Positions 1 through 64,000 of a stretch of DNA of 64,000 nucleotides are shown piece by piece (positions within the stretch are counted from its first letter, which is position 1; each line of letters starts with the position of its first letter). The translations under genes were made by a program, and so were the position numbers. A model generated the notes under the pieces. The model saw nothing but the letters and a program-made list of their open reading frames with translations. It was not told where the DNA came from and made no database searches. Location: NCBI GenBank assembly GCA_000091205.1, contig AP006484.2. One strand, 5' to 3'. This stretch comes from Cyanidioschyzon merolae. Its lineage: Eukaryota.

Positions 1-350
1 AACTTTTCGCGAACTTTGAACGCAGAGAGTATGCACGTGCCGGTACCATCGCGCCAGAAGACGTTCGTTTGGCGGTTGGGGAACCACTTGAAGACCTCCC
101 GGCATCGTCAGGCCCGAAACTACGCGAACTTGGCTTGCCTATTAGCCTCCGTGGCGGCCGTCTCTTCTTGGATGTGATCGCTGGACCGGATAAGCACTTT
201 CTGATTTGCTCGAAAGGAGAGATTCTCAGCGCCGAGCAATGTGTTCTCCTGAGAATGCTCGGCATTCGATTGGCGACGGCTCGCCTTCATCTCCGTTACC
301 GTTGGGATGCAGAGCATTGCAAAGTGGAAGAGCTTGGCGACCAGGAGTAG
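1..350 (+). CDS. 3' end of a gene that starts upstream of the window; the C-terminal fragment resembles the MRT4 / ribosomal uL10 (P0-like) family
   Basis: The frame is open from base 3 to the stop at 348-350. The tail ...SAEQCVLLRMLGIRLATARLHLRYRWD resembles the MRT4/uL10 C-terminal block LEQAQLLRLFGVKMAEFKV..KWMWD. The call rests on a short partial region. Confidence 0.4.
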   Translation, partial: LFANFERREYARAGTIAPEDVRLAVGEPLEDLPASSGPKLRELGLPISLRGGRLFLDVIAGPDKHFLICSKGEILSAEQCVLLRMLGIRLATARLHLRYRWDAEHCKVEELGDQE

Positions 351-1673
351 TTCACGGTCTTGAACGCGGTAACGTGGGATTCTAGCCCAAACTTTGAGAG
401 AAACGGTTCTTCGAGACACGATATATATGCGAAACTGCTGGTGCGTCGTTTCACAATGTAGGCGCAGTGTCTGCCGGAAGCAATGCGCGCACGCTCACAA
501 CGAGAAGCACCTGGGGTCGGTAAGGAAACAAAATCAGCCGGTTTACGGTGGATTATTTACTCGTGTACAACCTTGTGGATCGTTCGTTACGCAGCGGTTC
601 TGTATTTTCTCACGCAACGAATGTTCGCGGTATCTGGAAGACTCCACATATTACCCTGCTGATCGAATGTGATCTGAATCCTGTCGTCCTACGATTCGCT
701 TTCTGGTCGTGAATGCTCCGCGTTCTCGTGCATGCATGGTAGCGTAGCATATGAGTTTGATCTTTCTTCTGGGAAGCAGCTTCCATCGACAGATGCCATT
801 CTGCCTGTCAATGAAAATGAAGCAGAACGGCTCTTTTGCCTGGACTTTATATAGCATGCCTCCTTGGTTCGTGGCGAGCTCCACCCGCGTAGAGGAGCAT
901 TTCCACTAGCGCCGTAGCTTGTACTCAGAAGCAAGGAGCGCCTGTGGAGAGCTATTTCTCGAGTTCCCAGGATCGCTTTTGGACGAAAACTCCGCCAATT
1001 CGGCCTACGGAGGCACGCGAAGCAGACCCTGTCCCATCTGATGAAACCGAGTTATCGGATCGTCCACTTCCGTCATGGATGGACTTTTCGAGCCAGGCGG
1101 CCGAGCCCCGGATTCGATTCAAGAGCAAAACTCTTATCTATGTTTAAAGATGCGGCGGAGCATGACTCGGTTTCACGGAGTATCACGCGTGCCCATTATC
1201 AGACTAGGGAACCCTGGATGATGGAACCAGTACGAACGCTCACTCTAGAGCGCTTTGGTAAAAGCGGCGATCAATTGACTTGCGCACACGGTGACCGTGG
1301 AACCACACAGAACCGCAGCAGGTGCGCGTTTGGTGCCGCTGAGCAGTCTACGTTCTCGGGTCCAACACCACGAGTCCCATGAACAAGAGTAGCCTCAACG
1401 GCGGGGTTGCTGTTCTCAATTCTTGTCACGCGTCTTCGCATGACTTGTCCTGAATCGATGCTTGGTATCTGTACAGATATCCTGTCTGTGCCAGAAAACA
1501 CCAGTGCTCCGTCACCAAACGTCGGTGGCGCGCCTAAAGTCGCCACTTTGAGGTTCGCACCGTTCCCCACGGAGACGGCGTCAGGCACCGGCTTCCGACG
1601 CTGCAATCCAGCCAGACTCGCGATCTCGAAGGGAGGTTCGTCTTGCTTTCCGTGCTCGCCTGTGCAAAAGGTG

Positions 1674-1781
1674 CGGTGAGGACGAGATTCGAACTCGCGC
1701 GCTCAAAGAGCATGTACTTAGCAGGCACACCCGTTAACCATGGCGGTACTTCTGATACAGAAGTATCTCCGGCACCTCACC
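1674..1781 (-). tRNA. tRNA-Ser (anticodon GCU), type II, interrupted by a 26-nt intron in the D-loop
   Basis: On the minus strand the acceptor pairs perfectly over 7 bp (GGTGAGG with CCTCACC) and a G discriminator follows. The T-arm is GCGAG-TTCGAAT-CTCGT. The anticodon stem-loop is TGTGC-CTGCTAA-GTACA with U33 and A37, giving anticodon GCT. The variable hairpin is TGCTCTTTGAGCG. The exons align to canonical eukaryotic tRNA-Ser-GCU (TGCCGGAG / TGGTTAACGGG), but 26 nt (ATACTTCTGTATCAGAAGTACCGCCA, plus-strand 1741-1766, containing an 8-bp hairpin) sit between D-loop positions ~15/16. Confidence 0.65.
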
Positions 1782-1889
1782 GTTAAGTCCTGGGGACCTG
1801 TGCGCAAAACCATATATATACACCCAGATCGCGCGCGATTGGCATCGGCATGATGCGCGTCGCCGGTGGTGATGCTAAGCGCTGCCGGC

Positions 1890-2762
1890 TTACGCATTCG
1901 AGCACTTTACATTAGCTTGATCGAAAATATGGTCGGCCCATTTCTGGTAGCCGACCTCATTTGGATGCACTCCATCAAGGTGCGAGAAAAGTGCCGTAGG
2001 CGCTTCTCCATTCGTCGACAAGGCGGGTATATAACGCACGCGATCTCCAAAACGAGCGGCAACGCGACGCTTCGCGCTGTCGTACTGCTCTGCCACGAAT
2101 GCTAACATGGAACGAAGCGGCTCCATTTGGAATTTGGGGACGTGTTCGATCATGGAACCGTTCACAGCGGGAAGCAAAATGGAGCAATCTGGTGAGAGGC
2201 GGAGGGTTTTGCGCGCGGCCCCTATAAGCGCCGCGAGCCCCTCTTCAAAAGCTGACGGTGAGTACGAACGCCAGGCTCGCTTCCAATCGTTAACCCCACA
2301 AAGAATCACAACCATGTCTATCTTTCGCGCTGGCTCTGGTTCTTGATTGACTTCACGGGATGCGCGCGGCAGTACATGCTCAACCAGGTCCCGCACGGAA
2401 GCTCCGGTCATCCCAACAGCATGCCATTCCACCGGCGCAGATAGCGTACTCGCCAAGCGCTTCGCGAGCCTTCGTGCGAGCACCGGCCCCCCGTGAATGC
2501 AGTTTGTTCCGGGGTTCGACTGGCACGTGCAACCAACGCCAGTCACGAGGCTGTCACCCAGAAACACAACAACACGGGGCACACCCTGTTGGTGAACGCT
2601 CTCTAGGCCGTGGCTCGGACCTCGACACTCTGGTGGCGATCTATATGTCCAGGCAAGTGTTGCTGCCTGTCCTGCTCCAACTGCAGCGATTCCAGAGATT
2701 CCCACCACGAGCGCGCGACAAACACTAGAGAAACGGACAAAAACGCCACCTGCTACCGGCAT
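1890..2762 (-). CDS. SGNH/GDSL-family hydrolase (esterase/lipase-like)
   Basis: Block I is VVVFLGDSLVTGVG with the Ser nucleophile, block III is VILCGVNDW, and block V is HLDGVHPN (DxxH). The ORF is 290 aa. Confidence 0.7.
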   Translation of the reverse strand: MPVAGGVFVRFSSVCRALVVGISGIAAVGAGQAATLAWTYRSPPECRGPSHGLESVHQQGVPRVVVFLGDSLVTGVGCTCQSNPGTNCIHGGPVLARRLAKRLASTLSAPVEWHAVGMTGASVRDLVEHVLPRASREVNQEPEPARKIDMVVILCGVNDWKRAWRSYSPSAFEEGLAALIGAARKTLRLSPDCSILLPAVNGSMIEHVPKFQMEPLRSMLAFVAEQYDSAKRRVAARFGDRVRYIPALSTNGEAPTALFSHLDGVHPNEVGYQKWADHIFDQANVKCSNA

Positions 2763-2923
2763 TCACAGGGTAGAGGTCGCAGGTGCGCGACGGATGAGCT
2801 CTGAGAATAGAGCACCTCTCAGACAGGAGCCACACACTCTCGATATTTGGAGCCTGCTTTTACTGTTCCACTTCAAACTCCTCGCTATGTCGCCATTCCG
2901 GTTTCAAGGTAAACAGGTTTTAT

Positions 2924-2953
2924 CGCTGTTGCTGTTGCTGCTGCTGCTGCTGC
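2924..2953. repeat. (CTG/CTGTTG)n trinucleotide microsatellite
   Basis: The run gctgttgctgttgctgctgctgctgctgcg reads as poly-Leu in the artefactual ORF 2794-3072. Confidence 0.8.
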
Positions 2954-3941
2954 GTTGGTGGTGTACGCTACACCGATCCCCAGCATCGCATCGCATCCAG
3001 TTGCCCGTCGATTCGGACACAGCGCTTGATCCGCAGCGGAGCGCGCACGCCATGTGCGTCGCGCATCGGTGATGCAGCCGATCTTCTCTCAGTACATCCG
3101 GGAGAAAGTACCGGTCGTGTAATTTGAAGACAGCGTGCAGCGTGATGGTCGCTTTCCTGAATGCCAGGATCCATTGTACAAGATGGGATCCACTGTCCAT
3201 GGAAGAGTTCTGTCAAACGAGAAAACCGGCAGTGTCTAGAACGCCCTGCGCATGCGCTCGGGATCAGCAGTGCGTGGCGGATTTGGCATGCCGGCGTGTG
3301 CGAACGCGCGATGGTGATCGCCTCTGTGCACGGGAGTCGGCAGACCTGACGCTCGTGTGGCTGCACATTCGGTGATGCCGAGGAGCGTGCTTGTCGGGCA
3401 AAAAGAACCTTAGACTAGGACGCGTAGCTGGTGATGTACAGGAGTGAGCCTGTTACAGCAGAAACGAAATCTCGGGGACTCGTGGCTTTTGGACGGCGCG
3501 GCGTGTGCTGCCGGCCGGGGCATTCCGCTCAAGTCAGGAGCACTCTGCCGCCGTTATACATTGCGGTATTGCAAGAATATATGATAGAGACGAGCCGGCT
3601 CCGAAATCATGGTCTCACCATACGCGAGAACGATCAAAAAGAATGCATACCCGAAAAAAGTCATCCATGCGTGCAACGCTGTATTCGCGAGTCTCTCAAG
3701 TGTGACGCATGAGTAGAACAGGTGATCGATGCTCGGCGCCGCGTGAACGGCGAAGCGGCGTCGAATGGCACAGGGTCACGAAACGTTGGCATCAACGTGA
3801 CAGGCTGTCGTCCATGCGTGTGTCCATACGTGCGCGCATGCATGCGCGTCTGTCGATGCAGACACGTGCATTCGAAAGCGCCCATATTTCATTTTCGAGT
3901 GTTCTTGTGAAACTTTACCTGCAGGGTTCTTCACCTTCTTC

Positions 3942-4517
3942 ATGTCTCGCATTTACCTACCAAGCATGGAAATGATAAGCCAGCACCTAGATGACGATCC
4001 ACAACTCGAGGAGCCCAAGGACGCATTTCTCCTCACATGGCCAGATGCAAGCTCGAGTGCGAAACCGACGCCGAGTCTGCCGACAGGCGCTCGAGCTCCG
4101 AAAGCTGCACGTGATCGAGAAAACGCAGAGCATGCCATTGAGGCGCCATTACCGAAGAGAAACATGCCTGTCGAGTCCCACGGAGCATGCGAAAAGCACT
4201 GGCAACAACTGACTCTGCAAGTTGAGCGGCTCCAGGCGGATCTCAACTTACTCGAGGGAAACTTTCTGTGCCTCCATCAACAGCTGAGCGGTGTGCTGGA
4301 GCGGATGGATGAACTTGCCGCTGAGAGCCAGGCGAATCCAATATGTACCCCATGGGTACCAGACCCAGTTGGGAGCCTACACCCAACTGAATTCCATCTT
4401 ACGCCGCTGCAAAGCAGCCCATCTGACAGCGGCTCTTCTGCGGATGTTGAATCCACGCTTGCTCCAGAGATGTCTGCGCACTGCAGACAACAAGATGCAG
4501 ACAACTCGTTGAATTAG
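3942..4517 (+). CDS. hypothetical protein with a short coiled-coil segment
   Basis: The ORF is 191 aa and has a heptad-like stretch QQLTLQVERLQADLNLLEGNFLCLHQQLSGVLERMDEL. No recognisable domain was found. Confidence 0.3.
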   Translation: MSRIYLPSMEMISQHLDDDPQLEEPKDAFLLTWPDASSSAKPTPSLPTGARAPKAARDRENAEHAIEAPLPKRNMPVESHGACEKHWQQLTLQVERLQADLNLLEGNFLCLHQQLSGVLERMDELAAESQANPICTPWVPDPVGSLHPTEFHLTPLQSSPSDSGSSADVESTLAPEMSAHCRQQDADNSLN

Positions 4518-4680
4518 GGCAATCATCCAGCATGCAACCTTGTCCATGGAGCAAACAGGGATTCGAGTCGTCGGGAAGGACTTCATAGGATGCTATGGCG
4601 ATAGTCCCACGGGAGCGCTTCCGATCGCATCTGTCAGTCTAAACATTTTCCGTAGCGGCATGAACGAGCCGACTCGTTCG

Positions 4681-5571
4681 CTAGAGTGCAAAACGCTCAA
4701 AGGCTAACACCGAAATCCCCGGACCGATAGCTTCGCGCACTGTTCGCTGTCGACTGCGAGAGCGTTCGTCGGCAGAGTCGGTAACAAGCACTTGGTCCAG
4801 GAGACAGCGCTCAGCGATGAACGCTTCGAACTTGACACTTCTGCGCTGGGGAGGCGAAGCGTTCGCGGCACCCAATTGCCGAGGAGCGCGGAACGCTTCA
4901 TCTTCCGCAGGCATCAGGCTTTCGTAGACGGACGGCTCGATATCGGCCGCGGAAACGTACTGCGGATTCATTGCAGCGATATGCATTGCAACCTGTCGGC
5001 CGAGTGGCGACGGTGCCGAGCAAGCAACCAAAACACCAACGCGTGCGTGATTATGCAAATAGGAATATATTCGACCGTCCCGAAACGTGTCCGGTACTTG
5101 CAAACGGATGCCCCGGTGGACTGTGAGATTCTCGTCAGTCTTTGCGACCGCTTCTCGTAGCTCGTCGCGCAATGCCTCAAGCAGCTCCTGTACATTGGTT
5201 ACCGCTCCGCGCAGGAGCAGCTCTAGTCCGCGCTGACTAACACGTTGGACGACAGGCAACTGGTGCACAAAGTCCGTCTCGGAACGGATCTCTACCATGG
5301 CACCGCACCGTTGATCAGGTGCGACCTCCAGTGCAATGAGCCCACTCCTCGTGCTGCGCTGCGCTTTCTTTCGCATCACGGTCTCTGCGTAGCTTGACAA
5401 AAGCCCCAGTGCTGCGTCCAGCTTGCCGTCACACCGTTCTAATGCCTTTTTACACTCCATAACCGGGGCACCCGTCAGGTCACGAAGCTGACGGATGGAG
5501 GCTGCATTCCAGTTCGGGCTGGAGCTTAACCAGCGCCTGCCAATGTGCAGGAGAAACTGCGACCTAACCAT
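4681..5571 (-). CDS. tsf: elongation factor Ts, organellar (mitochondrial-type)
   Basis: The N-terminal UBA-like EF-Ts signature IRQLRDLTGAPVMECKKALERCDGKLDAALGLL matches EF-Ts LRERTGAGMMDCKKAL.. A basic presequence-like N-terminus MVRSQFLLHIGRRWLSS precedes it. The ORF is 296 aa. Confidence 0.8.
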   Translation of the reverse strand: MVRSQFLLHIGRRWLSSSPNWNAASIRQLRDLTGAPVMECKKALERCDGKLDAALGLLSSYAETVMRKKAQRSTRSGLIALEVAPDQRCGAMVEIRSETDFVHQLPVVQRVSQRGLELLLRGAVTNVQELLEALRDELREAVAKTDENLTVHRGIRLQVPDTFRDGRIYSYLHNHARVGVLVACSAPSPLGRQVAMHIAAMNPQYVSAADIEPSVYESLMPAEDEAFRAPRQLGAANASPPQRRSVKFEAFIAERCLLDQVLVTDSADERSRSRQRTVREAIGPGISVLAFERFAL

Positions 5572-6065
5572 GTTTCAAAAGAAACACTCCCCGAATCAGC
5601 GCCGAACTAAGAAGCGTGCTCAAGTGTGCGTGATCGAGGTTCGAAACAAACCCGGAACGCCCGCTGCGGTACAGTTCCTCGTGCAACTGCGCGCGAAACG
5701 CTTCTCCCGGATGTGCGGGTTGCTTTGAACTGCGAACAACCGAGCGTAGGTTCCCGGCTTCGTTCCGGGCGATCTACGCGAACCGGTTTCCGTGACTCTA
5801 CCGGGCACCTCTTTTCGAGACACGAAACAGCTATCACCGGAAATAAGCGTCGACCTTTTCTAGAAAAGGGCCGGCAGTGACCCGATCTTGCGGTGGAACG
5901 GGCTCGTGAGGCGAGCGCTCTAGCGCCGTGTTCAAGCCTTCTGTCGCTGGCGGACTTGAAGCTGCAGGCGCGCTTTGTGTGGGTTCTTTGCGCAGAGCAC
6001 GTCAGCGTCAGGACGCGCTGTAGAGCTGTTTTCCATAGAAACAGTTCTAGAGTCAAACCGCAGCG

Positions 6066-7460
6066 TTGCCGCGGCGACAGCTCTGGGGTAACTGGGGGCA
6101 CCGCGGTTCGTGCGCTCCCGTGACGTCTGGCGACTGCGTCCTATTTAGGGAAAAAGTACACGAATCAGAACAACCAAACGCCATGACAGGCACAAGGCCT
6201 TGTTCTGAAGAAAACGGCGCAGTCTCCAACGCTTCCTCCGAGACATACGCGAACCTTGATGGGCCATGGGGCTTTGCGATGCCATCGGGGACCCTCGAAC
6301 AGGCTAACTACATGCAACAGTACAGCCAGCTGTACTTTTGTCGTCTGGCAGAAATGCGCAACTTTTACAGCACCTATACAGATATCACGCGAGTTGCGAT
6401 CTCGCAGCTGAACCCCGTTCAGACGCAATGGGTTGTGGGCATCATTTTCAAGCAGATGCCCTTGAAACCCTCGATCCTCAAGAGCTATGCCGACGACATC
6501 ATGCTCACCGTCCCTGAACTGCGTCTCCTGAACTACACATCTGGTGATGATCGCGTATACGTTGAGGACGAGACTGGTCGTATCGAGTGCGTGTTCCACC
6601 CCGAAGACCGCAAACATGATGTCGTCACGGGAATGGTCATTGCGCTGCAAGGGCTGGTAGGCGCGGACGGGCTCTTTCGCGTGAACGAGATCCGACTGCC
6701 GATGCATCCCGCACCGATACCACTGCCTTGTTCGGGACAATCCGCAAAACAGTATATCTGCTTCCTGTCTGGGGTTGATGTTCGCACGCCGGCGGCACAG
6801 CTCTTCCTCGACTACGTTACAGGCTGCCTTGGCGCCGATACCGTCCAACTCGGGGCATGCATGCGAGTGATCGTCGCTGGAAACCTTCGAGGCGAACGAT
6901 CCTTACTCGACCTTTTCCTGAAGACGCTTGCCGAGCACGTGCCCGTGGACCTTATGCCCGGCGAGGAGGACCCCGTGCATGCGGCCTTCCCGCAACAGCC
7001 ATGGCATCGACTCCTGCTTCCCCAGAGCGCCTCGCAGGACGATGCACAGAATCGACTCGTTCGCTGCAGTAATCCGCATGCATTTCAAATCAATGGTTGT
7101 CTCTTCCTGGGAACATCCGGACAGAATGTGAAGAATTTCTGCCGCTTCTCGCGAGTTCGCAACGAACTCGAGGCGCTCCAACGACTTCTCGAATGTGGAC
7201 ATCTCGCACCGACTTGTCCGGATACCATGGCCTGCGTCCCGCGAGGCGACCACGACCCCCTCGTTATCCGCGAGGTTCCGCACGTGCTTTTCACTGGCAA
7301 CGCGGATACCTTCAGGTACCAACAGCGTGTGTTCGGGGCAGCTCGAAACGCAGGGACGGCAGCGCCTGTGACGTTGCTGACGGTTCCACGTTTTGATGCG
7401 ACCGGCACTGCAGTGCTGCTCGCACTGCCTGAATTAACGCCGACGACTTTACAGTTTTAA
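6066..7460 (+). CDS. POLD2: DNA polymerase delta small (B) subunit, POLD2/Pol31 family
   Basis: RCSNPHAFQINGCLFLGTSGQNVKNF, LQRLLECGHLAPTCPDTMACVPRGDHDP, EVPHVLFTGNADTF and LLTVPRFDATGTAVL align block for block with human POLD2 (FLGTSGQNVSDIF, TAPDTLGCYPFYKTDPF, CPHVYFCGNTPSF, LLVTVPDFSATQTA). The true start may be the internal Met at 6183. Confidence 0.9.
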   Translation: MPRRQLWGNWGHRGSCAPVTSGDCVLFREKVHESEQPNAMTGTRPCSEENGAVSNASSETYANLDGPWGFAMPSGTLEQANYMQQYSQLYFCRLAEMRNFYSTYTDITRVAISQLNPVQTQWVVGIIFKQMPLKPSILKSYADDIMLTVPELRLLNYTSGDDRVYVEDETGRIECVFHPEDRKHDVVTGMVIALQGLVGADGLFRVNEIRLPMHPAPIPLPCSGQSAKQYICFLSGVDVRTPAAQLFLDYVTGCLGADTVQLGACMRVIVAGNLRGERSLLDLFLKTLAEHVPVDLMPGEEDPVHAAFPQQPWHRLLLPQSASQDDAQNRLVRCSNPHAFQINGCLFLGTSGQNVKNFCRFSRVRNELEALQRLLECGHLAPTCPDTMACVPRGDHDPLVIREVPHVLFTGNADTFRYQQRVFGAARNAGTAAPVTLLTVPRFDATGTAVLLALPELTPTTLQF

Positions 7461-7471
7461 ATACCCTGTAC

Positions 7472-9217
7472 ATGGTTGCCGAATCGAACGGCTTGTACCT
7501 AGGTCTTGATCTGAGCACGCAATCGCTTGATGCGGTGGTTATCGACCTCGATGACGCCCTGGAAAGCGCCTTCGAAGCGAGTGTGAACTTTGAGACAGAC
7601 CTACCACACTACGGCACGAAGAGCGGGTTTATCTACGACCCGGAGAGCAAGCGTGCGGTGGCACCGACGCTCATGTTTGCCGAGGCGCTCGAACTTGTGC
7701 TCGAAAGACTACGGAGTGCTAAGTGCCCGTTCGAACGCATTAGAGCAGTTTCGGTGTCTGCGCAGCAGCACGGCTCTGTGTATTGGCAGAGGCCTCCGCA
7801 CCTGCCGGATACCGAGAAAGACAGCCAGAAGTCGCTGGTCGCCTGTCTGCAAGAGCCAACGACTGCCTTTGCGGTGCCGTTCAGCCCTATATGGGCGGAC
7901 GCCTCGACAACTGCAGCTTGTAGAGCGATTGAGGCTGCGTATCCTGGTGGAGCGAGGCAACTCGCCCGCGACACCGGTTCCCGTGCCTATGAGCGATACA
8001 CTGCCGCGCAGGTGGTGAACCTCGCGCTCCATCAACCAGCGGCATATCGGCAGACGCAGCGGATTCAAGTTATATCGGCGGGTATGGTATCGATATTGTG
8101 CGGCAACTGGTGTGCCGAGGATGTCGCTGATGCGAGCGGAACGCTGTGGCTGCAGCTAGGTGCGCTGCGGCCGCGCTGGGCTCCCAAAGCGCTCGCTGCA
8201 ACCGAGCAGGCTGCGGGACTCGAGTCCGGCACCTTGCATGGAAAGTTAGCAGAATCACCAGTGCTCTCGTTCACAGCCGCTGGACCAATCGCTCCGTACT
8301 TCTGTCATCGTTTCGGTTTCCGCCCCGAGTGCTTGGTCGTGACTGGAACTGGTGACAATCCCTCATCGGCAGCAGGCCTGGCTATGCGACTGGGTGATGT
8401 GTGTATATCGCTGGGTACTTCGGATACGGCTTTCGGGCGCACGAGCTCATGCGAACCCCAGTTGTTTGGTCACGTTTTTCGCAGCTCACTTGATCCGCTC
8501 GCGTACATGCCGATTCTCGTGTTCTCGAACGGTTCGCTCACCCGTGAGCGCATTCGGGGCCCAGATCGCTCCTGGGAGGACTTTGACGCCTCGCTGGAAC
8601 GCACACCGGCGGGAAACCAGGGCCTCCTAGCACTGCTTACATTTGTGGATGAGATTCTTCCTCGCTTACCTGCCGGTCTGATGTACTTTGCCCAGATCGA
8701 AACGGAATCGACCAGCTCGGCACTCGCGGAGCTGAAACTGGCCCTGCTTCGCCCCGAGGACGTTGCATCACACGATGCCGTTGTTCGTGCTGTGGTAGAG
8801 CAGCGAGCGCTTGCAATCCGCTACTATGGAGAGCGCATCGGGTTACCTTTCCCACCGCAACGTGTTCTGCTCACAGGTGGTGCTTCTCAGTCGCGGGGCA
8901 TCCGAAAAGTGATTGCGGATGTGCTGGGTGCCCCTGTTTATGTTTTGGAACGTGGCAAAGCATCCTTGGATGCGCACGTGACCCCATGGAACACGGCTGC
9001 TCGCGGGGCTGCCCTGCGTGCCGCTTATGTGCAACGCGGTGAACAACAGGAGTTTGCTGACTGGGCTTCAAGCATTCATGCAGTGCGGTATCGCCGGGTT
9101 GCGGAGCCCAATCCCGATGCGTTCCAACTCTACACGAGTGTTATGTTGCCTGCATATGCTCGGTTTGAGGCACTGGTGGATGCGCAGTCTCGAACTGGGC
9201 CAGTTTCCTCCGCGTGA
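7472..9217 (+). CDS. XYLB: xylulose kinase (FGGY carbohydrate kinase family)
   Basis: SVSAQQHGSVYW, FSPIWADASTTAACRAIEAAYPG, DTGSRAYERYTAAQV, VTGTGDNPSSAAGL, SLGTSDT, VFSNGSLTRERIR and LTGGASQSRGIRKVIADVLGAPVYV are collinear with human XYLB. The ORF is 581 aa. Confidence 0.92.
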   Translation: MVAESNGLYLGLDLSTQSLDAVVIDLDDALESAFEASVNFETDLPHYGTKSGFIYDPESKRAVAPTLMFAEALELVLERLRSAKCPFERIRAVSVSAQQHGSVYWQRPPHLPDTEKDSQKSLVACLQEPTTAFAVPFSPIWADASTTAACRAIEAAYPGGARQLARDTGSRAYERYTAAQVVNLALHQPAAYRQTQRIQVISAGMVSILCGNWCAEDVADASGTLWLQLGALRPRWAPKALAATEQAAGLESGTLHGKLAESPVLSFTAAGPIAPYFCHRFGFRPECLVVTGTGDNPSSAAGLAMRLGDVCISLGTSDTAFGRTSSCEPQLFGHVFRSSLDPLAYMPILVFSNGSLTRERIRGPDRSWEDFDASLERTPAGNQGLLALLTFVDEILPRLPAGLMYFAQIETESTSSALAELKLALLRPEDVASHDAVVRAVVEQRALAIRYYGERIGLPFPPQRVLLTGGASQSRGIRKVIADVLGAPVYVLERGKASLDAHVTPWNTAARGAALRAAYVQRGEQQEFADWASSIHAVRYRRVAEPNPDAFQLYTSVMLPAYARFEALVDAQSRTGPVSSA

Positions 9218-9718
9218 ACAGTGTTGTGATTCAGGTGGAGGGCGACGAGCTCGGCTGCGACGGCGTCAGTTCGGGATACTGCACAACACCGCAGACTTAG
9301 TGAAGGGAAGAGATTGCGAGTTTACCTCGGCGATGACTCTCGTCCTGTGCGAGTTTGTCTCCGAGTTCCGGCGGACACGCTGTGTTCCAACTTTTGTTCA
9401 GAGCGCAGCGTTTCCGCGCTCGTTAGAAACTAGGTGCTGAATACCTTGTCTTATGCAAAGCGCGTGCAGAGATTCGGAGACCAGCACCGAGCTATGGAAA
9501 GTCTCACTTGCGTGCATGCGGGCGGGCATTCGAGCGGCAACGTCAGCCGAGCGCTACTTCAACCGAGCGCTTCCAGAAAACCTGGAATCCGTGCGACCAT
9601 ACAGTCTTATGTGACCCTGTTTCAGATAGCGCTTTTTCGCTCAGACGAGAACGTGGATCAGCTGACTGCGTCCCGTTGCAATAAAGCGTTGAACACGAAT
9701 AATGACGTCACGAGTTAA

Positions 9719-9745
9719 CTAGCCAGCCAGCCAGTCAGTCAGTCA

Positions 9746-9801
<56 letters not shown>

Positions 9802-9802
9802 A
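9719..9802. repeat. (CCAG)n tetranucleotide microsatellite, about 20 units, with CCAGT variants at the 5' side
   Basis: It is read directly from the sequence. The minus-strand ORF 9735-10064 translates it as GWLAGWLAGWLA, which is an artefact. Confidence 0.9.
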
Positions 9803-9840
9803 CTGGACCAGTGCCGCAGCCATCTCCTGCTTCGAAAAGG

Positions 9841-11619
9841 CTATGCCTTTTTGACTGTTGACTCGCGCGCGAGTGCAGCGCTTCCCCGCGGATCCAGCAG
9901 AACGACATCATTGACGGTGACCGCGTGGCTGAGCACCGGGCTTCCATGCATAGCTTCCGCGTCCGTGGAAACGGGTGCCCCAGAGGCTCCACCGGCGCCG
10001 CCAAAGCGCATTGCAGCTGCTCGCCACAGACTCTGATAGAGATTTGCATAGGCCGCTCTTTCACTCTGAGTTGAGAAGAAACAAATCGTAGCTGAAGCCA
10101 TCGTCCAAGTGAAATAGCGCCATAAGCTGGCTTCTTCGGACGGTGTGCAGAGCGCCCTGTCCCAGGAAATGGCGTAAAAGTCGTAGGCCAGCCACGTGGA
10201 TGCTACCAATCGCAAAAAACTGATCATCACATAATGCTTCAAGCTCGAATCAGGGCGTGGCGAGTGCATATAACTAGCCGCGCTTATCAGCACGGACTCA
10301 CGGAGCAAAAGGCGAATGCACTGTGTGATCCACAACAACGAATACGTCGCCGCAATCATGCATTGAACGAACCCGAAGCGCAAAACGCTCGCCAATCTCG
10401 CGATGTGCTGCGTATCACCACGAAGCAGCAACTGCGACAGAAACAGAACGAATCCAAGCAAACCAAACACCAGGTTTCCCATCGCTTCCACCGCACTGGT
10501 CGTTGCCTGCTGCGCATATCGGGTGACGATTGCTCCAGCGAGGCTCACGGTCAGAAGCAACGCCAGGAACTGCAGGACGCCAACCATCAGTTGCGAAGTG
10601 AGCTGCCACCAGCTCGCGTCCCGGTTCAACCCTCGCCCGTGCAACATCGGAGGGTCCGCGGGCGCAGGCAACTGTGCGCCCAGGTGCGCGTCTCGTGTGT
10701 CGGAGGCGGTCGCTTCTAGCGCGCTGTTGATTGCAGTCGACCCGCCGTGGCCCGAAAACTCGTTACGACAATGCTGTAAAAGTGACTCGAGCGCACGCTT
10801 CTCTTCGGCGCATTCCTGTCGGGCGACGTTGACTGCCGCCTTGCAGGATGCATCGTTCTCTGTTACCCGCCATTGATCACGGGGACCGGCCGCAGCGAAA
10901 AGCGCTTGGCGCAGATCACCTGCTTGCTTTAGCAAGCTATCTCTTTCGCGGGCTACGCGACCCAGTTGGTCTTGTAGCATCAACTCTCGGTCGCGGAGCG
11001 CCTTATACTCGAATCGAAGTTCCGAAACGTTCGCAACATCGGGGTCGAAAAAAAGATTCTTGATCACAATCGATCCAACGCGGGTGTCCTTTACCAGGGA
11101 AATGATAGGCCTCTCTGGACGCTCTGTGAGGAACGCGTGCCAGTCGCCGAAACCGTAGTCCAACTCGTGTCGTCGCTCAAGCTCCGCACGTTGCTGCTCG
11201 GGCGGAAGTTTCGCCTTCTGCAAGCGAGACAGCGCTCCACGTTGTCCTTGTTCCAAGCGAGCTGAGACTGTTTCAGCCTCACTCGCTATGCCGAAAACCG
11301 TCTTGGGTAGCGTGTCGGAGCCAGTGGCACCGCGTTCACCGACGCTCGCTGGTGAGCTCCCAGTTGCTGGCAGCAACACCACAAGCAAAAGCAACAATAG
11401 GAAAGAGGTCAACGTCAAGCAGTGCCAAGATGCGGGTGTGAAAATATGTCGCGTGCGCCCAGGCTGCACCATTGGTGGGAGGCAAGACCCCGAGAACCCG
11501 CTCCTGCTGAAGAGAATGAGCTCAACAATCCAAAATCGAGTTGCGCGAAGAATTCGGCTCACGACGTCGATGATAGGCGAACAAATGGGGGCGTTGGCGG
11601 CGGCGTACCGTCCGTCCAA
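9841..11619 (-). CDS. hypothetical multi-pass membrane protein with a central coiled-coil segment
   Basis: The ORF is 592 aa. Hydrophobic helices occur near the N-terminus (LLLLLLVVLLPA) and in the C-terminal third (VGVLQFLALLLTVSLAGAIV, LVFGLLGFVLFLSQLLL, and others). A charged heptad region (ELERRHELD...RELMLQDQLGRVARERDSLLKQAGDLRQAL) lies between them. No family was recognised. Confidence 0.45.
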   Translation of the reverse strand: MDGRYAAANAPICSPIIDVVSRILRATRFWIVELILFSRSGFSGSCLPPMVQPGRTRHIFTPASWHCLTLTSFLLLLLLVVLLPATGSSPASVGERGATGSDTLPKTVFGIASEAETVSARLEQGQRGALSRLQKAKLPPEQQRAELERRHELDYGFGDWHAFLTERPERPIISLVKDTRVGSIVIKNLFFDPDVANVSELRFEYKALRDRELMLQDQLGRVARERDSLLKQAGDLRQALFAAAGPRDQWRVTENDASCKAAVNVARQECAEEKRALESLLQHCRNEFSGHGGSTAINSALEATASDTRDAHLGAQLPAPADPPMLHGRGLNRDASWWQLTSQLMVGVLQFLALLLTVSLAGAIVTRYAQQATTSAVEAMGNLVFGLLGFVLFLSQLLLRGDTQHIARLASVLRFGFVQCMIAATYSLLWITQCIRLLLRESVLISAASYMHSPRPDSSLKHYVMISFLRLVASTWLAYDFYAISWDRALCTPSEEASLWRYFTWTMASATICFFSTQSERAAYANLYQSLWRAAAMRFGGAGGASGAPVSTDAEAMHGSPVLSHAVTVNDVVLLDPRGSAALARESTVKKA

Positions 11620-12065
11620 ACGGTCGGTGGCAACGGATGGGCAGTGTCCAGTTTGGGCATCGACGATCTGTCAATATTGTCTAGTTGTGGGGCTATCGCA
11701 CTTGGCAGCGCATGCAGATCGCAGCGCGCGCTCAGCGGCAACACGTTTTCCTGTTCAGTTGCAGGGACGTGTTCGAAGCGCTGGTGGCGTTTTGCAGTTT
11801 AACGGCGAGAATGTTCTGCAGCTATTGTAGAATTCAGTGGAACAGATCTATGTTGCTAACGTTTGCGTACATCATCATGTTTGAGTTTCTTCTTATTGGT
11901 ATTGTCATCGCCGTTTGAGGGATATGTCTGTAACTGTTTTTTTTTTCTGGAATGAGCTGTGATCTCCAGCTTTACAGAAGCAGGTCGTTCGTTTCCCTTC
12001 AGCTCTGCTATGCGCAGTCCACGGGTGCCGATGGTAGCGATAATGTCCCGGCATTGTGGCATGCG

Positions 12066-12830
12066 GTTGTTGTCGACGCATTAGATGCACAGGCGTAAGT
12101 TGCGACCTATGCTCTGCCTGCTATTTTCATCTTATTTGTATGCATCCTCGGTGCCGTCGTCTCAACACTGACACCTGACAGCGGTCAGGTACTCTCAAGC
12201 ACCTATGGATCTGCGCCCTCCGAACGCTGCACTATGGTGCGTGAACGCCTCCTTTATCGCTCGATGCACGCCCTTGACGGGTACAGAAAGCTCTGCATCG
12301 ATGCCGTCCTCGGTTTCCGCGCCCGATGCAGTACCGTATGCTACCAGGCTTGTTCTGCTCGATACGCTCGGAGAGTACTCCGTATGTTGCACGTGCAAGC
12401 GCGCGCTGTTCCATTCCATGGAGGATCTGTGGAAGGCGACAAATCTATGACGAAATAAAGCATCAGAAGAAAAATCGAGGCTGGAGTCTATGTCGAGAAA
12501 TCGCGATCCGTGTACATGCCGCACTCGTAAAGCGATACCGCACTCTCCGCTGGATGCGGTCCGCGCGATGACTCATGCCAAAGTCCAAGAATCGTTTCGA
12601 TGCGAACCGAAAGGACGAGAGCCCGCAGTACCTTATATTATGAGAAGGATCGCGGTACTGTGGAATCCAGTCTTGTCGATGTTCACAAAGATAGGGAAAT
12701 CTGTCTTCGGAATGAAATCTATTATTTGACGCGACAAGTCCTGGGAACTCTCAGCATGAGCTTGTGAACAAGTCTTCGAAAGACAACGCGGTGCACGATC
12801 ACTCGTCAATCCAGCTGTGCGCATTGCTGT
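12066..12830 (-). mobile_element. copy 1 of a ~750-bp non-autonomous repeat derived from a Tc1/mariner-like DDE transposase
   Basis: DNA-level similarity to 19030-19800 and 53420-54130 runs along the whole length. For example gttgtcgacgcattagatgcacaggcg matches gttgatgtcgacgcatttgatgcgcaggca, and gcatgagcttgtgaacaagtcttcgaaagacaacgcgg matches gcatgagcttgtgaacaagtcgtcgaggtacgacaacgcg. Minus-frame remnants carry the first DDE block (FVNIDKTGF, compare Tc1 SDESKF). Confidence 0.55.
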
Positions 12831-13125
12831 GCGCTCCAGTTGCCTTGAACTACAAAGATCTTAATCTTGAAGAATCTCTGATTTGGGCATGATACATGTA
12901 CGGAAGGCAGAATAGTCGAGGCCTGCACACATCTATGTCAGTGAAACAAGAACGCTTTACGAGCATGGAGGGAAAATATATATTCACTCACAGAGGCCTT
13001 CGAATCTTCTTCAACCGGCGGCCTGCTTTCTGTTTCAGCTTCTCCTGACTCACTTCGAGCTTCAGAGGCTGCCCCATAAGATTGGATCGCGTAAGCTCAT
13101 CGGGTCTCGTCTCCAGCACCGCATA

Positions 13126-13560
13126 TCATCTGAGCCTGATGGCGGCGTTGAAGTCACAATTCATGAACTCCATGCGTCCGCTGCAGCCGGTTGAACGCCT
13201 CAATGCATGGATTGATAGAACACGTGCCCTCTGCGTCACCATAGTCCCGCCACCTGCTTCTTCTACTGCTTCGTCAGCTGCTCTTCCTCGCATGATCGTC
13301 CGTGAGAAGAGCATGTTTTTGTTTATCTTCCAGAAGCTGGCGGTGATGGACCTCCAGGATTCCCAACTTTCACGTCCGTACCTTTCCCTTAGATATTGTA
13401 CTCTGAAAATAAACGCAGTTTGAATGCGTCTGCTATAAACGGAGAAAAAGCATTTGATGACATGCACTTGACTGTGGAACGCAATGGAGGTGAAAGGCTC
13501 TAAAAACGGTTCGTGAAAAATCGCAATGGCACCAACGGAGCGCTCGATCCTGTGTCCCAA
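13126..13560 (-). pseudogene. C-terminal fragment of a TnpB/Fanzor-like (RuvC-III) nuclease gene
   Basis: The minus-strand translation ends ...RMEFMNCDFNAAIRLR. That is the D-x-D-x-NAA-x-N-I RuvC-III motif seen in the larger copies at 34409-34612, 45051-45719 and 46744-47097. It is only a short fragment. Confidence 0.45.
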
Positions 13561-13585
13561 AGTAACTTGATACGGTGCAGAACTG

Positions 13586-14653
13586 ATGACGCGCCTTTAT
13601 GGCGGAAAACTGGGACTTGAGCTTTGTTTCCAGAGCTACCTCGGCAGTGGCTTTGCCTTGCCTAGCACTTTCGAAAAGAGGCCAGTGCAGTGCTGTGGTC
13701 AACCTGGAAAGACGACTCGGAAGCTGCTCCAGTCTCGTGTACGACGAACTAGGACGACTCAGGCTCGCCGCGGACCACACGGACAGTGGCCCGACAATCG
13801 ACTAGCAGAGTTTGCGACCAAGTCAGGTAAGCAGCGCCCCATCTTTGTTCCAGTCGCTTCAGCTGTGCCGCCAGCACCGGAATACGCCGTCCCGGGCACG
13901 GTCTATCTCGTGGGGGCCGGCCCCGGCGCCTACGAGCTGCTCACGCTACGGGCGTGCAGCCTGCTACGCACAGCCGACGTGGTTCTATACGATGATCTCG
14001 CCCAGGGCTTGATAAGCGAAGAACTTTGGAATCGCTTGAATCGTAACAATCCGCCATCGCTAACGCTTTGTGTCGGCAAGCAAAGGTACAAGCAGCGCGA
14101 AATCAATGAGTTGATGGTGCATCAAGCCAAGAACCTGAACCGAAGTGTGCTACGCCTGAAGTGCGGTGATCCCAGTCTCTTTGGCCGTTTGCACGAGGAA
14201 GTCGCCGCATTACGCGAGTCCCAGATCCCTTACGTGGTGGTTCCCGGTGTGTCGTCGTGTACGGCGGCACCGATCGCAGCGGGGATTTTTCTCACGGAAC
14301 GGCAACACGGACGCAGTGTGTTGTTGCTCAGCGGCCATGACGCTTCAGAGATTCCATATGAAGCAGCCGCTTGCGCTGCGGACACGCTTGTGCTCCTCAT
14401 GGTCGGCAGGAATTTAAGTGCTGTGGCTGCAAGGCTCCTCGACCAGCTGTCGCCCAATGTGCCCGTGGCGCTCTGTAGCACAGTCGATGGCCTTCAGTGG
14501 AGAGGCACGCTTCAGGCGGCGGCCACTGGCGAGGCTACACAATTTCTTGTAGATGCAAAAACAGGAGAACTAAGGACAACAGTCGCAGTCATCGGAGCAG
14601 TTGTTCAGGACATCACTAGTCCCGGCCAAATCGCGGGCGTGTTTCAGACATGA
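13586..14653 (+). CDS. uroporphyrinogen-III C-methyltransferase (SUMT; siroheme/tetrapyrrole methylase) with an N-terminal extension
   Basis: GTVYLVGAGPGAYELLTLRACSLLRTADVVLYDDLA is the SAM-binding GxGxG of class III tetrapyrrole methylases. LKCGDPSLFGR is the GDP(S/F)xFG motif. The catalytic domain is preceded by about 95 aa that read as a possible transit peptide. Confidence 0.85.
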   Translation: MTRLYGGKLGLELCFQSYLGSGFALPSTFEKRPVQCCGQPGKTTRKLLQSRVRRTRTTQARRGPHGQWPDNRLAEFATKSGKQRPIFVPVASAVPPAPEYAVPGTVYLVGAGPGAYELLTLRACSLLRTADVVLYDDLAQGLISEELWNRLNRNNPPSLTLCVGKQRYKQREINELMVHQAKNLNRSVLRLKCGDPSLFGRLHEEVAALRESQIPYVVVPGVSSCTAAPIAAGIFLTERQHGRSVLLLSGHDASEIPYEAAACAADTLVLLMVGRNLSAVAARLLDQLSPNVPVALCSTVDGLQWRGTLQAAATGEATQFLVDAKTGELRTTVAVIGAVVQDITSPGQIAGVFQT

Positions 14654-17437
14654 GGCTGTCGTCGGGCATTGCATCTGCAGAAGAGGGCTCCAACGGGTGA
14701 ATTTACCATTTTGCGAACCGATTGGTGGCAAATGCCGCATTCTGCAACCAAAGGAGTGGCTCCGGAGCTTTCGCAAGAGAATATGCCATATAGCGTACCG
14801 ATTCTTGGGGAATTGTGCGCCCGGCAACACAAAGCGTTACCGGGACGCGGATCAAGCATATCCCGGGACCGGAGCTGCCCAATAGTTGGGAGCATCATTA
14901 TAGGCTTCTGCGAGAATAGTGGTTGCTCGTCAAATTTGGGGAATATGGGAACGGGGTGGTGCAGACACTGGTTCAGGTACCTGTCGAGTTCGCGAATCGT
15001 GCCTCTCTGAGGCGCGTTCATTGCCAAGCCGGGAATACTCGTTTTCAAGGACGAAACATCGAGTTTATCTGTAGCAATTGCAAAGCATTCAAACCTGTTC
15101 GGATGATTGTAACGCTGCCGCGCATGCGCCTGTTGGCTGTAGGTCGCCACTTGCAGTATCTGCGCAGAAAATAGAGCCCAAACACGAGATGCACTCGGAG
15201 CATGCGGGTGTGCTCGTAATCCGAGTCGTCCTATTGAACGAGCGCAGTGTGTGATTGCAAGTCGCCACTCTGAGGACTGAGCTGCCCTCGGGCGGGATGG
15301 ATTGAACGACGCCAAGTTTCGCTCGTTGAAGTCCTTGTTGTTTTGACGCATTAGATTCTTCTGCGTGGTGCGAGCGCTGTTCTTGCAAAATACCGAGAAT
15401 GCGAACCAGTGCTCGCCAGGCGCTTGCGTCTCGCTGCGGACCCCTGACGGAGACGATCTCGATGTGTAAAGTGAATGCTTGCAGCATAGACAGCTCTAGA
15501 CGCGAGTATGGAGAAATAAGCGACAAGACCTACAAACCTACTTGAACCCAAAGCGATCGTTCATCGATCAACCGATCATTCAGTGTGACGGGGGTATCTA
15601 TACGGCATGCGTTACTGATTTCTTCGACCCCGAGGTGCTGCCTGCTCAAAAGCCAACGAAACATCTGATCTTATGGGTAATGACGTGCACGCTTTTTTCG
15701 GGAAATATACTTCTTTATGTATGTGAGCGCATTCAAACTGGAGGCACGCCACAGGAAAAGCGATGTCGCAGAGAGTGCGCCAGCGCACAAAAGTGTCCAC
15801 GAAAAGTGCACGCTGCGCGATGTTCTCATGGTGCACGATCCATGATTCCAGACCGGACTCACCCAGAGTGGCAACCTCGCCGAAATATCAGGCTAGGCTC
15901 CACTGTTTCTACCCGGATGCTTCTACATCCGTCCAGCGCCAGGCCGGTATCTGATCAGAATCAGGTCATGGGGAGGACAGCAACGTGTGCATTGCGTTGG
16001 GGGCAAGCATTCACGGTAGCCTGCAGCAATAGGGGATGCTGCAGGATGCATACATCCAAAACAACTCCTCCTCATAGGCGAATGCCGTCCCCAACTAGGA
16101 GACAACTCCCAGATCGTTCAACGACTCTTTCGCGTTCAAGCAAACCCCGCGCTGTTCTCCACTACGAAACAATGGCTTGATCGAGCCAGCGACCTGCTGT
16201 GAGCGGGAATCGGTGCGGACTCCCAAGGTGGCACCCAATACGTCATAGCGCAAGTCGTCGGGCGAAAGGACGGCGTTGCCAGCTTCCCCAACGCGTCAAC
16301 TCGAAGCTATGCGCGATTCTGCATGCACTGACTGCAGAGATCCGTCGCTTTCTCGGAGCCTCGACCAGGAGGAAAATGCTTCTCCGAGCTCGATGGTATA
16401 CCGGAGAATACGGACGAAGGTCTGGGAACTTGTCGTGAGCAATGCCGAGAAAACAGCAAAGGTTCTCTCGTTGCTCCCACTGTCTTGCCGCTTTTGACGG
16501 AGCAGCGACATCCTTATCTGGATACAAACCCCCGAGCAGTCACCACACGCGTTGCTGCGGGCTTCTGTTTTGAGCCAATCCTATGAGAGGAAATCACCTC
16601 GCTCCCATGACCAGCACCTCCGTTGGGTACTGCACACGGCATGTGATGTGTTGCTGTATGGCGTTCGCGCCTGCCCTAGCCAGGCTGCCTCTTCACCAGA
16701 AGGGACAAAAGTGTACCACACAATGTTCGGGCCATCGAACCGCATACCGTTCCATTCTTTTGCTTTTTTTCTGATCGTGAGTTCGTATGAGCGTTTAGAG
16801 GAACCGTGGGATCCCCAAAAGCGCAATGATTATCGGCATCCGGGAAAGTGTTCACCATGCAGCCTCATTCGCTTCAGAGTCATGAGCCATCACCATCCAT
16901 TTTGCCGTTCTGGATCATGGTTCGTTCATATGATCCTCCGGGTACCGAGTGCCTTCCGTGTGCGTCCACGACGACGCCTGTAGCGGATATGCGCGGACTA
17001 GGCACATGGAGAAGGCCCAGCTTTTTCAGGCGGCCGCATCGATGAGGCAGGTGCGCCCAGCAGCCGATCGCTGTGGCAACGCGTCTCCTCAGGAAATTCA
17101 AATCGAGACGCAGTCGACGGGTGCGGACTTCGACACCCGCCGCCTGCAGACCGCGTCGGTTGCGATGCGTTCGCAGCGGCAGAGCGTTCGCTGCTGCCTC
17201 CAGGACGTGTGTTCATAAACTCGGGTCGAGGAAACTTGCAGTTGGGGCGCCCTGGGGTGGAAAACAGTTGTTTTGAAAAGTTTATAACCGTGGGTGTAAG
17301 TGCCGGCAGGGTCATCACTGACAGGTCTCGCAGGGGGCTTTGCAGCCGTTCCCAGTTCCGAGTAAGCCCGTTAGCAGGGACGCATCTGGTGCCTGCGGTG
17401 CGGTAGCGCTAGCGAAAACCCAGACAAGCAGGCATCT

Positions 17438-18232
17438 GTGCGCATTGATCATCTCTGTATGATGTCCCCTGTTTACTTGGGGTTTTTTGCCGCGTTCCCT
17501 GCGGTAACGATGCTGATAGACCTTTCAGTGCTGCTGCCCGGGCAGTGGCCGCCGCACGCGCTCGGTGCGCTGCGCAGCACACTCCACTGGTGGACGAGCA
17601 CCCACGACCCGCTCATGGGCCAAGCCCCTGTGTGGTTCAAAGCTATGACACTTGTAGAGGTTGCGATCATTCCTGGCTACAGTGCGCTCGCACTACGGTC
17701 CCTGGTCCGCAACTCATACCCGCCGTGGATGGTGCCGCTCACATTTATCTTTTCGACAGTTTGCGTCTACTCTGTGTTGCTCCTGGCCGCCGAAAATATC
17801 TATGGCCTGAAGCGGAACCTTCTGGACAAGGACGGGACGCCATGGTTGCTCGCGTATGCACCATTTGTGCTCATCCCGATGCTGTGGAGCAGGCACGTGC
17901 TGCAAGCAGTGGCGAATCACGGCAGGGCTGCGCCACCGGCCAAGGTACTCGCAGATCTTTCGAAGCGTCGCACGAACCGATCGACTGCTGGGCGAAAGGT
18001 GGAAGCGAATACACACACTGTAGCAAGGGAGCGCAGGAAAAAATCTCCCGCGTCTCTCACAAGCTCAACGAACACTGAGTCGAGCCATCGAGTAACACCC
18101 ACTGTACAAGAGGCTCGCTTGCTTGTCGGCGAGGCCGACATGCGGACTCCCATAACGACCCGCAGTGGAGCACAGGCCCGCAGAGCTCGTCGGAAAACGG
18201 CTGACGTTCCCGATACACACCAAGGAGCCTGA
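17438..18232 (+). CDS. TMEM97: TMEM97 / sigma-2 receptor-like EXPERA-domain membrane protein with a basic C-terminal tail
   Basis: YLGFFAAFPAVTMLIDLSVLLP, LHWWTSTHDPLMGQAPVWFKAMTLVEVAIIPGY and AYAPFVLIPMLWS are collinear with human TMEM97 ([67 protein letters not shown]). Confidence 0.78.
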   Translation: MRIDHLCMMSPVYLGFFAAFPAVTMLIDLSVLLPGQWPPHALGALRSTLHWWTSTHDPLMGQAPVWFKAMTLVEVAIIPGYSALALRSLVRNSYPPWMVPLTFIFSTVCVYSVLLLAAENIYGLKRNLLDKDGTPWLLAYAPFVLIPMLWSRHVLQAVANHGRAAPPAKVLADLSKRRTNRSTAGRKVEANTHTVARERRKKSPASLTSSTNTESSHRVTPTVQEARLLVGEADMRTPITTRSGAQARRARRKTADVPDTHQGA

Positions 18233-19029
18233 ATGCACCAGGCCATCGTAAGACGAACAGGACGCGTCGAGCACTGCGCAGTATAGGCGTTGCGTCGTGG
18301 ATGGAGCATGCTGCACGTTTGATCTTTTGTTCGCTACCAGACCATCGCAGGGCAGGTTCCAGAACGCACCACGATACACGCGAGCTGTATGAATGGGTTC
18401 CGAAGCCACGCACTGCTTTTTTTGGGAAATCTGGACCCCGAGAGAGCACTTTCGGTGCAGTGCTGCAGTACGACGTCTAGATTTGGAGTCTGCTGAAAGC
18501 TCAGCGCATCTAGCACAGGCACTTGTAAACTTTTCAAAGAAGTTTCATTTGCAAACATAAAGGCTGGCTTGCTCGACGGCATGAACTCTGGGCAAGGAGC
18601 TTCTGTGGATGAATGTGCCGTGTTCGGTCCTCAAAGTTGCTGATAGGGCAAAGTGCCGCAAACTTGCTTCCCTACCTTAATGAAAACGTGAAACTGCATC
18701 AAAATTACGGAGGGAAACGTCCACTCGCATGGCCCTCCGCGCTGCCGCGTGAAGCTCATGGTGTCCGTGCGATCGATTCTCGGGGCTCGAAATTCATTTC
18801 AGACCAAAACGGATCTGGTACCCGTAACAAATACGAGTCTAAGCACTAAAGTTTGGATCGCTTTCCACTGTAACCAACACCAACCGTCGCGAAATTTATC
18901 TGTGACTGTTTACTTTTCCTCTCTCGGATCACAGTCCTTGAATAAGTTGGTTACTCCATTTTGCTCCAAGCTCCTTTGCTAGCAAGCGAAGCATGGTGAT
19001 GTCAGCGTAAAAGTCTCGATTTCATTGCG

Positions 19030-19800
19030 TCCGGTTGATGTCGACGCATTTGATGCGCAGGCAAATATCGCGGTCAACGCATCGCTTGCGATTTCCATCT
19101 TCTTTGTCTACAGCGAACGTGCTCCCTTCCGACCGGTGACATATGGTTGTGGTCAGGTGATCGGATGTTTCCAGGAAACCGCGTCCTCCGAGGGCTGTTC
19201 TGTTGCTCTTCATAGCCTGCATCATCGCTCAGTACAAGCTCTTGACGAGTACAGAAGGCTCTCCCCGATGCCATGCACTGTTTCCGCGCCCGGTGCCATA
19301 CCCTAGAATCACGAGCTTCTTCTCTGAAATGCTGTTTGCGCGTACCCTCATTGCTGGACAAGCAGGCGGAAGCTGTTCCATTAGATACAGGATTTGTGGG
19401 ACGCAATCTTGCTTATGAAGAAAATGTGCTGGAAAGAAGACTCAGGGTGCAGAACAAGTCGAGAAATTTCATATCGTAAACTCTATTTTCATGCAAAGCG
19501 TCAACACATGCTCCTCTGGAAGCGATCGACGCGATAACAGAATTCCGTATCCAAGACTGGTCTGCATGCAAACACAAGTGACGGGAGCCTCTGGGAGCAT
19601 ATCTCTCGGGAAAAATATCTTGCTGCTTTTCAATGCCGTTTCGTGGATGGCCGCAGATAAAGGAGGATTTGTCTGCGAAACGGGATCCATCATTTGACGT
19701 TACAGGTTCAGCAGAATTCCGGCATGAGCTTGTGAACAAGTCGTCGAGGTACGACAACGCGTTTTTCCATCGTCAATCGAGCGGTGCGAAACACTGCGCC
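19030..19800 (-). mobile_element. copy 2 of the ~750-bp Tc1/mariner-derived repeat
   Basis: See 12066-12830. The minus ORF 19413-19757 carries FADKSSFICGHPRNG, a degenerate DE-first-Asp block. Confidence 0.55.
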
Positions 19801-20700
19801 TACGAATTGTCCTGAATCAGTAACATCCATAATTTGAAGTCAGCGTCCTCTTAGGATGCGCTACATAAAGAACGGAGAATAGTTGAGGCTTGCACGCATG
19901 AATGAAATTACGATATCGGGTAGGTTACGATTGTATATGCGATGGCATCGCCAGTTACCCTGAATCCGGTGAGGTAACGAAACCTGCCTGCAAAGCGTCG
20001 AACGTATCACTCCATAAATATGACCTAGAATCCTGTAATGAAACAAGCATCCAGAAGCTTTCTTTGTTAGTTTCCGAATTTCCGAGCCGTCCAGTTACTA
20101 AATATTTGGAAAGTCTCGATAAGCACGAGTGGAGCGGACAGTTCAGTGTTCCACTTGAATCTGACCCACATGCAGCAACAATGTCGGATGCCGAACGCAC
20201 ACAAAATCGCATGGAGTGTTGCCCCCATGAAGCAGCGCCTTCCAGCATCGCCACGAACTGCAACCTAGAAATACTAGCGCTTTGGCGATGCCTGCGTTTG
20301 GCCAGCCCTGTCACGAGTTGTCAAGTGCTGGACCTGATGCTTTCGACGTCCAGGTCGCCGCCTCGGAGCCGTGTGTGTCGAGCTTGGAGTGCCCGTGAGA
20401 GTCTCGACATTGCAGTGCGAGTCGCACAGTATTTGCCGACGCCCTATACGACTTAACTGTCCGAGCCACAATATCTCAGATGGACTGCAGCGGCTCGGGC
20501 AGGCGTCTCTGTTCTCCATGCATAGGTGAAGAAAGGCGGCATCGGCAGCGTCCGCAACGCTGACGAGGCATGGCGTCGGCGACATTTCCCACTCTCTGCC
20601 TGCTTATGCAATGACTGAAGTCTTTCACCTGTTCATGAACTCGTGCGACCCTGAGCCGATATCAGTTTTTATTCGATATTCTGATCAGGCTTGAACGTAA

Positions 20701-22320
20701 ATGCTGCAATCAATGAGTTTGGAAGCAAGGGTTCTTGAGACGCGGAAGAAGGGCGCGTCCAAACACGAGGTGTCCGTAGCTCGCGGGCGAAGCAACGCTG
20801 CTGCCGAAGCGACGCTGCAAACTGCACAGCATCCGTCACAACATGCCGTCCTGGCATACCAGTGCTTCGTGGCCCCGATGTCACCGCTGCGTCTGCAAAG
20901 AAACTCGGAGAATAGGACGCGGCGACTTTGCTCTGTAAGAACGAAGCGACGCTTCGGAAACACAGCGCAAAAGACACAGCGCCTCGAGATTCGTTCGACG
21001 GTGCCCAAGTCAGAGCAACCTGCTGTTCAATACAAAATAGTGGACGCTCTCATCGAGTCCAAAGTCGCAGAGCTTTATCCGCACTTTGCACAAGTTGATC
21101 GCCGAACCGCCTACCATCTAGGACGGATACTGCAGACATTCCGTGCACATCGCCTTGGTACACACCATTTTGCGAGCATCAACGGATACGGACACGGCGA
21201 CATAGGTCGAGACACTCTGGATGCCATCTATGCGGACCTCTTCGGTACAGAGGCGGCACTGGTGCGCGCACAGTTCTTCTCCGGGACGCATGCAATAGCC
21301 TCGTGTCTGTTCGGGGTCCTGCGCCCCGGAGATGAGATGCTTTCGATAAGCGGGAAACCCTACGATACCCTCGAAGAGGTCGTTGGCCTGCGACCCAGTG
21401 CCAATGGGGCTGGAGGCTCCCTTCGCGATTTCGGAATCGAATACCGAGAGCTGGAGCTCAGTGCATCCCACGGGAACATCCTCGATTGGGATGCGCTCGC
21501 CCAAGGAACCTGCTTCTCACCGAAAACCCGCCTGTGCTTGATCCAACGCTCCCGCGGATACGCCTGGCGACCGTCGATTTCCGTCAAGGATATCGTTCGT
21601 GCTGCTCGAATCATCAAGAGCCACCGGCCAGACATGATTGTTTTCGTCGATAATTGCTATGGCGAGTTTGTTGAGGAGTTCGAACCTACGAATCTTAGCG
21701 ACGACATTGACCTTATGGCAGGATCGCTGATCAAGAACCCTGGCGGGACCCTTGCGCTCGGCGGCGGTTACGTAGTGGGGCGTGCAGCGCTGGTCGCTGC
21801 CGCAGCTAACCGCCTCGCAGCACCGGGCGTCCACGGGGGCGCCACCTACAACCTTAATCGAGTCAACTATCAGGGCTTATTTTTGGCGCCTCAGATGGTA
21901 GGAGAGGCGCTCAAAGGGGCAATGTTAGTCGCTACTACGCTTCTTGAGCTCGGGTTTGAGGTATCGCCCATGCCGCCTCAATTCGGAGGAGAAGCAGCCC
22001 ATCGCACAGATATCATTCAGGCCGTTCGACTCGGCGCGCCCGAGCTGATTGTTGCCTTTGCTCGAGCGGTGCAGAAATGGTCCGCTGTAAGTGCATATGT
22101 CCAGCCTACAGCCGGTGCGACACCAGGTTATGAAGATCAGGTGATTTTCGCCGACGGCACCTTTATGGAAGGAAGTACGTTGGAGCTTAGCGCAGATGGG
22201 CCACTTCGTGAACCCTATGTTGTGTACGCACAAGGTGGCACGCACTGGACGCATTGGATTCATGTCTTGCGTGAGTTCGGCGCAGTACTAGATCAACAGC
22301 GCCACGTAAAACTAGGGTAA
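20701..22320 (+). CDS. PLP-dependent methionine gamma-lyase-like protein (PF06838, YnbB / 'aluminium resistance protein' family) with an ~140-aa N-terminal extension
   Basis: INGYGHGDIGRDTLDAIYADLFGTEAALVRAQFFSGTHAIASCLFGVLRPGDEMLSISGKPYDTLEEVVGL, IQRSRGYAWRPSISV, VFVDNCYGEFVEEFEP, AGSLIKNPGGTLA, YQGLFLAPQMVGEALKGA, PGYEDQVIFADGTFMEGSTLELSADGPLREPYVVYAQGG are near-diagnostic for this family, which is mostly bacterial. Confidence 0.82.
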   Translation: MLQSMSLEARVLETRKKGASKHEVSVARGRSNAAAEATLQTAQHPSQHAVLAYQCFVAPMSPLRLQRNSENRTRRLCSVRTKRRFGNTAQKTQRLEIRSTVPKSEQPAVQYKIVDALIESKVAELYPHFAQVDRRTAYHLGRILQTFRAHRLGTHHFASINGYGHGDIGRDTLDAIYADLFGTEAALVRAQFFSGTHAIASCLFGVLRPGDEMLSISGKPYDTLEEVVGLRPSANGAGGSLRDFGIEYRELELSASHGNILDWDALAQGTCFSPKTRLCLIQRSRGYAWRPSISVKDIVRAARIIKSHRPDMIVFVDNCYGEFVEEFEPTNLSDDIDLMAGSLIKNPGGTLALGGGYVVGRAALVAAAANRLAAPGVHGGATYNLNRVNYQGLFLAPQMVGEALKGAMLVATTLLELGFEVSPMPPQFGGEAAHRTDIIQAVRLGAPELIVAFARAVQKWSAVSAYVQPTAGATPGYEDQVIFADGTFMEGSTLELSADGPLREPYVVYAQGGTHWTHWIHVLREFGAVLDQQRHVKLG

Positions 22321-22848
22321 TGATCCACGGAACAGCATTCGCCAATGCATGATGAATCCCGAGCAACGCTGTGGCGTCCTGCGCGTCGAATTTACAATTT
22401 GCTGCTACATACTGGCGTTAAAACACCCTGGTTCAGGCATGATGATACGGGTTGCGCAGAGCCGCGATAACGCTGCGTGCAGCACCGAAAGTTGCAATCT
22501 CTGATTGAGGGCAAGCGAGGCGTCATCATCGACGACTGGGGCAGCGCTTGTGCGGGACCTCGAGATTCGCTTCAAGGCTTACATGCGCAGTGGGTTCCGG
22601 TGAAAGCGGCACCAAATCATGGAAGCTGCGCACTTGAAAAATTCACCTCATGGATGCAACTGAACCCTGCAGATGCCCAGGCGTTGCACTGAGCAACCTG
22701 GGAGTCATTTCGCTCGGCTCCGCTGCATAACCGCGTGCATCATCACGGTGGCGCAGAGTCGAGTCCAGTGCCAAAACCCTCGCCAACAGAACTTGTCCGT
22801 CGTGTTTTTTTTCACTGCGCACGCCCATGCCAACTAGCCGAGCAACGT

Positions 22849-23454
22849 CTACTGATCGAAAGACGAGCTACTTTCCAATAGCTCGTATGGGTTCACGTAG
22901 GAGTCAGTTCCGTAAATTGGTGGTTTATGCTGAACACTGTGACCCCCGCCATGAACCGCACCCGCCCCGTATATGAAAACGAACAGAACTCCCGACAAAA
23001 TCGAGAGGAAGAAAATGGACCCCACAACGAACAGCGCCTGCGAGCGCTCTTGCTGCGCCCTCACGTAGGTACGAACAGTCCGACCACCGCGTTCACGTCG
23101 CAACGGTGCCTCCAGAGCACTGTCCTTGGTCGGCGGCACACGCCCCGCGACGGGTGCCTCTTCGCTGCCGTATAGGTCCCGAACGCGCCGCCTCAGTGAC
23201 TCTAAAAGTGCGCTGTCTGAACCGTCCGGTTGGTCATCGGGCGAAATCGGGTTTTCAGGGCCATCTGGGAACGGTCCACTGGCTCGCAGTTTCCCAAGGC
23301 GACACGCAAACCGCTGACGCCCGAGGTACCGAGGACCAACGCGAGCAGCGCACGTACTAACACGAACAGTGTGACCCGTCTGTAGCAAGTGACGAGACGC
23401 AAAGGCAAACGCTGGCGCCCCACGAGCTGACACCGCCTCGTCTCTACGAAGCAT
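22849..23454 (-). CDS. hypothetical small protein with a single C-terminal transmembrane helix (tail-anchored-like)
   Basis: The ORF is 201 aa. It has a Pro/Arg-rich N-terminal half and one TM helix (LFVVGSIFFLSILSGVLFVFIYGAG). No family was recognised. Confidence 0.3.
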   Translation of the reverse strand: MLRRDEAVSARGAPAFAFASRHLLQTGHTVRVSTCAARVGPRYLGRQRFACRLGKLRASGPFPDGPENPISPDDQPDGSDSALLESLRRRVRDLYGSEEAPVAGRVPPTKDSALEAPLRRERGGRTVRTYVRAQQERSQALFVVGSIFFLSILSGVLFVFIYGAGAVHGGGHSVQHKPPIYGTDSYVNPYELLESSSSFDQ

Positions 23455-24198
23455 TTCCGCTCGTTTGCACGCTCAGGAGCACTAGCCCGAGCCTAAACCG
23501 ATGCTAGAATTGCGCACAATCTGGAAGCAAGCCGCGGATTGCGTGCTGCGGGCGTGCAGGGCGCATGTGGCTGCGCGTGCGCGTTGAAGCGCCTGAATTC
23601 CCCGTACTGCTCTCGTGTAGGCCTGGTGCAAAGGTCGTTAGAGGAGTCCCGGGGCACGTGCCTGGTGACCGGAAAGTGAACCCTTTCTCTGCCGCATTTT
23701 CAGCGAGAAGGGTTATAATTAGAGCGGTGAATTCTCGAGTGCAAGTAGTAGCACACCCTTTTCGTACATGTTTGTATATCTCCCATGTATTCAACAAAAG
23801 GAACACAGCATATAGATTGGAGAAAGGCCGTCTAGAGCTTCATTGAAATCACTGATAGCTTTCAAAGAAAGAGCGTTCCTCATCCAACCTGGCTATTCTA
23901 GGAGCGGCTGGGGATGAGCTGTCCTTCAAGTAGTTTCTATCCTGAAGTCCGTTCAATCAACATGGAACTTATCAACCGCTTTGTACGCGACTGTTCACTC
24001 GAGAATCCGATCCATTTCATGCCTTCTCGGAGAAATGCGTCCGAGGACACCACAGTATATGAAGTTTTCATGTCATGAATGTAAACGTTGACGATGAGAC
24101 TCGGATGCACAAAGGCACTCTTCCAGGCGAAAGCGGCGCGCGTTGAATAACGCACGATCGATTCCGTACTGAAATGCGAACGTTGGTGACAGCATGGA

Positions 24199-24501
24199 GT
24201 GATGGTCATCGCGCTTGATGAGACTTCATTCGGCCGAGACGGTAGGCCTGTATACTACTTTTCAAAATGGCGCAGATTGCTCTTCCCAAGGAGTTTACAG
24301 GCGAGCATGCCGACAACATCAGCTCCGGCTGCGGTGTCATCGCGTGGTCCGCCAGTAATCGACACACAGACAGGACCTTTCAACAGCTCATCCCTCATCG
24401 AAGCGAGTTTCATGGCTTCTCTCTCCGGAATTCTTCTCTCCTGGTGCCAGACAACGCCGCTTTCCAGCAACGCAAATGCTGTGGAGGAGTACCCAATGTA
24501 G
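24199..24501 (+). pseudogene. fragment of a Tc1/mariner-like DDE transposase
   Basis: ALDETSFGRDGRPVYYFSKWRR matches the Tc1 first-Asp block SDESKF..GSDGNSWVRR. It also matches the relics at 28169-28642 and 58970-59569. Confidence 0.45.
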
Positions 24502-27268
24502 ACTGGCGTTGAGCTGCTCCTTGTAACAGCCTATTCTCTCTGGTTGAAATGATCCCGCGTCTTTTCTGATGCCATATGCCATTTTGATGCCCAAGCATCA
24601 AAATACAAGCAGCTAGTGACCAGGACAAGATTTATCGATATAACGTTGTCTACCTTTACGAGAACGAAACTGGGTCGTTCCTCCTCTGCTTGTGCTCCGG
24701 TGCAAACGGGAAGACGCGCTACAGTCAGTAGACATGCTCGCAACGAAAGTGACGAAAAGGCACTGGAGGGTGAGTAAATTCATATGTGCACTGGAAAAAG
24801 AGAGCTCCTTTACCGCCGTCCATCCATTCCGTCTAAATCCCGAGATGCAAACCAGATAAAGAACATCGTGAACACATCCATGCACTCCGCCAAGCAACAG
24901 GGAAAAAGAACCCATCACGTAGCGAAAAGAAAGATCTTCCAGAATAGAGCACGAAAAGAAAAGGAAGGAGAAATTAACGAAGTGGGAAGATCAGCCTGTA
25001 ACCATTGTCGAATCCTCACACTGAAACACATCAACGGTCAGAATCATCCAAAGAGTAACATACAGGACGCTTTCATAGAAAATGCAGCTTCATGTTCGAG
25101 CATATTTCGTCTCGCTGTTTCCGCTTTGACGTACCATGTCAAGAAACTGTTTGTGCGTGTTCCATGCAACGGGCTGGCAACTGTCCACCTCAGCCTGGAA
25201 TCGTTGGATCTACCCGTCGCGTGATACCGCGAATGCTACTCGGGACAGAGGACACATGGCGGTATGACCGTTCGATCAGAGGTTTGGAAGCAAGCTCCCT
25301 TGGACCTCGATGATGCGTCGCTGCGCCACCTGGTCCATCAAAACTTTTACAGTGAAGGATTCAAAAAAACTGTCAAACCAAGCTCAAAAGCCATATCCAG
25401 GATGATGTCGAACGCTTCTCGAGGCGCAGCCTTTGGGCTTTGTATAAATTGTACCCTCTCGTTACTGTTCCAGAAAAGTAGGGACAGATAGAAAGGATTC
25501 TTTGGCATGTCGACGGAGGCAAATGACGAGTTGGTTGCTGTTGAACTTGAGTTCGTGGAGAGGACGGGCGAATGCCGCTACAGGCGCGAGAGTCGCTCAA
25601 GTCATGCTAGCTCATCGCATGTCGACCGCCTCCGGACCGATCGATGTCTTTACTAAAAGACAGTTGGAGCATAAGCGCTGCCTTGCGTGCCTCTGGCGCA
25701 ACGACGTTTTCCTGAACACAGCGCTCCAGAGCAAAACAGATCCCTTCACCGAATCCGAGTGCCCGAGCCTCCTCGAGCGCCTTTCCGTTGTGACTACAAA
25801 TATCCCATCATGGCCAACTATATTACCGTAGGAGCTTCAGTACTGCATGGCCGTTTCCGTGATTTACGTCTAATCTGGGCGGGCAATCAGGAAACTTTCG
25901 AAAGACTTTGTAAAGAGGGCTAGCTGTGTGCGTCCGGGGTTCCTCGTATTCGGGGGAGAAGTGGAGCGCATTACACAGGAACCAGGGAACCCGACGACAC
26001 ATCATTGAGCATGAACTTCGTGAAACTTGCGCATGAATCAACAGATGAGGTTCATTTTCAGCAGTTCAAAGTACATGAAAAGAAAGAATTTTCTATGACC
26101 ATGGATCCCAGGTTGTCGAGCACCATGGCCGACGCCGTCCCTCTGAACCAAGAGGTGAGACGCGAAGACCCGAATGGGAACCAGGTGAAGCTGCTCAACT
26201 TTCCCAGGGCTTGGCATTATCGGGAATTGGGTATGGTGGACGCCCGGAAGCATGCCAACAACCGGAATGGCGTCGCGGTCCATCTGGACGCTGTGCGCGT
26301 CATATCGAGCTGAGCGCGGTGCTCTGTACGCTTCATTTAGGGCATACATGGGCGTCCAAATGGATGCTGCAGACGCTTTTTGGCGGGAGTCCTTGAGACC
26401 GCGCTTGAGGCACCAATTTTTTCGCATGTACGGAGGCGAGAAAGGTGCATCCGCGAACTTGTTCAATGACGTGGAGAAGGAAATGACCAATACGTCGTGA
26501 AGTTTTGTGGTAGTCTAAGGCACTTGACTCTCTGTAGAGCGCAACTGCCGCACTCCTACTCGCTTGGAAAGAGAGTGCGACGCCGACGGGAACCGATTCC
26601 GTACGACTCCCATCGAAGCAATTCGGACGACACACACACACACATCACGAGCACTGGTGCTCGCCGGAGCACATTGAAAAGAATAGGATGAAAAGGGTTG
26701 AAGACACGAAATGCTTTGCGGTAAGCTAAGCGAACGTCAGACGACAACGCAGTTCAAGATGAGAGGCTTCGTATGGTGCGATTTCACAAACAACAATGCG
26801 CCCAAGCATATCTGGTCAGATAACTGAACGTTTTTGTCAGAATACAGAAATTTGGCGGGCTTCCGGAGCGTCAAGCAGTTTCGAGTTGGGCGAAGTTTCC
26901 AGAGAATCGCTCAGTAACCAGTGTGAACATTTTGCTGACAAGTTGTAGATTTGCAATGACCCGTAACAATGGCGTGGCGAATGGACAGTGGGTTTTCGCC
27001 AAGAGCTGGGTACTGGGATTGCGTGGGTCAGCCATCCAGCAAATCTGGAGCACCGCGCATGTCCATCGGGATAGATTTAATCTTGTCATCTGGTAGAAGG
27101 TAATCGAGATCCGTGATTCGATGTTACTGAGTATGCATTGCTCCACGGTCACTCTGTGGCACACCGGAAAGGAGCTTGCCGGCGTCGACGAACTCTCAGA
27201 GGAAATGCAGTTCCAGTTGTCTTTCGACGAAATTTCATAATACATATGGCATTGTCTCGGCGATGGAG

Positions 27269-27674
27269 TCATTGAAACAAACACGTTCTACGAAAATGAA
27301 AGGCAAATAAACATACCCACTTATCGGCGTCTCTCCGGCTTATTTTTGACCAGCTGACTGCTATCGGCTTCAGTTTCTCCATGCACGCTGCGAGCACCAG
27401 AGCCTGTCCCACAAGGTTTGCTCGCATCAGGTCCCTAGGTCTCGTCTTGAGCAGCCCAGATCGTCTGATGTTGATGTCGGCGTTGGAGTCTGGGTTCACG
27501 CACTCCATGCGTTTCCTTGCGCTGGTTGAGCACAGCAATGGAAGGATTCATCGGACTCGCACCCCCTGCGCGAATACACTCTCATCATCGCCTCGTCGGG
27601 CAAACACCTTTACTCACCTGGCATCCCGCTTCTTAGTTTGTTTTGTCACTTGCTCTTCTTCGCTCGATCGTTGA
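27269..27674 (-). pseudogene. C-terminal fragment of a TnpB/Fanzor-like nuclease (RuvC-III block)
   Basis: The minus ORF 27269-27538 reads MECVNPDSNADINIRRSGLLKTRPRDLMRANLVGQ. Compare copy D, EYVNRDFNAAINIRRCAVIERRPPELARENFVGQP. It lies directly downstream of, and on the same strand as, the transposase relic at 28098-28700. Confidence 0.5.
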
Positions 27675-28097
27675 TGAGAAAACTATTCTTCGTTTTTTCC
27701 GGCAGCCGGCGATAGCGGCCCTACGGGATCCTCGGCTTCTATGTGCATACACTTCCTTGGAATTTCTATTTCTTCAAATGAATGCAGTTCATTATGCCCT
27801 TAGATAAGGAACTTCCCGGAGGCAGAGGAACTTGTGGAAGAACGACGAAGTGTACCCTGGTGTCACCATGCTGAAACCTGCAGCGATTCGCCCAGTGCAG
27901 CGATCACCACGTTTTTCAATTGGAAACACTCCTTCGATGGGGTAGAGCAACGGGAAGTACCAAGAAGTGAAAACCTGCTCGTCCCCGATAGATTCGACGA
28001 AAGTTCGAATGCAAGGAGAATGGTGAAATGCCACCTTTTCGAATAGAAGAACGTCGCCAAACGTTAGGGAAAATCCTTCAACGATTCGGAAAAGAGG

Positions 28098-28700
28098 GTG
28101 CTACTGTATGCACCTTCTCTACGAGCGAAACTGAGGTCGCCAAATGAATCCACTGCAGCTAGAAGAGATCACGATATCCTCGTTCTCTTCGAGCTCGACC
28201 GTACACACAACGGGCTCCACATCCGCAGGTATCCATATATGCTCCGTTCGGTTCCTCCGAAGGAAGTCGCATCGACTGGAAAACCAAACCGACGTTCCTC
28301 TGCTTCATACCGATCGCTGACTTCAAGGAACGCTGTCGTTGCGATTTCTCTTGAAGATGGCCAAGCTTGAACTACGACTTTTTTGCGAATGTATCCCAGT
28401 GTTTTCAGGACAACACGGACAAGATGTTGAGAAAGAGAGAAGCCCGTGGCGTCTATCATCGTCACTTTTGCTTTCAGTAAAAAAATCAATGGGTCGTTTT
28501 CTAGCATCGACTGCAAGCAGTCTTTGAGAATATCGGTTCTCGACGCAGAGCGCTTCCACTTTCTATCGGTGTTCCTTAACCATCTGAGAAAGGTGGTATA
28601 ATTGACCTGAATGAGGAAGGCAGTCCTCCCTGCACTGTTCAATAAAGAATATATATCATGCAGTCATTTCGACTCCGATACATGCGGTACAGTGCATAGT
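28098..28700 (-). pseudogene. Tc1/mariner-like DDE transposase relic
   Basis: The minus ORF 28169-28642 has an HTH-like N-terminus (GRTAFLIQVNYTTFLRWLRNTDRKWKR) and a DDE block (FGFPVDATSFGGTERSIYGYLRMWSP). It is homologous to 58617-59569 (WRTAFLVQLSCTAILRWSRNSYRTKNLRP and FVFPVDDTSHGRDGERVKGYSRRWSP). Confidence 0.55.
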
Positions 28701-28949
28701 GGCTTCGATGGTCTGCTATACATTACGAAAAAGCATTCGATTACTCGCAGCGGCCGAGTCACAGTACTGAGTTGAGAGACTAATCCAGCAGGTATGCGGT
28801 GGAGGCTGCAGGCAAGTTGCTCGATTCACATCTATTTTCGCAAACCGTGACCAAAACAACGCCGGGAGCGCCAGCGTATGACCCAGCTAGCTTTACAAAA
28901 GTATCCGGCTGCACTCTGTTGGTGAACGCTATTCAGGAAACGTTTAACC

Positions 28950-30053
28950 GTGGGCACGGTCAAGAGAACTGAACCAGCGCAGCTACGTAAGGCACTAGGG
29001 ACCTATGAGCTTGTGAGCATTAGTGCTGCAGCTCAAGTTGCGTGCACTTTTGTCCGAAACTCGCCTAGAACAAAGTTAGTCTTGCGCTCTAATCTCTACG
29101 AGAGCGCAGAGTCCACACTCACAAGAGGCAGCATGTACGCTTCCGAGACTGCCTCAACGCAGGGGCTTCCTGCACTGGAGCTGGATCCGGAGGAGCTGCT
29201 GGCACAGGTACAGCTGCTTCGCGCCGCGGTTGAGGGTTCTCGTCGAGAGTCCCGCGAGCTCGTAGGCGCTCTAGAGCGAGAGCGGCGTTTGAACTTGGAA
29301 ATGCGTCAAAGATTCGAAAGACAGTTCGCTGCTGTATCGGACCAGCTTCTGCAGCTGAACCACTTGCAAAAGGAGTCGGAAGCCTTGCTTCAAAGTTTAC
29401 AGGAGCAGCTGAACGAGGCCGAGTTGCAAAAAAATGCAGCCCAGCGGGAGCTCGCGTGTGTGCAACGACAACTGAGCCTAGCACGGGCAGAGGCAGACGC
29501 GGGGAAGCGTGTCCTAACCACGATCGCTGAAAAAGAGGCGTTGCTGCGTAAGACATCACAAGCGAACGCTGACTTGCAACAGATCGTCATGCACTTGCAG
29601 GCTGAGCTCCGTAATTCAGAACTACAACCGTCAACGTCGAATGCTTCTGAGGAGCGGCTTCACGAGGCCGAAATACCTTCGTTGGCTGACCGCGATGCAT
29701 ATCAGACGTTGCAACAAACGATTGAGAAACTGTCCGCGGAGCGTGACATGTGGTACCACGAATGCGCCCGCGCCAAGGAGGAATCGCTTCGCTTGCAACA
29801 GGATGCAGAGCGGCTTCGCGGGCTTCTTGACGAGCAACAGCGCGTCCATACCACTACCCAGACGTTGCTGCAGGATCGGCACTTGCTCATGCGTCGCATT
29901 ATTGCAGCACTTGCAGAGAAGTATCTCATGGAGAAACTACCTAATCAACACTACACCCAGGAAATAGATTCGTCCCCGTTTCAAGCACGTGGAGGAACCT
30001 CTGTACAAGAAGCCCATAAGCATGAAAGATTGCGTCGAGCGCGGTCTTTTTAG
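28950..30053 (+). CDS. coiled-coil protein (hypothetical)
   Basis: The ORF is 367 aa and is dominated by heptad-repeat, Q/E/L/R-rich sequence (LQSLQEQLNEAELQKNAAQRELACVQRQLSLARAEADAGKR...). There is no enzymatic motif. Confidence 0.5.
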   Translation: MGTVKRTEPAQLRKALGTYELVSISAAAQVACTFVRNSPRTKLVLRSNLYESAESTLTRGSMYASETASTQGLPALELDPEELLAQVQLLRAAVEGSRRESRELVGALERERRLNLEMRQRFERQFAAVSDQLLQLNHLQKESEALLQSLQEQLNEAELQKNAAQRELACVQRQLSLARAEADAGKRVLTTIAEKEALLRKTSQANADLQQIVMHLQAELRNSELQPSTSNASEERLHEAEIPSLADRDAYQTLQQTIEKLSAERDMWYHECARAKEESLRLQQDAERLRGLLDEQQRVHTTTQTLLQDRHLLMRRIIAALAEKYLMEKLPNQHYTQEIDSSPFQARGGTSVQEAHKHERLRRARSF

Positions 30054-30610
30054 GGCGCTGCAGAGGTCAGCCAGCGCCGCAACTCCGAAAACGGAATACT
30101 AACTATCACATAAATAGTCCCATGAATCTACTTCTCATGATGTGCAGCACATCGCTTATGGATCGGCTTTAGGCCAGAGCATCCTGGACCTTGAGTTTCG
30201 AGATTCTTCGAGGGCTCTGTCCCTTTGTCTACCATGCACCATTGCGGCACGTTTTGCGTCCTGCAGAATTGCGCGTATGCGGCGTCGCAGTGTGAACTGC
30301 AAAAGCCTGCCATCGCAGAGATCGCCATGCACGATTCAGTGGAAATCAGGAGCACGCTCTTGTACGAGCAGCTTCGATGGTCAGCGAGTGAGCTTATTAC
30401 AGGCAATGGCTTGCCTGGATGCCGGCACACATTCACTGATCCCATCGGAGAGCACTCATATCCGAGTATCGAGCACTGAAGATGAGACCAGTGGCACTCC
30501 GCCAATGGATGCCGCATTGGTGGCCCTGTAAAGTGGTAGATAATGCAGGTACTTGAATGGAAATCGCGCTTGAGCATCTACAACGGGTCGAGCGCCCCCA
30601 TGGCCGTTCC

Positions 30611-31546
30611 TCATGACGTACCCAAATCATGGATACGGATGGGGTCAAAATAAGGGCGTTGCTGTGCAAGAGCAGCGCCTAAGTTTTGCCACCATTCCGG
30701 GAGAAGCGTCCGAGCGATCATACGGAACCATGGAGTCAAAGTGTCCGCCTGGTGCTGTAACAATTTGTAGATATCTTCCCGTGTGCATGCTTTCACTGCG
30801 GCGACCTCGTTGGCATTCGGCTCTACGCGCAATCCAGTGCCCGTACTGCCGTCCAGCACGACTTTCTTGCGTGCAAAGAGGATATAGTCGACTTCGTGCT
30901 CGCCCCAAGCGGTATTTGTACGACAAACAGCCCTATATCGGATGCGTGTCAAGTATGAAAGGTCGTCAGGATGGAGACCGGTCAGGCCAAGTTCTTGTTG
31001 AAGCTTTCTCAACGCAGCACGTTTCACGCCAAGCACCGGGTCCGAGACGTTGCACTCGTCCGGGTTGAAGAGAGGGTGCGAGCAGCAGGTGTTCGCCCAC
31101 AGCAGAGGAAACGTGACCTTTGTTGCCGCTCGCTGCTGCAGAATCAAGCGGTTGTCTTCGTCGAAGAGAAAAACCGAGAAAGCTCTGTGCAAAGGTAGGT
31201 TATTCGAGACGAGATGGGCGTCCGCTTTGGAACAGCGTCCGATGACCCGGTCTTCAGCGTCTGTGAGGATGAGCTCTTCCGCAAGCAGAGCCCGTTGTAC
31301 TTCATCTATTCCAGATATCTGAGCTTCCATTCCCAAATAGGATCCTGTGGAGCTCTTTGGATCGAAAAAAGTGCCCCAGAGTCTGCGGAACACCAGACCC
31401 CGACGATACATATGCACATTGCGCGCTAGAAGGTGCGAATGGATTTGCTCCAGCGCTCGACTTGGCAGCGATGGACAGCGATCCATGGCGGGCGTCAGCG
31501 CTGGCGTGCATATTTTTTTCGATGACAAAATGTTTCCATGGACCAT
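30611..31546 (-). CDS. IDI1: isopentenyl-diphosphate delta-isomerase, type I (Nudix fold)
   Basis: [41 protein letters not shown] and [15 protein letters not shown] plus [19 protein letters not shown] are collinear with human IDI1 ([74 protein letters not shown]). The core is preceded by an N-terminal extension of roughly 70 aa. Confidence 0.92.
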   Translation of the reverse strand: [311 protein letters not shown]

Positions 31547-32722
31547 GGATTCCAGATTGTGGGATGGATGGATGGATCTTGGCTATCGGCAAAGCGTCTT
31601 CCATAATGCAGCCTATCTCCAAATTCCATTATTTATGCTTCCTATAGGGTCTGCTGGTCGTTTTGTATATTCTATCGTGTGGCAAGTGCCTGCCTTGCTG
31701 CACCCGCAATAGCGCTAATACCGCTGGTGCAGATGCGTCACGGGGACAGATCGGCTTTGCCATACGACTGAGAGCGTCGCCCCGAGGCATGGAGCACCCA
31801 ACTCGAGTTCGGCTTTCGTTATCATTCTGGGCGCCTGCAAGCTCCGCAGCTAGACCTACTGCCTGCGACAGCGCGAAGCGATGTATTAGGAGTCCATCAG
31901 GATCGGCGCGATACCCAGATGCAGACTACCTGCTCCTAGTCCCGGAGTATCCTGCGTTGCGGAAGAGTCGCTCAGATCTCGCTAATGCACCTACCATTAG
32001 ATAGAGCCTGAAGCACTAGCCTGGCGGACTCGTTCGGCTCGCGGGACCTCTCGCCAGGAAGGTAAACTTTCGAAGATACGGAAACCTTTTCCCGTTTTTA
32101 AGGTTTACCATAAAGAAAGAAAAAAATTGTTATCTCGTTGCTGGTTATTGATTAGTCTCTGCACTTTGCTCTATGTAGCGTGGTCGATACGCGCACCTCC
32201 ATATCTGGCAGGCATGAGAAACAACGCGCTTTTCGCCTTTGATTGTGCATACGATCCTGACAGTTCGCCGGCTTGGTGACCTGACGGGCAAGTTGTATTT
32301 GCGTTGAAATAGTAGCAAATCATGTGTTTCATATTAATTGTTTTTCAACACTCAAGTGAGTGTATTCCAGTGATATTTCGCACGTCATAGAAGACGCGTT
32401 CAACGGGCGTTCTTTTTCAAGCAAAAAGGAAAATTATGGACATGGAATTCGGGCATCCGGGGGAGCGGGGGGCGGTGTCGCCTGCTGCGGAAAATACATA
32501 TGGAAAACAGTGCCGAGCAGTGCGGAACAGGAAAAGGCAGAGAAGCAGAAGAAGGGGGCCAGACGCCAAAGGCTGCAAGAAAGACGACGGAGCGACGAGA
32601 TAGTAGTGAAGGCCTCTCTTCATAGACATATCAAGGATCTGCTCAAGAAAAAAATGCAAGAGACCATCAGGAACCGCATCGAATCTTAATCCGTGAGTAT
32701 TATTAAGACTTTTTAAGGACTG

Positions 32723-34612
32723 ATGCATTTGGTGAAGGAGGTGTATCGCGACGTGACGAACAGCACAACAGCCGAGGTTCCCGAAGAATTTTCGAACAAG
32801 ACCATCATCTGCCACCTGTTGCTTGGCGCCGGGGAAAAGTCGAGGAGAAGCGAGCGATTACATGCCCTCCACGACAAATACACCAAGTACCGCTCCAGCG
32901 GTAATCTATACAGGGGAGACTTGCGTATTTATGAATACGGAGCGATGAAGTACCTCACGAATCTGAAGCACCATATGATCGTGAACCTCGAATGTTTCAT
33001 GACAAGCGACGTGTTTGCACAATGCCCGGGCCTCTCTCCTGAGGAAAGAGATGGGCCATCATCGACAGCATCACAAACGATTGTCGCGATGAACAGGAGA
33101 TTGAATTTGTCGACGGGCAGACATCACGCAGGAGAAAGAATGAAGCTTCTGTAATGCATTCGGTTGTACAAGAGAACCGTGCGGTTCTGGGGCTGGCGAA
33201 TCCAGCGGAAAATGTATTAGATGTAAAAAAGATAAAAATAGATTTTATCCCCTCATCTTGCGCTATTTCGCGTTTTTGGACCTAGAACCCGAACACAAAG
33301 CGGAGATGGAGCTGGTGGTGAGAAAAAATGAAGAGTCGCAGAAACGGAGGGCTTTCCTACTGAAGAAGCGCTTCGATGTTGTTGCGATATTCAAGATCAA
33401 GTGGCTCTTTGTGACAATCGACTCCAGCATCCTTCATGCCGTCATGAAGGAGACCAGTCGAGAGTTCGACGTGAGCAAATAGGAAATCACGGGTGAAAAC
33501 CGGGAGACTCATTGGAAGAAATTTTTCGATTTCAAACGTCTCAACAGGAGCAAGAAAAAGGTACTCTCGGGGATGATCGAAAGCGATGGGGTATCGATAT
33601 CTGTACACTATAGGCGCTTGAGGGCGGATCGTCCTGTTCCATCTTTGTTGTCGTCCTCGGCGAAGCATGAATATAAGAAGGATATAGATCCTGCGACGCA
33701 CGAGGTGCATGAGAACGACTGTGTCGTCGGAATCGACTGAGGGAACACGAATATTATCACCATCGCTGCATCTAGTTGTGGGGAAAATGATATCAACGAC
33801 AACTTACGGCGGAAAGGCGTGCAACTTTTAAATTACTAGAGAGCGAGATACTACCGGGAATCTGGGATAATCAATGCGAGGAAAAAAGTGAGACATGGAA
33901 TGCATGAGTGAAAGAGCACCTAGAAGCGATCAGCAAGGTGACGAGCAGCGGAGCGGACTCGCAAGCTTTTTGGGGATTCGTGAAAGTTCGCGCTGCTCAT
34001 TGGGAGGTGCTATGGAAAGAATATACAAAGCCCCGGTTGGCTTATCCACAGATGAAGCTGCACTGTGGGAAGCAGCGTGCATTCGACAACTTCTTCGATG
34101 AATTGAGCGCCCTCAAAGAGGAAAAGAGTCAGAGGTTCATAGTAGCTTATCGAGCAGGACGCTGGGTATTCGGAAAAGGGTTTTCACCCGCTCCACCCGC
34201 ATGAATGTACAAGGAGTGCGCATACCGTATTGCCACGACACCAATGGAAGAATTCCGAACGTCATACACACACCACGAGTCGGGGTGTGCATTCCAGCGG
34301 GTCGAGATGGAAAAGTGTCAGAGGAGCCCTGCATCCATAGAAAAGTACGGAGCGCTGACGGAAGAGCAAATGGAATAGAGGGCACGATTTAGAGGACTTG
34401 ATGCTTGCGTGAGTACAACCAACGAAAAGAATCAAATGGAGTTTGTGAACCAAGACTTTAATGCCGCTATCAATATAAGGAGATGCGCAGTGCCGGAGAA
34501 CAGACCTGCAGAGCTGATGAGAGAAAATCTTTGTGGGGTAGCCTCTGGGGGTAGAGTTGCACAAGGAGAAGTTGAAACCAGTAGTAGGGGGCTGTCAAAA
34601 AAAGACCGGTAG
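32723..34612 (+). pseudogene. TnpB/Fanzor-like (OMEGA-type RuvC + zinc-finger nuclease) gene, copy A, broken by frameshifts and an in-frame stop; the 5' boundary is uncertain and may reach ~32360
   Basis: The ORF fragments 33258-33482, 33895-34204, 34201-34392 and 34409-34612 are collinear with copies C and D. The RuvC-I-like block DCVVGID*GNTNIITIAA (~33720-33770) has a TGA inside GIDxG. The central block is MKEHLEAISKVTSSGADSQAFW...GKQRAFDNFFDELSALKEEKSQRFIVAY. The RuvC-III block is NQDFNAAINIRRCAVPENRPAELMRENLCG. A basic NLS-like segment KQKKGARRQRLQERRR lies upstream (32360-32689). Confidence 0.55.
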
Positions 34613-35556
34613 GCGTCTGCACATCAGTCGGTAGAAATATATAGTCTATGGCAGTCCGTATGCCACTCGCCACCACATTGCACCGGTTATGCAGCGTATG
34701 CCAATTGAAAGCCATTCGCTTCATATATGTATGCATCGGCACGTATGTATCAAATTGCTATTATTACGTGAAACTTCTGTTGAAGCTGATACGGATTTGC
34801 CAGCGACGAGTGCGCACTGTACGCAGTCTTCATGGGAACTCTGCGTCAATGCTTTGAGCTTCAGAGACATGCAATGCGCTAAGCGTCAGGGGTCTCGCAA
34901 GTACACGATCGAGGAGGTATCCGAGTGTCCACGCTGCATCGCAAGAACGCGATGCGCGACAATGCGGTTCATCTTGCGCTGAAGCACACATAAAAAATGT
35001 TTTCGGAACCAGAACGCGCAAAAGCGCGATCGGTGACCGACCGAAGGTCGTTTCTTACGCATCGAGTAGAGACCAAGACGCTGGATCATAAATTGGACCG
35101 TGGAGGAAAACGCCTCAGTCGAAGATTGACCTACTTCGAATGTCGCACCCGAAATCTGTTCTCCGAGCAGGGGAGCGATGCCTACTCAAAGAGTCTATGG
35201 CGCAGAGCAACGCTGTTTCAACCGAAACAGCGCTGCAGGCAGCGTTGTTGAAAACTGAGGCCGGCAAGGGCGAAGCATTCGAAGAGACACGCATCGCTGT
35301 GCAGCTCAGTGAATCTTTACAGTGACGGGAATCGGAAACTCAGGTTTGCCTGCACGTGCCTCGTTCGGCGACTTGCACTTTGTTCACCGGGAAATGCCCA
35401 TCCAGGCGTGCGCGTCGACCACAGAAAAAGGCGCTTTCCAGACGGCTGCAAAGTCCATGCAGACTCTGTGGGCTTGAACTGCGCGCAACTTCGGGGCTGT
35501 GTAATCTCGGGAGAGTCGGCGATGAAGCGCTCATCAATCGCGCGGTCCAATCGCCG

Positions 35557-38500
35557 TCATGAGCACGTACGCATATCGTTTCTGGTTGCACTCGCAGCAT
35601 CCACAAACGGTACATCCGGATTCAGAAACGGGTGCGCGAGCAACTCGGGGATGCTGGCCCTTCGAACGGGATCCCGCTGCAGACAACGTCGTAGCGTATC
35701 CATGAGCGCTGCGGCCGATGCCTCCGAGCCTATGCCCTGGATCCCAGCCACAGGCGGGTACGCAATGTCGTACGTCGGGTCCGTGATGCAGCGGAGCTTT
35801 TGAATCACGTTCAGGTGTGAGAATGGCGTGCGGCCGTACACCATTTGGTACAGGATGCAGCCGAGTGACCAGATGTCACTGGGGCGTCCCAGCTTGTAGC
35901 GGCGCCGCGAGGGAGCCGCCGCCGTCTCGCCGCTGGCGCCAGCGGAAGCTGCCTCGTTGGTATCCAGAATTGCCTCAGGGGACATGTAGTTCAGGGTACC
36001 CACCTGACTCTCGCGGACAATGTTGGTGGTGTCGTTCTGAATCGCCTTGGCGATGCCAAAGTCAATGAGCTTCAGGACACCCTCAACGAAAAGAAAGTTG
36101 GCTGGCTTGAGGTCGGAGTGCACGATGCGCTCTTCATGAATGGTATGAACCGCTTCCAGCATCTGCTGCCAGTAGAGACGCAGAAAGTTCGCATGCAAGG
36201 GTCGTCCAGCGTTGCGCAGTAACAGCCTCGCGAGGTCAATCTCGCCATACTCCATGACGAGGTAAATGAGACCAGCGTGCTCGCGCACCTCCGAAGCGAT
36301 CAGCTGGATGATATTGTCGCGGCCGCGGAGGCGCTGCAGCAACGCAATCTCGTTGCAGTAGCTCCGGAGCGTCTCGCGATCGGCCTTGCGGATGCGAATG
36401 CGTTTCAGCGCGAAAATCTTCCGGGTTCGCGCGCACATCACCTTGAACACCTTGGAAGATCCCCCACGCCCGACGATTTCTAGCTTGATGTACGGGTATC
36501 CACCAACGTGCACCACAGTGTCGGCGAGGCTTGGCGGTAGGCTCAGCAGGCTCGTGCCGTCACCACCGTCAGATGGAGCCACATTCTCCTTCCCAGCGTC
36601 CAGGCGTCGCAGCGGTCGACGGGGCGCCGCTGCAGCCTCAGCAACTGCCGATCCCTGCACGGCAACAGGGCCGTCGACGGAGCGCTGCATCCCGCGGGGC
36701 TGTTGCGCTGTCGGTGCGTGCGCTTCTCGCGCTGCGGGTGCCACGCACGCACCTGTTCTGATGGACACGTGTCCTGCTGATGCATCGTTTCCCGCGCATC
36801 GTCGCGATTTGCTGTCGATCGGGTTCGATGCCGCGGCAGCCGGGCGCTCATCCGGCGCCGCCTGGGTACCATCAGGCACACCAGCAGGCACATTACGAGA
36901 TATAATGTGAGGCGCTTGACTGGCTTCGGGGTCGCCTTGAGCGCGCTGCATCGGCCAGCGATCGGTCGTCGAGGATTGCCGGGCCGGCACCGCATCCACT
37001 GCGAGTTCGATTGCCTGTGGCGACTGCCGGAGACGCGTCCACGGCGGGGGTGTCGTCGAGGCAGCCGGATCCCGGTCGATGCGCGGTGATGAGAGCGCCG
37101 CCTCTGCACCGCCTGCAGCGTCGAGGGCAGTGCGAGCGCGATGCTCATCGCGAGACGCTTGGTGCGGTGGTGAGAGCGTGGCGCGCTGCTCTGGAGCAGT
37201 CTCCACGGAGCGATGCCAAGACATGGCTGTCGCTGGGGCGTCCTCATCTGGCGGTGGAATGCCGGCACCAGTGCCGGTCGCGGTGCTGAACCCGGTCAGT
37301 GCGGCTGGGTCGAGCGCGGTGGCGAGCCCCGCACCAGATGGTGCCTTGCCAACCCGCGCAGCAGGCTGTAACACATCCGCCGTGATCGTCAGCAGAGAGG
37401 CGGCATCGGGCGCGTCGGCGCTGTGGCCGCTGCTATGGTGCGCGCTGCGCACCACTTCTGGCACGGCGTTTTCAGGGTCCGATGACGCGCACAGCCAGAA
37501 ACACGTGCCGCGCATAAACTGCTCAGCTGCCTCTCGCCGAGCAGCTGCCTCCTCTTCGAGCTTTCGCGCCTTGCGCTCGTTTCCCAATCGCCGCTCGAAA
37601 CGCGCCCATAGCTCGCAGATGCGCGGGTCATGCTCGCCAATGCGCTCTGCTTTCAGGTAGCGAAAAGTATCTCGTAGCTCCTCGGCGTCCTCCTGCTCTG
37701 TGAGTGCCATTTGAAAGCGGACGGCTCCCAGCCAGAGCTCGACATAGTCGCTGTTTCGTCGGTGGCCTCGCGCAGGCACCGCCCGCGTTGCCCGTTCATA
37801 GAGCCGCTGCAGGAGGCGCAACACTGCACGCGCCCTGGCGTCGGTGGTGGGGGTACGCGGTGGCATCCCGCTCGGCAGGAGTGCCCGCTCCAGCGACTGC
37901 AGGAAAGACAGCCAAGTACTCGGACACGACGGCCGCGCGGCGAGTGTCCGCAGGTGCGTGGTGTCGGCACGGGCGAGCGCAGTCTCCAGCGCCTCGAACG
38001 CATATTCCCGATACGCTGGTGGAACCAGAGTCAGAGGCGAGGATCCGAACACCTCGCGGAACGTTGCAGTCCAAGACGCGCTCGGCAACGCGCTCAAGGT
38101 GCGTGGATGCGGCGCTACGGCTGCAGGTGTCTCTGTGCGCTGCGCTTGCGGCGACGTAGCCCCTGGGTCGACTGGTGCCGGTATCAGGTGATCTGCGGCA
38201 TCGCCTCCTGTGCCGACGGCCGCCACAACGTGCAAGCGCAGTAGCGGCGGCGTCATCAGGCCCTCGGCGCTTCGCGTCGGTGAGCACGGCGAGCGCGAAG
38301 CACTGCTGTGCGTCTGCTCCGCCGACTGGCGACGACCTCGAAGCTGCTGAACGCGTAGGCGCAACTTCTCCAGGGTCTCTCGTGTCGGGCGCTTCAGGTG
38401 ACTCGAAGCCGATGTCTCGCTCGTCGCGCTGCTGGCCTGGTCGGGTGCCTGCGCATACGCGTCCGTCGCCACTGCGTCCAGCTGTCCCGCACGGCGGTTT

Positions 38501-38730
38501 AACGCTTGCTTCGACCCCAAAACCCACTTTTCCGAGTCGCTGGCCTCGGGAGTCGCATCACGGCCGCCTGACATGTAGAAATCAAAGCCAAAGCGACGAG
38601 CGGTTGCCGCCTTGCCGGAGCCAGAGCTGCCGCAACGACCTAGAGAGCGACACAAGGGCACTGCTGCTGTGGACGCGGGCCACAGCGCTTCTGCTCCGCC
38701 CCGATAGCGGGCGTTCAAAATTTCGGGCAA
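35557..38730 (-). CDS. MPS1: Mps1/TTK-family dual-specificity protein kinase (spindle-checkpoint kinase), with the kinase domain at the C-terminus
   Basis: YIKLEIVGRGGSSKVFKV...LKRIRIRKADRETLRSYCNEIALLQRL, IVHSDLKPANFLFVEGVLKLIDFGIAKAIQNDTTNIVRESQVGTLNYMSPEAI, DIWSLGCILYQMVYGRTPF and IPELLAHPF match the human TTK kinase domain almost motif for motif. The ORF is 1057 aa, with a long low-complexity Ala/Pro/Arg-rich N-terminal region. Confidence 0.9.
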   Translation of the reverse strand: MPEILNARYRGGAEALWPASTAAVPLCRSLGRCGSSGSGKAATARRFGFDFYMSGGRDATPEASDSEKWVLGSKQALNRRAGQLDAVATDAYAQAPDQASSATSETSASSHLKRPTRETLEKLRLRVQQLRGRRQSAEQTHSSASRSPCSPTRSAEGLMTPPLLRLHVVAAVGTGGDAADHLIPAPVDPGATSPQAQRTETPAAVAPHPRTLSALPSASWTATFREVFGSSPLTLVPPAYREYAFEALETALARADTTHLRTLAARPSCPSTWLSFLQSLERALLPSGMPPRTPTTDARARAVLRLLQRLYERATRAVPARGHRRNSDYVELWLGAVRFQMALTEQEDAEELRDTFRYLKAERIGEHDPRICELWARFERRLGNERKARKLEEEAAARREAAEQFMRGTCFWLCASSDPENAVPEVVRSAHHSSGHSADAPDAASLLTITADVLQPAARVGKAPSGAGLATALDPAALTGFSTATGTGAGIPPPDEDAPATAMSWHRSVETAPEQRATLSPPHQASRDEHRARTALDAAGGAEAALSSPRIDRDPAASTTPPPWTRLRQSPQAIELAVDAVPARQSSTTDRWPMQRAQGDPEASQAPHIISRNVPAGVPDGTQAAPDERPAAAASNPIDSKSRRCAGNDASAGHVSIRTGACVAPAAREAHAPTAQQPRGMQRSVDGPVAVQGSAVAEAAAAPRRPLRRLDAGKENVAPSDGGDGTSLLSLPPSLADTVVHVGGYPYIKLEIVGRGGSSKVFKVMCARTRKIFALKRIRIRKADRETLRSYCNEIALLQRLRGRDNIIQLIASEVREHAGLIYLVMEYGEIDLARLLLRNAGRPLHANFLRLYWQQMLEAVHTIHEERIVHSDLKPANFLFVEGVLKLIDFGIAKAIQNDTTNIVRESQVGTLNYMSPEAILDTNEAASAGASGETAAAPSRRRYKLGRPSDIWSLGCILYQMVYGRTPFSHLNVIQKLRCITDPTYDIAYPPVAGIQGIGSEASAAALMDTLRRCLQRDPVRRASIPELLAHPFLNPDVPFVDAASATRNDMRTCS

Positions 38731-39664
38731 TCGATGCAGGCGCTCACGACATCATGAACATTCTAGAACGTAATTGTACAGAGCAAACATATGCCCGCAG
38801 CGGGACGCGTTCCATCATTCCTGTCCGATATCGCCGATACCGTGCGCGAACACGCCCGGATACCAGCGCACCGACGTGTGCTCCACCGCAGATGCGCTCA
38901 CGCTGTACCGACTCCAGAACGGTTTTTCTTTAAACAACGACAGCTTCGTGGAGCCAGCGACCTGCCGAGTGCCGGACGTTCACCGAACGACACCTCGATT
39001 GCGAACAGGAGGTAGCGCGTACCCCAATAGCCGGTATCCATAGCACGTCACAGCTACCTGTAGGGCGTCGAAGGCGCATCCCTTGGGGGCATACGCACAA
39101 CTGGCAGTACGGATGCACGTATGCATACGGCCGTCGATAGAGGCACGTCGATCACGTCCATTGCATCGAAGGATGGGCCGATCCGTGTACGTGCAGGTAA
39201 CGCGCACATTCTGTACCTTGGGCGAGAGCGCCTCAAAGCGACATGCGCTGGGCGACAGCACGGCGTGTTCGCAGTGTCGTGACTACCACGGATGTGCTTG
39301 CAATGACACCGCGCGACGACTAAAGCGCATCCGCCCAGTTCGCAGCGATTATCCGCAAGCAGCCTCTGATGTCGGCGGGCACCCAAATTTTCGCAAAACG
39401 CGCAATACGTCCTCCAAATCACTGTTGCCTGTTGGCGGCGTCTCGATGGCGACAAGGATGGAACTGGTACGCTTCGATCTGACGGGGCGGATGCATCTGC
39501 CCGGAGACGGAATGCAGGACACCACTGCGGGACCCAGGTCCCGGGCACGCTCTATGGACTTTGTCGAAACACGTGAGCGAACGTCCAGAAATGTTTATTA
39601 AAGTCACACGAGGTGCTGCACAGGTACGCAGCTCGAGGTCGATGCCGCCATGCACGTCTCGTCC

Positions 39665-40387
39665 TCAATCCGAATCCGATGGTGCGTCGCGGGACTCGGC
39701 ATCAGGGTGCAGGCTCACGCCGGTGATCCGGTGCCGCCGAAGCGTTTTCGCAAGGCGCTCCAATGAAAAGCGCACTCCAGCGCGGCCCGCAATGACCCAC
39801 TCGCCCAGACCGGCAAAGGTGCGCACGACCTGTTGGTTCCGGATCAGCAGAATCGATGGTAGGACCTGGACGCCGAGCCGCTCGCACATGGACGGAAACC
39901 GTTCCGCCTCAGCGACCCAAAAGCGCGTCTCCAGATGCTGCTGTGCCAGGGAACGCAACGCGTGTGCGAGCGCATCCTGCAGCGGCTGGGTTTCGGGCGC
40001 TGTTCGCAAACGCCAAAACACGCCAACAACGCGCTCTGAGGATCGGCAGGCCTCGAGGAGCGCCTCCTCGTCATCAAGTTCATGCAGCCTACCATGCCCG
40101 AGCGCGCACCATCGGGAGCGCGCAGCCGCTGCTCGCTTCAGCGCCTCCAGACGACGCTCGCGCAGCGCTTCGAGCTCGGGGTCCGTCTCGGTCGTCGTCG
40201 CAGAAGCGCCGAAAGAGGCGCCGCGCTCCTGCTCCCGAAGCTCCCCGTCCAGGATAGCCTCCACACGCTCGGCAACTGCCTCGACAACACGCTGCACTGC
40301 GCTTTGGGAGCCAGTCGCAGGCTCTTTCCGGGCAAATCCCTGCGTGCCCCCGAGCGCTGCCACACTCGACGACTGCGACGTCGGCAT
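39665..40387 (-). CDS. TXNDC9: thioredoxin-fold phosducin-like protein (TXNDC9 / PhLP3 / Plp1 family)
   Basis: VVGVFWRL...LRSLAQQHLETRFWVAEAERFPSMCERLGVQVLPSILLIRNQQVV parallels human TXNDC9 [35 protein letters not shown]. An acidic coiled N-terminus precedes it. Confidence 0.7.
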   Translation of the reverse strand: MPTSQSSSVAALGGTQGFARKEPATGSQSAVQRVVEAVAERVEAILDGELREQERGASFGASATTTETDPELEALRERRLEALKRAAAARSRWCALGHGRLHELDDEEALLEACRSSERVVGVFWRLRTAPETQPLQDALAHALRSLAQQHLETRFWVAEAERFPSMCERLGVQVLPSILLIRNQQVVRTFAGLGEWVIAGRAGVRFSLERLAKTLRRHRITGVSLHPDAESRDAPSDSD

Positions 40388-41109
40388 GGCTCCAGTTTCG
40401 ACAGCACCTTGGCCGTTGTTGCGTTGCTTCCCACGCCCGAGCGCTGATCAGTGTCAAACAGGCACGCTGTGACACCCTGGTGCTCCGAGCACCAACGCAG
40501 GTACCGCCTACTGGTGCCAGACGATCAAAAAAGTCCCGAGTCACCACACACCGCCCTCTGATCACAGCGCCTGCCTCTAAGCGTCGACGCTGCCTTCTCG
40601 AGTTGCCGGTGTGAGTAGCCCCAAGTTGCCGCTAGAGCACACTCACAAGTCCGTGGAATCCTATAGACGGCGCTCTTACGGGAACACTCCACAGACGCGG
40701 CAGTGATGGCCGTACGCGCGCATCCGCTGCACGTTCGATTTTACCATCGCATGCAGGATGTGCACACTGGGGTGCGGGGTGCCCGCTTCAGAATCGCCCC
40801 TCGCTGGACACGGGCAGAAGATGGCCGTCTGTACACCTAGCGCCGCGGATCTCGGTGTACGCCGTCGAGCGCTGCGCGCCAGTACAGTACAGGTCGCACT
40901 GGGAACGCATCTTGGAGCGAATCAACCTTCTCGTGAGAGCATCTGCATAAAGCTACGTCTTGAGTTTCGTAACCAATTGGTTAAGGCCTCCGCTCAACAG
41001 TCAGCGACAAATCATGCTTTTGCGAGTCCTCCGGAGAATAAGCTGCAGAAAAATATGCACGAACAGCGGCATGATATGCAAAATGGTTCCGCGTGGAAGC
41101 GTTCTTTGA

Positions 41110-44100
41110 TTACCCGAAAAGAACAGCTACACCTTCCAGCGCAGTATCGTCGTCACCATTGATCGATTCATCTTCAAGATCCATGGTATACAACTGTGTC
41201 CGCTTTTTCCAACTCTGCAGTAGCCTTACCGAAAGCGGCCTGTGCTTCTGGGACGCCATCTTCGATGAGGGGAACGCCATCGCAGCTTCGTTCAACTGCG
41301 TGCTCGCCCCGTGATTGAAGCTGCGTCTCACAGCCACGTTACCAAGAGCTCGCATACGCTCGCCACCATTTTCGCCGGGAAACATCGAGGCGTTCGGATG
41401 CTTACTAGGGAGCTCGCTCGTAGTGAAACATGCCGGACTGAAGCCACGCCTGTAGAGTTCATCGTTGACTGCGGCGTGCACCTTTCGCACGTCTTCGGGG
41501 CGGCTGTACCATCTCTCGTCTGTCAAGGCCCTAGCGATCGAGTTTTCCAACTGCAGTAGCGACTCCGTGTCTATTGCCAAATAGCCCTCCGCCGGGTGTA
41601 TCCAGAAGCTCAAGTGCTTTCGCAGGAACGCGAAAGCTTTCCGAGACGCACTCTCAAAATGCCAGTCCAGACACTTGCGCAAAAAATCTCGGGCCCAATT
41701 GAATAACTGCACGCGTCGGCTGCAGCTTTCGAGCTTCAGCATCGCGACAGCTAACTCGACGAGCGCAACAGCGGCTTGGTCAAAAGCTTCGTTTGCGGAA
41801 GATGCTTCGTTCGCGTGGGGAGCGCCATGGAGAACCTCATCCATCGTACTGGATTCCTCATCGGAAACCTCTTCATAAGCAAGTTGACCAATGCGTTCAG
41901 CAGTTGCCCGCAACAGCGGTAACCAGATCTCCGTCACATCAGTTTCCCAGATATCACTGCCCTGGTGTGCTTGTGCCTCGCATTGGAGCAGAGTCTTCAT
42001 CACGTGACGCACAATGAGGGCTAGATACTCGATGTCAACTTGAGGAATCCCTCTTAGACAGATTTCTCGATAAAATTTCAGGGCATCCGGATCAGGATCG
42101 AGCGCAAGCATCCGCTGGAAGAGAAGCAGGCCTCGTGCGGAGATGTGAATGAACGAACGACGCGTTTTCAGCAACTCCTTTCGGTGCTGCCTGGAGTCGG
42201 CGATCGCCTCAGGAAGCAATCCGGCTCTGAGCATCCATTCCATGACCAACCGGTACCACTGAGCGATCTCGATTCGAGAAGGGGCAAGCACTGAAATGTC
42301 TCCACGACCATCAGGGCGTAGGCTGAATAAATGGTTCAGAGCAGCTACCATTTGAGGAAGCGTCGTTGGGAGCAGTTCTCCAAACATGACGGTTTGCTTC
42401 CATATGCTATGTTTCATGCTTACGCTTAGCATTTGTTCAAACAAGGTCAAAAGTTGAAGAAGACAGGTGCGATTGGTGTCTGCATCAGCTGAGGGTGCCA
42501 AGAAAGCTATAAGGAAGCGTTCCGGATCTCGAAGGACTTCGTGCTGAAGAGCCATTGTTTTCCAGATTCCCAAGGTCTCCTCTAAAAGCGCGTTCAAAAC
42601 AGGTATGCTCTTTTCCGGAGAGTCGAGAGAACACACGATAACTGGAACGCACTTCAAAAGCGAGCATCGAGCTGGAAAGGGCATCGGTGCCTCACGCAGC
42701 GCTTGTTGGATGGACGGCAGCAGTACTTGTGCGCCCGAAACTGTTTCGCTCCCTTCTGACCGCAAGAGAAGCGCTAAGATTCCTCTACACAGAGCGTCAA
42801 ACCACTTTTCCCTCCGATGCAAGCCCATTGCAGACCACCGAGCATGCTCTGTGCATGGTAGCTGTTGGATACGCTCAAGCACTCGCAGTGCCGCTTGTAT
42901 GGTGCGTATCTGTGCGCCTTCGATTCTGGCGAGCAGCGGGGCACACCCGAAAAAAACATGCAAAATCATATGAATCTTATTGGCATCTTGGTCCAGGTCA
43001 AGCGTATCCACCATGCTCAGGACAAACTCAACTCGTTCACCAAGCTGCAGAACTTGAGTCAGTCGAGCGTTTTCCTCGCCTCCAACCTCAGAGCTAGCGC
43101 CTCGCGAGGATGTCTTAGAAACCCCTGGAGGTTTCGAAACACCAGATCCTCGTCCAAGGCTCGGAAGCAATGGCGCGAGGACCTCACTCATTGTGAAAAA
43201 CATTACTTCTCGTGTCTCATCTAACAGCATTTCGATAAACAAGGCTGATTCGGCATCGCTTGGGTACTGCCCGTTTCGAACAGAAAGCAGTCCCCTCCAG
43301 AAACTATGCAAATGTGCCGGCTCTTCGCGAAAGCAGAATTGCTCCATGACCGGGCCTGTGCTTCTGCGATTTCTGTGGCAATCCATGCGGTCTACAGCAC
43401 GCGTAACGACCCAGTCCAGACACGCATCTCGCCAATTCTGACAGATTTTTCGAAGAAAATCTCGCGTTCGACTCCTCAGAGACGAATTCAGTTTTGGCTG
43501 CTCAGCGTTGCGCGACAGAACAAAACTCATGAGGCGCCAGCGCGGATCATTTGCGTCCAAGACCGAATTTTCCACGATATCCTTTCCTGTGAACAAATAG
43601 GCAGGTAGGCTTGTGTCCATGCAGCACCGCATCCACGCCGCATCGAGCAGCACAACGACGCACTGCGCGGTGAGAACCGTCTTCAGCACCTGATCGCGGC
43701 AACAAAAAGCCAGCGCAAGTTCTGCAATCGAGGCCCACGGGTGGCTCACTAGTCGCCCTAACAGAAGTATGAATGATGACCATATTGCAGGGCGTTCTTG
43801 CAGATGAGTGAGCGTCGACTCGAACGCGAGAAAAGTGAGTTCTATGACCGCTTGAAGCAAAGATAGCCTTTCCTCCCATCTGATCGGAGCATCTATGAGC
43901 AATCCGACGTCACCTGTATATGCTTCGTCGAAACATATGACGAAGCTTATAAGTGTTTCCAAGAGAGAGCCCAGCACGTCACGCTGCTTCGGCAGCATCG
44001 GCTGTGCCCTGGTGATCCAGCAACCGAGCGCTTCGATGGCTAACCAGTCGTAATCTGCACAAGCTACAAGCCGGTCTCCAAACATTTGTTCAAATCTCCG

Positions 44101-45069
44101 CCTGAGAAACAGCACCAGGCTTGTCGGTACGTCCGCCTCCAACAGAAGCTCGACTGGAAAACCTTCCAACAGCTTCAACAGAAGCTGAAGCGATGCCCTA
44201 AATGCCGGTCCGGGGTCCGTGAATTCGCAGCGTAACATATGGAGCGCCACAAGAACGATACGGCTGCCTTCCTGCACAAGACGCTCACCGATCGCATCAG
44301 CAGTCAGCTGAACAGTTGCCGCGCCTGCTGACTGACGTATTCCCGTCTCTTCAGCCACTGCGGATAAGATTTCTTCAATTATCGTAGAGAAAATCTCCAT
44401 AGATTCAGCGCTTTCCAGAGGACTTCCGAGCAAATGATCCAGTACCCGAGAACCATAGCTGCTCTCCCAATACTGCACCACAATTCGAGCGAGAAACTGG
44501 GCGACCTTTCTCCGCTCTCCACAAGAAAATGCTCTCTTTCCAGCTGCTAGTGTGCCATGGCAGTGATTCCATAACTCAACTGCAAAAGCGCAGAGCGTCT
44601 GACACATATCCAGGGTGTCCGTACGCGCGCTTAGAGCCTCAGCCTGCGAACGCTCGATAAGGTCGACCAACAGCTGAAACCCATACTGTACAGCGGCCGT
44701 TTCCACTACTCTAGCAAAGTTCGAGTCTGCATCTGGAACAGCAGATCGTGTCAAACTTTCATAGCATAGATTAGCTGCTATGAGGTCCCGTCCCAGCGCG
44801 AAAATCGTGTCTGCGGAGAAAAACTTTGACACATTACAGAGGAACGTATGGGCTTGTCTGCGGCTCTCTCCGGTGCTTTTTCCCCAGTGCAGCACTGCCA
44901 GAGCTGAAACAACTTCCGCCGTAAGATCAGACGCCATTTCCGTTGCAAATCCAGAAATAGTCCCCTTGGCGCTCAGAAGCCACGCAGCCACCACCGCTGT
45001 TCTAAAGTGGAACGACGTCGCGCGCGTACAGTAGTTGCGAGAAGCCCGCCCTAGACCGGACGTCTCCAA
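41110..45069 (-). CDS. large HEAT/ARM-repeat protein, karyopherin-beta (importin/exportin)-like; the start is probably at the internal Met near 44937
   Basis: The ORF is 1319 aa and helical-repeat throughout. An importin-beta N-terminal-like segment (DLTAEVVSALAVLHWGKSTGESRRQAHTFLCNVSKFFSADTIFALGRDLI) resembles the exportin IBN_N pattern. The first ~44 codons of the ORF track entry read through the 3' end of the Fanzor-like copy C, so translation more plausibly starts at MASDLTAEVV. Confidence 0.6.
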   Translation of the reverse strand: METSGLGRASRNYCTRATSFHFRTAVVAAWLLSAKGTISGFATEMASDLTAEVVSALAVLHWGKSTGESRRQAHTFLCNVSKFFSADTIFALGRDLIAANLCYESLTRSAVPDADSNFARVVETAAVQYGFQLLVDLIERSQAEALSARTDTLDMCQTLCAFAVELWNHCHGTLAAGKRAFSCGERRKVAQFLARIVVQYWESSYGSRVLDHLLGSPLESAESMEIFSTIIEEILSAVAEETGIRQSAGAATVQLTADAIGERLVQEGSRIVLVALHMLRCEFTDPGPAFRASLQLLLKLLEGFPVELLLEADVPTSLVLFLRRRFEQMFGDRLVACADYDWLAIEALGCWITRAQPMLPKQRDVLGSLLETLISFVICFDEAYTGDVGLLIDAPIRWEERLSLLQAVIELTFLAFESTLTHLQERPAIWSSFILLLGRLVSHPWASIAELALAFCCRDQVLKTVLTAQCVVVLLDAAWMRCCMDTSLPAYLFTGKDIVENSVLDANDPRWRLMSFVLSRNAEQPKLNSSLRSRTRDFLRKICQNWRDACLDWVVTRAVDRMDCHRNRRSTGPVMEQFCFREEPAHLHSFWRGLLSVRNGQYPSDAESALFIEMLLDETREVMFFTMSEVLAPLLPSLGRGSGVSKPPGVSKTSSRGASSEVGGEENARLTQVLQLGERVEFVLSMVDTLDLDQDANKIHMILHVFFGCAPLLARIEGAQIRTIQAALRVLERIQQLPCTEHARWSAMGLHRREKWFDALCRGILALLLRSEGSETVSGAQVLLPSIQQALREAPMPFPARCSLLKCVPVIVCSLDSPEKSIPVLNALLEETLGIWKTMALQHEVLRDPERFLIAFLAPSADADTNRTCLLQLLTLFEQMLSVSMKHSIWKQTVMFGELLPTTLPQMVAALNHLFSLRPDGRGDISVLAPSRIEIAQWYRLVMEWMLRAGLLPEAIADSRQHRKELLKTRRSFIHISARGLLLFQRMLALDPDPDALKFYREICLRGIPQVDIEYLALIVRHVMKTLLQCEAQAHQGSDIWETDVTEIWLPLLRATAERIGQLAYEEVSDEESSTMDEVLHGAPHANEASSANEAFDQAAVALVELAVAMLKLESCSRRVQLFNWARDFLRKCLDWHFESASRKAFAFLRKHLSFWIHPAEGYLAIDTESLLQLENSIARALTDERWYSRPEDVRKVHAAVNDELYRRGFSPACFTTSELPSKHPNASMFPGENGGERMRALGNVAVRRSFNHGASTQLNEAAMAFPSSKMASQKHRPLSVRLLQSWKKRTQLYTMDLEDESINGDDDTALEGVAVLFG

Positions 45070-46072
45070 CTGATGTGCAGACGCCTCCCAGTGCTTTTGA
45101 AGCGGCCACCCACTACTGCTTCCAACTGTTTCTCATATAGTTCAACTTTTAGAGGTTGTCCAACAAAGTTCTCTTGTGTAAGCTCTGGAGGTCTTCTCTC
45201 CAGCACCGCACAATTCCTTATATTGGTTGCGGCGTTAAAATCTCGATCCACGAGCTCCATCCGTTTCTTGCCATCACTCCCTGTACTTACCAATGCAAGT
45301 AGCCCATGAACTTTCGCTCTCCTTTCCATTTGCCCCTCCGTCAGCGGTCCATACTTTTCTACATCCTCAGGGCTCCTCTGGCACTTTTCTATCTCCACCC
45401 TCAGGAGTGTACAGCCCAGCTCGTGGTGTGTGTAGGACGTTCGAAACTCATCTACAGGTATCGCAACAAAACGTCTTGCGCACTCATTGCACGTTCTTGT
45501 TGACGGAACTGATGTACACCCTGTTTGGGTCTTCCATTGCCCTACTCCGTACGCTACTACGAGTCTCTGACTTTCATCCTCCTTAAGGGCACTCAACTGA
45601 TTGAAAAAGTTGGCAAATGCCCGCTGCTTCCCACAGTACAGAATCATACGCAGACGAATCCATCGATTCCTTGTATACTCCTCCCACAGCGCATCACAAT
45701 GCGCAATGTGAACTTCCATAAACTCCCGAAAAAAGCTTTAAAGTCCGCTCCTCGGCTCGTCACCTCGCTCATAGCTTCCAGGTGCTCTTTCACTCCTGCA
45801 TTCCACATCTCAATTTTCTTCCTCGCATTCATGATTTCCGATTCTCGATAGTATCTTGCTCTCGAGAATCTCAACAGGCGCATGTCTTTCTGACGTAAGT
45901 TGCAGTTCGTACCATCTTCCGCGCGCGTGGGTACTGCGATGGTTATGATATATGTGTTCCCGGGCTCTGCACCAACGACAAAGTCGTTATCTGGCACCTC
46001 CTGCGTCGCGGGACCCGCCTCCTTCTCATGTTCATGACTCGCCGCACCAACGACGAAATCGTTCTTCTGCAC
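45051..46072 (-). pseudogene. TnpB/Fanzor-like nuclease gene, copy C (N-terminally truncated; the C-terminal 222 aa are still one ORF)
   Basis: The minus ORF 45051-45719 has a zinc-finger/RuvC-III tail (TCNECARRFVAIPVDEFRTSYTHHELGCTL...MELVDRDFNAATNIRNCAVLERRPPELTQENFVGQP). The upstream ORF 45644-46072 has a duplicated RuvC-I-like block (DFVVGAEPGNTYIITIAV) in which the Asp of GIDxG reads Glu. Confidence 0.6.
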
Positions 46073-46167
46073 TTTCTGCGTCGTAGGATCCGCCTCCTTC
46101 TCATCTACACGCTTCGTCGCGGGCGAAGCCGAATGCAGACCAGAAGGCGAGCCCTACCGCGCAGGAG

Positions 46168-47097
46168 GTGCAGAAGAACGATTTCGTCGTTGATGCGAAC
46201 CCCGGGAACACGAATATCATACCCATCGCAGCACCCAAGTATAGGGAAGATGCTAACACCGGCAACTTACGTCAGAAAGACATGCGTTTGGTGAAGCCCT
46301 CAAGGGCTAGATATTACCGAGAATCGGGAATCATGAATGCATGGAAGAAAATTGAGACGTGAAACGCAGGAATGAAAGAGCACCTAGAAGCTATGAGCGA
46401 GAAGACGCGCCGAGGAGCGGACTTTCGGGCTTTTCTGAAATTCATGGAAGTTTGTGTTGCTCATTGGAAGGCGCTGTGGGAAGAATATACAAAGCCCCGG
46501 TGGGCCCGTCTGCGTATGAACTCGTACAGTGGGAAGCAGCATGCATTCGCGAACTTTTTCAATCAGTTTAGCGCTCTCAAGGAGAATGAAAGTCAGAGGC
46601 TCGTAGTAGCATACGAAGCATAGAGCTCGGCGTCGAAAAAAGGGTGTAGGCGATCTCCAACGACAAGAACGTACAAAGAGTGCGCATGCCGTTTCGTCAC
46701 GATACCGATAGATGAGTTCCGAGCGTCGTATACAAACCACAAATTGGGGTGCACGCTTCAGAGGGTCGAGATGGCAAAGTGCCAGCGGAGCCCTGAGGAT
46801 ATGAAAAAGTACAGAGGGCCGACGGAAGAGCAAATGGAAAGGAGGGCGAGACTTCGAGGATGGCTTGCACTAGTGAGTTCAACTACCAATGGCGAGAAAC
46901 GCATGGAGTATGTGAACCGAGATTTTAATGCCGCTATCAATATAAGGAGATGTGCGGTGATAGAAAGAAGACCACCAGAGTTGGCACGAGAGAATTTCGT
47001 GGGGCAACCTTTCAAAGTGGGACTATATGAGAAACAGTTTGAACCAGTTGTGAGTGAGCGGTACAAAAAGACTGGGAGGCGTCTGCTCATCAATTAG
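46168..47097 (+). pseudogene. TnpB/Fanzor-like nuclease gene, copy D (head-to-head with copy C; frameshifted)
   Basis: 46168-46362 has RuvC-I-like FVVDANPGNTNIIPIAA, where the Asp position reads Asn. 46372-46623 has MKEHLEAMSEKTRRGADFRAF...GKQHAFANFFNQFSALKENESQRLVVAYEA. 46744-47097 has FVTIPIDEFRASYTNHKLGCTLQRVEMAKCQRSPED...MEYVNRDFNAAINIRRCAVIERRPPELARENFVGQP. Confidence 0.6.
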
Positions 47098-47144
47098 ATA
47101 TAGCTTGTTCCGGTCGGGTTTCCCGCCGCTACTGTGTACTGCCG

Positions 47145-50100
47145 GTGACGTTCGACTTTCGAACAGCGTTCGTTGTCGTGGGTGGTTTTCGTGAGTGCAA
47201 AATGGCTTTTTGCGATTTGAGTGTCTTCACGACGGAACTGTCGTGCGCTACAGGTAATGCACGTCTTCGCAGTCGCCAGGCAACCCTGTTCACCTTGAAG
47301 GGTCGCGTTCACAGGACTGCGTCGGATCTTCGCAGGACTCACAAAATCAGTCGTTTGGTGAGCATGAACGTTAGCGAAACACTCACAAGCACCAAAGCTG
47401 TTCAAAATTTGGAGCCATTAGGCACCAAAGAGAGCGTCCTGGATGCTGCAGTCTCGGCGAAAAAAGTCCAAGCTCCGGGCACCGCAGCACTTTACTTTGC
47501 TTACGGCAGCAATATGTGCCCCCGAGTACTGGGACCCGACACTGATCTTCTCTATTTGTTGCGACGAATATCGTCGTCGTCCTGGGAAACCGGAGAGCCG
47601 GCCGTACTGGAAGGGTTCAGCCTTGAGTTCAGCTGCCCTGGCGTGGAAGCCCTCGGAGAACCAGCATTCGCCAACATTGTGCCTGCCGTCGAGGCCAATT
47701 CTGGTGCACCCCGTGAGCAGTATGATACAGAGGTTCACGGTGTTTTGTTTCGATTGACACAAGCAGAATTAGACCGCATCCTATTATCGGAAGGGGTCGG
47801 GTTAGGGCGCCAGCGCGTCGTCAACGTCACAGTACGCACCTACCGCAACGTACTCTATGAAAATGTCAAGACAGTCGCGTATGTATCATGGGAGATACGG
47901 AATCCACAAAAGCCCTCGTCACGTTACCTCGAGCTCATCCTGGAAGGCGCTAATTACTTTCACTTGGATATTCGGTATGTTCGAACGCTTCTGCGCAAGG
48001 CCTCCGGTGAGTACACCTCTGCCGCGCTCCCAGCCACGAATAATATTCAGAGCGACATGGTGAAAATGCTTCAGGACATACAGGTTCCCCAACAGATTGT
48101 GGCGTTTTATCAAGAAATGCACCACCTCAAGGGAACGGTTCGATTCATCATGCCTCCGATGCTTGACGAGAGCTCACGGGCGACTAGGCCGCTGTTGCTG
48201 TTCTTCCCCGGCCTAGATGGCACTGGCATCAGTATTGCTACACAGCTTAGAATGTTTCAGTCAAAATATGATGTTCGCATTTTGGTGATTCCTCGGGACA
48301 ACCGAATGCCGCTGGATGAATTAGGGAACACAATTCTGGATTGTTTGGAGTGCCTCTGGAAACAAAAGACAGAGGTACTGATGTCGAAAGAGGTATCGCA
48401 CGAGCCTCAGGTTGCACCGGATGTTCTCGCTGAGAGCATGGGCTGCTTATTGTGGTTTGAGTGTGTAAGAGCTTTTCGCAGACGAGCGAATCTCAAATGC
48501 GGCGCTGTTGACCCCTGCGAAAGCCCTACTCGCGCTCTGGCAAGGCACGTCATGCTGGTGAACCCAGCAACTAGTTTCAGCAAATCAGCTCTCGCTCCAG
48601 TTTGGGAAAATATCTCTGCATTACCCGACCCCGTTTACCACGTTGCTCCGTACATATTTAGCCCTATTCTGATCGATCTGCTCCAGCTTTTGGCAGAGCC
48701 CAGTATGGCGTTTCAGTCACTCCAGCGAATGGGTGTCCTCCGCGAAATCTTGCCCAAGGAGACGCTCCGTCATCGGGTGCGACTCATTCGCGACTTTCGC
48801 TATGCAGCCGATGACTTTGCGGCTGCAGCAGAGTACGGTGCTGAGCAATACACAATCGCAGTTGCAGCGAATGATGCTCTGCTGCCCTCTCTAGCAGAAT
48901 CAGAGAGTCTCCTTGGAAAGCTTACGCTGCCTTTTCTCGAAATTCAAAAAACGGGGGTCCGGAGGATGAGTAGCCTTCCTGCTACTGTTGTTCGGTACGT
49001 TGCAACTCAAGGTGGGCACGCGCTGCTCCAGTCGGGGAGCTTCGATGCTTACCAGCAGCTCATGGTTAAGGCTGAACGCGCACATGATCGCATTCGAAGA
49101 GGTCTTTTGGAACGAATACCCAAAGCTGCGAAAGATTCACATACCCGTTCGTCTCCGAGCCAGCATACAACGGACGTCACCGACAAAACAATGGGCTCAG
49201 GTTTCGTAACTGAAACCCTCGACAACGACCAAACACTTGTTGCCAGGTCGCCAACAAATGGACAGCTGGATCGATATGCGATACGGCAGAGGACTGGCTC
49301 GTCCGTGCGGGATTCAACCACGGGCTCACGGTTTTTCCCGAGGAACAAGTTCGCGCTCGGCGAGACGCGGTGGCAGCTTCAACGACAGAGGCGTCTGCTT
49401 TCGCCAATTTTTCTGGATTTCGACAAGGTACCCTTATCATCATCAACGCGTCCGGTTCTGTTTGTTGGAAATCATACCCGTTTGGGGCTCATCGATTTAC
49501 CATTTCTGATTGACCAAGTCTGGAAGAGCCGGGGTGTATTCGTGCGGGGTCTGGCACATCCCATTATATTCGCGATGCAGCAGCGGGGTCAGTCTCAATG
49601 GGAAAGTGCGGGAGATCGGCAGCGCACGCGAGCCCGCGACTTTGCGACGAATCTCGCTGCACTAGGCGCTGTATCTGTATCACCGCGAACGGTTTACAGT
49701 CTCCTTCGGAACGGCGACTCTTTATTGCTTTTCCCAGGCGGCGCCCGTGAAGCATATAAGAGACGTGGCGAAAATAATCAAATTTTTTGGCCGAAGGATG
49801 AAGAGTTTGTGAGACTTTGTGCACGCCTCGATGCTGTTATTGTGCCTTTTGCCTCTTTTGGCCCTGATGACAGCTTCGACGTCGTGGCGGACGGAGAAGA
49901 ACTCTTGAACGTACCTTTTCTGGGCGGCTTTATTCGCAATCAGTTTGAAAGAATGGGTGTTCGCGCTGATATTGTGCGTGCTTGGCGCTCGCCGCTTTCC
50001 GAGCAGCCCTCTGATGCGGCGATCGCAGACCTGTTGATCCCGCTGCTGCGACCGCGGCCGCCACTGCGACTCTACTTCCAGTTTTTCGATCCGGTATATC

Positions 50101-50324
50101 CCGATGCATCCCTTGTAAGAGATCGGCAACGAGCGCAGAGCATCTATGAGGACATCCGCTCTACAGTCGCGAATGGTTTGCGTCATCTCGAATGCATCGC
50201 CAAAAGACAGGACGCATACCTCCATTTTCATCAGCGTTTCCTGTACGAAAGCCTTCATCAGGGTGCACAGGCACCAACACTGACACCCTGGTCCACTGTA
50301 GATGCGCATTTGCTGCTGGACTGA
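47145..50324 (+). CDS. three-domain fusion: GGCT-like (gamma-glutamyl cyclotransferase / AIG2 fold) + alpha/beta-hydrolase + PES/ELT-type (phytyl-ester-synthase-like) acyltransferase
   Basis: The N-terminal domain has ALYFAYGSNMCPRVLG ... EVHGVLFRLTQAELDRILLSEGVGLG ... YRNVLYENVKTVAYV (GGCT hallmark YFAYGSN and the downstream v-w-GV/L-D-EG pattern). The middle domain has RPLLLFFPGLDGTGISIATQLRMF...DVRILVIPRD (lipase/esterase of plant PES/ELT proteins). The C-terminal domain PVLFVGNHTRLGLIDLPFLI...LLLFPGGAREAYKRRGENNQIFWPKDEEFVRLCARLDAVIVPFASFGPDDSFD matches Arabidopsis PES LLYPGGVREALHRKGEEYKLFWPEQSEFVRMA..GAKIVPFGVVGEDD. The ORF is 1059 aa, and the first ~100 aa may be a targeting sequence. 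Confidence 0.82.
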   Translation: MTFDFRTAFVVVGGFRECKMAFCDLSVFTTELSCATGNARLRSRQATLFTLKGRVHRTASDLRRTHKISRLVSMNVSETLTSTKAVQNLEPLGTKESVLDAAVSAKKVQAPGTAALYFAYGSNMCPRVLGPDTDLLYLLRRISSSSWETGEPAVLEGFSLEFSCPGVEALGEPAFANIVPAVEANSGAPREQYDTEVHGVLFRLTQAELDRILLSEGVGLGRQRVVNVTVRTYRNVLYENVKTVAYVSWEIRNPQKPSSRYLELILEGANYFHLDIRYVRTLLRKASGEYTSAALPATNNIQSDMVKMLQDIQVPQQIVAFYQEMHHLKGTVRFIMPPMLDESSRATRPLLLFFPGLDGTGISIATQLRMFQSKYDVRILVIPRDNRMPLDELGNTILDCLECLWKQKTEVLMSKEVSHEPQVAPDVLAESMGCLLWFECVRAFRRRANLKCGAVDPCESPTRALARHVMLVNPATSFSKSALAPVWENISALPDPVYHVAPYIFSPILIDLLQLLAEPSMAFQSLQRMGVLREILPKETLRHRVRLIRDFRYAADDFAAAAEYGAEQYTIAVAANDALLPSLAESESLLGKLTLPFLEIQKTGVRRMSSLPATVVRYVATQGGHALLQSGSFDAYQQLMVKAERAHDRIRRGLLERIPKAAKDSHTRSSPSQHTTDVTDKTMGSGFVTETLDNDQTLVARSPTNGQLDRYAIRQRTGSSVRDSTTGSRFFPRNKFALGETRWQLQRQRRLLSPIFLDFDKVPLSSSTRPVLFVGNHTRLGLIDLPFLIDQVWKSRGVFVRGLAHPIIFAMQQRGQSQWESAGDRQRTRARDFATNLAALGAVSVSPRTVYSLLRNGDSLLLFPGGAREAYKRRGENNQIFWPKDEEFVRLCARLDAVIVPFASFGPDDSFDVVADGEELLNVPFLGGFIRNQFERMGVRADIVRAWRSPLSEQPSDAAIADLLIPLLRPRPPLRLYFQFFDPVYPDASLVRDRQRAQSIYEDIRSTVANGLRHLECIAKRQDAYLHFHQRFLYESLHQGAQAPTLTPWSTVDAHLLLD

Positions 50325-53300
50325 TGCTTACAAGTTGCTTGAAAGGAACGTCAGCATGTGGCGCTCCCAAGATAGCTTCCTTCTCGGGCATCGGCGGCGA
50401 TGCACCTCATTTTCTCTCCGGAAATCGGATACCCACTGGAAGCGGGCATTGCGGCGCCGTTTCATATGCGCTTGCACAGGTGCAAGCGCGGCGACTTGTG
50501 TGCAGGCACAATATGCTGCCGTGCACGCACGTGCACGCTTGCATCTGTTCTTTCTGAGGCTGAAGGACGTTGACATGAACCAGGGATACTCCATGGTGCG
50601 CTTGATATCGACGTGCTCGCCTCGATGAACAGCCGCACACCGCTCTGATCTGCAGGCGGGCACGTTGCGCATCGAAGCATGCTCATCGCTCAGTAATGTC
50701 GATTGATGGAGCGTGGTTATCGGTTACGAATTTCCACGGAAAACAGTACTCGGTTGGACTGCAAGGCGCTTTAGCGTCACAGGAATGCTGACCGTACTTT
50801 ACATGTACTCTGCACCTGGTGGTGTACATCCATTGCTCTCTCTCCTCGCAGCCGCGTCGTCCAGGTGGAGACCTCAGCGTTTTAGCTCAATGCCGACACT
50901 GTGTAGTAAATGATCATTTTGAAAAGTTGCTCAACACAAAGCCGCCGGGCGCTCCGGAACAACAGCACATTACCGTGTTGATTGAATCGTTTACAGCTCG
51001 ATGGCGAAAATGGTTGCAAGCATCGTTTCAGGGGGAATCACACCATGGCGAGCAGCTCGCAGTCGATATTCTCGCCACACGACAATTGATCAGCTTATCG
51101 TACACCACTTAGAGCAGCCGTATCTGTTAATGACGCATCTGCTCTACCAGTTTTTGCGCACACCGGCGTGCGTAATGCATGTTTATCGTCCTGAACGCAT
51201 CGATGGGAATCGTACAGGATAGATTCTTGCATTCGTTGTACGCTCTCGTCGAGGACCTAGAGCGCAACGCTTACGACCTGCAGTACGTTCAGCGCCATAG
51301 GCTAACACCAAGCGACGCAAGCTATCGGTCATTCCTTTTTCCATATCATTGAACGATCTGGTTGATGCTTGCTACAGTGCAAACGGAACCGTCGGCTACC
51401 AGAGCGCTATCATGTCCACCTGTCAGGGATAATCCGCAGTAGCCACCACAACTCTTGTCTCCTGCTTCCGAATGAATCGTATAAAAGCATGTGACTCTGC
51501 TCGATTCGGCGCTGAGCGTGTCGAACTGAGTTCTAATGTCGTCATGCAGCGTTTCGGGACGCCTCATGACAACCATCATGCCCAGCTCCCTATGAGACCG
51601 TGCCCTGGAAAGTTGAGCCGCTCCATCTTGTTTCCGTTCGGGTTATGGTTTCGTCGTTTTAATTAAGAGTTATAGGGACCGCTCCAATGTCCTGGATCCC
51701 AGGATCTTCGCCCATAAGGAAGTCTTTCTCTTCATTTAAAGTGAGTGGTTGCGAACAAGCATGGTTGCTTGACTCAGGTCTAGGTTCCACGAATGGCTTG
51801 CAGACTGGTTTTACTTCGGTCTCGATGATATCTGTGAGATTCGTTCCATTTCCTCCATGGACACGTGAAATCCTGAAGGAGCTTCGCCAATGCTCTTCGT
51901 GAAGTTGGTCGAACGCCTCGTAGTCGTTCGCTGAGACCAGCTCATCCTTCGACTTCTCCTTTACTTGGCCGAATAGTATGAAAGTAGCCACCATACTCTG
52001 CATCTGTTTTTTCCTAGTGACTCATACGTTCTCGGAGGGAGATGGGGCTGAATCTCATCTTCTCCACGCAAGTATTTCATGTTCATTAAGCATCCTTTCG
52101 AAACCTTCTACGTCGCGAGGGGGCGCACGCACCGGAGCGGGTCTCTCCGCTCCCTGCCGCGCACGAGCAGAGAAGAAACAAAGCAGTTTAGGGTTGGTGA
52201 AAGTAGTAGAGTTCAAGTCGTCAAAGAATGATTTGCGGAAGAACGTTGGAATGGTTGCGAACTATTCTTTTATGGGCCCGTGAGCTTAGAGATAGCTTTC
52301 GACATCAACGCAGACACTCTCGACAGTAATTGGGAGAACGTACTTGCACAAAGAGCAGGTCGACGCCACTAGCAGCTGCGTTCTGCTTGACCGCTTATGA
52401 ACAGTAGAAGTTGTCGCTGTCAAAGGTTATGATAGAGGAGCATGGGATGAGGAAGCCATGAAGAGCTTCACAGAAGGATGAAGCATCTAGTGATGTCGAT
52501 TGTTTCACGATCTGGAGGCCACATCACGATTAAATTGCCGCTGGTGCTGATATTGTCGGTATTGCGAGCTTATTGCTCATTTTTGAATACTGGTTTGGCC
52601 CATTTTCAGTACTCATGTACAGGTCTACCATTCTTGCCGCCAAAAGTCTCATCGGGTGAGAGGAGCACCATTCCATCTCGCATGAGGCGTTCGCATTTCA
52701 GAAGGATATGCTTCGTGTGTTGCTCAACACGACGCAGTCTCCAAGACAAACATGTTTTTCATCTTTGCATCTCCGCGGCTCACCAGCACAGTTCTAAATA
52801 AAGGCACGGAAACTTGGTATCCTGTGGCAACTTTGGCAAAGTATCCTTCAGAGGAAATGGAGTGGAAGGGAATGGTGAGGATACTGTCTTACAGGTAGAG
52901 TTTGATAGGTTCTGTTTGCGGTGCACGATGTCCATGATAAGGACTGCGAGAAAGAGCAAGAAAACTCACCTGGCAGGCAAACTTGACTGAATTGCACAAG
53001 TAATGCTGCTCTGTTGCGAGCCAGCAGTAACATCCCAAAGTCGTTCCAAACCGTCCAGCAATCCGTAGGACACATACGTGCCGTCAAATACCTGCGATGA
53101 AGACAACCAAATATGTTCGTACTGGCGCAGGCGTTCCGGAATGCACTGCCATGACTGTAAGGCACGTGCACAGCATCCTGCACAAACAACATGGTAAGCA
53201 TAAAATGGAACCGTTTCACTAACTGAAGTGAACACTGCAAAGTTTGTTCCTCGTCCAGCTGCCGGCAACATCAGCCTTTGCTGACCTTTTCCATAATTGT

Positions 53301-53419
53301 TTCGATTTCCTTTTACTGATTTCCAGCTTCAAATAAAGCGGCCTCTCCTGTCCTGACAACTCCGTTGTCAGCAGTTGAAGGGTGCAAATAGCGGCGTTTA
53401 ACTCGCCTTTTCATAGCTT

Positions 53420-54130
53420 CTGGTTAATTTTGAAGCATTTCACGCACAGGCGAAATTTATTCTCTACACTGCACGTGCTTTTTTCATCATGTTTAGATAA
53501 CGCCTTGGCGCACCGTTTGCAGCTGTGAAACATCGATACGGCCAAGTGTTCCCATACATCCACTACAAATCCTCCTCCGGACGGTGCTCTGCGGCGCGCG
53601 AATCCTTGCTTCATCACTTTTAAAGTCCTTAACAGTGTAGACCACCTGGATGCCCTCTGTTTCAGCACCCAGTGCCGCGCGCCTGGATCATGGGCTCCCT
53701 CTGAGCATTCCCCTCGGCAAGTTTGCTGTGTGCTGTACGTGCAAGCGCATATTGCTCTATTCGATGGAGGATTTGTGGAACGCGATTTCACCCATTCTAA
53801 ACCAATTTCCGGAAGGTAAGTCCAGAGTGGAGAACAGATCGAGAACTTTGGATCTGTCTACGCTTCTTTCTTGCGAGGCTGGGACGCACCTTCCACGGGA
53901 AGCTATCTCAATTACGTCTTAAGTCCATTCCACGGCTCTTCTCCATAAAAAACAGAAGAACCGCAAGCTTCCGGGATCATGTCCTGTGAAAGCATCACGC
54001 AAGAGCCGAAAGCATTTTCGTATACAGCCAGAAAAAGAGAAGCATATCTTTATCAGGTAAAATCAGTTATTGGCATAACGGGTTTTTTGAAAGTTCGAGA
54101 TGAGCTTGAGACCATGTCGCCAAGGAGCGG
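53420..54130 (-). mobile_element. copy 3 of the ~750-bp Tc1/mariner-derived repeat
   Basis: It matches copies 1 and 2 at both ends and internally (ctgtacgtgcaagcgcatattgctctattcgatggaggatttgtggaacgcg versus ...gttgcacgtgcaagcgcgcgctgttccattccatggaggatctgtggaaggcg). This is the most diverged copy. Confidence 0.45.
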
Positions 54131-55080
54131 CTTCGGGCTTTTTCTTTCCTCGTAAATCCGGCGACACGAATTGTCCCGCCAACGAGTGCGTTGAAATAGA
54201 AAGTTCGAAAGCTGAGAGCACGCATGATCTGTGCAAGCGACTCGTGAGGAACGAGGAAAACAGGACATTTTTTGGAACAAATTGTTTAGTATTATAGGTT
54301 ATTTTACGAGCCCTTGCTCGAGCGCGTCGCGAATCATCTTGATGACGGGAAGGCATCGAATTCCGGTGGCGGAGACTCGAGGAAGTCACCCCGCATACCT
54401 GATGCAGAATTTGGAAACTGCATTTTAGTTCGTGACCTCCTACAGCAGCACATCGAAGACAACTGCGGCGGATCTAAAAATCATTCGAGCAAAATACCAC
54501 AAGTCACGAACATCGTGATTAGTTCTGTGTTTCATTTCCATTTGACACTGATGTAGCCACGCACCGTTGCTCGCTTCACAGAAGGGGGCGTAGCTCGTGT
54601 CGTCCGCTAGCTCCAGTGCGAGAATGCCCAGTGGGTCCAACGCCAGTCGGCACGCAAGGCTTGTAAGCGAGAAAAGAGTCACTCTGCTGGTGAATTTACA
54701 CCGAGGCCAGAAGAACCGCCCTCATGCGGTGACTGCTGTGGAAAAAAAGGTCCAGACCCTGGCACTACGCTGATACCTCACCGATCCCTGTCGAGCATCC
54801 GTCACACCGTCGCACATAGAAACTGACCGGCACACGCACCTCAGATCGTACAGGAACGGGAACAAGTAGAACCGGATGGATCTCCAGGCATTCGAACGAG
54901 CACCTACATCCAGCGGCACTGCGGCGCAAGGCACATGACTTGAACAGCGAACCCGAAGCGCACGAGTGCACCATGCTTGAAATAGTCATTTTGTTCATGG
55001 TTACTTTGCAGGCTCATGATTCCTTTTGCCGATCGCTGCGTGACTCGGTTATACAGAGAATGCTAGACCGTCTTTTTTAT

Positions 55081-58000
55081 TCACTGAAGACCAAAGCCCT
55101 GCGCATTCTTTATCGCTGTGTCCAGCATTGCACGCATTTTCTCTCGAGACGAGTAATCCGGCAAAAGCAAAACGTTGAAGCACGTATGCGCAGTCGGTAA
55201 TCGGTCTGTGTCTGCACCTGCTCGCTGGATAACAAAGTGCAGTTTGCCCAGGCCACCCACCGGGGCGCGGTCGGAGCCAGTGACAAAGGCTAGTAACCTG
55301 CGCCGATCATCCTCCTTCATGTTGTCGTGAACAATGGACCAAAACCACCGAACAGCCAGCGACTCCGACGTGTATCCACCTTCGTATTTGGTGACGCGCT
55401 CAAGAGCGTGAAAATCAAGTTCTGGTTCACCTCGAACGACAATCTCCAGTTCGTCTGGCGAAAACAGCATGAGCGCTACGCCCCGGGAAAGCATCATCGA
55501 AAATCCCGCCGCGAACGCGTCAAACTGTTCGCGAACAGAGTCAACGAGGAGATATCTGGCATATAATCGCACGAACTCTTGCCTATTTTCTCTCGTGACA
55601 GGAATATTTCGGCCATTCGGAACAAGATCGTAAGTGCGGATTTCGCCCCAGTAGTTATAATCAATGGAGAAGGTCAAACCGAAAACGTCCTCGACAGGCT
55701 CCTTGCCTTCGTACGCCAGCAGCTGCTGTAGCGACTGCGCTACTCGCGGAAAAGCGTCTCGGAGGTCCGCTACGTCCACCGACATACCTAGCAGGCGCTT
55801 GTACAAAATCGGTGGAAAATGCACTTCGAGTATGATGCCGTTGTAAACAGCCAGCCCGATCAGCAACCCAACGAGCATGAATTCGATCTTGGATTCAAAG
55901 CTGTGGGGATTAAACCATATGTATCTCGTCTCGGCGTCGTACTGAAACATCCCGTAATCGGGCGATAGGAGTTTCTCCATGAGCATCATCATGTACTCCT
56001 TGCGAACGCCACCTTCATCGACAGCCGGTTCACCAATGAACTCAACGCGAAGCGGTTTCAACAAATCCCGCGAATCTAGAGATCGGATGCAGACCAGCGT
56101 ATCACTCACGATGTGCTCTCGCCGCACCCTCAGCACGCAGAAGGTGTCAGCTCCGAGCGGCTGCCCGATGATTCCAAAAGGCATCGGCAAAACGTGCTGG
56201 AAAAATGCTTGCATTTGCTCCGAATGCTGTGTGACGCGTGCTTCCTCGTGGAGAATGCGTGCTTTCGCTGCCTGATCGATGAGAAACGGAGCATCCTTGC
56301 AGAATGAGAAGCTCTCGGGGGCTCGACGCCAACGTTCATAGTCAGTCCAAAGGTCGACTATATTCGAAACTGCATCATTATAGAAAACAGTCCGCGGGAG
56401 GCGGTCACCAGCCGCTCGGTGGACTAGTTCCAGAAATTTCGCCGCAGTGATCGTCGCCTGCGATACGCGCTTCGTTGCCCGCAGAGATATAGATATCAGA
56501 TCATTCATCGGTGTTACAAAGCGCTGGATAATCAGCTCTGCTGGAGCCTCCCGCAGCGAGTTAACCACTCGTTCCAAGGCGCCCGTGGTGCAACGCATCA
56601 ACAAGCTCAGTGCGCGCGATAGAAGTGCCGGTGAGCGGTTCTGTGCGTCTGCGTCCGCAAAGATAGGATTCTGAATCAGCGCCAGCATCGCTAGAGCTGC
56701 CTCGGGATACCTACGAGCGGTAGGATCTCGACCGCAGGCTTCTCGTGCATCCACGGGCGGACGATGTTGAACAGGAAAAGGTGGCGTCCAGAGAACGCTC
56801 TCGTTGAACGTCGATGACACATTCGGAGCTTCAGTGTACTCTTGCAGCATCTTGGCATCACCCATTGCCAGGATCGCCAGATACACTTGCTCTCTCGCCA
56901 GGTTATAGAGTGTTGCCTTGGATCTCTGGGGCGTTGCATAGAATCGCTCCACTGCACGCAAATCTATCGAAGGCGCTGGTGAGCCTTTCTGTAAGAATGG
57001 CGAGCCCCTGGGTGCCAGCGGGCGATACACAGGTATCGGCACTTGGCGATCGCTCGGACATACGACGCCGTACGTTCGATTACCGCTCGCACTTACGCCG
57101 CACCAGATAAGCTTCCCGGCATCTGACGCAAGGCTGAGAAGGTTTCTAGTCGCGCCAGCCAGGTGCTCTCCGTCTTCGCTTTCTGGATCGACTTGCAAAG
57201 CAGCTACACGTAAACGAGGCGCCTGGATAGGCAGTGGACGGAGCTTGTCGGAGACGTCACCGTCACCAAGCTGACCCGACTCGCCTGCGCCCCAAGCATA
57301 GAGGGTCCCCTCGGCATCAAGGGCGAGCGAGTGGGAGTCGCCTGCCGCTATAGCGACAATATGTTTGTCAACCAGCGGGCCGTGCACAACGGTCACTGTG
57401 GATATGTCTGCCGTAGAACCATGGCCTAGCTGACCGTTGCGTCCACCACCAACGGAAACGACCTTTCCCGATGCCGTGAGAATCAATGTGTGACGGGCAC
57501 CACATGCGACGTCTACGTAAACGTCATTCGGAAGGGCCAGCGGCACTCTCGTGGGCTGCAGAACAAATGCTGCTCCGTTGGTTGCGGCTGGGTTACCTAG
57601 CTGACCATCTCGGTTGTCTCCAAATGTGAAACACGATCCCGATGAAGTAATCAGCGCAACGTGATACGCACCAGAGGCAATCCTGCACACAGGTTGACCG
57701 TAGAGAGCGTGAATACGCCTTATATTCGTGAGTATGCTGGGCTTTGTCGACACAGTGCCGTCCGGGTTAGTTTCGGCAGGATTGGGGTTCCCTCCAAGGA
57801 AGCATTCGCCCGCCCAGCTGAGCGCCAAAAAGTGATGCCGTCCGGCGGCTACTTGCACGATCTTGTAGTCCCCGAGTTCAGAGACGCGATCGATTTGCAC
57901 CCTACCTTCTTCAGACTGCAGAATATAGTAAAGTGACCCATCGCGCCCTACAGCAAAAGCCACGTGCGCACTGCACGCTACTGAAACGCACTCCGTGGGC

Positions 58001-58437
58001 AGAGCCAACCGCGCCGGGGTCCCCGACTCACTGAGGAAAAACAAGGTACCCGGGCGCGTGAGCACAACCGTAAAATTTGTACCACCCACCGCGTATACTG
58101 GCTCAGGAATGGAGGCTAGAGCCCACTCAGTGGAGCTCGAGAAAGGAGGCTGCAGACGCGGAACTGCAACTACGTTGCCCAGGGACACCGCTCCCCAGAC
58201 GAGGAGGTGCGTTAGCAGCGGTTCGGTCTGGGGCCACTGCACAGTTGCAGCACATGACGCTTCCCCGCGCTCGATTTCAGAATCAGAAACAGACAGACAA
58301 GGCGTCGTCTGCTCCGTAACGCCCTGCGGGGCCGCTTCCGACTCGTCTCCGGAGCTCTGCTTTCGAGCTGCTCCTTCACTACGCTGCTCTGGGTCGGTCA
58401 AGAAAGGTTTTTCGTCCATTACACCTAAATGATGCAC
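55081..58437 (-). CDS. HERC-type E3 ubiquitin ligase (N-terminal RCC1-like repeats + C-terminal HECT domain)
   Basis: Multiple RCC1 blades are present (GRHHFLALSWAGECFLGG, GAYHVALITSSGSCFTFGDNRDGQLG, CGARHTLILTASGKVVSVGGGRNGQLGHG, AAGDSHSLALDAEGTLYAWGAGESGQLGDG). The HECT C-lobe has the catalytic-Cys motif LPTAHTCFNVLLLPDYSSREKMRAMLDTAIKNAQGFGLQ at the C-terminus. The ORF is 1118 aa. Confidence 0.88.
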   Translation of the reverse strand: MHHLGVMDEKPFLTDPEQRSEGAARKQSSGDESEAAPQGVTEQTTPCLSVSDSEIERGEASCAATVQWPQTEPLLTHLLVWGAVSLGNVVAVPRLQPPFSSSTEWALASIPEPVYAVGGTNFTVVLTRPGTLFFLSESGTPARLALPTECVSVACSAHVAFAVGRDGSLYYILQSEEGRVQIDRVSELGDYKIVQVAAGRHHFLALSWAGECFLGGNPNPAETNPDGTVSTKPSILTNIRRIHALYGQPVCRIASGAYHVALITSSGSCFTFGDNRDGQLGNPAATNGAAFVLQPTRVPLALPNDVYVDVACGARHTLILTASGKVVSVGGGRNGQLGHGSTADISTVTVVHGPLVDKHIVAIAAGDSHSLALDAEGTLYAWGAGESGQLGDGDVSDKLRPLPIQAPRLRVAALQVDPESEDGEHLAGATRNLLSLASDAGKLIWCGVSASGNRTYGVVCPSDRQVPIPVYRPLAPRGSPFLQKGSPAPSIDLRAVERFYATPQRSKATLYNLAREQVYLAILAMGDAKMLQEYTEAPNVSSTFNESVLWTPPFPVQHRPPVDAREACGRDPTARRYPEAALAMLALIQNPIFADADAQNRSPALLSRALSLLMRCTTGALERVVNSLREAPAELIIQRFVTPMNDLISISLRATKRVSQATITAAKFLELVHRAAGDRLPRTVFYNDAVSNIVDLWTDYERWRRAPESFSFCKDAPFLIDQAAKARILHEEARVTQHSEQMQAFFQHVLPMPFGIIGQPLGADTFCVLRVRREHIVSDTLVCIRSLDSRDLLKPLRVEFIGEPAVDEGGVRKEYMMMLMEKLLSPDYGMFQYDAETRYIWFNPHSFESKIEFMLVGLLIGLAVYNGIILEVHFPPILYKRLLGMSVDVADLRDAFPRVAQSLQQLLAYEGKEPVEDVFGLTFSIDYNYWGEIRTYDLVPNGRNIPVTRENRQEFVRLYARYLLVDSVREQFDAFAAGFSMMLSRGVALMLFSPDELEIVVRGEPELDFHALERVTKYEGGYTSESLAVRWFWSIVHDNMKEDDRRRLLAFVTGSDRAPVGGLGKLHFVIQRAGADTDRLPTAHTCFNVLLLPDYSSREKMRAMLDTAIKNAQGFGLQ

Positions 58438-58616
58438 AAAAACCGATAAGACTTTATTTGGAGCTTCCCAATGCTTTTCAGTACCTTAACGATAACTCCT
58501 GAGACCCTCAGGAACATGACATTCCAAGGTATTTCCGACTCATCACCCCAAGGTACGCTTGATCTCATTTCTCGCGCTTCGGTAAACTTCGCGGCTTTCG
58601 ATGAGCGCCGATCGCG

Positions 58617-59570
58617 ATGGATGCCCTAACGAAGGCAGTCTGGATGGTTATCGTCATTCAACTCAATTCTGTTTCACACTGCTGTGTGGATTCGTATGCG
58701 TTTTCGGAATTTGTAACAGGCGATCGACATCACGATGCAATGTACCCTATGGATTGTAGACGAATTGCCAGTCGGATGTATTTATCACTGAACAGCGCAT
58801 GGAGGACTGCATTCCTCGTGCAGCTCAGCTGTACCGCGATACTTAGATGGTCGAGGAACTCTTACAGAACCAAGAACCTGCGCCCCATTGTAAAAAACTG
58901 ATATTCTCGAAGACTAATTTCGGTCGATGGCGGAGAACGACGTGTCGTTGAGTTCAATGAAAAGCAAGAATGGACGATAGTAGCCATCATTGTCGTCTCT
59001 GTAGTCCAGCAGCTTGTTCGTGTAGATCTGAAAACACTGGGATACAAGCGCCAACAAGAGTCCTGGTCCACGCACGGCTATCTTCCACCGAAATCGAAAA
59101 GACAGTGTTCCTGGAACGTTCTGGTCGGCACGATACGGGGATTCGTCAGTTCGTTTTCCCGGTCGATGATACTTCCCACGGACGAGACGGTGAGCGCGTT
59201 AAAGGGTATTCGAGGAGATGGAGTCCGTTCACTGTACGATCGAACTCGTGGATAGCGACCACGTCCTGTGTTCTGGCTGCAGTAGACTCAAGTTGCGGCC
59301 TCAGTTTCGCTTGTACAGAAGGTTCATCCAACCGCATCCACTTTGCCGAATCATTGAAGACTTTCCCTGATGTCTGGCGAAGTTCTTCTACTACACAACG
59401 TTGTATTTCTCAATTCCCCATGCGTTTGAGCTTTTACCGATTCTTTTGGAAAACAGCAGCTTTTTATTCCTCCGTACACTCCGTGGTGGGGGTCCACGGA
59501 AGGGCATTTTTTGTGCAAAGTAATATTCGCTGCACTGGGAAAGTCGCTAAAGCGTTCAGCGCAAGGTGAC
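58617..59570 (+). pseudogene. Tc1/mariner-like DDE transposase relic (HTH + DDE blocks)
   Basis: The ORFs 58617-58901 and 58970-59569 are homologous to the relic at 28098-28700. They carry the first DDE block FVFPVDDTSHGRDGERVKGYSRRWSP. See that entry. Confidence 0.55.
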
Positions 59571-59879
59571 GCCAAGGTACATTCCGTCTTTCTTCCGCAA
59601 GTCCTTCTCCCCCGGGAAGGTCCTCACGTAAGAGTAGAAAGAAGTGCGTTCATTGTAAAGAAACAAAAACCCGAGGAAAAGTATTGAGAAGCAAGTCGGG
59701 GATCCCGGAGGCTTGGTGTCGCCGGATTTCCACAAAAAAAAATGTGAAAATCCTCTCCTCGCCGACCATCGAGCGAAGAAGAGCGAGTGACGAAGAGGAA
59801 GAAGAAATGTATTGGGGGATATGCAAGAAAAGATGTTTGTCCAACGGTACGATGACGAGACTGTAATGGCACAGAGGGC

Positions 59880-60070
59880 ACGAGTTCTATGAATCCTTGC
59901 ATCGATGAGTTCCACCGGAGGCAATAAATACATAGAGCTCTTGAATCGGAACTTCAGTGCTGCCATCAACATTAGGAGATGTGCGATCCTGAAGACGAGG
60001 CTCAAAGAGCTGATGCGATCCAACACCATGGGATAGCCTCTCAGGTTCGAATTGTGCCAGGATAAACTAA
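59880..60070 (+). pseudogene. C-terminal fragment of a TnpB/Fanzor-like nuclease (RuvC-III block), immediately downstream of the Tc1-like relic on the same strand
   Basis: The plus-strand translation ...YIELLNRNFSAAINIRRCAILKTRLKELMRSN has the same DxNAAxNIRRCA block as the other copies. The ORF 59556-60164 listed on the minus strand is its antisense. Confidence 0.45.
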
Positions 60071-61549
60071 AAGCAATAGCGGGCGGCCGGTCGAGAAAGG
60101 CTGGCAGGTGTCTGTGAATGGACACGTATTTACCATCCACGTTCGTGAGACATTTTTGTTTCACTGAAATTCATGTTTTTTGCACACACAAGCACACGCT
60201 GCGTCATTCGATAGAAAATTATCGGAAAGCGATGTTGTCCAAAACGGAATAAATGACGGGAGCAAAAACCAGACCCGAGAACGAGTCGAGAAACTGCGAT
60301 TCGTTAATGCTCCCCTCGTGTTAAGCGCTGATGCACCCTTCACCGTTAGCGATCACCTCGACGCCGCAATTCCCAACTCAAGACCAATCTCGATGCAAAC
60401 AGAACAGGAGGGAGCCTCTGCAAGCATATCCCTTTAGAGTTATTATGCAGCTTTTGAGTGCCGTTTGGTGCATAGCCATGAATGGACGCGTATTTTTCTG
60501 ACGAATTGAATCAATCATTTAACGTGACAAGTTTCGAGAACCTCCGGCTTGAGCTCGTAAACAAGCCGCCAATAAACTTAGTCGAGTATGCATTCTCGCC
60601 AATCCAGCGGCGCGAAATGCTGCCCCCACATATTGTCTTGAAGCACCAAGATCGAAAACTTGAAGCATGGGTGATTTGAATAGGCGACACGTAAGGAGTG
60701 GAGAGGACCATATACTAATACACTAGAATCGGGTACTTATTCCCATTATTTTACGAAATCTTGTCCGATTGCGTCGAAATCCACCTTGACTCCGGTGCAG
60801 TAACAAATTCCAGCAGCAAAGCATCAAACGAGCCACCGCGAAAAGACGTCTGAGAATGCTCGAATTCCTTTGATTTCGTAAGGCGTAATTGCTGCACCTC
60901 GAATTCCAAGTGTATATAGTTCTATAAGATAAATAGGAAAGAACTGATCCGCTGGAACAACGTGAACAACTCAGTGTTCCGTTTTTTTCTGACACAGGTG
61001 TTGTCCCCTCTGAGGAGATCATGGGAGCCCGCCCCTTCTCTGCCACGAAACAGCACGATCGCGGTGTCACGCATGAATCGCCAAATGGCGCGCATCTTCG
61101 CCTTGCTGAAGCGTGCATGGTTCAGGTGCGCTCTCTGGGTCTGCATCCCAGCAACTTGAGGGACTTCTACGGCGATAGAGCGTCTCATGGATGCTTGTGC
61201 AAGACACAAGCGCTTAAGGAGACTCGATAATGTCCAGTCAGGTAGTTTTGGACCGGATGAGAGCCTTAGAGGAGTGCGTGAAACGCGCGAGTCTGTGTCC
61301 ACTGGACAGAGGCCTTTGCACTTTAAACTGCCTCGAAATCGGGAAGCTCGAAGTCTCATTATCGCGCAGAATCGTCTTGAAAGCTCCTTGGGTTCAGTGC
61401 AGGTTTCTCGCAAGGACTTGAGCTCAGCTTCTGCGCTTCAGCACGGCCGCTACACGCTTCGGCGGAATCGCGGCCGCGTGCGGTACGCTGACCAGCAGTC
61501 CTCTTCAGAGGAGGTCGCGAGCTCTTCAAATGAGTCTTCCCGAGTGGAA

Positions 61550-64000
61550 ATGAAATATGCAAGGACCAAAAGATCGAGAAGAACCATGCGTAAGTGGTCT
61601 CAAGGTTTCAGCGAGCCTCAGACTCGCCGACGACGTGCGACGTGGAACTCGTCGGACAGCTCTTACGAACCGCAAGAATCTGGGAGGCGCACAGGTAGGC
61701 GGAAAGCTCGAGACTCTTCTGATCTGATTGATAATGAATGTACTTCGAGCGAGGAGGTTAACGCGATGTTCGCTGAGGCGGAAGAGAAGGAACTTGCAGA
61801 AGAGGAAGAGCTCGAGAAACAGATGGAGCGCGAGCATATTGTAGTATCTAGCAGTGACGGTTCGTCGCAGGAATCAGATGACCCTGAAGATGACGATTTC
61901 AAATACCTTGAGCCGCGACGATCCAGGCTGAGAGCGCGACATACGATGATATCGGCAAAACCTGCATTGTCCGCAAGTGGAGCGGAGGCTTGTAGGGAGC
62001 CCCCCTCCGTGGAAAGAGGCACAAAAGGAGGATCAAACAAGACTATAAGAGAGCTCAATACCAGGACAGAACGAGCGTTTGGAGTGAATCCACTGCTTCG
62101 TAGCTTTTCTCGCTCTCGCCCTGTGGACTTGGACTCCGACTCAGACGCTGTGGATCTCGACGAACACACATGGGGTGAACGCGAACGTCGCCGCCTTATC
62201 TCCTCCAAGAACAGTATACAGCCCGTCAACATGGAGCTAGGCGGTACAACGAGTGGTAGCCTCGCCGGAAGGAGCCCCTTTCGTGGTGTCTCTTCAGAGA
62301 ATACGGGTAAGGCTGCTGTTGAACCGGTGAAGATAGACCCAACGCTTAGCTGGGAGCAGATTGGAGGTCTGGACGACTACATTCGAGCGCTCAAAGAAAT
62401 GATTGTTTTACCACTTCTGTATCCCGAGGTCTTTGAGCAGTTCAAGCTGGAGCCACCGAAAGGCGTGCTGTTTCACGGACCTCCTGGCACTGGCAAGACT
62501 TTGATGGCTCGTGTCCTTGCAGCAGCATGCGCGGCAGGTACACGAACTCCAGTAGCATTTTTTATGCGGAACGGTGCAGACTGCCTCTCCAAGTGGGTCG
62601 GAGAAGCGGAACGCCAGCTGAGATTAACCTTTGAGGCGGCCAAATCACACCAGCCAGCGATTATTTTTTTCGACGAAATAGACGGCCTTGCTCCAGTACG
62701 GTCCAGCAAACAAGACCAGATTCATTCGAGCATCGTCTCGACGCTGCTAGGCCTCATGGATGGGTTGGACGCCCGTGGGCAGATCATTGTTATCGGAGCG
62801 ACGAATCGCATCGACGCTGTGGATCCAGCACTACGACGCCCTGGTCGTTTCGATCGTGAATTCGTCTTCAGTTTGCCGAACACCGCAGCCCGCAGACGGA
62901 TACTTGAAATACATACCCGTGACTGGATGGAGCCGCCCCCGCGAGAACTGCTAGATAGCCTGGCAAAGCACACTGCGGGTTATTGCGGTGCGGATCTGAA
63001 AGCGCTCTGCTCTGAGGCTGCCCTTTATGCTCTGCGGCGTCGGTATCCTCAAATATACAATTCGGTGGAAAAGTTACTCATTGATCCACGACGAGTCCAG
63101 GTAGGTGAAAGCGATTTCATCAGTGCGATGTCCATGGTCGTACCGACTGCACACCGCTCTTTGCGCGTTTTTGGTCGACCGCTCGACAAGGAGCAATCCA
63201 TCCTCCTTGGCCACGAGCTGGAAATGATTGTACAGCGCACTCGTGAAATGAGCATGCGTTCTCTGTCAGGCAAAGGAGGGCGGTTGCTGATTTATGGTGC
63301 CCCAGGAAATGGACAGACGATACTGGGGCAAGCCCTACTGCACGAAATGGAGGATCGTGTTCTGTATACCATGGATTTGCCCTCTCTGGTTGCCGATGCG
63401 TCGGCTCGTACACCAGAAGAGGCACTTGTAACGACGTTTCGTGAAGCATTGCGATGCCCGGCTGCTGTCATGTATATACCGCACCTCGAGCTATGGGCAG
63501 GGCAACATCGAGAATTCCTACGGAGTTTGTTGCTCGTGAATTTACGGGACCTACATCGAGACTCGCCTCTCTTTGTGTTCGCGACTGCGGAAACTGACCG
63601 GGATTTGCTTTTAGCAACTCAAGAATCCGCGTCGCTAACAAGATGCGATGATGAAGTCGAACCGGACCTCGCAGAGATCTGTGAATTCTTTGTGGCAGAG
63701 AGCGACGCTGCATACTTTGTAGGGAGTCCACCAGAACATGCGCGTCGGCGCCTGTTCGAACCCCTGATCCAGCAAGCAGCATCACCACCGAGCTGTGAGG
63801 CGGACTCGCGCGAAGCCGCCACCGTCGACCCGCAGGTGCTTGAGGAACTACCGCGCGCACCCATTCCTAATTCCCCAAAAGCAAATCCGCGAGAAAAAGA
63901 TCGTCTCATACAGCGCGAGGAACGCACTCTTCGCGAACTGCGACTTCTTATGCGTGACTTTGTGGAGCGCCTTCTTTCCGATCGAAAGTATAAGCCATTT
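61550..64000 (+). CDS. ATAD2: ATAD2/Yta7-family tandem-AAA+ ATPase (chromatin-associated); 5' portion, the ORF runs off the window
   Basis: The AAA1 domain IDPTLSWEQIGGLDDYIRALKEMIVLPLLYPEVFEQFKLEPPKGVLFHGPPGTGKTLMARVLA...FFMRNGADCLSKWVGEAERQLRLTFEAAKSHQPAIIFFDEIDGLAPVRSSKQDQIHSSIVSTLLGLMDGLDARGQIIVIGATNRIDAVDPALRRPGRFDREFVFSLPN is near-identical in motif order to human ATAD2. The degenerate AAA2 (LLIYGAPGNGQT) follows. An acidic Ser/Asp/Glu-rich N-terminal region precedes them. The frame is open from 61247, with the first ATG at 61550 and no stop before 64000. Confidence 0.9.
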   Translation, partial: MKYARTKRSRRTMRKWSQGFSEPQTRRRRATWNSSDSSYEPQESGRRTGRRKARDSSDLIDNECTSSEEVNAMFAEAEEKELAEEEELEKQMEREHIVVSSSDGSSQESDDPEDDDFKYLEPRRSRLRARHTMISAKPALSASGAEACREPPSVERGTKGGSNKTIRELNTRTERAFGVNPLLRSFSRSRPVDLDSDSDAVDLDEHTWGERERRRLISSKNSIQPVNMELGGTTSGSLAGRSPFRGVSSENTGKAAVEPVKIDPTLSWEQIGGLDDYIRALKEMIVLPLLYPEVFEQFKLEPPKGVLFHGPPGTGKTLMARVLAAACAAGTRTPVAFFMRNGADCLSKWVGEAERQLRLTFEAAKSHQPAIIFFDEIDGLAPVRSSKQDQIHSSIVSTLLGLMDGLDARGQIIVIGATNRIDAVDPALRRPGRFDREFVFSLPNTAARRRILEIHTRDWMEPPPRELLDSLAKHTAGYCGADLKALCSEAALYALRRRYPQIYNSVEKLLIDPRRVQVGESDFISAMSMVVPTAHRSLRVFGRPLDKEQSILLGHELEMIVQRTREMSMRSLSGKGGRLLIYGAPGNGQTILGQALLHEMEDRVLYTMDLPSLVADASARTPEEALVTTFREALRCPAAVMYIPHLELWAGQHREFLRSLLLVNLRDLHRDSPLFVFATAETDRDLLLATQESASLTRCDDEVEPDLAEICEFFVAESDAAYFVGSPPEHARRRLFEPLIQQAASPPSCEADSREAATVDPQVLEELPRAPIPNSPKANPREKDRLIQREERTLRELRLLMRDFVERLLSDRKYKPF

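Follow-up and report, generated by a model that had tools for sequence, protein, structure and literature searches.

We analysed a stretch of 64,000 nucleotides (hereafter the window) and followed up an earlier note, which had described a tRNA gene with an intron at a non-canonical position in the D-loop and had suggested a Cyanidioschyzon-like red alga as the source. That attribution proved correct, since three proteins encoded in the window are exact matches to Cyanidioschyzon merolae 10D. These are the SGNH/GDSL hydrolase CMB050C (1890-2762, minus strand), mitochondrial EF-Ts (4681-5571, minus strand) and xylulokinase (7472-9217, plus strand), each 100% identical to the 10D protein. The tRNA-Ser(GCU) gene lies on chromosome 2, directly downstream of CMB050C. 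It occupies 1781..1674 of the minus strand and reads GGTGAGGTGCCGGAG|ATACTTCTGTATCAGAAGTACCGCCA|TGGTTAACGGGTGTGCCTGCTAAGTACATGCTCTTTGAGCGCGCGAGTTCGAATCTCGTCCTCACCG, a total of 108 nt made up of a first exon of 15 nt, an insert of 26 nt and a second exon of 67 nt.

Exon 1 (1767..1781, minus strand) supplies tRNA positions 1-15, comprising the 5' strand of the acceptor stem, U8 and G9, the D-stem strand C10-G13, and A14 and G15; it is the same in all orthologues. The putative 26-nt intron (ATACTTCTGTATCAGAAGTACCGCCA; 1741..1766, minus strand) sits in the D-loop at 15/16, a position defined by in silico excision and by orthologue introns at the same site. Exon 2 (1674..1740, minus strand) supplies positions 16-73, with the remainder of the D-loop, the anticodon arm, a long variable arm, the T-arm, the 3' strand of the acceptor stem and G73, and is identical at 67/67 positions in all orthologues. 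The acceptor stem is a perfect helix of 7 bp (GGTGAGG/CCTCACC) followed by a discriminator G, and no CCA is encoded at the 3' end. The anticodon loop CTGCTAA is uninterrupted and contains the anticodon GCT for the AGY serine codons (1720..1722, minus strand; called by ARAGORN on the spliced form), the T-loop is GTTCGAATC, and the variable region of 14 nt includes a 4-bp stem, GCUC/GAGC. A long variable arm and a discriminator G73 are identity elements of serine tRNAs.

All the elements that the earlier note had listed for a type-II tRNA-Ser(GCU) on the minus strand are thus present. When the 26 nt were cut out in silico between positions 15 and 16, ARAGORN identified the resulting 82-mer as tRNA-Ser(GCU) with a score of 114.0. 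This 82-mer has the class-II cloverleaf expected of tRNA-Ser(GCU), including the 7-bp acceptor stem, a 5-bp anticodon stem, U33, a 5-bp T-stem and a T-loop of the GTTCRANYC type. The canonical T-arm motif occurs only once on both strands of the 64-kb window, so the tRNA-Ser locus is not a chance match. Furthermore, the minimum free energy (MFE) fold of the precursor (-39.5 kcal/mol, z = -2.7) retains the acceptor, anticodon, variable and T arms. AGT and AGC together account for 29 of the 93 serine codons in the three confirmed genes of the window, and the use of AGY codons in these genes means that a GCU anticodon is needed. The exons are colinear, which rules out a circularly permuted or split gene. 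A canonical eukaryotic intron at 37/38 is likewise ruled out, as the insert lies between G15 and U16 and the anticodon loop is intact.

We scanned about 2,500 distinct single excisions exhaustively to place the splice sites. All the top scores (114) came from the removal of 25-28 nt after positions 12-17, that is, within the D-loop and not outside it, in agreement with the proposal that the 108-nt gene carries 26 extra nucleotides between positions ~15 and 16. Seven excisions tie at the ARAGORN score of 114, and their junction resolution is no better than about 2 nt. [quoted passage not shown] After excision at 15/16, the D-arm reads CCG-GAGUGGUUAA-CGG, with A14, G18-G19 and A21, and it is canonical only in this form. 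The D-loop GAGUGGUUAA is also that of yeast and human tRNA-Ser. The splice sites that restore this canonical D-loop are the same as those predicted from the hairpin in the insert, which lie 1 nt ahead of the hairpin and 4+2 nt past its end.

This hairpin, h', consists of 8 bp (TACTTCTG/CAGAAGTA) closed by the loop TAT (1747..1765, minus strand). It begins 1 nt past the 5' splice site and appears in both the MFE and the centroid folds. An 8-bp hairpin had been described before, and it is present; the loop given for it, ATA, had been quoted from the plus strand, and on the gene strand it is TAT. Next to the hairpin lies the intron strand CCGC of helix H (1743..1746, minus strand), whose partners in the exon are G13, G12 and C11; at the fourth position there is a C10-C mismatch in this gene, whereas Cyanidium has a C-G pair. 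The insert is therefore laid out as a 3-nt bulge (A14-G15-a16), the 8-bp hairpin, CCGC, and 2 nt (CA) before U16. BHB motifs are reportedly cut after the second nucleotide of each bulge, with the bulges 4 bp apart (Marck and Grosjean 2003; Xue et al. 2006). Applied here, this rule predicts cuts 1 nt before and 6 nt after the hairpin, which are the junctions that the tRNA consensus requires.

Folding the exon-intron junctions in search of a BHB motif, as the earlier note had proposed, gave a relaxed form of the motif and not the strict one. The strict form, hBHBh', is defined in the Fig. 2 legend of PMC3728597 as two 3-nt bulges, a 4-bp H between them, and flanking helices h and h' of more than 2 bp each. 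At the present locus H comprises three pairs and the C-C mismatch, and there is no outer helix h past the 3' site; in Cyanidium H has the full 4 bp, yet h is also absent. What we found corresponds to a relaxed BHB (BHL, HBh' type), with one 3-nt bulge between H and h' and, on the opposite strand, the second site at a distance of 4+2 nt, and the lack of the outer helix h after the 3' site is the reason for assigning it to the HBh' type. In the C. merolae segment, the proposed motif has a free energy of -10.4 kcal/mol compared with -11.4 kcal/mol for the MFE structure, which pairs the same strands slightly differently. These structural features support the view that the 26-nt insert would be a BHB-like, endonuclease-type intron in the D-loop.

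The D-stem strand CCGG is palindromic, and window positions 1767-1772 and 1741-1746 (minus strand) resemble a direct repeat. The intron strand (CCGC; CCGG in Cyanidium) resembles the exon because it pairs with the palindrome CCGG. The intron CCGC could also pair with the 3' strand CGG of the D-stem, so that the precursor would contain a pseudo-D-arm. The relaxed-threshold Rfam alignment has this arrangement, and the same pairing is seen in the MFE fold of one Cyanidiococcus yangmingshanensis locus (L021).

Signals for transcription by RNA polymerase III (Pol III) flank the gene. Counting from tRNA position 1, a TATA-like element, TATATATAT (1812..1820, minus strand), occupies -39 to -31 and is a likely Pol III promoter. 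All four lineages compared have a block of 8-9 nt of A and T only; it coincides with this element in C. merolae and falls between -47 and -36 in the other three. The 5' leader (1782..1811, minus strand), which RNase P would remove, varies fast among close relatives. In 20 environmental contigs from very close relatives (L001-L020), the TATA-like block is unchanged beside this variable leader, of which about 18 nt carry 8-9 substitutions and one indel, and the whole 108-nt gene shows a single change, T to C in the hairpin loop. Downstream, a T-run, TTTT (1666..1669, minus strand), starts 5 nt past the discriminator and is a likely Pol III terminator; T-runs follow the gene in all orthologues. 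The terminator is only TTTT in 10D, and it is T5 or T6 in 20/20 environmental relatives, through C-to-T changes just upstream (1666-1673).

Orthologous, syntenic loci were reached through homologues of the adjacent protein CMB050C in Cyanidiococcus yangmingshanensis (L021 and L022; 74% identity), a metagenome relative (L024) and Cyanidium caldarium (L023; 62% identity). At all four loci, the tRNA closely follows the hydrolase gene. The exons are identical to those of C. merolae at 82/82 positions (15 nt + 67 nt), and the orthologue introns occur at the same 15/16 site with lengths, in the order just given, of 26, 26, 25 and 47 nt. In blastn comparisons with L021-L024, the exons alone align, at 100%, and none of the flanking DNA does. 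Thus, the intron site and splice geometry are fixed and the exons invariant, while the intron sequence and length have drifted. The formula of the intron, an A followed by the hairpin, CCGC or CCGG, and 2 nt, holds in 6/6 distinct sequences. Folding of the intron-centred segment (C10 to G19) gives precisely the proposed motif as the MFE structure in Cyanidium and in L024; L021 shows the motif in its full-length MFE structure but not in that of the segment. Compensatory changes, such as U-A to C-G and A-U to G-C, occur in four of the six alignable h' pairs (alignment A1), and the three pairs of H are invariant across lineages. None of 500 shuffles scored as high in covariation as the real alignment, and displacing the structure by 1-3 columns lowered the score greatly, although with only six distinct sequences the statistics are modest.

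The same intron site and invariant exons in three genera indicate that the intron is older than their divergence, so that on this sequence comparison it would date from before the separation of Cyanidioschyzon, Cyanidiococcus and Cyanidium. It is more doubtful whether the intron, besides being older than this split, has been kept by selection rather than as a neutral relic, for instance because a modification, the order of processing or correct Pol III expression depends on it; we consider this combined proposal rather unlikely. Outside these genera, no tRNA lies close to the neighbouring gene's orthologue in Porphyridium purpureum, so that synteny is absent there, and our homologue search found no Galdieria orthologue of CMB050C. 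In Cyanidium caldarium, the gene order of L023 8910-13141 is rearranged relative to window positions 1-5571; there, ribosomal protein P0 is encoded upstream, in the same orientation, and EF-Ts has its place on the opposite side. Even so, only some 150 nt separate the SGNH hydrolase gene from the Cyanidium tRNA downstream of it. Since the tRNA stays next to the hydrolase despite the rearrangement, the gene pair appears to be a conserved unit.

Taking the gene structure, the splice motif and the comparative data together, we estimate a probability of roughly 0.9 that this is a nuclear tRNA-Ser(GCU) gene of C. merolae 10D split at 15/16 by a 26-nt, protein-spliced, BHB-type intron. The best-surviving alternative, itself very improbable, is that the same gene is spliced in another register, in which 26 nt (CCGGAG...AAGTA) are removed between positions 9 and 10 and the downstream CCG copy serves as the D-stem strand. 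Excision at 9/10 also yields an 82-nt tRNA-Ser(GCU) that ARAGORN accepts, and its register agrees with the D-arm alignment of the partial Rfam match; however, the score is 103.7 compared with 114.0, the mature D-loop would be CCAUGGUUAA, without the universal A14, and no bulge or helix motif surrounds the 9/10 junctions. More tellingly, positions 13-15 of the mature tRNA would then vary by lineage (CCA, CCG, CUG, CUA and GUA) while the other 79 nt are invariant, which is not credible. This register exists only because the CCGG palindrome makes its intron partner look like a copy.

Even less likely is that the gene is dead, a pseudogene broken by the insertion that is neither spliced nor used. 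Default tRNA finders and Rfam do reject the locus, as a pseudogene would lead one to expect, but exons that are 100% identical across three genera are difficult to reconcile with loss of function when the neighbouring protein falls to 62% identity and the flanks cannot be aligned by blastn. Moreover, promoter-like and terminator-like elements are kept, the splice geometry of the intron is preserved through compensatory changes, and the AGY codons require a GCU anticodon. We therefore consider the tRNA-Ser(GCU) locus to be, in all likelihood, functional, as judged from these comparisons.

Least probable of all is that the 26 nt are retained, forming an additional hairpin in the D-loop of a mature tRNA of 108 nt, or are excised by some means other than the BHB endonuclease. 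The hairpin is stable and structurally conserved, but the length of the insert (25-47 nt) and its sequence vary while the distances from hairpin to junctions are fixed, as would be typical of a processing signal, not of a functional tRNA domain, and a retained insert would interrupt the D-loop in the interval from G15 to G18-G19. According to the text of PMC3728597, moreover, all C. merolae tRNA introns assayed by RT-PCR are removed. We also ruled out a group I or II intron by the size of the insert: 26 nt are far too short for a self-splicing intron of either group.

Under the preferred reading, a BHB-type intron at 15/16, the sequence and structure elements are what is shown here, and from them we infer the following pathway. 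With the internal A box split by the intron, Pol III would start from the TATA-like element upstream of the gene; transcription would end at the T-run. In the precursor, the 5' strand of the D-stem (C11-G13) would pair with the intron CCG to form helix H, the 8-bp hairpin of the intron would form h', and A14-G15-a16 would form the 3-nt bulge. The tRNA-splicing endonuclease (cmSen2/cmSen34/cmSen54 according to the literature) would cut after the second bulge nucleotide (15|16) and make a second cut on the other strand, 6 nt past the hairpin, after ...CCGC-CA. A tRNA ligase would then join G15 to U16, restoring the D-loop GAGUGGUUAA and allowing the D-stem to form. Finally, RNase P, tRNase Z and CCA addition would complete the 82-nt tRNA, in which the junction would read ...CCGGAG|UGGUUAA... 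(CCGGAG|UGGUUAACGG). The spliced junction had no matches in metagenome and metatranscriptome contigs, and this result carries no weight either way because the same collection failed a positive control: DNTGGTTAACGGGTGTGCCTGCTAAG had no matches in the metagenome contig collection, although JGI contig Ga0438750_00599 (L024) carries it, and the collection does not cover all JGI samples.

Introns of this kind have been known in the same strain since 2013. The earlier note had regarded ectopic tRNA introns as a hallmark of a few lineages such as Cyanidioschyzon-like algae. The text of Soma et al. (2013, Sci Rep 3:2321; PMC3728597) reports that SPLITS and SPLITSX, applied to the 10D nuclear genome, identified 42 BHB-type introns in 27 of 43 tRNA genes. 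According to the same text, 14 of the 42 introns lie in D-loops, their lengths range from 11 to 69 bp, and the motif types are hBHBh', hBH, HBh' and 'no H'. It also states that most C. merolae tRNA genes are preceded by TATA-like sequences, and describes downstream T-stretches, no TFIIIC homologues, an endonuclease made up of Sen2, Sen34 and Sen54 with Sen15 undetected, and a lack of sequence similarity to the disrupted tRNA genes of Archaea. For three C. merolae tRNA genes, northern blot and RT-PCR revealed spliced or mature products (PMC3728597). Later reviews and PlantRNA 2.0 repeat these findings and annotate these genes.

The present gene shares with the set of Soma et al. the organism and strain, a short D-loop intron, the relaxed HBh' motif, a TATA-like sequence upstream and a T-stretch downstream, and probably differs from it in nothing; as far as its text goes, the paper does not include conservation in Cyanidiococcus and Cyanidium. 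Ser(GCU) is not named in the text of Soma et al. 2013 (where 'Ser', 'GCU' and 'GCT' do not occur as separate words), of the 2014 reviews, of PlantRNA 2.0 or of a 2026 review, which describe the class. Nevertheless, this exact gene was very probably catalogued in 2013, because the 43 genes are called a sufficient anticodon repertoire in the text of PMC3728597, Ser(GCU) is indispensable for AGY codons, and the genome was searched with SPLITS and SPLITSX. In the literature that we searched, we found no cross-genus comparison of the 15/16 intron of tRNA-Ser(GCU). The kind of feature is already known, and its conservation across genera is a modest addition.

Several other systems provide points of comparison. 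Archaeal non-canonical BHB introns, especially crenarchaeal ones, also combine a 3-nt bulge, a 4-bp helix and a flanking helix, occur at many cloverleaf positions including the D-loop, and are processed by an endonuclease and a ligase, whereas the present gene is a eukaryotic nuclear gene, with an enzyme reported to be of the Sen2/Sen34/Sen54 type. The nuclear tRNA introns of Chondrus crispus, located in the D-loop at 20/21 and in the T-loop at 58/59 (PlantRNA 2.0; Cognat et al. 2022), are likewise nuclear, red-algal and, in the D-loop, non-canonical; standard tools miss them or call the genes pseudogenes, and RT-PCR validated splicing for three genes. They differ in their fixed site, 20/21 as opposed to 15/16 here, and belong to a distant red-algal lineage. 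The canonical eukaryotic intron at 37/38 presumably shares the chemistry of endonuclease and ligase; with the intron at 15/16, however, splice-site choice by measurement from the mature domain (the ruler mechanism of yeast and human) cannot work in the same way. The permuted tRNA-Ser(CGA) of Ostreococcus tauri has a BHB-processed discontinuity at the same position, 15/16 (Soma 2014, PMC3978253), but the Ostreococcus gene is a circularly permuted one from a green alga, whereas the gene here is colinear. The shared position may be a coincidence, or 15/16 may be a favoured site for BHB discontinuities in serine tRNAs.

Ectopic nuclear tRNA introns show that a eukaryotic splicing endonuclease can act away from 37/38 in a motif-driven, archaeal manner. 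This point had already been made for this strain in 2013, and the present locus adds no new principle. Nonetheless, an intron site that is stable in at least three genera provides a small, clean comparative data set on what an endonuclease of the C. merolae type needs. The minimal conserved motif consists of a 3-nt bulge, an H of at least 3 bp and a hairpin, without an outer helix.

Genes of this type are also easily overlooked. Across the whole window, the unspliced locus yielded no tRNA call by ARAGORN with default settings, whose intron mode covers anticodon-loop introns only, and nothing by Rfam at the gathering threshold. At a relaxed threshold, Rfam gave only a partial tRNA match of 25.2 bits at 1749-1681, and ARAGORN with lowered thresholds gave a mis-registered Ser call, c[1675,1756], with a score of 95.0. 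Weak Asn and Gln calls, made by ARAGORN at the lowered thresholds with scores of at most 92, fall inside open reading frames and were treated as noise. Because standard finders miss or mis-register such genes, an AGY-serine tRNA will seem to be missing from annotations of Cyanidiophyceae made without BHB-aware tools, and public annotations of these genomes may contain a wrong tRNA-Ser model or none. In Cyanidiococcus yangmingshanensis (L021), positions 11016-11097 are called as an 82-nt 'tRNA-Ser' that begins within the intron, with an ARAGORN score of 101.6 and an Rfam tRNA score of 29.7 bits, against a gathering score of 29.

Follow-up and report, generated by a model that had tools for sequence, protein, structure and literature searches.

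The only functionally studied relative of the gene considered here is ynbB of Bacillus subtilis, which is genetically required for the 5-aminopentanolylation of EF-P at Lys32 (Witzky et al. 2018, PMC5885033). Together with GsaB and YmfI, YnbB is needed for building the 5-aminopentanol moiety on this residue, and a reaction of the C-S-lyase type, early in the pathway, has been proposed for it (PMC5885033; reviewed in PMC13602936 and PMC6522883). A survey of B. subtilis PLP proteins goes no further than the label "putative C-S lyase" for YnbB, whose known role is in EF-P modification, and the complete Bacillus aminopentanolylation gene set (ynbB with gsaB, ymfI, yaaO, yfkA and ywlG) has been reported in Firmicutes only. 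A role for YnbB in EF-P modification is demonstrated only for B. subtilis. The first-pass annotation of the DNA analyzed here had called the function of the family poorly defined even in bacteria, which is partly outdated in view of the EF-P requirement. For plant, algal and cyanobacterial members, the literature searched yielded incidental mentions only and no functional study. Papers on how EF-P is modified in chloroplasts or cyanobacteria established no more than the absence of EpmA/EpmB from cyanobacteria. One paper names an "aluminum resistance protein" among Galdieria subtelomeric duplicates, but this is a different gene.

The window analyzed is a 64-kb stretch of DNA from the red alga Cyanidioschyzon merolae. 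It contains a YnbB-type open reading frame on the forward strand that, as first called, runs uninterrupted from ATG to TAA and encodes 539 residues. Its product is identical to XP_005535162.1/BAM78876.1 of C. merolae 10D, which is encoded on a 457,013-bp record and named "aluminum resistance protein"; the gene was annotated previously in the reference genome. A look-up by exact sequence for contigs encoding the protein gave no record. An in-frame TAA at 20698-20700 immediately adjoins M1, so the reading frame cannot start further upstream. The features discussed below are collected in Table 1.

Table 1. Positions, within the 64-kb window, of the YnbB-family gene, its parts and its conserved surroundings
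Feature	Position	Strand	Basis
Complete YnbB/PF06838 PLP enzyme ORF, nuclear, 539 aa + TAA	20701..22320	+	Database identity, Pfam match
Leader at the N terminus (aa 1-111), a putative transit peptide for an organelle (plastid)	20701..21033	+	Cyanobacterial Met1 aligns with aa 112
Alternative start codon M60, after F-V-A-P (aa 56-59); would leave a 52-aa leader	20878..20880	+	Strain variants, orthologue similarity, leader lengths
PF06838 (Met_gamma_lyase/YnbB) catalytic core, fold-type I PLP enzyme, aa 117-520	21049..22260	+	Profile, PDB relatives, AF2 model
Asp317 in V-D-N-C-Y-G-E-F; predicted to pair with the pyridine nitrogen of PLP	21649..21651	+	Invariant column
Lys345 in G-S-L-I-K-N-P-G-G; inferred PLP Schiff-base lysine	21733..21735	+	Unchanged throughout alignments of 68 and of 20 homologues
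Collinear block EF-Ts(-), POLD2, FGGY, unknown(-), TP_methylase, EBP, YnbB, ~201-aa ORF(-), ... NUDIX(-)	4681..31546	.	Conserved gene order

Comparison of the translated frame with Pfam revealed a match to PF06838 (Met_gamma_lyase) that scores 512.8 bits (E = 6.7e-154; curated gathering threshold, 24.2 bits) and covers profile positions 4-394 of 405. The best solved relatives were 3HT4, 3FD0, 3JZL, 3HVY and 3GWP (E values of 1e-113 to 1e-100), all structural-genomics entries labeled "aluminum resistance" or YnbB. An AF2 model of the protein, in which the pLDDT of the core is mostly >90, superimposed on these five structures with target-normalized TM-scores of 0.89-0.92, rmsd values of 2.2-2.5 A and 39-45% identity. 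Across 68 homologues, K345, D317, T196/H197 and about 90 further columns were invariant, and 32 columns were invariant in a 20-sequence alignment covering several bacterial phyla. The segment containing Lys345 (aa 291-359) matches the PLP-lysine region of PF01053/PF00155, and Lys345 is predicted to form the Schiff base with PLP. By analogy with fold-type I enzymes generally, Asp317 would pair with the pyridine nitrogen of the cofactor. The motif-level match to Bacillus noted earlier is thus confirmed, with all near-invariant motifs found. By sequence, invariant residues and modeled fold, the product belongs to the YnbB family (PF06838) of PLP-dependent enzymes of fold type I.

The block of genes around ynbB has kept its order in three Cyanidiales genera, Cyanidioschyzon, Cyanidiococcus and Cyanidium. 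Neighbors in the window include POLD2 and EBP together with genes for an FGGY kinase, a protein kinase and a ligase of the HECT-RCC1 type; of the eukaryotic neighbors listed beforehand, ATAD2 was not confirmed among the window ORFs scanned. Searches for tandem repeats and tRNAs near the gene found none. The expectation of a host-like composition was borne out by direct comparison, GC3 being 0.575 against 0.53-0.68 in 15 neighboring ORFs and the RSCU correlation of 0.68 lying inside their range. A recent horizontal transfer was rejected on composition, since neither measure sets the gene apart from its neighbors.

Gene context outside the Cyanidiales was also compared. An hflX-type GTPase gene lies upstream of ynbB at 21 of 40 Firmicute and other loci, at none of 36 cyanobacterial loci and in none of the 3 Cyanidiales genera, and no gene neighbor was found to be common to the Firmicute and cyanobacterial ynbB loci. 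In cyanobacteria, ynbB nearly always forms a divergent pair with a gene for a desC-like desaturase.

The family had been described as overwhelmingly bacterial, a view contradicted by its wide occurrence in land plants and algae. Homologues with N-terminal extensions were found in four red-algal classes, in land plants from mosses and other bryophytes to angiosperms, and in a streptophyte alga, a haptophyte and a brown alga. None of the top 120 plant matches came from Arabidopsis or other Brassicaceae. The branch of PF06838 formed by plastid-bearing eukaryotes and cyanobacteria extends from Prochlorococcus to flowering plants and is apparently single-copy in Cyanidiales. The 35 best GTDB species-genome matches to the C. 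merolae protein were all oxygenic cyanobacteria, at 52-59% identity, followed by Sericytochromatia (51-53%), Bacillota (47-51%) and Vampirovibrionia (44-45%).

A distance-based neighbor-joining tree of 101 taxa and 394 columns was built with two distance corrections and 200 bootstraps. All 30 eukaryotic sequences formed one clade with 92/91% support under the two corrections, and eukaryotes plus cyanobacteria were separated from all other bacteria at 94/98%. Within the eukaryotes, support was 100% for Cyanidiales, 99% for green plants and 49/80% for a group of red algae, the haptophyte, Ectocarpus and marine unknowns. In this sampling, which is without Gloeomargarita, Gloeobacter, glaucophytes and named chlorophytes, the eukaryotes were sister to the sampled cyanobacteria rather than nested within them, with cyanobacterial monophyly at 70-72%. 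Signature columns gave a similar picture. T350, T514 and H515 are common to eukaryotes and cyanobacteria only, F483, D485 and W519 are confined to eukaryotes, and no signature column in the aligned homologues joins eukaryotes and non-cyanobacterial bacteria against cyanobacteria.

On these comparisons of sequence, gene order and composition, the gene is of cyanobacterial, plastid-endosymbiont origin, acquired by endosymbiotic gene transfer and then inherited vertically. The gene of the cyanobacterial ancestor of the plastid would have entered the nuclear genome of the host before red algae and green plants diverged, would have descended vertically in Cyanidiales and would have been handed on to lineages with red-derived secondary plastids. 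Taken as a single claim, YnbB-family identity, endosymbiotic cyanobacterial origin and organellar targeting are together probably correct; the biochemical role lies outside that claim.

The extension at the N terminus is non-homologous and, as described in the first-pass annotation, basic, but is 111 residues long rather than the ~140 given there; 116 residues precede the Pfam match. It contains R14, K6, D0, E7, S11, T8 and A13, which gives a net charge of +13 compared with -9 for the core, and it is predicted to be disordered (pLDDT 33-49 over aa 1-~105 of the AF2 model) apart from a short helix at aa 2-16. The leaders of four Cyanidiales are alike in composition (Arg/Lys 18-22%, Ser/Thr 10-17%, acid-poor) without any sequence conservation. 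An extension is present in every eukaryotic homologue and absent from the cyanobacterial proteins (~409 aa), which fits the idea that a putative targeting peptide was added later.

Translation may start at M1 or at M60. Similarity to the Cyanidiococcus orthologue starts at nt 20890 (aa ~64), and leaders in other Cyanidiales measure 69-77 aa. M5 is not conserved, since it is replaced by Ile in 12 of the 13 full-length strain variants. These variants do not discriminate between M1 and M60: they differ at only 8 positions, at a rate of 1.4-1.9 per 100 aa in leader and core alike, and this divergence is too small for a choice of start.

From either start, the basic, acid-poor and disordered leader would carry the protein into the plastid stroma, where a mature enzyme of ~43-47 kDa would do the job of the cyanobacterial orthologue. 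The leader is, by its sequence features, a putative plastid transit peptide. This assignment is supported by homologues from secondary-plastid algae, because these have signal-peptide-type leaders of the bipartite form used for complex plastids: their first segment is hydrophobic, as in a signal peptide (KD max 2.0-3.1; Ectocarpus "...CSG/FVVP"). Given the same origin, delivery of the protein to the mitochondrion, either exclusively or alongside the plastid, is unlikely. The composition of the Cyanidiales leaders, rich in Arg/Lys and poor in acidic residues, is also typical of mitochondrial presequences and thus compatible with such a destination, as is the short N-terminal helix of the model. 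Against this stand the cyanobacterial ancestry of the protein, the signal-plus-transit leaders of the secondary-plastid algae, which are specific to complex plastids, and the Ser/Thr-rich leaders of land plants, which resemble chloroplast transit peptides.

A function as a sulfur-amino-acid lyase (methionine gamma-lyase or cystathionine beta-lyase) or as a metal (aluminum) resistance factor is suggested by the Pfam name, by the names that depositors gave to the solved structures, by a distant likeness in fold and sequence to methionine gamma-lyase (MGL) and cystathionine gamma-lyase (CGL), and by the acidic, metal-rich habitat of the alga. The "aluminium resistance" label reportedly traces to a single heterologous-expression report. 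A genuine methionine gamma-lyase or cystathionine gamma-synthase (CGS) was rejected, the protein falling below every curated model by a wide margin: the NCBIfam MGL/CGS models gave 16.8-29.7 bits against cutoffs of 504-666 (NF005695, TIGR01328 and NF006097 gave 29.7, 16.8 and 17.9 bits against 666, 549.7 and 600, respectively), and PF01053 gave 15.2 bits against 27. Identity to real MGL/CGL is no higher than 16-21%, at a TM-score of ~0.6, and the Bacillus homologue, itself called only a putative C-S lyase, has its known role in EF-P modification. Members of PF06838 are not true methionine gamma-lyases. As for metals, the gene is not an adaptation of extremophiles, because its conservation is just as strong in marine algae and in plants that are not acidophilic. 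Either function is accordingly improbable for the C. merolae protein.

Our best guess, made by analogy and with low confidence, is that the enzyme has a conserved housekeeping role inside the plastid, where it would catalyze a PLP-dependent elimination or lyase reaction of the kind proposed for B. subtilis YnbB, with plastid EF-P or a small-molecule precursor as a possible substrate. A further proposal, speculative and unlikely to hold as stated, is that cyanobacterial and plastid YnbB, the C. merolae protein among them, may contribute to a new lysine modification of cyanobacterial and plastid EF-P akin to Firmicute 5-aminopentanolylation or may run a distinct acyl- or lipid-linked reaction. 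The latter is hinted at because the divergent desC-ynbB pair is near-universal in oxygenic cyanobacteria.

The horizontal acquisition first envisaged, a separate, non-endosymbiotic transfer from bacteria into Cyanidiales or red algae with a presequence added later, is highly improbable and already largely refuted. The absence of introns, once counted in its favor, carries no weight as a sign of transfer, because C. merolae genes are almost all intron-less. In its favor are the abundance of PF06838 in bacteria, where 8000 of 8000 scored candidates were significant, and the known occurrence of genes derived by horizontal transfer in Cyanidiophyceae (PMC9812998). The opposing evidence is that red algae, green plants, haptophyte and brown alga fall in one clade and share the three eukaryote-only residues, that the nearest bacteria are cyanobacteria, that gene order is maintained in three genera and that composition is entirely host-like. 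The pattern of a lineage-specific, non-endosymbiotic transfer was not found, the distribution being broad in plastid-bearing eukaryotes and the affinity cyanobacterial. The first-pass annotation had itself named placement within a broad, vertically inherited eukaryotic clade as the result that would count against its proposal; this is where the gene falls (92/91%), in one eukaryotic clade that groups with cyanobacteria, and the proposal is largely refuted in its own terms. What stands of it is an ultimately bacterial ancestry, plastid-borne by endosymbiotic transfer. Bacterial contamination of the contig or gene, for which only the bacterial type of the family speaks and which had been doubted from the outset, is refuted by synteny and genomic context: the protein is identical to one encoded by the 457-kb chromosome record of C. 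merolae 10D, POLD2 and EBP as well as genes for a protein kinase and a HECT-RCC1 ligase flank it, the gene order recurs in two further genera, the leader is of eukaryotic type and the codon usage is host-like.

With a plastid-endosymbiont origin, the C. merolae gene would be one of many cyanobacterium-derived nuclear genes of plastid-bearing eukaryotes, ordinary rather than an odd transfer. Conservation is high within the plastid/cyanobacterial branch of PF06838, and the one relative studied so far, that of Bacillus, functions in EF-P modification. Both C. merolae and model cyanobacteria lend themselves to genetic work, which makes YnbB a reasonable target for assigning the function of a conserved plastid enzyme, a routine question rather than a surprise. 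Were the EF-P or lipid reading true, a function would be assigned to a strongly conserved enzyme, one with ~45% identity between Bacillus and a red alga that both cyanobacteria and angiosperms have kept.

Comparison with B. subtilis YnbB (BSU17440) and the solved Firmicute members (3HT4, 3JZL, 3FD0, 3HVY and 3GWP/3I16) shows that PF06838 is common to all over the full profile, together with the motifs GYGxDxGR, SGTHA, PYDTLEE, QRSxGY, VDNCYGEF, GSLIKNPGG and ELSADGPxRxPY. The C. merolae protein is 44-45% identical to proteins closely related to B. subtilis YnbB but differs in being eukaryotic and nuclear-encoded, in its added 111-aa leader and in its place on the other, cyanobacterial/plastid branch of the tree, split from Firmicutes at 94-98% bootstrap. 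Firmicute ynbB is also set between hflX upstream and glnR-glnA downstream, a context that cyanobacteria and Cyanidiales lack. With real MGL, CGL and cystathionine gamma-synthase (PF01053; for example, P. putida MGL, 1GC0), the protein has the fold-type I PLP superfamily in common and a weak local match near the PLP-lysine region, but these enzymes constitute a separate family.

The nearest prokaryotic relatives are cyanobacterial proteins such as those of Picosynechococcus PCC 7003, Moorena producens and Nostoc sp. MS1 (55-59% identity), which share T350, T514 and H515 (the "GGTHWTHW" C-terminal motif) with the C. merolae protein but have no leader and lack F483, D485 and W519. Closest in kind are the "YnbB-like" or "aluminum resistance protein" genes of land plants and algae (Physcomitrium, Marchantia, Selaginella, Cryptomeria, tomato, Porphyridium, Prymnesium and Ectocarpus), which belong to the same eukaryotic clade, have 47-57% identity and carry N-terminal extensions throughout. 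These extensions are not homologous to one another, being Ser/Thr-rich in plants, composed of signal and transit peptides in secondary-plastid algae and Arg-rich in Cyanidiales.

The gene of the PF06838-family PLP enzyme (the YnbB gene) cannot be longer than the ORF tabulated below because an in-frame TAA (20698-20700) abuts its first ATG. The encoded protein scored 512.8 bits against PF06838 (Met_gamma_lyase; Pfam cutoff, 24.2) over nearly the whole profile. Its closest solved structures were five structural-genomics entries labelled 'aluminum resistance / YnbB orthologue' (3HT4, 3FD0, 3JZL, 3HVY, and 3GWP; E values from 1e-113 to 1e-100). The protein was modelled by AlphaFold2 on a 68-sequence alignment, which yielded a core that was confident from residue ~111 (pLDDT mostly >90); the model superposed well on these five entries (target-normalised TM-score, 0.89-0.92; identity, 39-45%). 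The ORF and its family match are real, far beyond chance. By every sequence and structure test applied, the protein belongs to PF06838, as the first-pass annotation had proposed, and it sits in the cyanobacterial/plastid branch of the family. The gene is already annotated in C. merolae 10D because the protein is identical to the 'aluminum resistance protein' of that strain (XP_005535162.1/BAM78876.1, on a 457,013-bp record); metagenomes hold near-identical 539-aa variants.

Features in the window and in homologue loci compared for gene context (L numbers)
Feature	Location	Strand	Detail
YnbB ORF	20701-22320	+	539 codons, ATG start, TAA stop
PF06838 match	aa 117-520	+	profile positions 4-394 of 405
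Elongation factor Ts gene, bacterial-type	4681-5571	-	PF00889
ORF in EBP-YnbB spacer	19902-20456	+	184 aa; no Pfam match
Protein-kinase gene	35557-38730	-	Pkinase domain
HECT-RCC1 protein gene	55081-58437	-	1118 aa; RCC1-like repeats, C-terminal HECT ubiquitin-ligase domain
ynbB loci, Bacillota and other	among L036-L085, e.g. L057 2670-3935, L056 5816-7150	both +	
desC-ynbB pair, cyanobacteria	L001, L002, L005, L006, L008-L020, L022, L023, L025-L027, L029-L035, L039, L043, L045		
desC-ynbB example	L001 4758-5591 beside 6001-7230	- and +	

Beyond the protein itself, the best matches were in Cyanidiococcus (77% identity) and Cyanidium (72%), followed by the red algae Porphyridium, Purpureofilum, and Compsopogon, the haptophyte Prymnesium, and plants, and then by very many cyanobacteria at 54-59% identity. 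Among the matches listed in a lycophyte-seeded search were mosses, liverworts, lycophytes, ferns, a conifer, Nymphaea, monocots, many eudicots, and the streptophyte alga Mesotaenium; no Brassicaceae were found among the 120 best plant matches. The brown alga Ectocarpus also has a homologue. With orthologues from red, haptophyte, and brown algae and from mosses through eudicots, the earlier description of the family as overwhelmingly bacterial does not hold. Two plant homologues, P0026 (Diphasiastrum; a 59-aa exact repeat within PF06838) and P0005 (Heracleum; 776 aa, with a second partial PF06838 copy), carry internal duplications that have the appearance of tandem duplicates or of errors in annotation or assembly. 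When one genome per GTDB species was scanned with the family alignment, the best 35 matches to the C. merolae core were all oxygenic cyanobacteria (52-59% identity), followed by Bacillota (47-51%), Sericytochromatia (51-53%), and Vampirovibrionia (44-45%).

Neighbour-joining trees (101 sequences, 394 columns, 200 bootstraps) were built from Kimura and scoredist distances. All 30 eukaryotic sequences were monophyletic (92/91%), and a split between eukaryotes plus oxygenic cyanobacteria and every other bacterium was recovered at 94/98%. Cyanidiales (100%) and green plants (99%) each formed a clade; red algal, haptophyte, brown-algal, and unnamed marine sequences formed one group (49/80%), the pattern that secondary plastids of red-algal origin would predict. 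In these distance-based trees, sampled without glaucophytes, named chlorophytes, Gloeomargarita, or Gloeobacter, the eukaryotes were sister to the cyanobacteria rather than nested inside them (cyanobacterial monophyly, 70-72%). Signature columns, read directly from the alignment, are evidence independent of tree-building: T350, T514, and H515 are common to eukaryotes and cyanobacteria only, and F483, D485, and W519 are found only in eukaryotes, cyanobacteria (100%) and other bacteria (98%) having Met in place of F483. No column in the alignment joined eukaryotes with non-cyanobacterial bacteria against cyanobacteria.

The setting of the gene is eukaryotic. Its window neighbours encode a GDSL lipase, EF-Ts, DNA polymerase delta subunit 2 (POLD2), an FGGY kinase, a tetrapyrrole methylase, an EBP-family protein, a NUDIX protein, a protein kinase, an AIG2-domain protein, and a HECT-RCC1 ubiquitin ligase. 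The order EF-Ts, POLD2, FGGY, unknown, TP_methylase, EBP, YnbB, ~201-aa ORF ... NUDIX is common to Cyanidioschyzon, Cyanidiococcus, and Cyanidium. GC3 (0.575) and relative synonymous codon usage (r = 0.68 against pooled neighbours) both lay within the range of 15 neighbouring ORFs, bearing out the host-like composition reported earlier. Of two neighbours named in the first-pass annotation, TTK could be confirmed only to the level of a generic Pkinase domain, and none of the window ORFs scanned encoded an AAA or bromodomain (ATAD2-like) protein.

Taken together, the distribution, GTDB ranking, tree, signature columns, and shared gene order indicate that the gene was acquired by a single endosymbiotic transfer from the plastid ancestor, followed by vertical inheritance and onward spread with secondary plastids. 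A place within a broad eukaryotic clade of vertical descent is the outcome named beforehand as refuting a noteworthy horizontal transfer. Lineage-specific transfer is largely ruled out by the single eukaryotic clade, the cyanobacterial affinity, and the three-genus gene order; ordinary plastid-related gene transfer accounts for a YnbB gene in a red alga.

Other features of the window were also observed. The EF-Ts gene, which adjoins POLD2 and is syntenic with Cyanidium, encodes a ~90-aa N-terminal extension, and its product is probably another organelle-targeted translation factor. The EBP-YnbB spacer (18233-20700) measures 2.4 kb, compared with 1.46 kb in Cyanidiococcus and 0.33 kb in Cyanidium. 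The kinase gene and adjacent ORFs (38175-40472) are markedly GC-richer (0.64) than the remaining window (0.50-0.59). Two stretches, 23455-28949 (5.5 kb) and 31547-35556 (4 kb), are without any ORF of at least 160 aa and have lower GC (0.47-0.52); no tandem repeats or tRNAs were found. At 32-35 kb the + strand is enriched in purines, with GC skew reaching 0.20 and AT skew reaching 0.28. In Cyanidiococcus and Cyanidium, a 564-569-aa acyltransferase gene is found close to NUDIX; tblastn of the whole window gave no match to it. The HECT-RCC1 protein represents a HERC-type architecture in a very small algal genome.

An N-terminal leader is present in every eukaryotic homologue, including the green ones listed, as judged from their length (all ~440-470 aa). 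Given that Met1 of the ~409-aa cyanobacterial homologues aligns with residue 112, the extension of the window protein is 111 aa; the feature noted earlier is therefore present, but shorter than the ~140 aa proposed. It contains 14 Arg, 6 Lys, 0 Asp, 7 Glu, 11 Ser, 8 Thr, and 13 Ala (net charge +13, versus -9 for the core) and is predicted to be disordered (AlphaFold2 pLDDT, 33-49). The leaders of four Cyanidiales orthologues were alike in composition, with no alignable sequence; those in other Cyanidiales are 69-77 aa. Of 13 full-length strain variants, 12 have Ile in place of M5. M60 (nt 20878) is the Met that follows M5, and similarity to the Cyanidiococcus protein starts at residue ~64. A leader of either 52 aa (M60 start) or 111 aa (M1 start) is possible. 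An F-V-A-P motif (aa 56-59, 20866-20880 region), 55 residues from M1, abuts Met60. In red algae, glaucophytes, and secondary-plastid lineages, such Phe-containing motifs mark where transit peptides begin.

Leaders from Ectocarpus, Prymnesium, and most unnamed marine sequences open with a signal-peptide-like hydrophobic segment (Kyte-Doolittle maximum over 11 residues, 2.0-3.1), which is the bipartite arrangement employed in targeting to complex plastids. The Ectocarpus homologue ('...CSG/FVVP') has SG/FVVP after its signal peptide; F-V-A-P precedes Met60 in the window protein. Cyanidiales leaders lack the hydrophobic segment (maximum ≤0.9), and land-plant leaders are Ser/Thr-rich. From these leader types and the cyanobacterial ancestry, the plastid is the most likely destination; a mitochondrial or dual location, with which the Arg-rich Cyanidiales leaders would be compatible, appears less likely.

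Gene context was compared between 40 Firmicute or other loci and 36 oxygenic-cyanobacterial loci. In the former, ynbB follows genes for an hflX-type GTPase (21/40), a spoVK-like AAA protein (19/40), and miaA (11/40) and precedes glnR (18/40) and glnA (20/40); the Firmicute neighbours all lie on the ynbB strand. None of these genes was found beside ynbB in the 36 cyanobacterial loci, and gene context is not transferable between the two groups. In 32 of the cyanobacterial loci, the ynbB-like gene divergently adjoins a gene for a ~275-aa DesC-type fatty-acid desaturase (PF00487), often at only ~100-300 bp; these loci extend from Prochlorococcus and marine Synechococcus to Nostoc and Pseudanabaenaceae. 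Two of the other four have no upstream sequence. The pairing was absent from the Bacillota, Vampirovibrionia, and Sericytochromatia loci, and no published description of it was found. That the divergent pair is so conserved suggests that the two genes are co-regulated or functionally linked.

Database names are poor guides to the function of the window protein. Family-invariant residues are kept, including Lys345 in GSLIKNPGG, the putative PLP Schiff-base lysine, and Asp317 in VDNCYGEF, the predicted partner of the PLP pyridine nitrogen. By sequence and structure the protein is not a methionine gamma-lyase: it failed all curated methionine gamma-lyase/cystathionine gamma-synthase models (16.8-29.7 bits; cutoffs, 504-666) and had only 16-21% identity and a TM-score of ~0.6 to real enzymes of these types; PF01053 also fell below cutoff (15.2 versus 27 bits). 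Functional data for YnbB are genetic only, the B. subtilis protein being required with GsaB and YmfI for 5-aminopentanolylation of EF-P Lys32; an early step of C-S-lyase type was proposed for YnbB (PMC5885033). The full EF-P-modification gene set is reported in Firmicutes only (PMC5885033), and cyanobacteria are without EpmA/EpmB (PMC2821294). It is doubtful that the cyanobacterial/plastid branch acts in an undescribed plastid or cyanobacterial EF-P modification or in a desC-linked reaction. The ~45% identity between the red-algal and Bacillus proteins suggests that a housekeeping reaction may be conserved between them.

Follow-up and report, generated by a model that had tools for sequence, protein, structure and literature searches.

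Decayed composite copies of a Tc1/mariner-type transposase gene and an internally deleted Fanzor1 gene in Cyanidioschyzon merolae

In a 64,000-nucleotide stretch of the Cyanidioschyzon merolae genome (the window), the relic of a Tc1/mariner-like transposase gene is followed on the same strand by the stump of a Fanzor nuclease gene, and the pairing occurs at two places. Are these two dead elements that happen to lie side by side, or the remains of a single element that carried both genes, lost most of the second and then moved as a unit, as the earlier note proposed?

Two composite copies and their genes

Locus A, on the minus strand (27,269–28,782), is a complete composite element of the type designated L below: a leader, a transposase relic, an internally deleted Fanzor gene, and a 3' UTR with a hairpin. 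Locus B, on the plus strand (58,651–60,167), is a second complete L-type element that matches it. The outer limits of both are set by an alignment of 22 copies. In a self-BLAST, 58,658–60,092(+) aligns with 28,775–27,348(-) at 67.8% identity over 1,451 nt (E = 6e-130), colinearly through transposase relic, spacer and nuclease tail, and thus beyond the two ORF relics alone. This bears out the same-strand pairing that had been read at both loci: A and B are decayed copies of one composite of a Tc1/mariner-type transposase gene and an internally deleted Fanzor1 gene. At ≥90% identity locus A clusters with L009, L010 and L012; locus B clusters with L038, L040 and L041.

The transposase pseudogene of A lies at 27,792–28,697 (minus strand; frame walk, and tblastn with the consensus, E = 7e-103) and that of B at 58,735–59,640 (plus strand; frame walk, tblastn, and a transposase HMM match over 58,773–59,636, E = 1e-57). 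Both retain the whole DDE domain (~295 codons, with stops and frameshifts) together with the HTH (TAFL..LRW) and first-Asp (VD[AD]TS[FH]G) motifs that had been picked out by eye. A three-copy consensus matches Pfam DDE_3 with 45.0 bits (E = 1.3e-11; the cut-off is 28.6 bits) and the frame-corrected copy L003, which has the A/B junction in unrelated surroundings, does so with 32.9 bits; frame-corrected copy A by itself reaches 18.8 bits, short of the threshold, and Pfam finds nothing in the uncorrected frame translations of A and B. The 22-copy consensus has a DD34E triad (FVFPVDETCFG / LLLDNVVFHHS / PPYAPWFNPIEGVF), with 34 residues separating the LLLDNVVFHHS block from NPIE. It can be aligned with P0039, an intact DDE_3 protein, and with the transposase of the Pythium ultimum element PUl-1 (E = 5e-14; in the DDE core, 30% of residues are identical). 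The resemblance of the N-terminus to an HTH is at the level of motifs (RTAFL.QVS.TA.LRWLRN, VSQQLVRVVLKTLGY); it aligns with the P0039 N-terminus, and Pfam HTH models give no significant match to the consensus transposase. The ORF downstream of P0039 is not matched by the Fanzor profile, and its contig stops at a WED-like motif. The DDE_3 match and the DD34E spacing mark the enzyme as one of Tc1/IS630 type, as the Tc1/mariner assignment had it.

The nuclease remnants are best described against CMe-1A, the published 3169-bp consensus of a C. merolae element that has no transposase and is listed as 'classification unknown' (Bao & Jurka 2013, Mob DNA 4:12). Alignment with full-length copies and junction typing place the Fanzor1 (CMe-1) remnant of A at 27,321–27,748 (minus strand): the start codon and ~23 codons fused to the last ~120 codons, with CMe-1A 896–973 at 27,758–27,682, a Fanzor profile match at 27,410–27,538, and a RuvC-III block that reads DSNADINIRR. 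Beyond it lie the 3' UTR and the element end (27,269–27,320, minus strand), with a decayed terminal hairpin, GTGAAAC-N7-GTTTCAC, plus TGA. In B the remnant occupies 59,684–60,117 (plus strand), with CMe-1A 869–962 at 59,642–59,740 and 2831–3083 at 59,865–60,114; its start codon is mutated to TTG, and its RuvC-III block, NFSAAINIRR, has N in place of the Asp. RuvC-I and RuvC-II are missing from both remnants, both have stops and frameshifts, and a complete nuclease gene is present at neither locus. The tail is thus real at both places, but it is not the whole of what survives: the gene was deleted internally rather than cut down to its last ~100 codons, and copies of the tail peptide number six in the window, not two.

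That the tail belongs to Fanzor1, and to the CMe-1/CMe-1A family, is supported by profile comparison and by a predicted fold. A profile of 69 family members, aligned after an exhaustive profile search, matches the PDB Fanzor1 sequences PpFz1 (9cf0, E = 5.3e-22), SpuFz1 (8gkh, 2.2e-13) and GtFz1 (9cer, 9e-6); a profile of 19 close relatives had found no match among PDB sequences. Pfam and NCBIfam at E ≤ 10 give only a faint match to PF07282, which 12 of the 69 members match. An AlphaFold2 model of the member P0001 (pLDDT 82, pTM 0.80) retrieves Fanzors as its top seven Foldseek hits in the PDB (E = 2e-16 to 5e-14, TM up to 0.72); a model from a shallow alignment (pLDDT 32) was kept out of the fold search. 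The RuvC catalytic D-E-D (D484 and E656 invariant, D725 nearly so, in P0001 numbering) is a property of the family as a whole and not of loci A and B.

A dispersed family with two internal deletions

A metagenome scan yielded 73 loci, of which 23 are distinct. At nearly all scanned loci the transposase is followed, after 70–270 bp, by the Fanzor tail only, and 22 distinct loci, with sharp common boundaries and unrelated flanks, make up a 1.42-kb family. In their alignment conservation is ~0.8 within the element and 0.46–0.48 in the flanks, switching abruptly at both ends. Dispersal over 22 sites with sharp common ends argues that the family moved as a unit, as had been suggested for A and B; nine of these loci have the A/B deletion. 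Segmental duplication or gene conversion of a single locus would dispense with transposition, and the copies are old enough for target-site duplications to have become unreadable; it is nevertheless very improbable in the face of flanks that stay at background right up to the ends and of host-gene neighbors that differ from locus to locus.

The junctions within the Fanzor gene are of two types, nucleotide-identical within each: nine loci are L-type (exactly the A/B deletion, which spares the start codon with ~23 codons and, at the other end, the last ~120) and 13 are S-type, in which only the last ~88 Fanzor codons remain. The coincidental pairing of Tc1-like elements with Fanzor tails, by repeated insertion beside them at a hot spot, is refuted by these identical junctions, by the unbroken alignment over transposase, spacer and tail, and by the common outer boundaries; it is highly improbable even in a window as dense in relics as this one, with eight Fanzor and four transposase relics in 64 kb. 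What each type keeps is reciprocal: CMe-1A 897–971 is retained in the L-type and missing from the S-type, whereas 2737–2830 is retained in the S-type and has no recognizable form in the L-type. One further member, L015, has the family 5' end, transposase codons 1–195, a full Fanzor gene and a family-type 3' UTR.

The window itself holds two older, divergent relics in which both genes stand together. One (24,112–26,812, plus strand) has the complete architecture: a transposase relic at 24,112–24,549 (tblastn E = 6.5e-8, with HMM matches) and then a Fanzor relic, F, that covers profile positions 27–569 of 625. In the other (50,959–52,924, minus strand) a transposase relic (52,226–52,924) precedes a Fanzor relic (50,959–51,940); self-BLAST matches 51,573–51,643 with 26,239–26,168, between the two Fanzor relics. 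The first of these transposase relics had been assigned to the same family as A and B; it is real, but its lineage is far more divergent and comes with a Fanzor relic of its own. The ~750-bp repeats that had been placed in that DDE family as well are an unrelated dispersed repeat. The two deeply divergent transposase lineages (29% identity) have the same gene order, which suggests an old linkage of transposase and Fanzor. The reciprocal retention in the L- and S-types, L015 and the two older relics together argue that the ancestor had both genes in one element; L015 and these relics also speak against the alternative, raised in the earlier note, that the two genes belong to separate elements.

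The other relics in the window lack the transposase. Copy C (12,938–13,497, minus strand; ~560 bp, MITE-like), which matches CMe-1A at 793–971 and 2897–3083, is a Fanzor element with the L-type deletion and no transposase gene. Copy E (31,520–34,631, plus strand; limits from comparison with L001 and L002) is, on translation, a full-length, stop-riddled CMe-1A element, a Fanzor1 element without transposase, 79.4% identical to the CMe-1A consensus over 3126 nt; the transposase profile gives no signal in its CMe-1A leader. D1 and D2 (44,995–47,168), 86.8% and 83.6% identical to that consensus, are two 5'-truncated CMe-1A copies arranged head-to-head as a 2.2-kb palindrome; both retain the RuvC domain in full. 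Outside these relics, the intact Fanzor genes in L001 and L002 have no transposase traces within 10 kb.

All copies of the composite are dead and have decayed neutrally. None of the 23 distinct loci has an intact transposase ORF (the longest run of open codons, 275, is frameshifted), and conservation at the three codon positions is level, 0.82/0.82/0.81 in the transposase and 0.75/0.75/0.75 in the Fanzor tail, so that this test detects no selection on either. Distances among five deleted copies are star-like, and the phylogeny gave no order for gain versus loss of the transposase. Domestication of the stump or of the transposase as a functional gene has one point in its favor: in the three-copy consensus, the reading frame of the stump continues from the start codon through the deletion. 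It can be given practically no credence, with stops and frameshifts in every copy, equally decayed codon positions, and a stump from which the WED, REC, RuvC-I and RuvC-II regions are gone.

Element ends and the origin of the composite

Terminal inverted repeats (TIRs) and TA target-site duplications are defining hallmarks of Tc1/mariner transposition. Neither of these, for which the earlier note had proposed a search of the flanks, is found at the precisely mapped ends: an inverted-repeat search around A and B gives chance-level pairs only, no TIRs lie at the mapped ends of the 22-copy consensus (the best inverted similarity seen by inspection is ~15 of 25 nt, dominated by a single heptamer and centered on GTTTCAC), and no TA duplication brackets them. 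The ends are asymmetric instead. TA precedes the element at positions -4/-3 in 8 of 21 copies and at -2/-1 in 7 of 21 (background 3%), but stands on the 3' flank in only one of 21; a TA-rich TTATA is conserved on the 5' flank and has no counterpart on the 3' flank. When folded, the 3' end of the consensus forms a perfect 7-bp hairpin at its terminus, with further stems upstream, for which covariation is uninformative among copies that have decayed neutrally. Helitron-like ends (5' TC, 3' CTGA with hairpin) were considered and rejected: Rep/helicase is absent and the 5' flank does not match.

The history that we consider probable is that of an extinct C. merolae transposon with both genes, whose Fanzor-deleted derivatives were amplified and then decayed. 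The ancestor would have been ~3.3–3.8 kb long, with a DD34E transposase gene followed on the same strand by a gene for a Fanzor1 (CMe-1) RNA-guided nuclease and, at its right side, a short 3' UTR that ended in a hairpin. On at least two occasions an internal deletion would have taken out most of the Fanzor gene, to generate the L- and S-types; the resulting 1.42-kb derivatives, transposase plus Fanzor stump, would have multiplied and come to occupy at least 22 dispersed sites, presumably by means of the DD34E transposase that they still encoded, with shorter transposase-less derivatives such as copy C carried along, and neutral decay of all copies would have been the final step. The 3' end of the Fanzor gene presumably survives every deletion because it includes the cis-acting right end of the element, and may, by analogy with TnpB/Fanzor systems, also hold a predicted guide-RNA scaffold. 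The transposase-less CMe-1A would derive from a like element that lost its transposase and acquired foreign sequence (TE-N2_CMe) on its 5' side.

Several facts weigh against this history. The missing TIRs and TA duplications count against it, and the L-type copies without transposase (C and another, L003solo) require a precise second loss, or recombination. The transposase ORF, moreover, fills its leader segment exactly and is bracketed by a direct repeat of ~6–8 nt, which is also compatible with secondary capture of an ORF by a Fanzor element. A non-autonomous CMe-1-type Fanzor element would then have gained a Tc1-like ORF in its 5' leader once, with the DDE enzyme a passenger, and the composite would have spread by whatever mechanism serves the CMe-1A elements, which lack TIRs and duplications and have reached ~150 copies with no transposase gene (PMC3627910). 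In favor of this account, the composite begins and ends with sequence that belongs to the Fanzor element itself, its leader and its 3' end. Capture is nonetheless unlikely: the gene order is common to two deeply divergent lineages, PUl-1, in which both genes sit between mariner TIRs (PMC3627910), has a related transposase, and an element with transposase and full Fanzor gene must still have existed (L015, and the independence of the S- and L-types). With a two-gene element needed either way, the reading of A and B as deletion derivatives holds even under capture; the earlier note's interpretation as a whole is partly supported.

A further reading can be entertained, if doubtfully. CMe-1A would descend from a DD34E transposon with the nuclease as its second gene, the transposase lineage would have become wholly extinct (0 of 23 copies intact), and the Fanzor elements would have outlived it, perhaps as mechanistically independent entities; to this belong the intact ORFs and ~150 copies of the transposase-less Fanzor elements, and their IS200/605-like asymmetric ends (5' TTATA flank motif, 3' hairpin, no TIRs or duplications).

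Relation to known elements

That Fanzor1 genes ride inside Mariner/Tc1 elements, as the earlier note pointed out, agrees with the literature (PMC3627910, PMC10530073). With this association established and a C. merolae Fanzor family published in 2013, the headline is not new. What is new under the reading favored here, descent from a two-gene transposon, is that CMe-1A, of 'classification unknown', acquires a plausible parent with a DD34E transposase gene in its leader, supported by a reconstructed 1.42-kb family of deletion derivatives, a copy that serves as 'missing link', and older relics in which the two genes follow in that order. The copies also form a natural series from which it might be read which parts of a Fanzor element are required in cis: some have both genes, some have lost Fanzor by one or the other of two independent deletions, some have lost the transposase, and some have lost both. 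The last ~90–120 codons and the 3' hairpin end, present in every derivative, would correspond to the guide-RNA region of characterized systems, whose guide RNAs are specified by the ORF's 3' end and the element's right end (PMC10530073). This raises the question of how Fanzor copies could remain intact once a linked transposase had died out.

The closest relative is CMe-1A, from the same genome (C. merolae 10D, to which host ORFs of the window are exact matches) and with a protein of the same Fanzor1 family. The composites share with it positions ~788–860, 869–896 (to 971 in the L-type) and ~2737/2831–3084; A, B and C match only in the leader and tail segments, E, D1 and D2 along their length. 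Neither CMe-1A nor the composites have recognizable TIRs or target-site duplications. CMe-1A has 787 additional 5' nt (including TE-N2_CMe) and a different 3' UTR; the composites, unlike it, encode a DD34E transposase within their leader and retain little of the Fanzor gene. The Mariner elements PUl-1 and PUl-2 of P. ultimum and PGv-1 (Bao & Jurka 2013) have homologous transposases, the same order of transposase and then Fanzor1 on one strand, and a similar size, but PUl-1 has 24-bp TIRs and TA duplications (Bao & Jurka 2013, supplementary table), neither of which is seen in the C. merolae family, and the C. merolae copies, unlike these elements, are all dead and mostly Fanzor-deleted. The remaining likeness, a purely anatomical one, is to the non-autonomous TnpB derivatives of IS200/IS605 and IS607, which retain their transposon ends and guide-RNA region: asymmetric ends with a 5'-flank motif and a right terminal hairpin, no TIRs or target-site duplications, and internal deletions that leave the 3' part of the nuclease gene and the element's right end untouched. 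The transposase here is a eukaryotic DDE enzyme rather than a Y1 or serine TnpA.

A composite element inserted at many loci

When the window is compared with itself, 58658-60092 (+) pairs with 28775-27348 (-) over 1451 nt (67.8% identity, E=6e-130). The match is unbroken from the transposase relic through the spacer into the nuclease tail; the homology of the two composite relics thus reaches beyond their ORF remnants. The family ends defined below place element A at 27269-28782 (-) and element B at 58651-60167 (+), both with stops and frameshifts throughout. Scanning metagenome contigs with the transposase alignment yielded 73 loci, which reduce to 23 distinct ones; clustering at ≥90% identity groups A, and likewise B, with contigs that evidently come from Cyanidioschyzon populations. 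At nearly all loci the 3' end of Fanzor alone lies 70-270 bp downstream of the transposase on the same strand. When 22 copies are aligned, a unit of 1418 bp stands out with column conservation of ~0.8 against ~0.46 beyond its limits, the shift being abrupt at the unit ends (TAGTCTTTCAACTCA... and ...GTGAAACGTTTTTTGTTTCACTGA), and flanks and neighbouring genes are not alike from locus to locus. The composite is therefore a discrete element inserted many times, having transposed as one unit, as the earlier note had suggested; the same sharp ends and varying surroundings reject segmental duplication.

No locus among the 23 retains an intact transposase ORF, conservation is equal across codon positions (0.82/0.82/0.81 in the transposase, 0.75/0.75/0.75 in the Fanzor tail), and the five deleted copies compared show a star-like pattern of distances; because of these features the divergence is read as neutral decay after an old burst. 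Equal decay of the codon positions also rejects the Fanzor stump as a conserved mini-protein.

Family members cluster locally. At 2074-6707 of one metagenome contig (L063) a separate full-length Fanzor copy lies 1.3 kb downstream of a composite of transposase and tail and in the same orientation, much as in the window. At 26104-27689 an older Fanzor relic (+) and the tail of A (-) converge within ~450 bp; the same convergence in L009/L010/L012 marks it as an old, shared insertion configuration. The ~750-bp repeats (12064-12821, 19032-19839 and 60368-60665), which had been assigned to the same DDE family, resemble neither the transposase nor the composite nor CMe-1A significantly and must be removed from it: they are copies of a separate non-coding dispersed repeat, old (65-70% identity between copies) and shared by 28 of the fetched loci. 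In the window, two of its three copies stand within 100-200 bp of a deleted Fanzor 3' end, one at copy C and one at B, and their relative orientations are opposite.

The transposase and its ancestral partner

The transposase relic, from which only an HTH block and a first-Asp block had been recognised, is real and far more complete than that, a walk across frames recovering nearly its full length (~295 codons). Copy A alone scores 18.8 bits on Pfam DDE_3, below the 28.6-bit cut-off; a three-copy consensus reaches 45 bits (E=1.3e-11) and the frame-corrected transposase of L003 32.9 bits. The 22-copy consensus carries a DD34E triad (FVFPVDETCFG / LLLDNVVFHHS / PPYAPWFNPIEGVF) and aligns position for position with P0039, an intact DDE_3 protein. 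P0039 (L082 1-2513, Logan SRR9199082) alone among the relatives of the transposase is intact. An ORF of at least 471 aa comes next, overlapping its gene by 4 nt, and the contig ends inside this ORF at '…RIDSVETDGVGLRLVLK', a string resembling the Fanzor WED motif; the available N-terminal part of this ORF does not match the Fanzor profile. The contig starts with TA|CAGTCCTGCC…, a Tc1-like end, and may represent a living transposase+Fanzor element.

Alignment of A, B and L003 with full-length copies establishes that the Fanzor remnant is the product of an internal deletion. The tail noted earlier is retained (it begins ~120 codons ahead of the stop), but it is not all that remains: also kept are the start codon, ~23 codons and the stretch of leader immediately before them. 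The far 5' end of the composite, ahead of the transposase, shares homology with the leader of the Fanzor element itself and corresponds to CMe-1A position ~788, with the transposase ORF located between positions ~860 and 869. Exactly the same deletion is found without a transposase in copy C (12938-13497, -) and again in L003solo.

Three lines of evidence say that an element with both genes complete once existed. First, two types of junction occur among the 22 copies: L-type at 9 loci, A and B among them, and S-type at 13. L-type copies keep CMe-1A 897-971, which S-type copies lack; S-type copies keep 2737-2830 (79% identical to CMe-1A), which has no recognisable form in L-type. Since each keeps sequence absent from the other, neither can derive from the other, and both must go back to a longer ancestor that already carried the transposase. 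Second, in L015/L016/L017 the family 5' terminus is followed by transposase codons 1-195 (81% identity with the consensus across 647 nt), then by Fanzor at full length and by the 3' UTR specific to the family, which runs to consensus position 1407 of 1418; transposase-less copies depart from this UTR directly after the stop codon. Third, profile HMMs on the six-frame translation find the same gene order and strand in two older, divergent relics of the window: at 24112-26812 (+), a transposase relic followed by Fanzor profile positions 27-569 of 625, and at 52924-50959 (-). The third transposase fragment of the earlier note is genuine and lies within the first of these, but belongs to an older, divergent relic. 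The central proposal of the earlier note, that A and B are deletion derivatives of a transposase+Fanzor element, is supported.

Element ends

Neither the surroundings of A and B nor the ends of the consensus have terminal inverted repeats; inverted similarity reaches at best ~15/25 nt around a GTTTCAC heptamer, from which the 3' hairpin is also formed. The TA target-site duplications looked for are likewise missing: the 5' flank has a conserved TTATA (TA at -4/-3 in 8/21 copies and at -2/-1 in 7/21, against a background of 3%), and the 3' flank has TA in 1/21 copies and no conserved signal. The two termini are alike in direct orientation, and a perfect 7-bp hairpin stands at the 3' end just before the terminal TGA. 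These ends, and the fact that the transposase ORF fills its segment nearly exactly, bracketed by a short direct repeat, also fit a less likely reading, in which a Fanzor element picked up the ORF without being moved by its product. On that reading too, the composite derives by deletion from an element with both genes.

What all derivatives (L-type, S-type, copy C and L015) have retained is the hairpin end with the last ~90-120 codons, as would be expected if these sequences are needed in cis as the element end and perhaps as guide-RNA scaffold. In characterised TnpB/Fanzor systems the stretch from the ORF 3' end to the element's right end encodes the guide RNA, which reads out into the flank; conservation reaches back into coding sequence (PMC10530073). 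Covariation is uninformative for the putative guide RNA because the copies have decayed neutrally.

CMe-1A and other Fanzor elements

The composite conceptual nuclease has strong full-length relatives (best P0001, 752 aa, E=5e-221). A shallow profile had no match in the PDB; an exhaustive profile search gave 1453 representatives. In a 69-member alignment the RuvC D/E/D positions are invariant or nearly so, and this alignment matches solved Fanzor1 proteins by sequence (PpFz1 5e-22, SpuFz1 2e-13, GtFz1 9e-6). The AF2 model built from it is confident (pLDDT 82), and its seven best structural matches are all Fanzors.

Five host ORFs of the window are identical to proteins encoded on a 457-kb chromosome of C. 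merolae 10D. By sequence comparison the gene belongs to the already published CMe-1A, the single Fanzor1 family described in the C. merolae genome (Bao & Jurka 2013, PMC3627910), because the CMe-1A consensus matches 31520-34631 (79.4% over 3126 nt) and both palindrome arms at 44995-47168 (84-87%). CMe-1A is 3169 bp long, with ~150 copies each ~80% identical to the consensus, ORFs intact in some, no TIRs, TSDs not determinable and classification listed as unknown; its 5' 635 bp are common to another element, TE-N2_CMe (PMC3627910). In agreement with the remark on intact copies, L001 and other loci hold intact Fanzor genes with no transposase relic within 10 kb.

Other copies deserve mention. 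The 2.2-kb palindrome consists of two 5'-truncated CMe-1A copies head-to-head (each ~2110-3135), better preserved than the full-length copy E, between divergently oriented exportin-like and AIG2/DAGAT-like host ORFs. A solo 126-bp fragment at 3090-3215 (-) represents CMe-1A 4-128, within the TE-N2_CMe-shared part (75% identity). The left end of copy E (31520-31546) overlaps the first codons of a long NUDIX (IPP-isomerase-like) ORF, 30611-31546 (-), and the true start of this host gene is probably a downstream Met. One intact copy carries ~1 kb of extra leader sequence (L001 8688-9675) with a 255-aa opposite-strand ORF, whose Cys/His pattern resembles a retroelement protein C-terminus.

In the library of papers searched, none was found that connects a Tc1/mariner transposase with C. 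merolae or with CMe-1A. The composite family gives CMe-1A a plausible origin and constitutes a natural deletion series that would point to a cis-essential 3' end. Residence of Fanzor1 inside Mariner/Tc1 elements is already established (PMC3627910, PMC10530073), and the C. merolae transposase is homologous (E=5e-14) to that of PUl-1, a Pythium Mariner element also bearing Fanzor1 (PMC3627910 and, for the sequence, its supplement).

Follow-up and report, generated by a model that had tools for sequence, protein, structure and literature searches.

Repeats on chromosome 2 of Cyanidioschyzon merolae as almost certain relics of CMe-1A, a known Fanzor1-bearing mobile element

That Fanzors are RNA-guided nucleases has been clear since 2023. 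The closest described system comes from the same genome as the DNA discussed here. Bao & Jurka 2013 (Mobile DNA 4:12, PMC3627910) report from C. merolae about 150 copies of the element CMe-1A, which is devoid of terminal inverted repeats (TIRs); identity of each copy to the 3169-bp consensus is about 80%, and some copies elsewhere in the genome are stated to be intact. Its 734-aa protein, CMe-1, is given there as one of the founding Fanzor1 sequences. Contrary to what an initial annotation had assumed, Fanzors are not rare in eukaryotes: 3655 have been reported across eukaryotes, rhodophytes among them (PMC10530073).

The DNA analysed (the window) is a stretch of 64,000 nucleotides of contig AP006484.2, in which five proteins match exactly the C. 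merolae 10D chromosome 2 proteins BAM78869-BAM78881. The repeats in this window are almost certainly decayed copies of CMe-1A, the Fanzor1-bearing mobile element of C. merolae. Since this family was published for the same genome in 2013, the TnpB/Fanzor reading of the initial annotation was right, and can be sharpened to Fanzor1 on the strength of CMe-1A identity, PDB profile matches and fold, but it is not new. The following features were recognised by comparison with the published consensus and with relatives of CMe-1.

31520..34631, + strand: copy A, a full-length CMe-1A element (consensus 1-3095; blastn 79.4% identity over 3126 nt)
45026..46132, - strand: copy C, a 5'-truncated CMe-1A (consensus 2106-3135; blastn 86.8%)
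46111..47135, + strand: copy D, a 5'-truncated CMe-1A (consensus 2109-3133; blastn 83.6%)
12991..13495, - strand: F1, a short internally deleted derivative, consensus 793-971 joined to about 2830-3083 (blastn and tblastn)
27332..27758, - strand: F2, a short internally deleted derivative, CMe-1 aa 1-54 joined to aa 648-724 (mapped on the consensus)
59642..60114, + strand: F3, a short internally deleted derivative, consensus 869-962 joined to 2831-3083 (mapped on the consensus)
3090..3215, - strand: isolated 5' module fragment, TE-N2_CMe-like (consensus 4-128; blastn 75% over 126 nt, E=9e-18)
24871..26812, + strand: very old, nearly full-length Fanzor1-like pseudogene of a different subfamily (tblastn with P0151)
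50944..51991, - strand: fragment of another very old Fanzor1-like pseudogene (tblastn with P0155 and P0151)

The three larger copies proposed in the initial annotation are thus real by blastn, but several of their limits had been set wrongly; A, for example, spans 31520-34631 and not just 32723-34612. When the window is compared with itself by blastn, A, C and D are 72-77% identical to each other over 33658-34631 (+), 46044-45066 (-) and 46142-47168 (+). Their majority consensus, which the initial annotation had suggested reconstructing, yields a single clean ORF of ~330 aa, and the encoded protein is nearly the same as the published CMe-1. The wider family comprises 311 close homologues and 304 metagenome stretches coding for a relative, and 1329 relatives were found in the 50%-identity representative library.

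Copy A begins with a TE-N2_CMe-like module (the 5' module, consensus 1-635), which is followed by a leader without coding capacity and by the remnant of the Fanzor1 ORF at about 32444-34643. In tblastn CMe-1 covers it from aa 21 to 734, spread over three frames; the reading frame is shifted 7 times, and 10 consensus codons have become stops. One of these stops replaces Pro432, so that RuvC-I reads VVGID*GNTNIITIAA, while the catalytic codons are all retained (D431 at 33735, E603 at 34250 and D672 at 34454). Copies C and D are joined head to head, with detectable inverted-repeat arms, and in both the first ~390 aa of the protein are missing. Copy C contains two units of a 75-nt/25-aa internal repeat, one +2 frameshift at 45734 and a D431 to E substitution (GAG at 45967), and retains E603 (45449) and D672 (45242). 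Copy D carries stops at codons 485 (46360) and 572 (46621) and a D431 to N substitution (AAC at 46198), and likewise retains E603 (46714) and D672 (46921). At unrelated loci, a palindromic derivative with two right ends is recurrent.

The lesions in A, C and D agree with the earlier statement that all copies are inactivated. All copies in the window are dead: no protein can be made from any of the eight Fanzor-derived pieces, which are genomic fossils. An ORF over the whole protein was found neither in the window nor in loci L001-L091. First, second and third codon positions mismatch the consensus at rates of 12.4%, 9.5% and 18.8%, against 16-19% for non-coding positions, which speaks for selection on the protein in the past. 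An independent metagenome contig, L084, is 99% identical to the window and holds C, D and the part of A that it reaches. The copies are diverged and fixed across strains, and are therefore old.

We considered whether one or more of these copies could be a working or domesticated Fanzor gene, for instance the 222-aa ORF in copy C (45051-45719) as a truncated protein with a host function. This ORF is open and is called as a gene on the syntenic contig L084, both C and D lie directly upstream of host genes, and intact CMe-1A copies elsewhere are mentioned in PMC3627910. However, the ORF begins past the +2 frameshift and misses RuvC-I entirely, the RuvC-I Asp is Glu in C and Asn in D, both of which are also without the N-terminal ~390 aa, and copy A bears 17 disabling lesions. 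Moreover, mismatch in the window copies is as high as in non-coding DNA (19%), third codon positions included (23%). A functional gene among the copies is for these reasons very unlikely, and we regard them as dead CMe-1A elements.

The CMe-1 family is Fanzor1 by sequence profile and by the fold of a predicted model. An alignment of CMe-1 with 79 diverse relatives at 27-42% identity (A3) was used in an hmmsearch of the PDB, in which matches were limited to three Fanzor1 proteins, namely PpFz (9cf0, 3.3e-20), SpuFz (8gkh, 6.6e-12) and GtFz (9cer, 1.5e-7); no TnpB or Fanzor2 chain was among these profile matches. The AlphaFold2 model of family member P0014 (pLDDT 84.7, pTM 0.80) gave the same picture in a Foldseek search of the PDB. 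The top seven matches were all SpuFz, PpFz or GtFz (E=1.2e-11 to 2.8e-8), followed by Cas12o, TnpB 8h1j and Cas12f at about 1e-3, some five or more orders of magnitude weaker. The significant fold matches were Fanzor1 chains, and no Fanzor2 chain was reported in that search.

Searches with Pfam, which the initial annotation had put forward as a test of its reading, failed to detect the family. Neither Pfam nor NCBIfam gave anything significant for the copies and the consensus, the best match being Cas12f1-like_TNB (formerly OrfB_Zn_ribbon) at E=0.5 over 11 residues; this Pfam profile reached E=0.002, below threshold, for relative P0164. Pfam OrfB_IS605 matched none of the copies, the consensus, the family members or the relatives. 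Because the Pfam E-value was merely 0.5, a test based on Pfam would have wrongly rejected the Fanzor idea. Pfam alone, which makes no significant assignment, would be consistent with segmental duplications, or with a dispersed family of ordinary host genes, that resemble RuvC by chance. We consider this extremely improbable in view of PDB profile matches that reach E=3e-20 and are exclusively to Fanzor1, fold matches down to E=1e-11, an invariant D/E/D triad, and hundreds of copies with defined ends in unrelated genomic contexts.

The assignment to Fanzor1 is reflected in the catalytic motifs. RuvC-I has the consensus GADPGNT, with D431 and G433 in 80/80 relatives and P432 in 75/80; this DPG motif is damaged in all three larger copies (D-stop-G in A, EPG in C and NPG in D). 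At the canonical RuvC-II site the family has V-A-Y-G without Glu, G570 being invariant among the 80 relatives. The invariant glutamate is instead E603 in VDEFRTS (80/80), which bears out the suggestion of the initial annotation that VVAY reflects a rearranged Fanzor site. Fanzors have lost the Glu at the canonical position and use one that is shifted towards the C-terminus, a few residues ahead of where the zinc finger lies. RuvC-III has RD-NAA, with R671 and D672 each in 78/80 and N674, A676 and N678 nearly invariant, and reads NQDFNAAINI, DRDFNAATNI and NRDFNAAINI in the window copies. Compared at the level of sequence, the DPG, the shifted RuvC-II Glu and the RD-NAA together correspond to the published Fanzor signature (PMC10530073).

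According to PMC3627910, a C4 zinc finger between [TS][TS] and RD belonged to the original Fanzor/TnpB motif definition. No CxxC pair of such a finger (CxxC...CxxC) is conserved among the 80 relatives, where Cys 655 alone is common (59/80). In this region CMe-1 reads TSYTHHELGC...EKC...GLLALVST, and the consensus has KECARRF with a single Cys. Thus, of the motifs quoted in the initial annotation, RuvC-I, MKEHLEA...GKQRAF.NFF..LSALKE.ESQRLVVAY and [NQR]DFNAAxNIR[RN]CAV are present, but the CxxC is absent (KECARRF). CMe-1 lies within a large Fanzor1 clade in which the catalytic triad is kept and the zinc ribbon is lost.

The RD-NAA-NI block is common to TnpB and the repeats and, together with the weak Cas12f1-like_TNB match, might suggest a bacterial-type TnpB (IS200/605 or IS607) or a Fanzor2, recently acquired from a prokaryote or virus, or contamination. 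The chance of this appears very small. The genes that flank the repeats are genuine genes of C. merolae chromosome 2, the copies are old, and the 3.2-kb element has no ORF for a TnpA, be it a Y1 or a serine recombinase. Profile and fold both point to Fanzor1 structures, ISDra2 TnpB (8h1j) reaching just E=3e-3 by fold, and the 734-aa CMe-1 has a long N-terminal half of Fanzor1 type that is kept in its relatives. Fanzor1 therefore remains our assignment of the family.

The three short pieces of the initial annotation do exist, at the corrected positions given above, but they are not simple C-terminal fragments, each having an internal-deletion junction. F1, F2 and F3 each fuse consensus ~790/870-975 to ~2830-3145. 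F1 can be aligned with F2 and with F3, the F2-F3 alignment (571 nt) spans the deletion junction, and the F2/F3 junction is also present in loci L040 and L063. F1-F3 are thus members of a derivative family with one common internal deletion. In other loci the TE-N2 module, of which an isolated fragment lies at 3090..3215, is often inverted relative to the ORF part.

All six relics named in the initial annotation are real, but two very diverged ones had been missed. The relic at 24871-26812 matches relative P0151 in tblastn over aa 10-648 at 26-33% identity (E=2e-36/37); it has many stops, but DPRL, FRTTHTH and FVWCDFT can still be made out as motifs. The relic at 50944-51991 matches P0155 and P0151 at 26-31% identity (tblastn, E=1e-21 to 8e-23), with EDPGIQDI, FRTINMH and WCDS discernible. 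Both relics are much older than the other pieces and stem from another Fanzor1 lineage.

CMe-1A is a mobile element of ~3.2 kb, whose single ORF encodes a Fanzor1, a eukaryotic protein descended from TnpB, the accessory protein of IS200/605-IS607. By analogy to other Fanzor1 proteins, intact CMe-1 would bind as its guide an omegaRNA that the 3' end of the element gives rise to and would, directed by this RNA, cut double-stranded DNA beside a short target-adjacent motif. The predicted RuvC site for cutting comprises D431 (DPG), the C-terminally shifted E603 (VDEFRTS) and D672 (RD-NAA). An omegaRNA at the 3' end is an assumption drawn from these relatives and was not seen. RNAalifold predicted no pairs in 61 3' tails, hairpins drawn by hand scored 0.120 for covariation versus a shuffled mean of 0.121, and the 3' end is no outlier in folding energy. 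There are terminal palindromes, and a block of 12 nt, CCACTACTGTACA, is conserved. CMe-1A has a single ORF, and neither a transposase nor TIRs nor a clear target site duplication was found; Bao & Jurka, too, assigned it to no superfamily. Since CMe-1A codes for no transposase, another activity must have mobilised it; both RNA guidance and the mode of transposition are here only inferred. The family multiplied to about 150 copies at a time when purifying selection acted on the protein; decay followed.

The C. merolae genome is among the most compact eukaryotic genomes. Element ends adjoin the start codons of host genes more often than chance. The 3' end of copy C is followed after 89 nt by the ATG (44937) of a co-oriented host ORF, and that of copy D after 67 nt by another such ATG (47202). 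Across 53 distinct loci, a co-oriented host gene usually has its start codon 5-200 nt downstream of the CMe-1A 3' end (37 versus 14), and in 13/14 cases the 5' end is turned towards the start of a divergent gene; the elements thus sit in divergent-promoter gaps. It is conceivable, though we hold it doubtful, that this placement is not random and results from targeted integration at gene 5' ends, or that the element ends have been co-opted to serve as promoters or 5'UTRs. If true, this would add something new to the biology of Fanzor1 elements.

As a discovery the window repeats carry little weight, given that Fanzor1 in C. merolae has been in print since 2013. They are of value for calibration, as a Fanzor with a rearranged RuvC that Pfam does not detect was recognised from raw sequence. 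In the part of PMC3627910 available to us, we found no description of head-to-head truncated pairs, of the short derivative with its shared deletion, of the TE-N2 module inversion or of element ends beside host gene starts. The element ends at gene starts, the zinc-finger-less clade and the palindromic and deletion derivatives could merit a small genome-wide study.

Among known systems, CMe-1A as portrayed in PMC3627910 is the same family in the same genome, with a similar level of decay and likewise without TIRs. Bacterial TnpB (ISDra2, 8h1j) and Cas12f match the CMe-1 family weakly by fold (E=3e-3 and 7e-3) and have in common with it the RuvC core, the overall WED/REC/RuvC plan and the RD-NAA motif. 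In TnpB, by contrast, some 50 residues separate the canonical RuvC-II Glu from the zinc finger that follows it, and RuvC-I is D-hydrophobic-G, not DPG; it is about 400 aa long without the long N-terminal half and is paired with TnpA in IS200/605-IS607. Fanzor2 (e.g. ApmFz2, in IS607-like elements) shares DPG and the shifted glutamate with CMe-1, but stands nearer to TnpB and occurs together with a TnpA of the serine-recombinase type (PMC3627910), whereas CMe-1A has no TnpA. SpuFz1 (8gkh), PpFz1 (9cf0) and GtFz1 (9cer) have the same fold as the CMe-1 family model (TM 0.47-0.59 normalised to the query) and resemble it in profile in the FTGxIxTDG strands, DPG in RuvC-I, the shifted Glu in (D)EFRTS and RD-NAA in RuvC-III, although sequence identity to CMe-1 is merely 12-20%. 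SpuFz and PpFz keep the zinc ribbon CxxC...CxxC (TSSVCPRCSS and TSSFCPKCES), which CMe-1 and its clade lack. Unlike the solved Fanzor1 proteins, CMe-1 has a helical insert in the place of the zinc ribbon and a 25-aa tandem repeat before RuvC-I.

The initial annotation had proposed a decayed family of TnpB/Fanzor-like nuclease genes, and our analyses supported and sharpened this interpretation: the repeats are Fanzor1 copies of family CMe-1A. A blastn comparison of the window with itself revealed three copies of ~1 kb at 33658-34631 (+), 46044-45066 (-) and 46142-47168 (+), with pairwise identities of 72-77%. Reconstruction of a consensus ORF from the larger copies A, C and D, as had been proposed, succeeded: the majority consensus of their three-way alignment was a single uninterrupted ORF of ~330 aa, open throughout. 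All shared protein blocks quoted in the initial annotation were present in it, and tblastn with a long family member showed them in each copy and in the short pieces. The consensus protein had 311 close homologues, all from JGI and ENA metagenome assemblies and without informative names, with 60-88% identity among the 120 matches listed. Fanzor1 and Fanzor2 were defined by Bao & Jurka in 2013 (PMC3627910). They list a single Fanzor1 family for C. merolae, CMe-1A, with a 3169-bp consensus and a 734-aa protein (CMe-1, whose residue numbers are used here). Its copy number is given as about 150; the copies each match the consensus at about 80% identity, and some are still intact. According to the same paper, CMe-1A has no TIRs, its TSDs could not be determined by its describers, and its 5' 635 bp are common to the element TE-N2_CMe. 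The published CMe-1A and CMe-1 consensus sequences (supplement of PMC3627910) were mapped onto the window as follows:

31520-34631, plus strand: copy A, complete element, consensus 1-3095, 79.4% identity
46132-45026, minus strand: copy C, consensus 2106-3135, 86.8% identity
46111-47135, plus strand: copy D, consensus 2109-3133, 83.6% identity

Since A, C and D map on the published consensus, the repeats are the CMe-1A family itself, which is already known, having been described from this same genome in 2013 (PMC3627910).

Searches with Pfam and NCBIfam profiles gave no significant match for the copies, ORF pieces, full family members or the consensus, for which the best Pfam match was a sub-threshold one to Cas12f1-like_TNB (E=0.5, over the 11 residues of RD-NAA). 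Because these libraries are blind to the copies, the initial annotation's proposal to reject a TnpB/Fanzor identity when profile matches are lacking would have misfired. Fanzor1 membership was nonetheless shown by a diverse profile and by fold. A phmmer search of the PDB with one family member found nothing, so a diverse profile was needed. When 1.84 billion representative proteins were searched exhaustively with HMMER, 1329 relatives emerged, many of 600-700 aa; 79 of these (27-42% identity) were aligned with CMe-1 in alignment A3. Searched against the PDB, the A3 profile picked out three sequences and no others, each a Fanzor1 nuclease of solved structure: those of Parasitella parasitica (E=3.3e-20), Spizellomyces punctatus (E=6.6e-12) and Guillardia theta (E=1.5e-7). 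A first AlphaFold model from a shallow, 80%-identical alignment was unusable (pLDDT 46); when P0014, a member of the family, was modelled by AlphaFold2 from the diverse-relative alignment, the model reached pLDDT 84.7 and pTM 0.80. The seven best Foldseek PDB matches of the latter were all SpuFz, PpFz or GtFz (E=1e-11 to 3e-8), with Cas12o, ISDra2 TnpB and Cas12f ranking after the Fanzor1 structures at about 1e-3 to 1e-2. Together with the catalytic signature, these results bear out the TnpB/Fanzor assignment and narrow it to Fanzor1.

The published Fanzor signature consists of a DPG motif in RuvC-I and a C-terminally shifted RuvC-II glutamate (PMC10530073), and the CMe-1 family shows both. 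D431 and G433 of the DPG motif and E603 in VDEFRTS were invariant across the 80 sequences of A3, and D672 in RD-NAA-NI was present in 78 of the 80. The site of the TnpB RuvC-II glutamate reads A-Y-G in the family; the tentative suggestion that 'VVAY' reflects the rearranged Fanzor catalytic site was thus correct. The proposed CxxC zinc-finger region did not hold, as the consensus has a single Cys there (KECARRF). CMe-1 lacks the C4 zinc finger that belongs to the Fanzor/TnpB motif as first defined; it reads TSYTHHELGC...EKC...GLLALVST, and no CxxC pair is conserved in the 80 aligned sequences of the CMe-1 clade. CMe-1 and at least 80 diverse relatives form a clade without a conserved CxxC...CxxC zinc ribbon that keeps the D/E/D triad; the position concerned comprises CMe-1 residues 606-660 (about 46720-46890 in copy D), where the AlphaFold model predicts a beta-hairpin and helices instead. 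Other Fanzor1 proteins are established omegaRNA-guided double-strand DNA endonucleases (structures 8gkh, 9ce*/9cf*), and since CMe-1 belongs to this family and its consensus retains the catalytic signature intact, we infer that it would likewise be an omegaRNA-guided nuclease.

Projection of the larger copies onto the consensus ORF confirmed their reported inactivation. In copy A the ORF is broken by 7 frameshifts and 10 stops, one of which replaces Pro432 within DPG. The first ~390 codons are missing from both C and D; in addition, C carries one +2 frameshift and D431E, and D carries D431N and is interrupted by stops at codons 485 and 572. No ORF spanning the whole protein was found in the window or in the metagenome loci L001-L091. 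One metagenome contig, L084, is 99% identical to window 32363-50273, contains C and D and reaches part of A; because it has the same insertions, these are old and shared among strains. Other strains were searched for empty sites that could define element ends and TSDs; L084 was the only spanning contig, the other contigs break at the repeats, and no empty site was found. Mismatch to the consensus was 12.4%, 9.5% and 18.8% at codon positions 1, 2 and 3, respectively, and 16-19% in non-coding parts, an asymmetry that may be inflated by the selection of the metagenome loci by protein similarity. The window copies showed the same trend (15.6%, 13.2% and 22.8%). The lower mismatch at positions 1 and 2 indicates that part of the divergence arose under purifying selection on the protein.

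After the stop codon, a well-conserved block, CCACTACTGTACA, lies within the last ~70 nt of the element (45026-45095 on the minus strand in C; 47066-47135 in D). It is flanked by GC-rich palindromes, and the terminus occurs with two alternative hairpin-like palindromes, ...CGTTTTTCTTTTGAAAGGCG and ...CGTTCGACTTTCGAACGGCG. A conserved omegaRNA-like structure was not detected: RNAalifold predicted no pairs on 61 3' tails, the covariation of hand-drawn 3'-tail hairpins was 0.120 vs 0.121 for shuffles, and in a folding-energy z-score scan the 3' end was no outlier. The element contains neither a transposase nor TIRs. Alignment of element ends revealed a T-rich 5' flank and a 3' flank often starting with TT(T/C/G)G, and no clear TSD.

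Copies C and D lie head to head. Their junction, at about 46111-46132, falls within the tract of a tandem repeat of 75 nt (25 aa; ..KHEEKKEAGPATQEVQDNDFVVGA..) that directly precedes the RuvC-I strand (window about 45970-46132; L002 1719-2168). The number of repeat units is one for the consensus, two for copy C and six for L002; every unit duplicates the first RuvC-I strand. The C/D pair (45026-47135) constitutes a ~2.1-kb palindrome with two right ends, made of two 5'-truncated copies. The same architecture occurs at an unrelated locus (L077 3-1673 / L078 13-1708), with 80% identity through the junction, which suggests either that such a derivative has spread or that the rearrangement recurs. 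Compared with the part that bears the ORF (consensus ~660-3169), the 5' TE-N2_CMe module (consensus 1-635) often lies in inverted orientation or is incomplete, as in L003 5979-9135, L047 1-4922, L005, L023, L041, L043, L060 and L061; the CMe-1A consensus as published may therefore combine two units. A TE-N2-like fragment of 126 nt is located at 3090-3215 of the window.

The three short pieces F1 (12991-13495, -), F2 (27332-27758, -) and F3 (59642-60114, +) had been described as C-terminal fragments. They do exist and carry family blocks, but they also keep the leader and the ORF start and share an internal deletion from consensus ~975 to ~2830. In each, consensus ~790/870-975 is joined to ~2830-3145, so that the ~0.5-kb sequence comprises the leader and first ~55 codons, followed by the final ~100 codons with the tail. 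The F2-F3 alignment runs 571 nt through the deletion junction, and the structure recurs in L040 and L063 (about 8290-8815), L075 and L039. F1-F3 are members of a short, non-autonomous deletion-derivative family and not independent truncations. The tblastn search with a long family member also matched weakly near 26.1-26.6 kb and near 51.1-51.6 kb; these two matches belong to the following relics:

24871-26812, plus strand: Fanzor1-like relic, 25-38% aa identity to diverse Fanzor1 relatives, many stops
50944-51991, minus strand: Fanzor1-like relic, 25-38% aa identity to diverse Fanzor1 relatives, many stops

Both still show DPxx, FRTT.TH and WCD motifs.

The window is intronless, gene-dense and 53% GC, with genes including those for EF-Ts, DNA polymerase delta subunit B, a HECT ligase and a protein kinase. 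Five ATG-start ORFs are identical to C. merolae strain 10D proteins BAM78869-BAM78881 (e.g. CYME_CMB050C) of a 457-kb record, which places the window on C. merolae chromosome 2; a kinetoplastid origin, considered in view of the gene density, GC content and lack of introns, was rejected on the strength of these identities. Rfam and tRNA scans of the window found nothing, and the summed intervals of Fanzor1-derived DNA amount to about 10 kb of the 64 kb, roughly 15%. In metagenome contigs L085/L086, a 240-aa thioredoxin-like gene and a kinase gene (35588-40874) are found again in another genomic setting, and BAM78915 is a 10D paralogue of equal length in the same 90% cluster as the thioredoxin-like gene, which suggests a segmental duplication.

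The placement of CMe-1A looks non-random. At 53 distinct loci (among L001-L083 and the window), the ORF of 200 aa or more that comes first past the 3' end was co-oriented in 37 cases and opposed in 14 (37/51; p=0.002 against 0.5), an excess that would be smaller against a length-weighted null. The ATG of this ORF was mostly 5-200 nt away, and the nearest ORF beyond the 5' end was divergent in 13/14 cases. Copies C and D and the 5' end of A conform to this placement, with element end/gene start at 45026/44937, 47135/47202 and 31520/31486, respectively. A co-oriented gene at the 3' end combined with a divergent gene at the 5' end indicates that the elements occupy divergent-promoter gaps, a placement that may stem from targeting, selection or promoter co-option.

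The initial annotation regarded Fanzors as rare in eukaryotes; they are widespread, with 3655 reported, rhodophytes included (PMC10530073). As CMe-1A was described in 2013, our finding is already known and of low interest as a discovery; the bias in placement, the lack of a zinc ribbon and the architectures of the derivatives are incremental points. The codon-position pattern agrees with the long-lasting coding capacity of CMe-1A remarked upon by Bao & Jurka (PMC3627910). The relics at 24871-26812 and 50944-51991 keep the WCD motif, whereas CMe-1 lost it; they are relics of one or more older Fanzor1 lineages distinct from CMe-1, compared with the one C. merolae Fanzor1 family listed by the same authors.

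Follow-up and report, generated by a model that had tools for sequence, protein, structure and literature searches.

The closest described systems are the Fanzor1 nucleases, among them SpuFz1 of Spizellomyces punctatus, PpFz1 of Parasitella parasitica and GtFz1 of Guillardia theta. [quoted passage not shown] In all solved Fz1 omega-RNAs, stem-loop 1 (SL1) is 7 bp long; those of SpuFz1 and PpFz1 have a single stem-loop 2 (SL2) (PMC11423790). We noted that the 5' leaders of these two RNAs, UUUUCC and UUAUCC, directly precede SL1. Small RNAs of Chlamydomonas have been mapped to the 3' UTR of Fanzor (PMC10530073).

We analysed a stretch of 64,000 nucleotides of Cyanidioschyzon merolae DNA (contig AP006484.2 of assembly GCA_000091205.1), which we call the window. 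The host is a thermo-acidophilic red alga of hot springs, and the genomes of cyanidiophycean red algae are very small and streamlined. A preliminary description of the window had reported three Fanzor-like copies (A, C and D) and had proposed that a motif at their 3' ends is a conserved non-coding terminus, possibly an omega-RNA scaffold. We find that the motif consists of codons: it encodes K-K-T-G-R-R-L-H-V/I-S, the conserved tail at the C-terminus of a TnpB-like nuclease of the Fanzor1 type. The omega-RNA candidate that we discuss below is a separate module at the right end of the element.

The assignment of the copies to the relatives of Fanzor1 was correct, and the family is an ordinary further Fanzor1 member. 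When copy C and the 759-aa family consensus were compared directly with Pfam and the PDB, nothing significant was found, and Pfam PF07282 and the TnpB models remained below threshold against the family (E = 0.5-0.9), so that membership had to be established with a profile of distant relatives. This profile (A5) comprises 38 relatives gathered with the family profile at E <= 1e-31; the link to Fanzor1 is thus transitive, and it runs through matches to the solved structures of PpFz1 (9cf0, E = 1e-16), SpuFz1 (8gkh, E = 2.6e-9) and GtFz1 (9cer, E = 2.9e-5). One relative reached E = 0.002 against PF07282, which is below the cut-off. An AlphaFold2 prediction from the shallow family alignment had a pLDDT of 32.6.

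The catalytic triad is invariant in the profile (D421 in GxDPG, E592 in VDEFRT and D658 in NRDxNAAxNI). It is found in the family consensus as GADPGNTN, VDEFRTSY and NRDFNAAINI, with the Glu relocated, and is partly mutated in the window: copy C reads GAEPGNT, and copy A has stops and frameshifts. The protein has a basic, NLS-like region at its N-terminus, and related proteins are typically 600-700 aa long. None of the window copies has an intact nuclease ORF, and the exact copy C protein is on record in none of the public assemblies. Since 80 related loci also yielded no intact full-length ORF (the longest, of 722 aa, lacks both ends), the Fanzor system here may be extinct.

The elements are about 3.2 kb long, with mostly decayed ORFs, and the copies are young, about 10-12% from the consensus. 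The coordinates in the window are collected in Table 1. Copy A belongs to a sister lineage, and its 3' end matches that of locus L081 as far as ...TCGCTTC before the two diverge. The ORF span of copy C includes the rearranged catalytic Glu (VDEFRTS), RuvC-III (VDRDFNAATNI, ~45219-45251) and the C-terminal tail. Copies C and D meet within a 75-nt tandem repeat, between positions 46121 and 46122, and L001/L002 carry the same locus with 96-97% identity. Scanning the window for Rfam families and tRNAs returned no match.

Table 1. Features of the Fanzor1 elements in the window
Feature	Position	Strand	Remarks
Copy A, whole element, sister lineage	31514..34722	+	left end TTTTTTCGATGACAAAATGTTTCC at 31514
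Copy A, 5' non-coding segment		+	~690 nt, then decayed ORF of ~750 codons
Copy A, 3' non-coding end	34637-34722	+	stops at ...CATTCGCTTC
Motif, copy A	34598..34644	+	family frame reads QKKTGRRLHISR, then stop; frame-shifted pseudogene
Motif, copy D	47066..47103	+	encodes YKKTGRRLLIN, then stop; premature stop 47095-47097
Motif, copy C	45061..45098	-	encodes FKSTGRRLHISWRR, within intact 222-aa ORF
Copy C ORF, 222 aa	45051..45719	-	stop codon 45051-45053
Right-end module, copy C	44986..45054	-	stop codon, SL1, linker, degraded terminal hairpin; cmsearch 64.2 bits, E=9e-15
Right-end module, copy D, degraded	47110..47178	+	cmsearch 45.8 bits, E=5e-10
Copies C and D, one head-to-head 5'-truncated dimer	44986..47178	.	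right end at each outer edge
C-terminal remnant, third lineage (L084-like)	59839..60114	+	degenerate; tail GGRSRKAGRCL and stop kept, DNA diverged
C-terminal remnant, third lineage (L084-like)	12982..13296	-	degenerate; tail AGRRLKKIRRPL, then stop

The three strings quoted for the motif are present verbatim in copies A, D and C, although that of copy C lies about 25 nt away from the place given for it (45035-45075). A search of the whole window with the 18-mer core GGAGGCGTCTGCACATCA, allowing at most one mismatch, found the sites in these three copies only. That the motif is non-coding is contradicted by an in-frame tblastn alignment, which reads ...VVGG(R/C)(F/Q)K(S/K)TGRRLHIS, and by the 222-aa ORF of copy C, which reads through the motif to a stop five codons on. 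The encoded peptide, ...KKTGRRLH(I/V)S, lies five to six codons 5' of the stop. The non-coding appearance of the motif is due in copy A to a frameshift near 34530 (from frame 2 to 3) and in copy D to the early stop; frame-shifted pseudogenes can disguise coding sequence as non-coding. Furthermore, ...VVGGRSKKTGRRLHVSWRRFV followed by a stop is the protein end in 193 database homologues, and [VI]G[KR]x[IL][KR] ends 38 diverse full-length relatives that share about 27-45% identity with one another. In diverged lineages the tail peptide has been retained while the DNA has drifted.

Among the three window copies there is indeed a local peak of conservation: the pairwise identity of the 30-nt motif is 87%, compared with 64-74% in the preceding 200 nt of the ORF, and the RuvC-III block alone equals it. 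A special nucleotide conservation of the motif is not seen in 49 distinct copies, where its mean pairwise identity is 0.81 versus 0.77-0.89 along the ORF. The diversity at codon positions 1, 2 and 3 is 0.20, 0.18 and 0.245 in the motif, so its third positions are as variable as those in the rest of the ORF (0.13, 0.12 and 0.263). The codon-position bias of the ORF shows past selection on the protein.

The motif is common to copies A, C and D because these are paralogues within a single repeat family whose copies are mostly dead, and the extra conservation between lineages is due to a protein motif, [V/I]-G-[K/R]-x-[I/L]-[K/R], which ends the proteins of the whole clade. It had been argued that a sequence conserved while the ORFs decay would have a function as RNA or transposon end. 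This argument fails, since paralogous transposon copies are alike mainly through recent common ancestry and not through selection; likeness among transposon copies is no proof of function. The preliminary description had also held that an alignment devoid of compensatory base changes would speak against its proposal, and for the motif this is what we see: 78.0% of the cells are paired, as against 77.6% in shuffles. An exhaustive covariation scan over column pairs found no stacked covarying pairs. Judged by reading frame, third positions, covariation and helix, we were not able to find an omega-RNA constraint on the motif itself beyond the coding constraint.

A right end at the 3' end of the ORF, on the other hand, is real. 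It starts at about the last codons and the stop, immediately 3' of the motif. The motif itself is not the terminus of the element, since the homology between copies runs about 60-70 nt beyond the stop codon. Identity falls to background at +97 to +107 from the motif start, and the flanks downstream of this boundary are unique, with the exception of same-locus duplicates. The module that begins at the last codons and the stop is 66-70 nt long (about 76 nt with its leader). It is composed of the leader UUUUGUCUAG (with GUCUA), an SL1 of 6-8 bp (GGCGGG-UUU-CUCGCC), the linker ACUACUGUA and an SL2 of up to 19 bp (CACCGUUGGCGUCGUUCGA-CUU-UCGAACGGCGUUGAUGGUG), and the 3' arm of SL2 ends exactly at the limit of homology between copies.

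The fold z-scores of the module lie between -2.0 and -5.3 in all ten of the ten copies from outside the window. In the window they are -0.3 for copy D and +1.1 for copy C, the terminal hairpin of which has decayed. The hairpin is retained across variants with different arm sequences. At 30 of 34 loci the sense strand folds better than the antisense strand, by 6.2 kcal/mol, although the copies are related, so that the loci do not count as independent; in control segments from the ORF the two strands did not differ in this way. A covariance model of the module gave 87 matches in 492 kb of loci and 2 in the window, all of them directly 3' of Fanzor ORFs. Statistically supported covariation of the module within the family was not found (79.1% paired, versus 79.2% in shuffles). 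In several variants the outer part of SL2 is imperfect, and when applied to mixed hairpin variants RNAalifold recovered two short stems alone, because the variants pair in different registers. In the sister lineages (copy A/L081, L082 and L084) the 3' non-coding sequence differs, and just SL1 and the GUCUA/ACAGUACAC boxes can be recognised. Within the element, divergence is greatest in the 3' non-coding part, where the diversity is 0.36 as compared with 0.26 at third codon positions.

What stands of the earlier omega-RNA idea is that a two-stem module at the right end resembles published scaffolds; the idea had been attached to the wrong bases and based on the wrong argument. We consider the module a better omega-RNA candidate than the motif because of its sense-biased fold, its exclusive adjacency to Fanzor ORFs and its likeness to the SpuFz1 and PpFz1 scaffolds. 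Whether it is an omega-RNA scaffold appears to us, from these comparisons, an evenly balanced question. If it is, the module would be transcribed together with the 3' end of the Fanzor mRNA or from it, the putative omega-RNA starting near ...GUUUUGUCUAG. The module would then act as the scaffold, and the guide would be supplied by the 15-20 nt of flanking DNA just past it, as in SpuFz1 and PpFz1. Probably, the DNA of the module doubles as a cis-acting transposon end.

The alternative that survives best is that the module acts purely at the level of DNA, that is, as a subterminal palindrome for a transposase supplied in trans and without a role as guide RNA, much as the hairpins at the right end of IS200/IS605 and at the 3' end of Helitrons. 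We regard this as rather unlikely. The 3' arm of the hairpin is the element boundary, and the ends are asymmetric. The elements start with a T-run followed by CGATGAC, the left end carries just short palindromes (AAACGTTT and CCATGG), and terminal inverted repeats were not found when the right-end sequence was sought at the left end in both orientations. Although the family exists in many copies (at least 422 relatives in a few metagenomes), none of the genes called within 10 kb of L085 and L086, two of its loci, has a transposase domain. Dimers in head-to-head arrangement, bearing a right end on either side, also turn up repeatedly. They might suggest that two right ends suffice for mobility, a reading weakened by L030 and L039, which have the left flank in common and may not be independent loci.

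On the other side, 5 of the 19 pairs in SL2 are G.U in the sense strand, so that the antisense strand or a duplex cruciform would be much weaker. Helitrons start with 5'-TC, end with 3'-CTRR, have a hairpin that stops 10-12 nt short of the 3' end, and insert into AT. The elements studied here lack the TC and CTRR termini (their 3' ends are ...GATGGTG or ...GTTTGTT, and at the 5' end are the T-run and CGATGAC), they have the hairpin at the boundary itself, and no Y1/HUH or RepHel gene was seen; we therefore rejected a Helitron. An element of the IS200/IS605 type was rejected too: the right hairpin is present, while no TnpA lies within 10 kb at L085/L086, the left end has the short palindromes only, and no clear transposon-adjacent motif (TAM) was found in eight independent 5' flanks (CAT, CAT, CTG, CTG, GTG, TGG, GAC and GCG). 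Neither a TAM nor a target-site duplication is definable, because the left boundary lies in a T-run and just eight flanks are independent. Moreover, a role as DNA is compatible with one as RNA; in IS200/IS605, one right end serves both.

Clearly less probable is the reading that the motif does after all belong to an omega-RNA scaffold or right end, either non-coding or in dual use, with an RNA that starts inside the ORF. The tail codons would then also form the 5' portion of an extended omega-RNA, in which a long-range helix between CAGUAGUGG (the AVVGG codons) and CCACUACUG (3' non-coding) closes a domain with an internal motif stem (GGCGUCU:AGACGUU) and SL1. The consensus of the 135-nt region from -31 to +104 folds in exactly this way (z = -5.4), and few nucleotide stretches are as well conserved between lineages as the motif block. 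Published omega-RNAs may overlap the 3' end of the ORF, and 5' extensions raised the activity of SpuFz1 (PMC10432273). However, none of the proposed helices has covariation support, and the terminal hairpin by itself probably accounts for much of the z-score. The long-range helix loses weight in that the sister lineage does not maintain it: L081 has 6 of 9 pairs, and copy A is worse. The CGUCU/AGACG complementarity falls between Arg-Leu and Arg-Arg codons, the third codon positions of the motif vary as freely as elsewhere, and the protein motif is kept in relatives too diverged for a common DNA sequence. We thus give the dual use of the tail codons little credence. If it were true, the same bases would encode the basic tail of the nuclease and its own guide scaffold, the two co-evolving, in a Fanzor1 of a thermo-acidophilic red alga, and the right-end module may still function somewhere in the population.

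That the module is a mere 3' UTR with a 3'-end processing signal of the Fanzor mRNA, kept by recent descent, would agree with the youth of the copies, the high divergence of the 3' non-coding part and the missing covariation, but it is improbable given a hairpin potential that survives changes of its arms, strong fold z-scores, a hairpin end that is exactly the end of the mobile unit, and an architecture like that of the solved Fz1 omega-RNAs.

We are highly confident about the coding motif and the right-end boundary, and consider it likely that the whole explanation holds, namely a coding tail, paralogous decayed copies and a separate right-end module as candidate omega-RNA. The outcome is a large Fanzor1 family defined in cyanidiophycean red algae, with element boundaries at the level of single bases and a concrete candidate, about 76 nt long, for a guide-RNA scaffold. 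An active copy, if one exists, would represent an RNA-guided nuclease of a thermo-acidophilic eukaryote, with potential interest for genome editing.

How does this family compare with the known systems? With bacterial TnpB in the IS200-IS605 and IS607 OMEGA systems it shares a nuclease gene that reaches the right end, a scaffold (here a candidate) that overlaps or abuts the 3' end of the ORF, and asymmetric ends with subterminal hairpins and without terminal inverted repeats. It differs from them in its eukaryotic host, in the absence of TnpA (Y1 or serine recombinase) within 10 kb at the two loci, in the sub-threshold scores of the Pfam TnpB models and in that the left flank has no conserved transposon-adjacent motif. 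As in the Helitron and Helitron2 elements with Fanzor1c (Chlamydomonas CrFNuc), a Fanzor gene lies in a non-autonomous element with a palindromic hairpin near its 3' end; unlike in Helitrons, the hairpin extends to the very end, and an asymmetric terminal inverted repeat was not found.

The closest likeness is to Fanzor1 itself. Unlike SpuFz1 and PpFz1, which end at RPxxLxR, the proteins of this family add a C-terminal tail of about 40 aa that bears the motif. Further differences from known Fanzor1 are a 25-aa in-frame tandem repeat before RuvC-I, an unusually long SL2 and the damage in all examined copies. The stretch after VDEFRTS (HHELGCTLQRVEMEKCQRSPE in the consensus), where Fanzor1 has a zinc-finger TNB/NUC domain (CxxC...CxxC) between RuvC-II and RuvC-III, may differ as well, clear CxxC cysteine pairs not being evident in it. 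On the other hand, the family agrees with SpuFz1, PpFz1 and GtFz1 in its profile-matched protein, in GxDPG, the relocated Glu in VDEFRT(S/T) and NRDxNAAxNI, in the basic, NLS-like N-terminus, and in the position of the gene at the 3' end of a mobile element. Finally, as in SpuFz1 and PpFz1, about 70-76 nt at the stop comprise a U-rich leader, SL1, a linker and one SL2, followed by the flank, a likeness that is architectural and was not scored.

The short motif common to the Fanzor-like copies A, C and D had been called a conserved non-coding 3' terminus in the preliminary description. It is in fact coding and specifies a conserved protein tail. With the copy C ORF as tblastn query, all three motifs align in frame as ...VVGG(R/C)xK(K/S)TGRRL(H/L)I(S/N), and in copy C an intact ORF of 222 aa (45051-45719, - strand) reads through the motif to a stop five codons further on (...HISWRRPV*). 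The copy A motif looks non-coding solely because of a frameshift near 34530, and that of copy D because of a premature TAG at 47095-47097. The consensus C-terminus is ...VVGGRSKKTGRRLHVSWRRFV* in 193 database homologues, all of them metagenome proteins. All three quoted motif strings are present in the window (see table), that of copy C about 25 nt away from where it had been placed. The 18-mer core GGAGGCGTCTGCACATCA, with at most one mismatch, has only these three sites in the window. Among the three copies the 30-nt motif block is 87% identical pairwise, compared with 64-74% for the 200 nt before it, and the RuvC-III block alone is as invariant; the local conservation peak is therefore real.

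Table. Features of the Fanzor-like copies, in window coordinates unless a locus from the metagenome scan (L numbers) is named
Feature	Position	Strand	Sequence or remark
Motif, copy A	34598-34644	+	quoted string found
Motif, copy D	47066-47103	+	quoted string found
Motif, copy C	45061-45098	-	quoted string found
More diverged remnant	59839-60114	+	peptide GGRSRKAGRCL* kept, DNA drifted
More diverged remnant	12982-13296	-	peptide AGRRLKKIRRPL* kept, DNA drifted
Much more diverged Fanzor-like remnants	25978-26812, 27332-27559, 51142-51642	+, -, -	22-44% aa identity to consensus
Copy A, whole element	31514-34722		left end TTTTTTCGATGACAAAATGTTTCC
75-nt tandem repeat	45973-46132, about 46122-46300	-, +	consensus positions 1640-1874
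Right-end module, copy C	44986-45054	-	covariance model match
Right-end module, copy D	47110-47178	+	covariance model match
Upstream partial copy with right-end module	L040 7-113, L048 76-182, L023 91-240
Leader			UUUUGUCUAG, includes stop codon
SL1			GGCGGG-UUU-CUCGCC, 6-8 bp
Linker			ACUACUGUA(CAC), conserved
SL2, terminal hairpin			CACCGTTGGCGTCGTTCGA-CTT-TCGAACGGCGTTGATGGTG, 19 bp in well-preserved copies

Direct Pfam and PDB searches with the Fanzor-like copies gave nothing significant. An exhaustive profile search yielded 1350 clusters of relatives, mostly of 600-700 aa, and a profile of 38 relatives matches the solved Fanzor1 proteins of Parasitella parasitica (PpFz1, E=1e-16), Spizellomyces punctatus (SpuFz1, E=2.6e-9) and Guillardia theta (E=2.9e-5). 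Together with the residues invariant in the relatives' alignment, D (GxDPG), E (VDEFRT) and D (NRDxNAAxNI), these matches identify the window copies as Fanzor1 relatives. Fanzors in Rhodophyta have been reported at survey level (PMC10530073). Weak or faint matches to PF26935 (DUF8286) fall on the middle part of the ORF (L082/L083 3566-3949, L084 1087-1590). In the wide family, proteins terminate after RPxxLxR with ...[V/I]G[K/R]x[I/L][K/R][K/R/C]*, and the motif shared by copies A, C and D (T-G-R-R-L-H-V/I) is the C-terminal motif common to the whole family. In contrast, SpuFz1 and PpFz1 stop right after RPxxFSR without this tail, which is therefore specific to the present Fanzor1 clade.

Is there any constraint on the motif beyond the protein? 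The metagenome scan gave 422 relatives, with 80 loci kept. Pairwise identity among 49 distinct copies averages 0.81 at the motif and 0.77-0.89 across the final 330 nt of the ORF. By codon position, the ORF has diversities of 0.13/0.12/0.26, a mark of past purifying selection on the protein; in the motif codons they are 0.20/0.18/0.25, and synonymous sites there show no suppression. The motif sits in a stem of the consensus MFE structure. This structure contains no covariation (78.0% of cells paired vs 77.6% in shuffles), and no stacked covarying pairs emerged when every pair of columns was scanned. With neither covariation nor suppressed synonymous sites, we see no RNA-level signal of the kind suggested for the motif.

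Nor is the motif the terminus of the element, since homology runs well past it and past the stop codon (+35 from motif start) to about +97..+107, after which identity falls to background (0.25-0.3). The downstream flanks are unique, save where different assemblies contain duplicates of one locus. Leader, SL1, linker and SL2 make up the non-coding tail, and the SL2 3' arm finishes at the homology boundary. SL2 includes five G.U pairs; in a second variant, AACGT(T/C)TTTC-TTTT-GAAAG(G/A)CGTT, with outer arms of its own, the hairpin is kept in a different register. This right-end module folds with z-scores of -2.0 to -5.3 in 10 of 10 non-window copies, whereas the window modules are decayed (copy C z=+1.1, copy D z=-0.3). 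In 30 of 34 loci the sense strand folds better than the antisense, by 6.2 kcal/mol; these loci are related copies and not independent observations. ORF control segments show no strand bias in folding. Within the window, a covariance model of the module matches only copies C and D, and in 492 kb of related loci its hits all lie directly 3' of Fanzor ORFs; none is a solo copy. No covariation was found in the module within the family, as expected for young copies decaying neutrally.

In the window these right ends are separated by only 22-48 nt from the first ATG (44935-44937, -; 47201-47203, +) of long host ORFs downstream on the same strand (1319 aa and 1059 aa). The distance to the next gene in L085 (11264) is ~120 nt from the module and 187 nt from the stop codon. 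A guide derived from the flank of such a right end would correspond to a host 5' UTR; the element itself may lie within promoter regions or provide them. The genes nearby are eukaryotic (DNA polymerase delta subunit B, HECT/RCC1 ligase, kinases), and related contigs carry plastid-type nuclear genes (sigma-70 factor, lycopene cyclase). A conserved Met-gamma-lyase-family ORF of the window (20701-22320, +) shares 99% identity with a JGI metagenome protein, 77% with Cyanidiococcus yangmingshanensis and 72% with Cyanidium caldarium. On this evidence the host belongs to the cyanidiophycean red algae.

Upstream flanks are unique at eight loci. A 5' non-coding segment of ~690 nt precedes the consensus ORF of 759 aa, which has a basic region at its N terminus and, just N-terminal of RuvC-I, an in-frame 75-nt (25-aa) tandem repeat KDEEKKEADPATQEVEDNDLVVDAA of variable copy number; none of the 80 loci has an intact full-length ORF. 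Since the right-end sequence is absent from the left end, the element lacks terminal inverted repeats. Two loci are free of transposase genes within 10 kb, and flank comparison defined no clear transposon-adjacent motif or target duplication. The defining features of Helitron and of IS200/IS605 are lacking. The 5' non-coding segment (~630 nt; window 31514-32147) is inverted in place in L051 572-1194 and L085 7981-8603, and likewise in L075 794-968 over the ~180 nt that align; in these copies the left terminus adjoins the core. The window at about 16800-16880 (...ATCGGCATCCGGGAAAGTGTTCACCATGCAGCC...CATTCGCTTC) resembles this segment, below the BLAST threshold.

Copies C and D form one head-to-head, 5'-truncated dimer (44986-47178; junction 46121|46122), both of whose outer edges are right ends. 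L016/L017/L039, L030/L047, L032 and L077 also contain dimers joined internally at this same point (consensus 1818|1616). L030 and L039 share the left flank (97.8%) but not the right, so the count of dimer loci need not equal that of independent insertions. In one subfamily, the element is preceded, ~560-750 nt upstream, by a partial ORF 3' end and right-end module belonging to another copy, a layout suggestive of tandem or nested elements. At least seven Fanzor-like copies or fragments, of several lineages, are present in the 64-kb window.

The proposed 3' omega-RNA scaffold and right end can be retained, as candidate roles, for the two-hairpin module a few bases downstream, not for the motif itself, which is coding and not terminal. 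A longer RNA including the motif is possible: a 135-nt consensus folds with z=-5.4, and in it the helix CAGUAGUGG:CCACUACUG encloses the motif, but this helix is not maintained in the sister lineage (copy A/L081). We consider the two-hairpin module the best candidate for both omega-RNA scaffold and transposon end. The SpuFz1 scaffold is 75 nt long and comprises two stems and a linker (PMC10432273). The three solved Fanzor1 omega-RNAs each have an SL1 of 7 bp, and in those of SpuFz1 and PpFz1 one SL2 only precedes the guide (PMC11423790). The latter two begin with GUUUUCC-GAGCCGG... and UUAUCC-ACCAAAG...; in the sister lineage, UAUUGUCUAC precedes a 7-bp SL1 (CGGGCGG-UUUG-CCGCUCG). Our module, GUUUUGUCUAG-GGCGGG..., shares the layout of the SpuFz1 and PpFz1 omega-RNAs and is of similar length (~76 nt), a resemblance that is architectural and unscored, and by which the putative RNA would probably begin at the last codons, immediately 3' of the motif.
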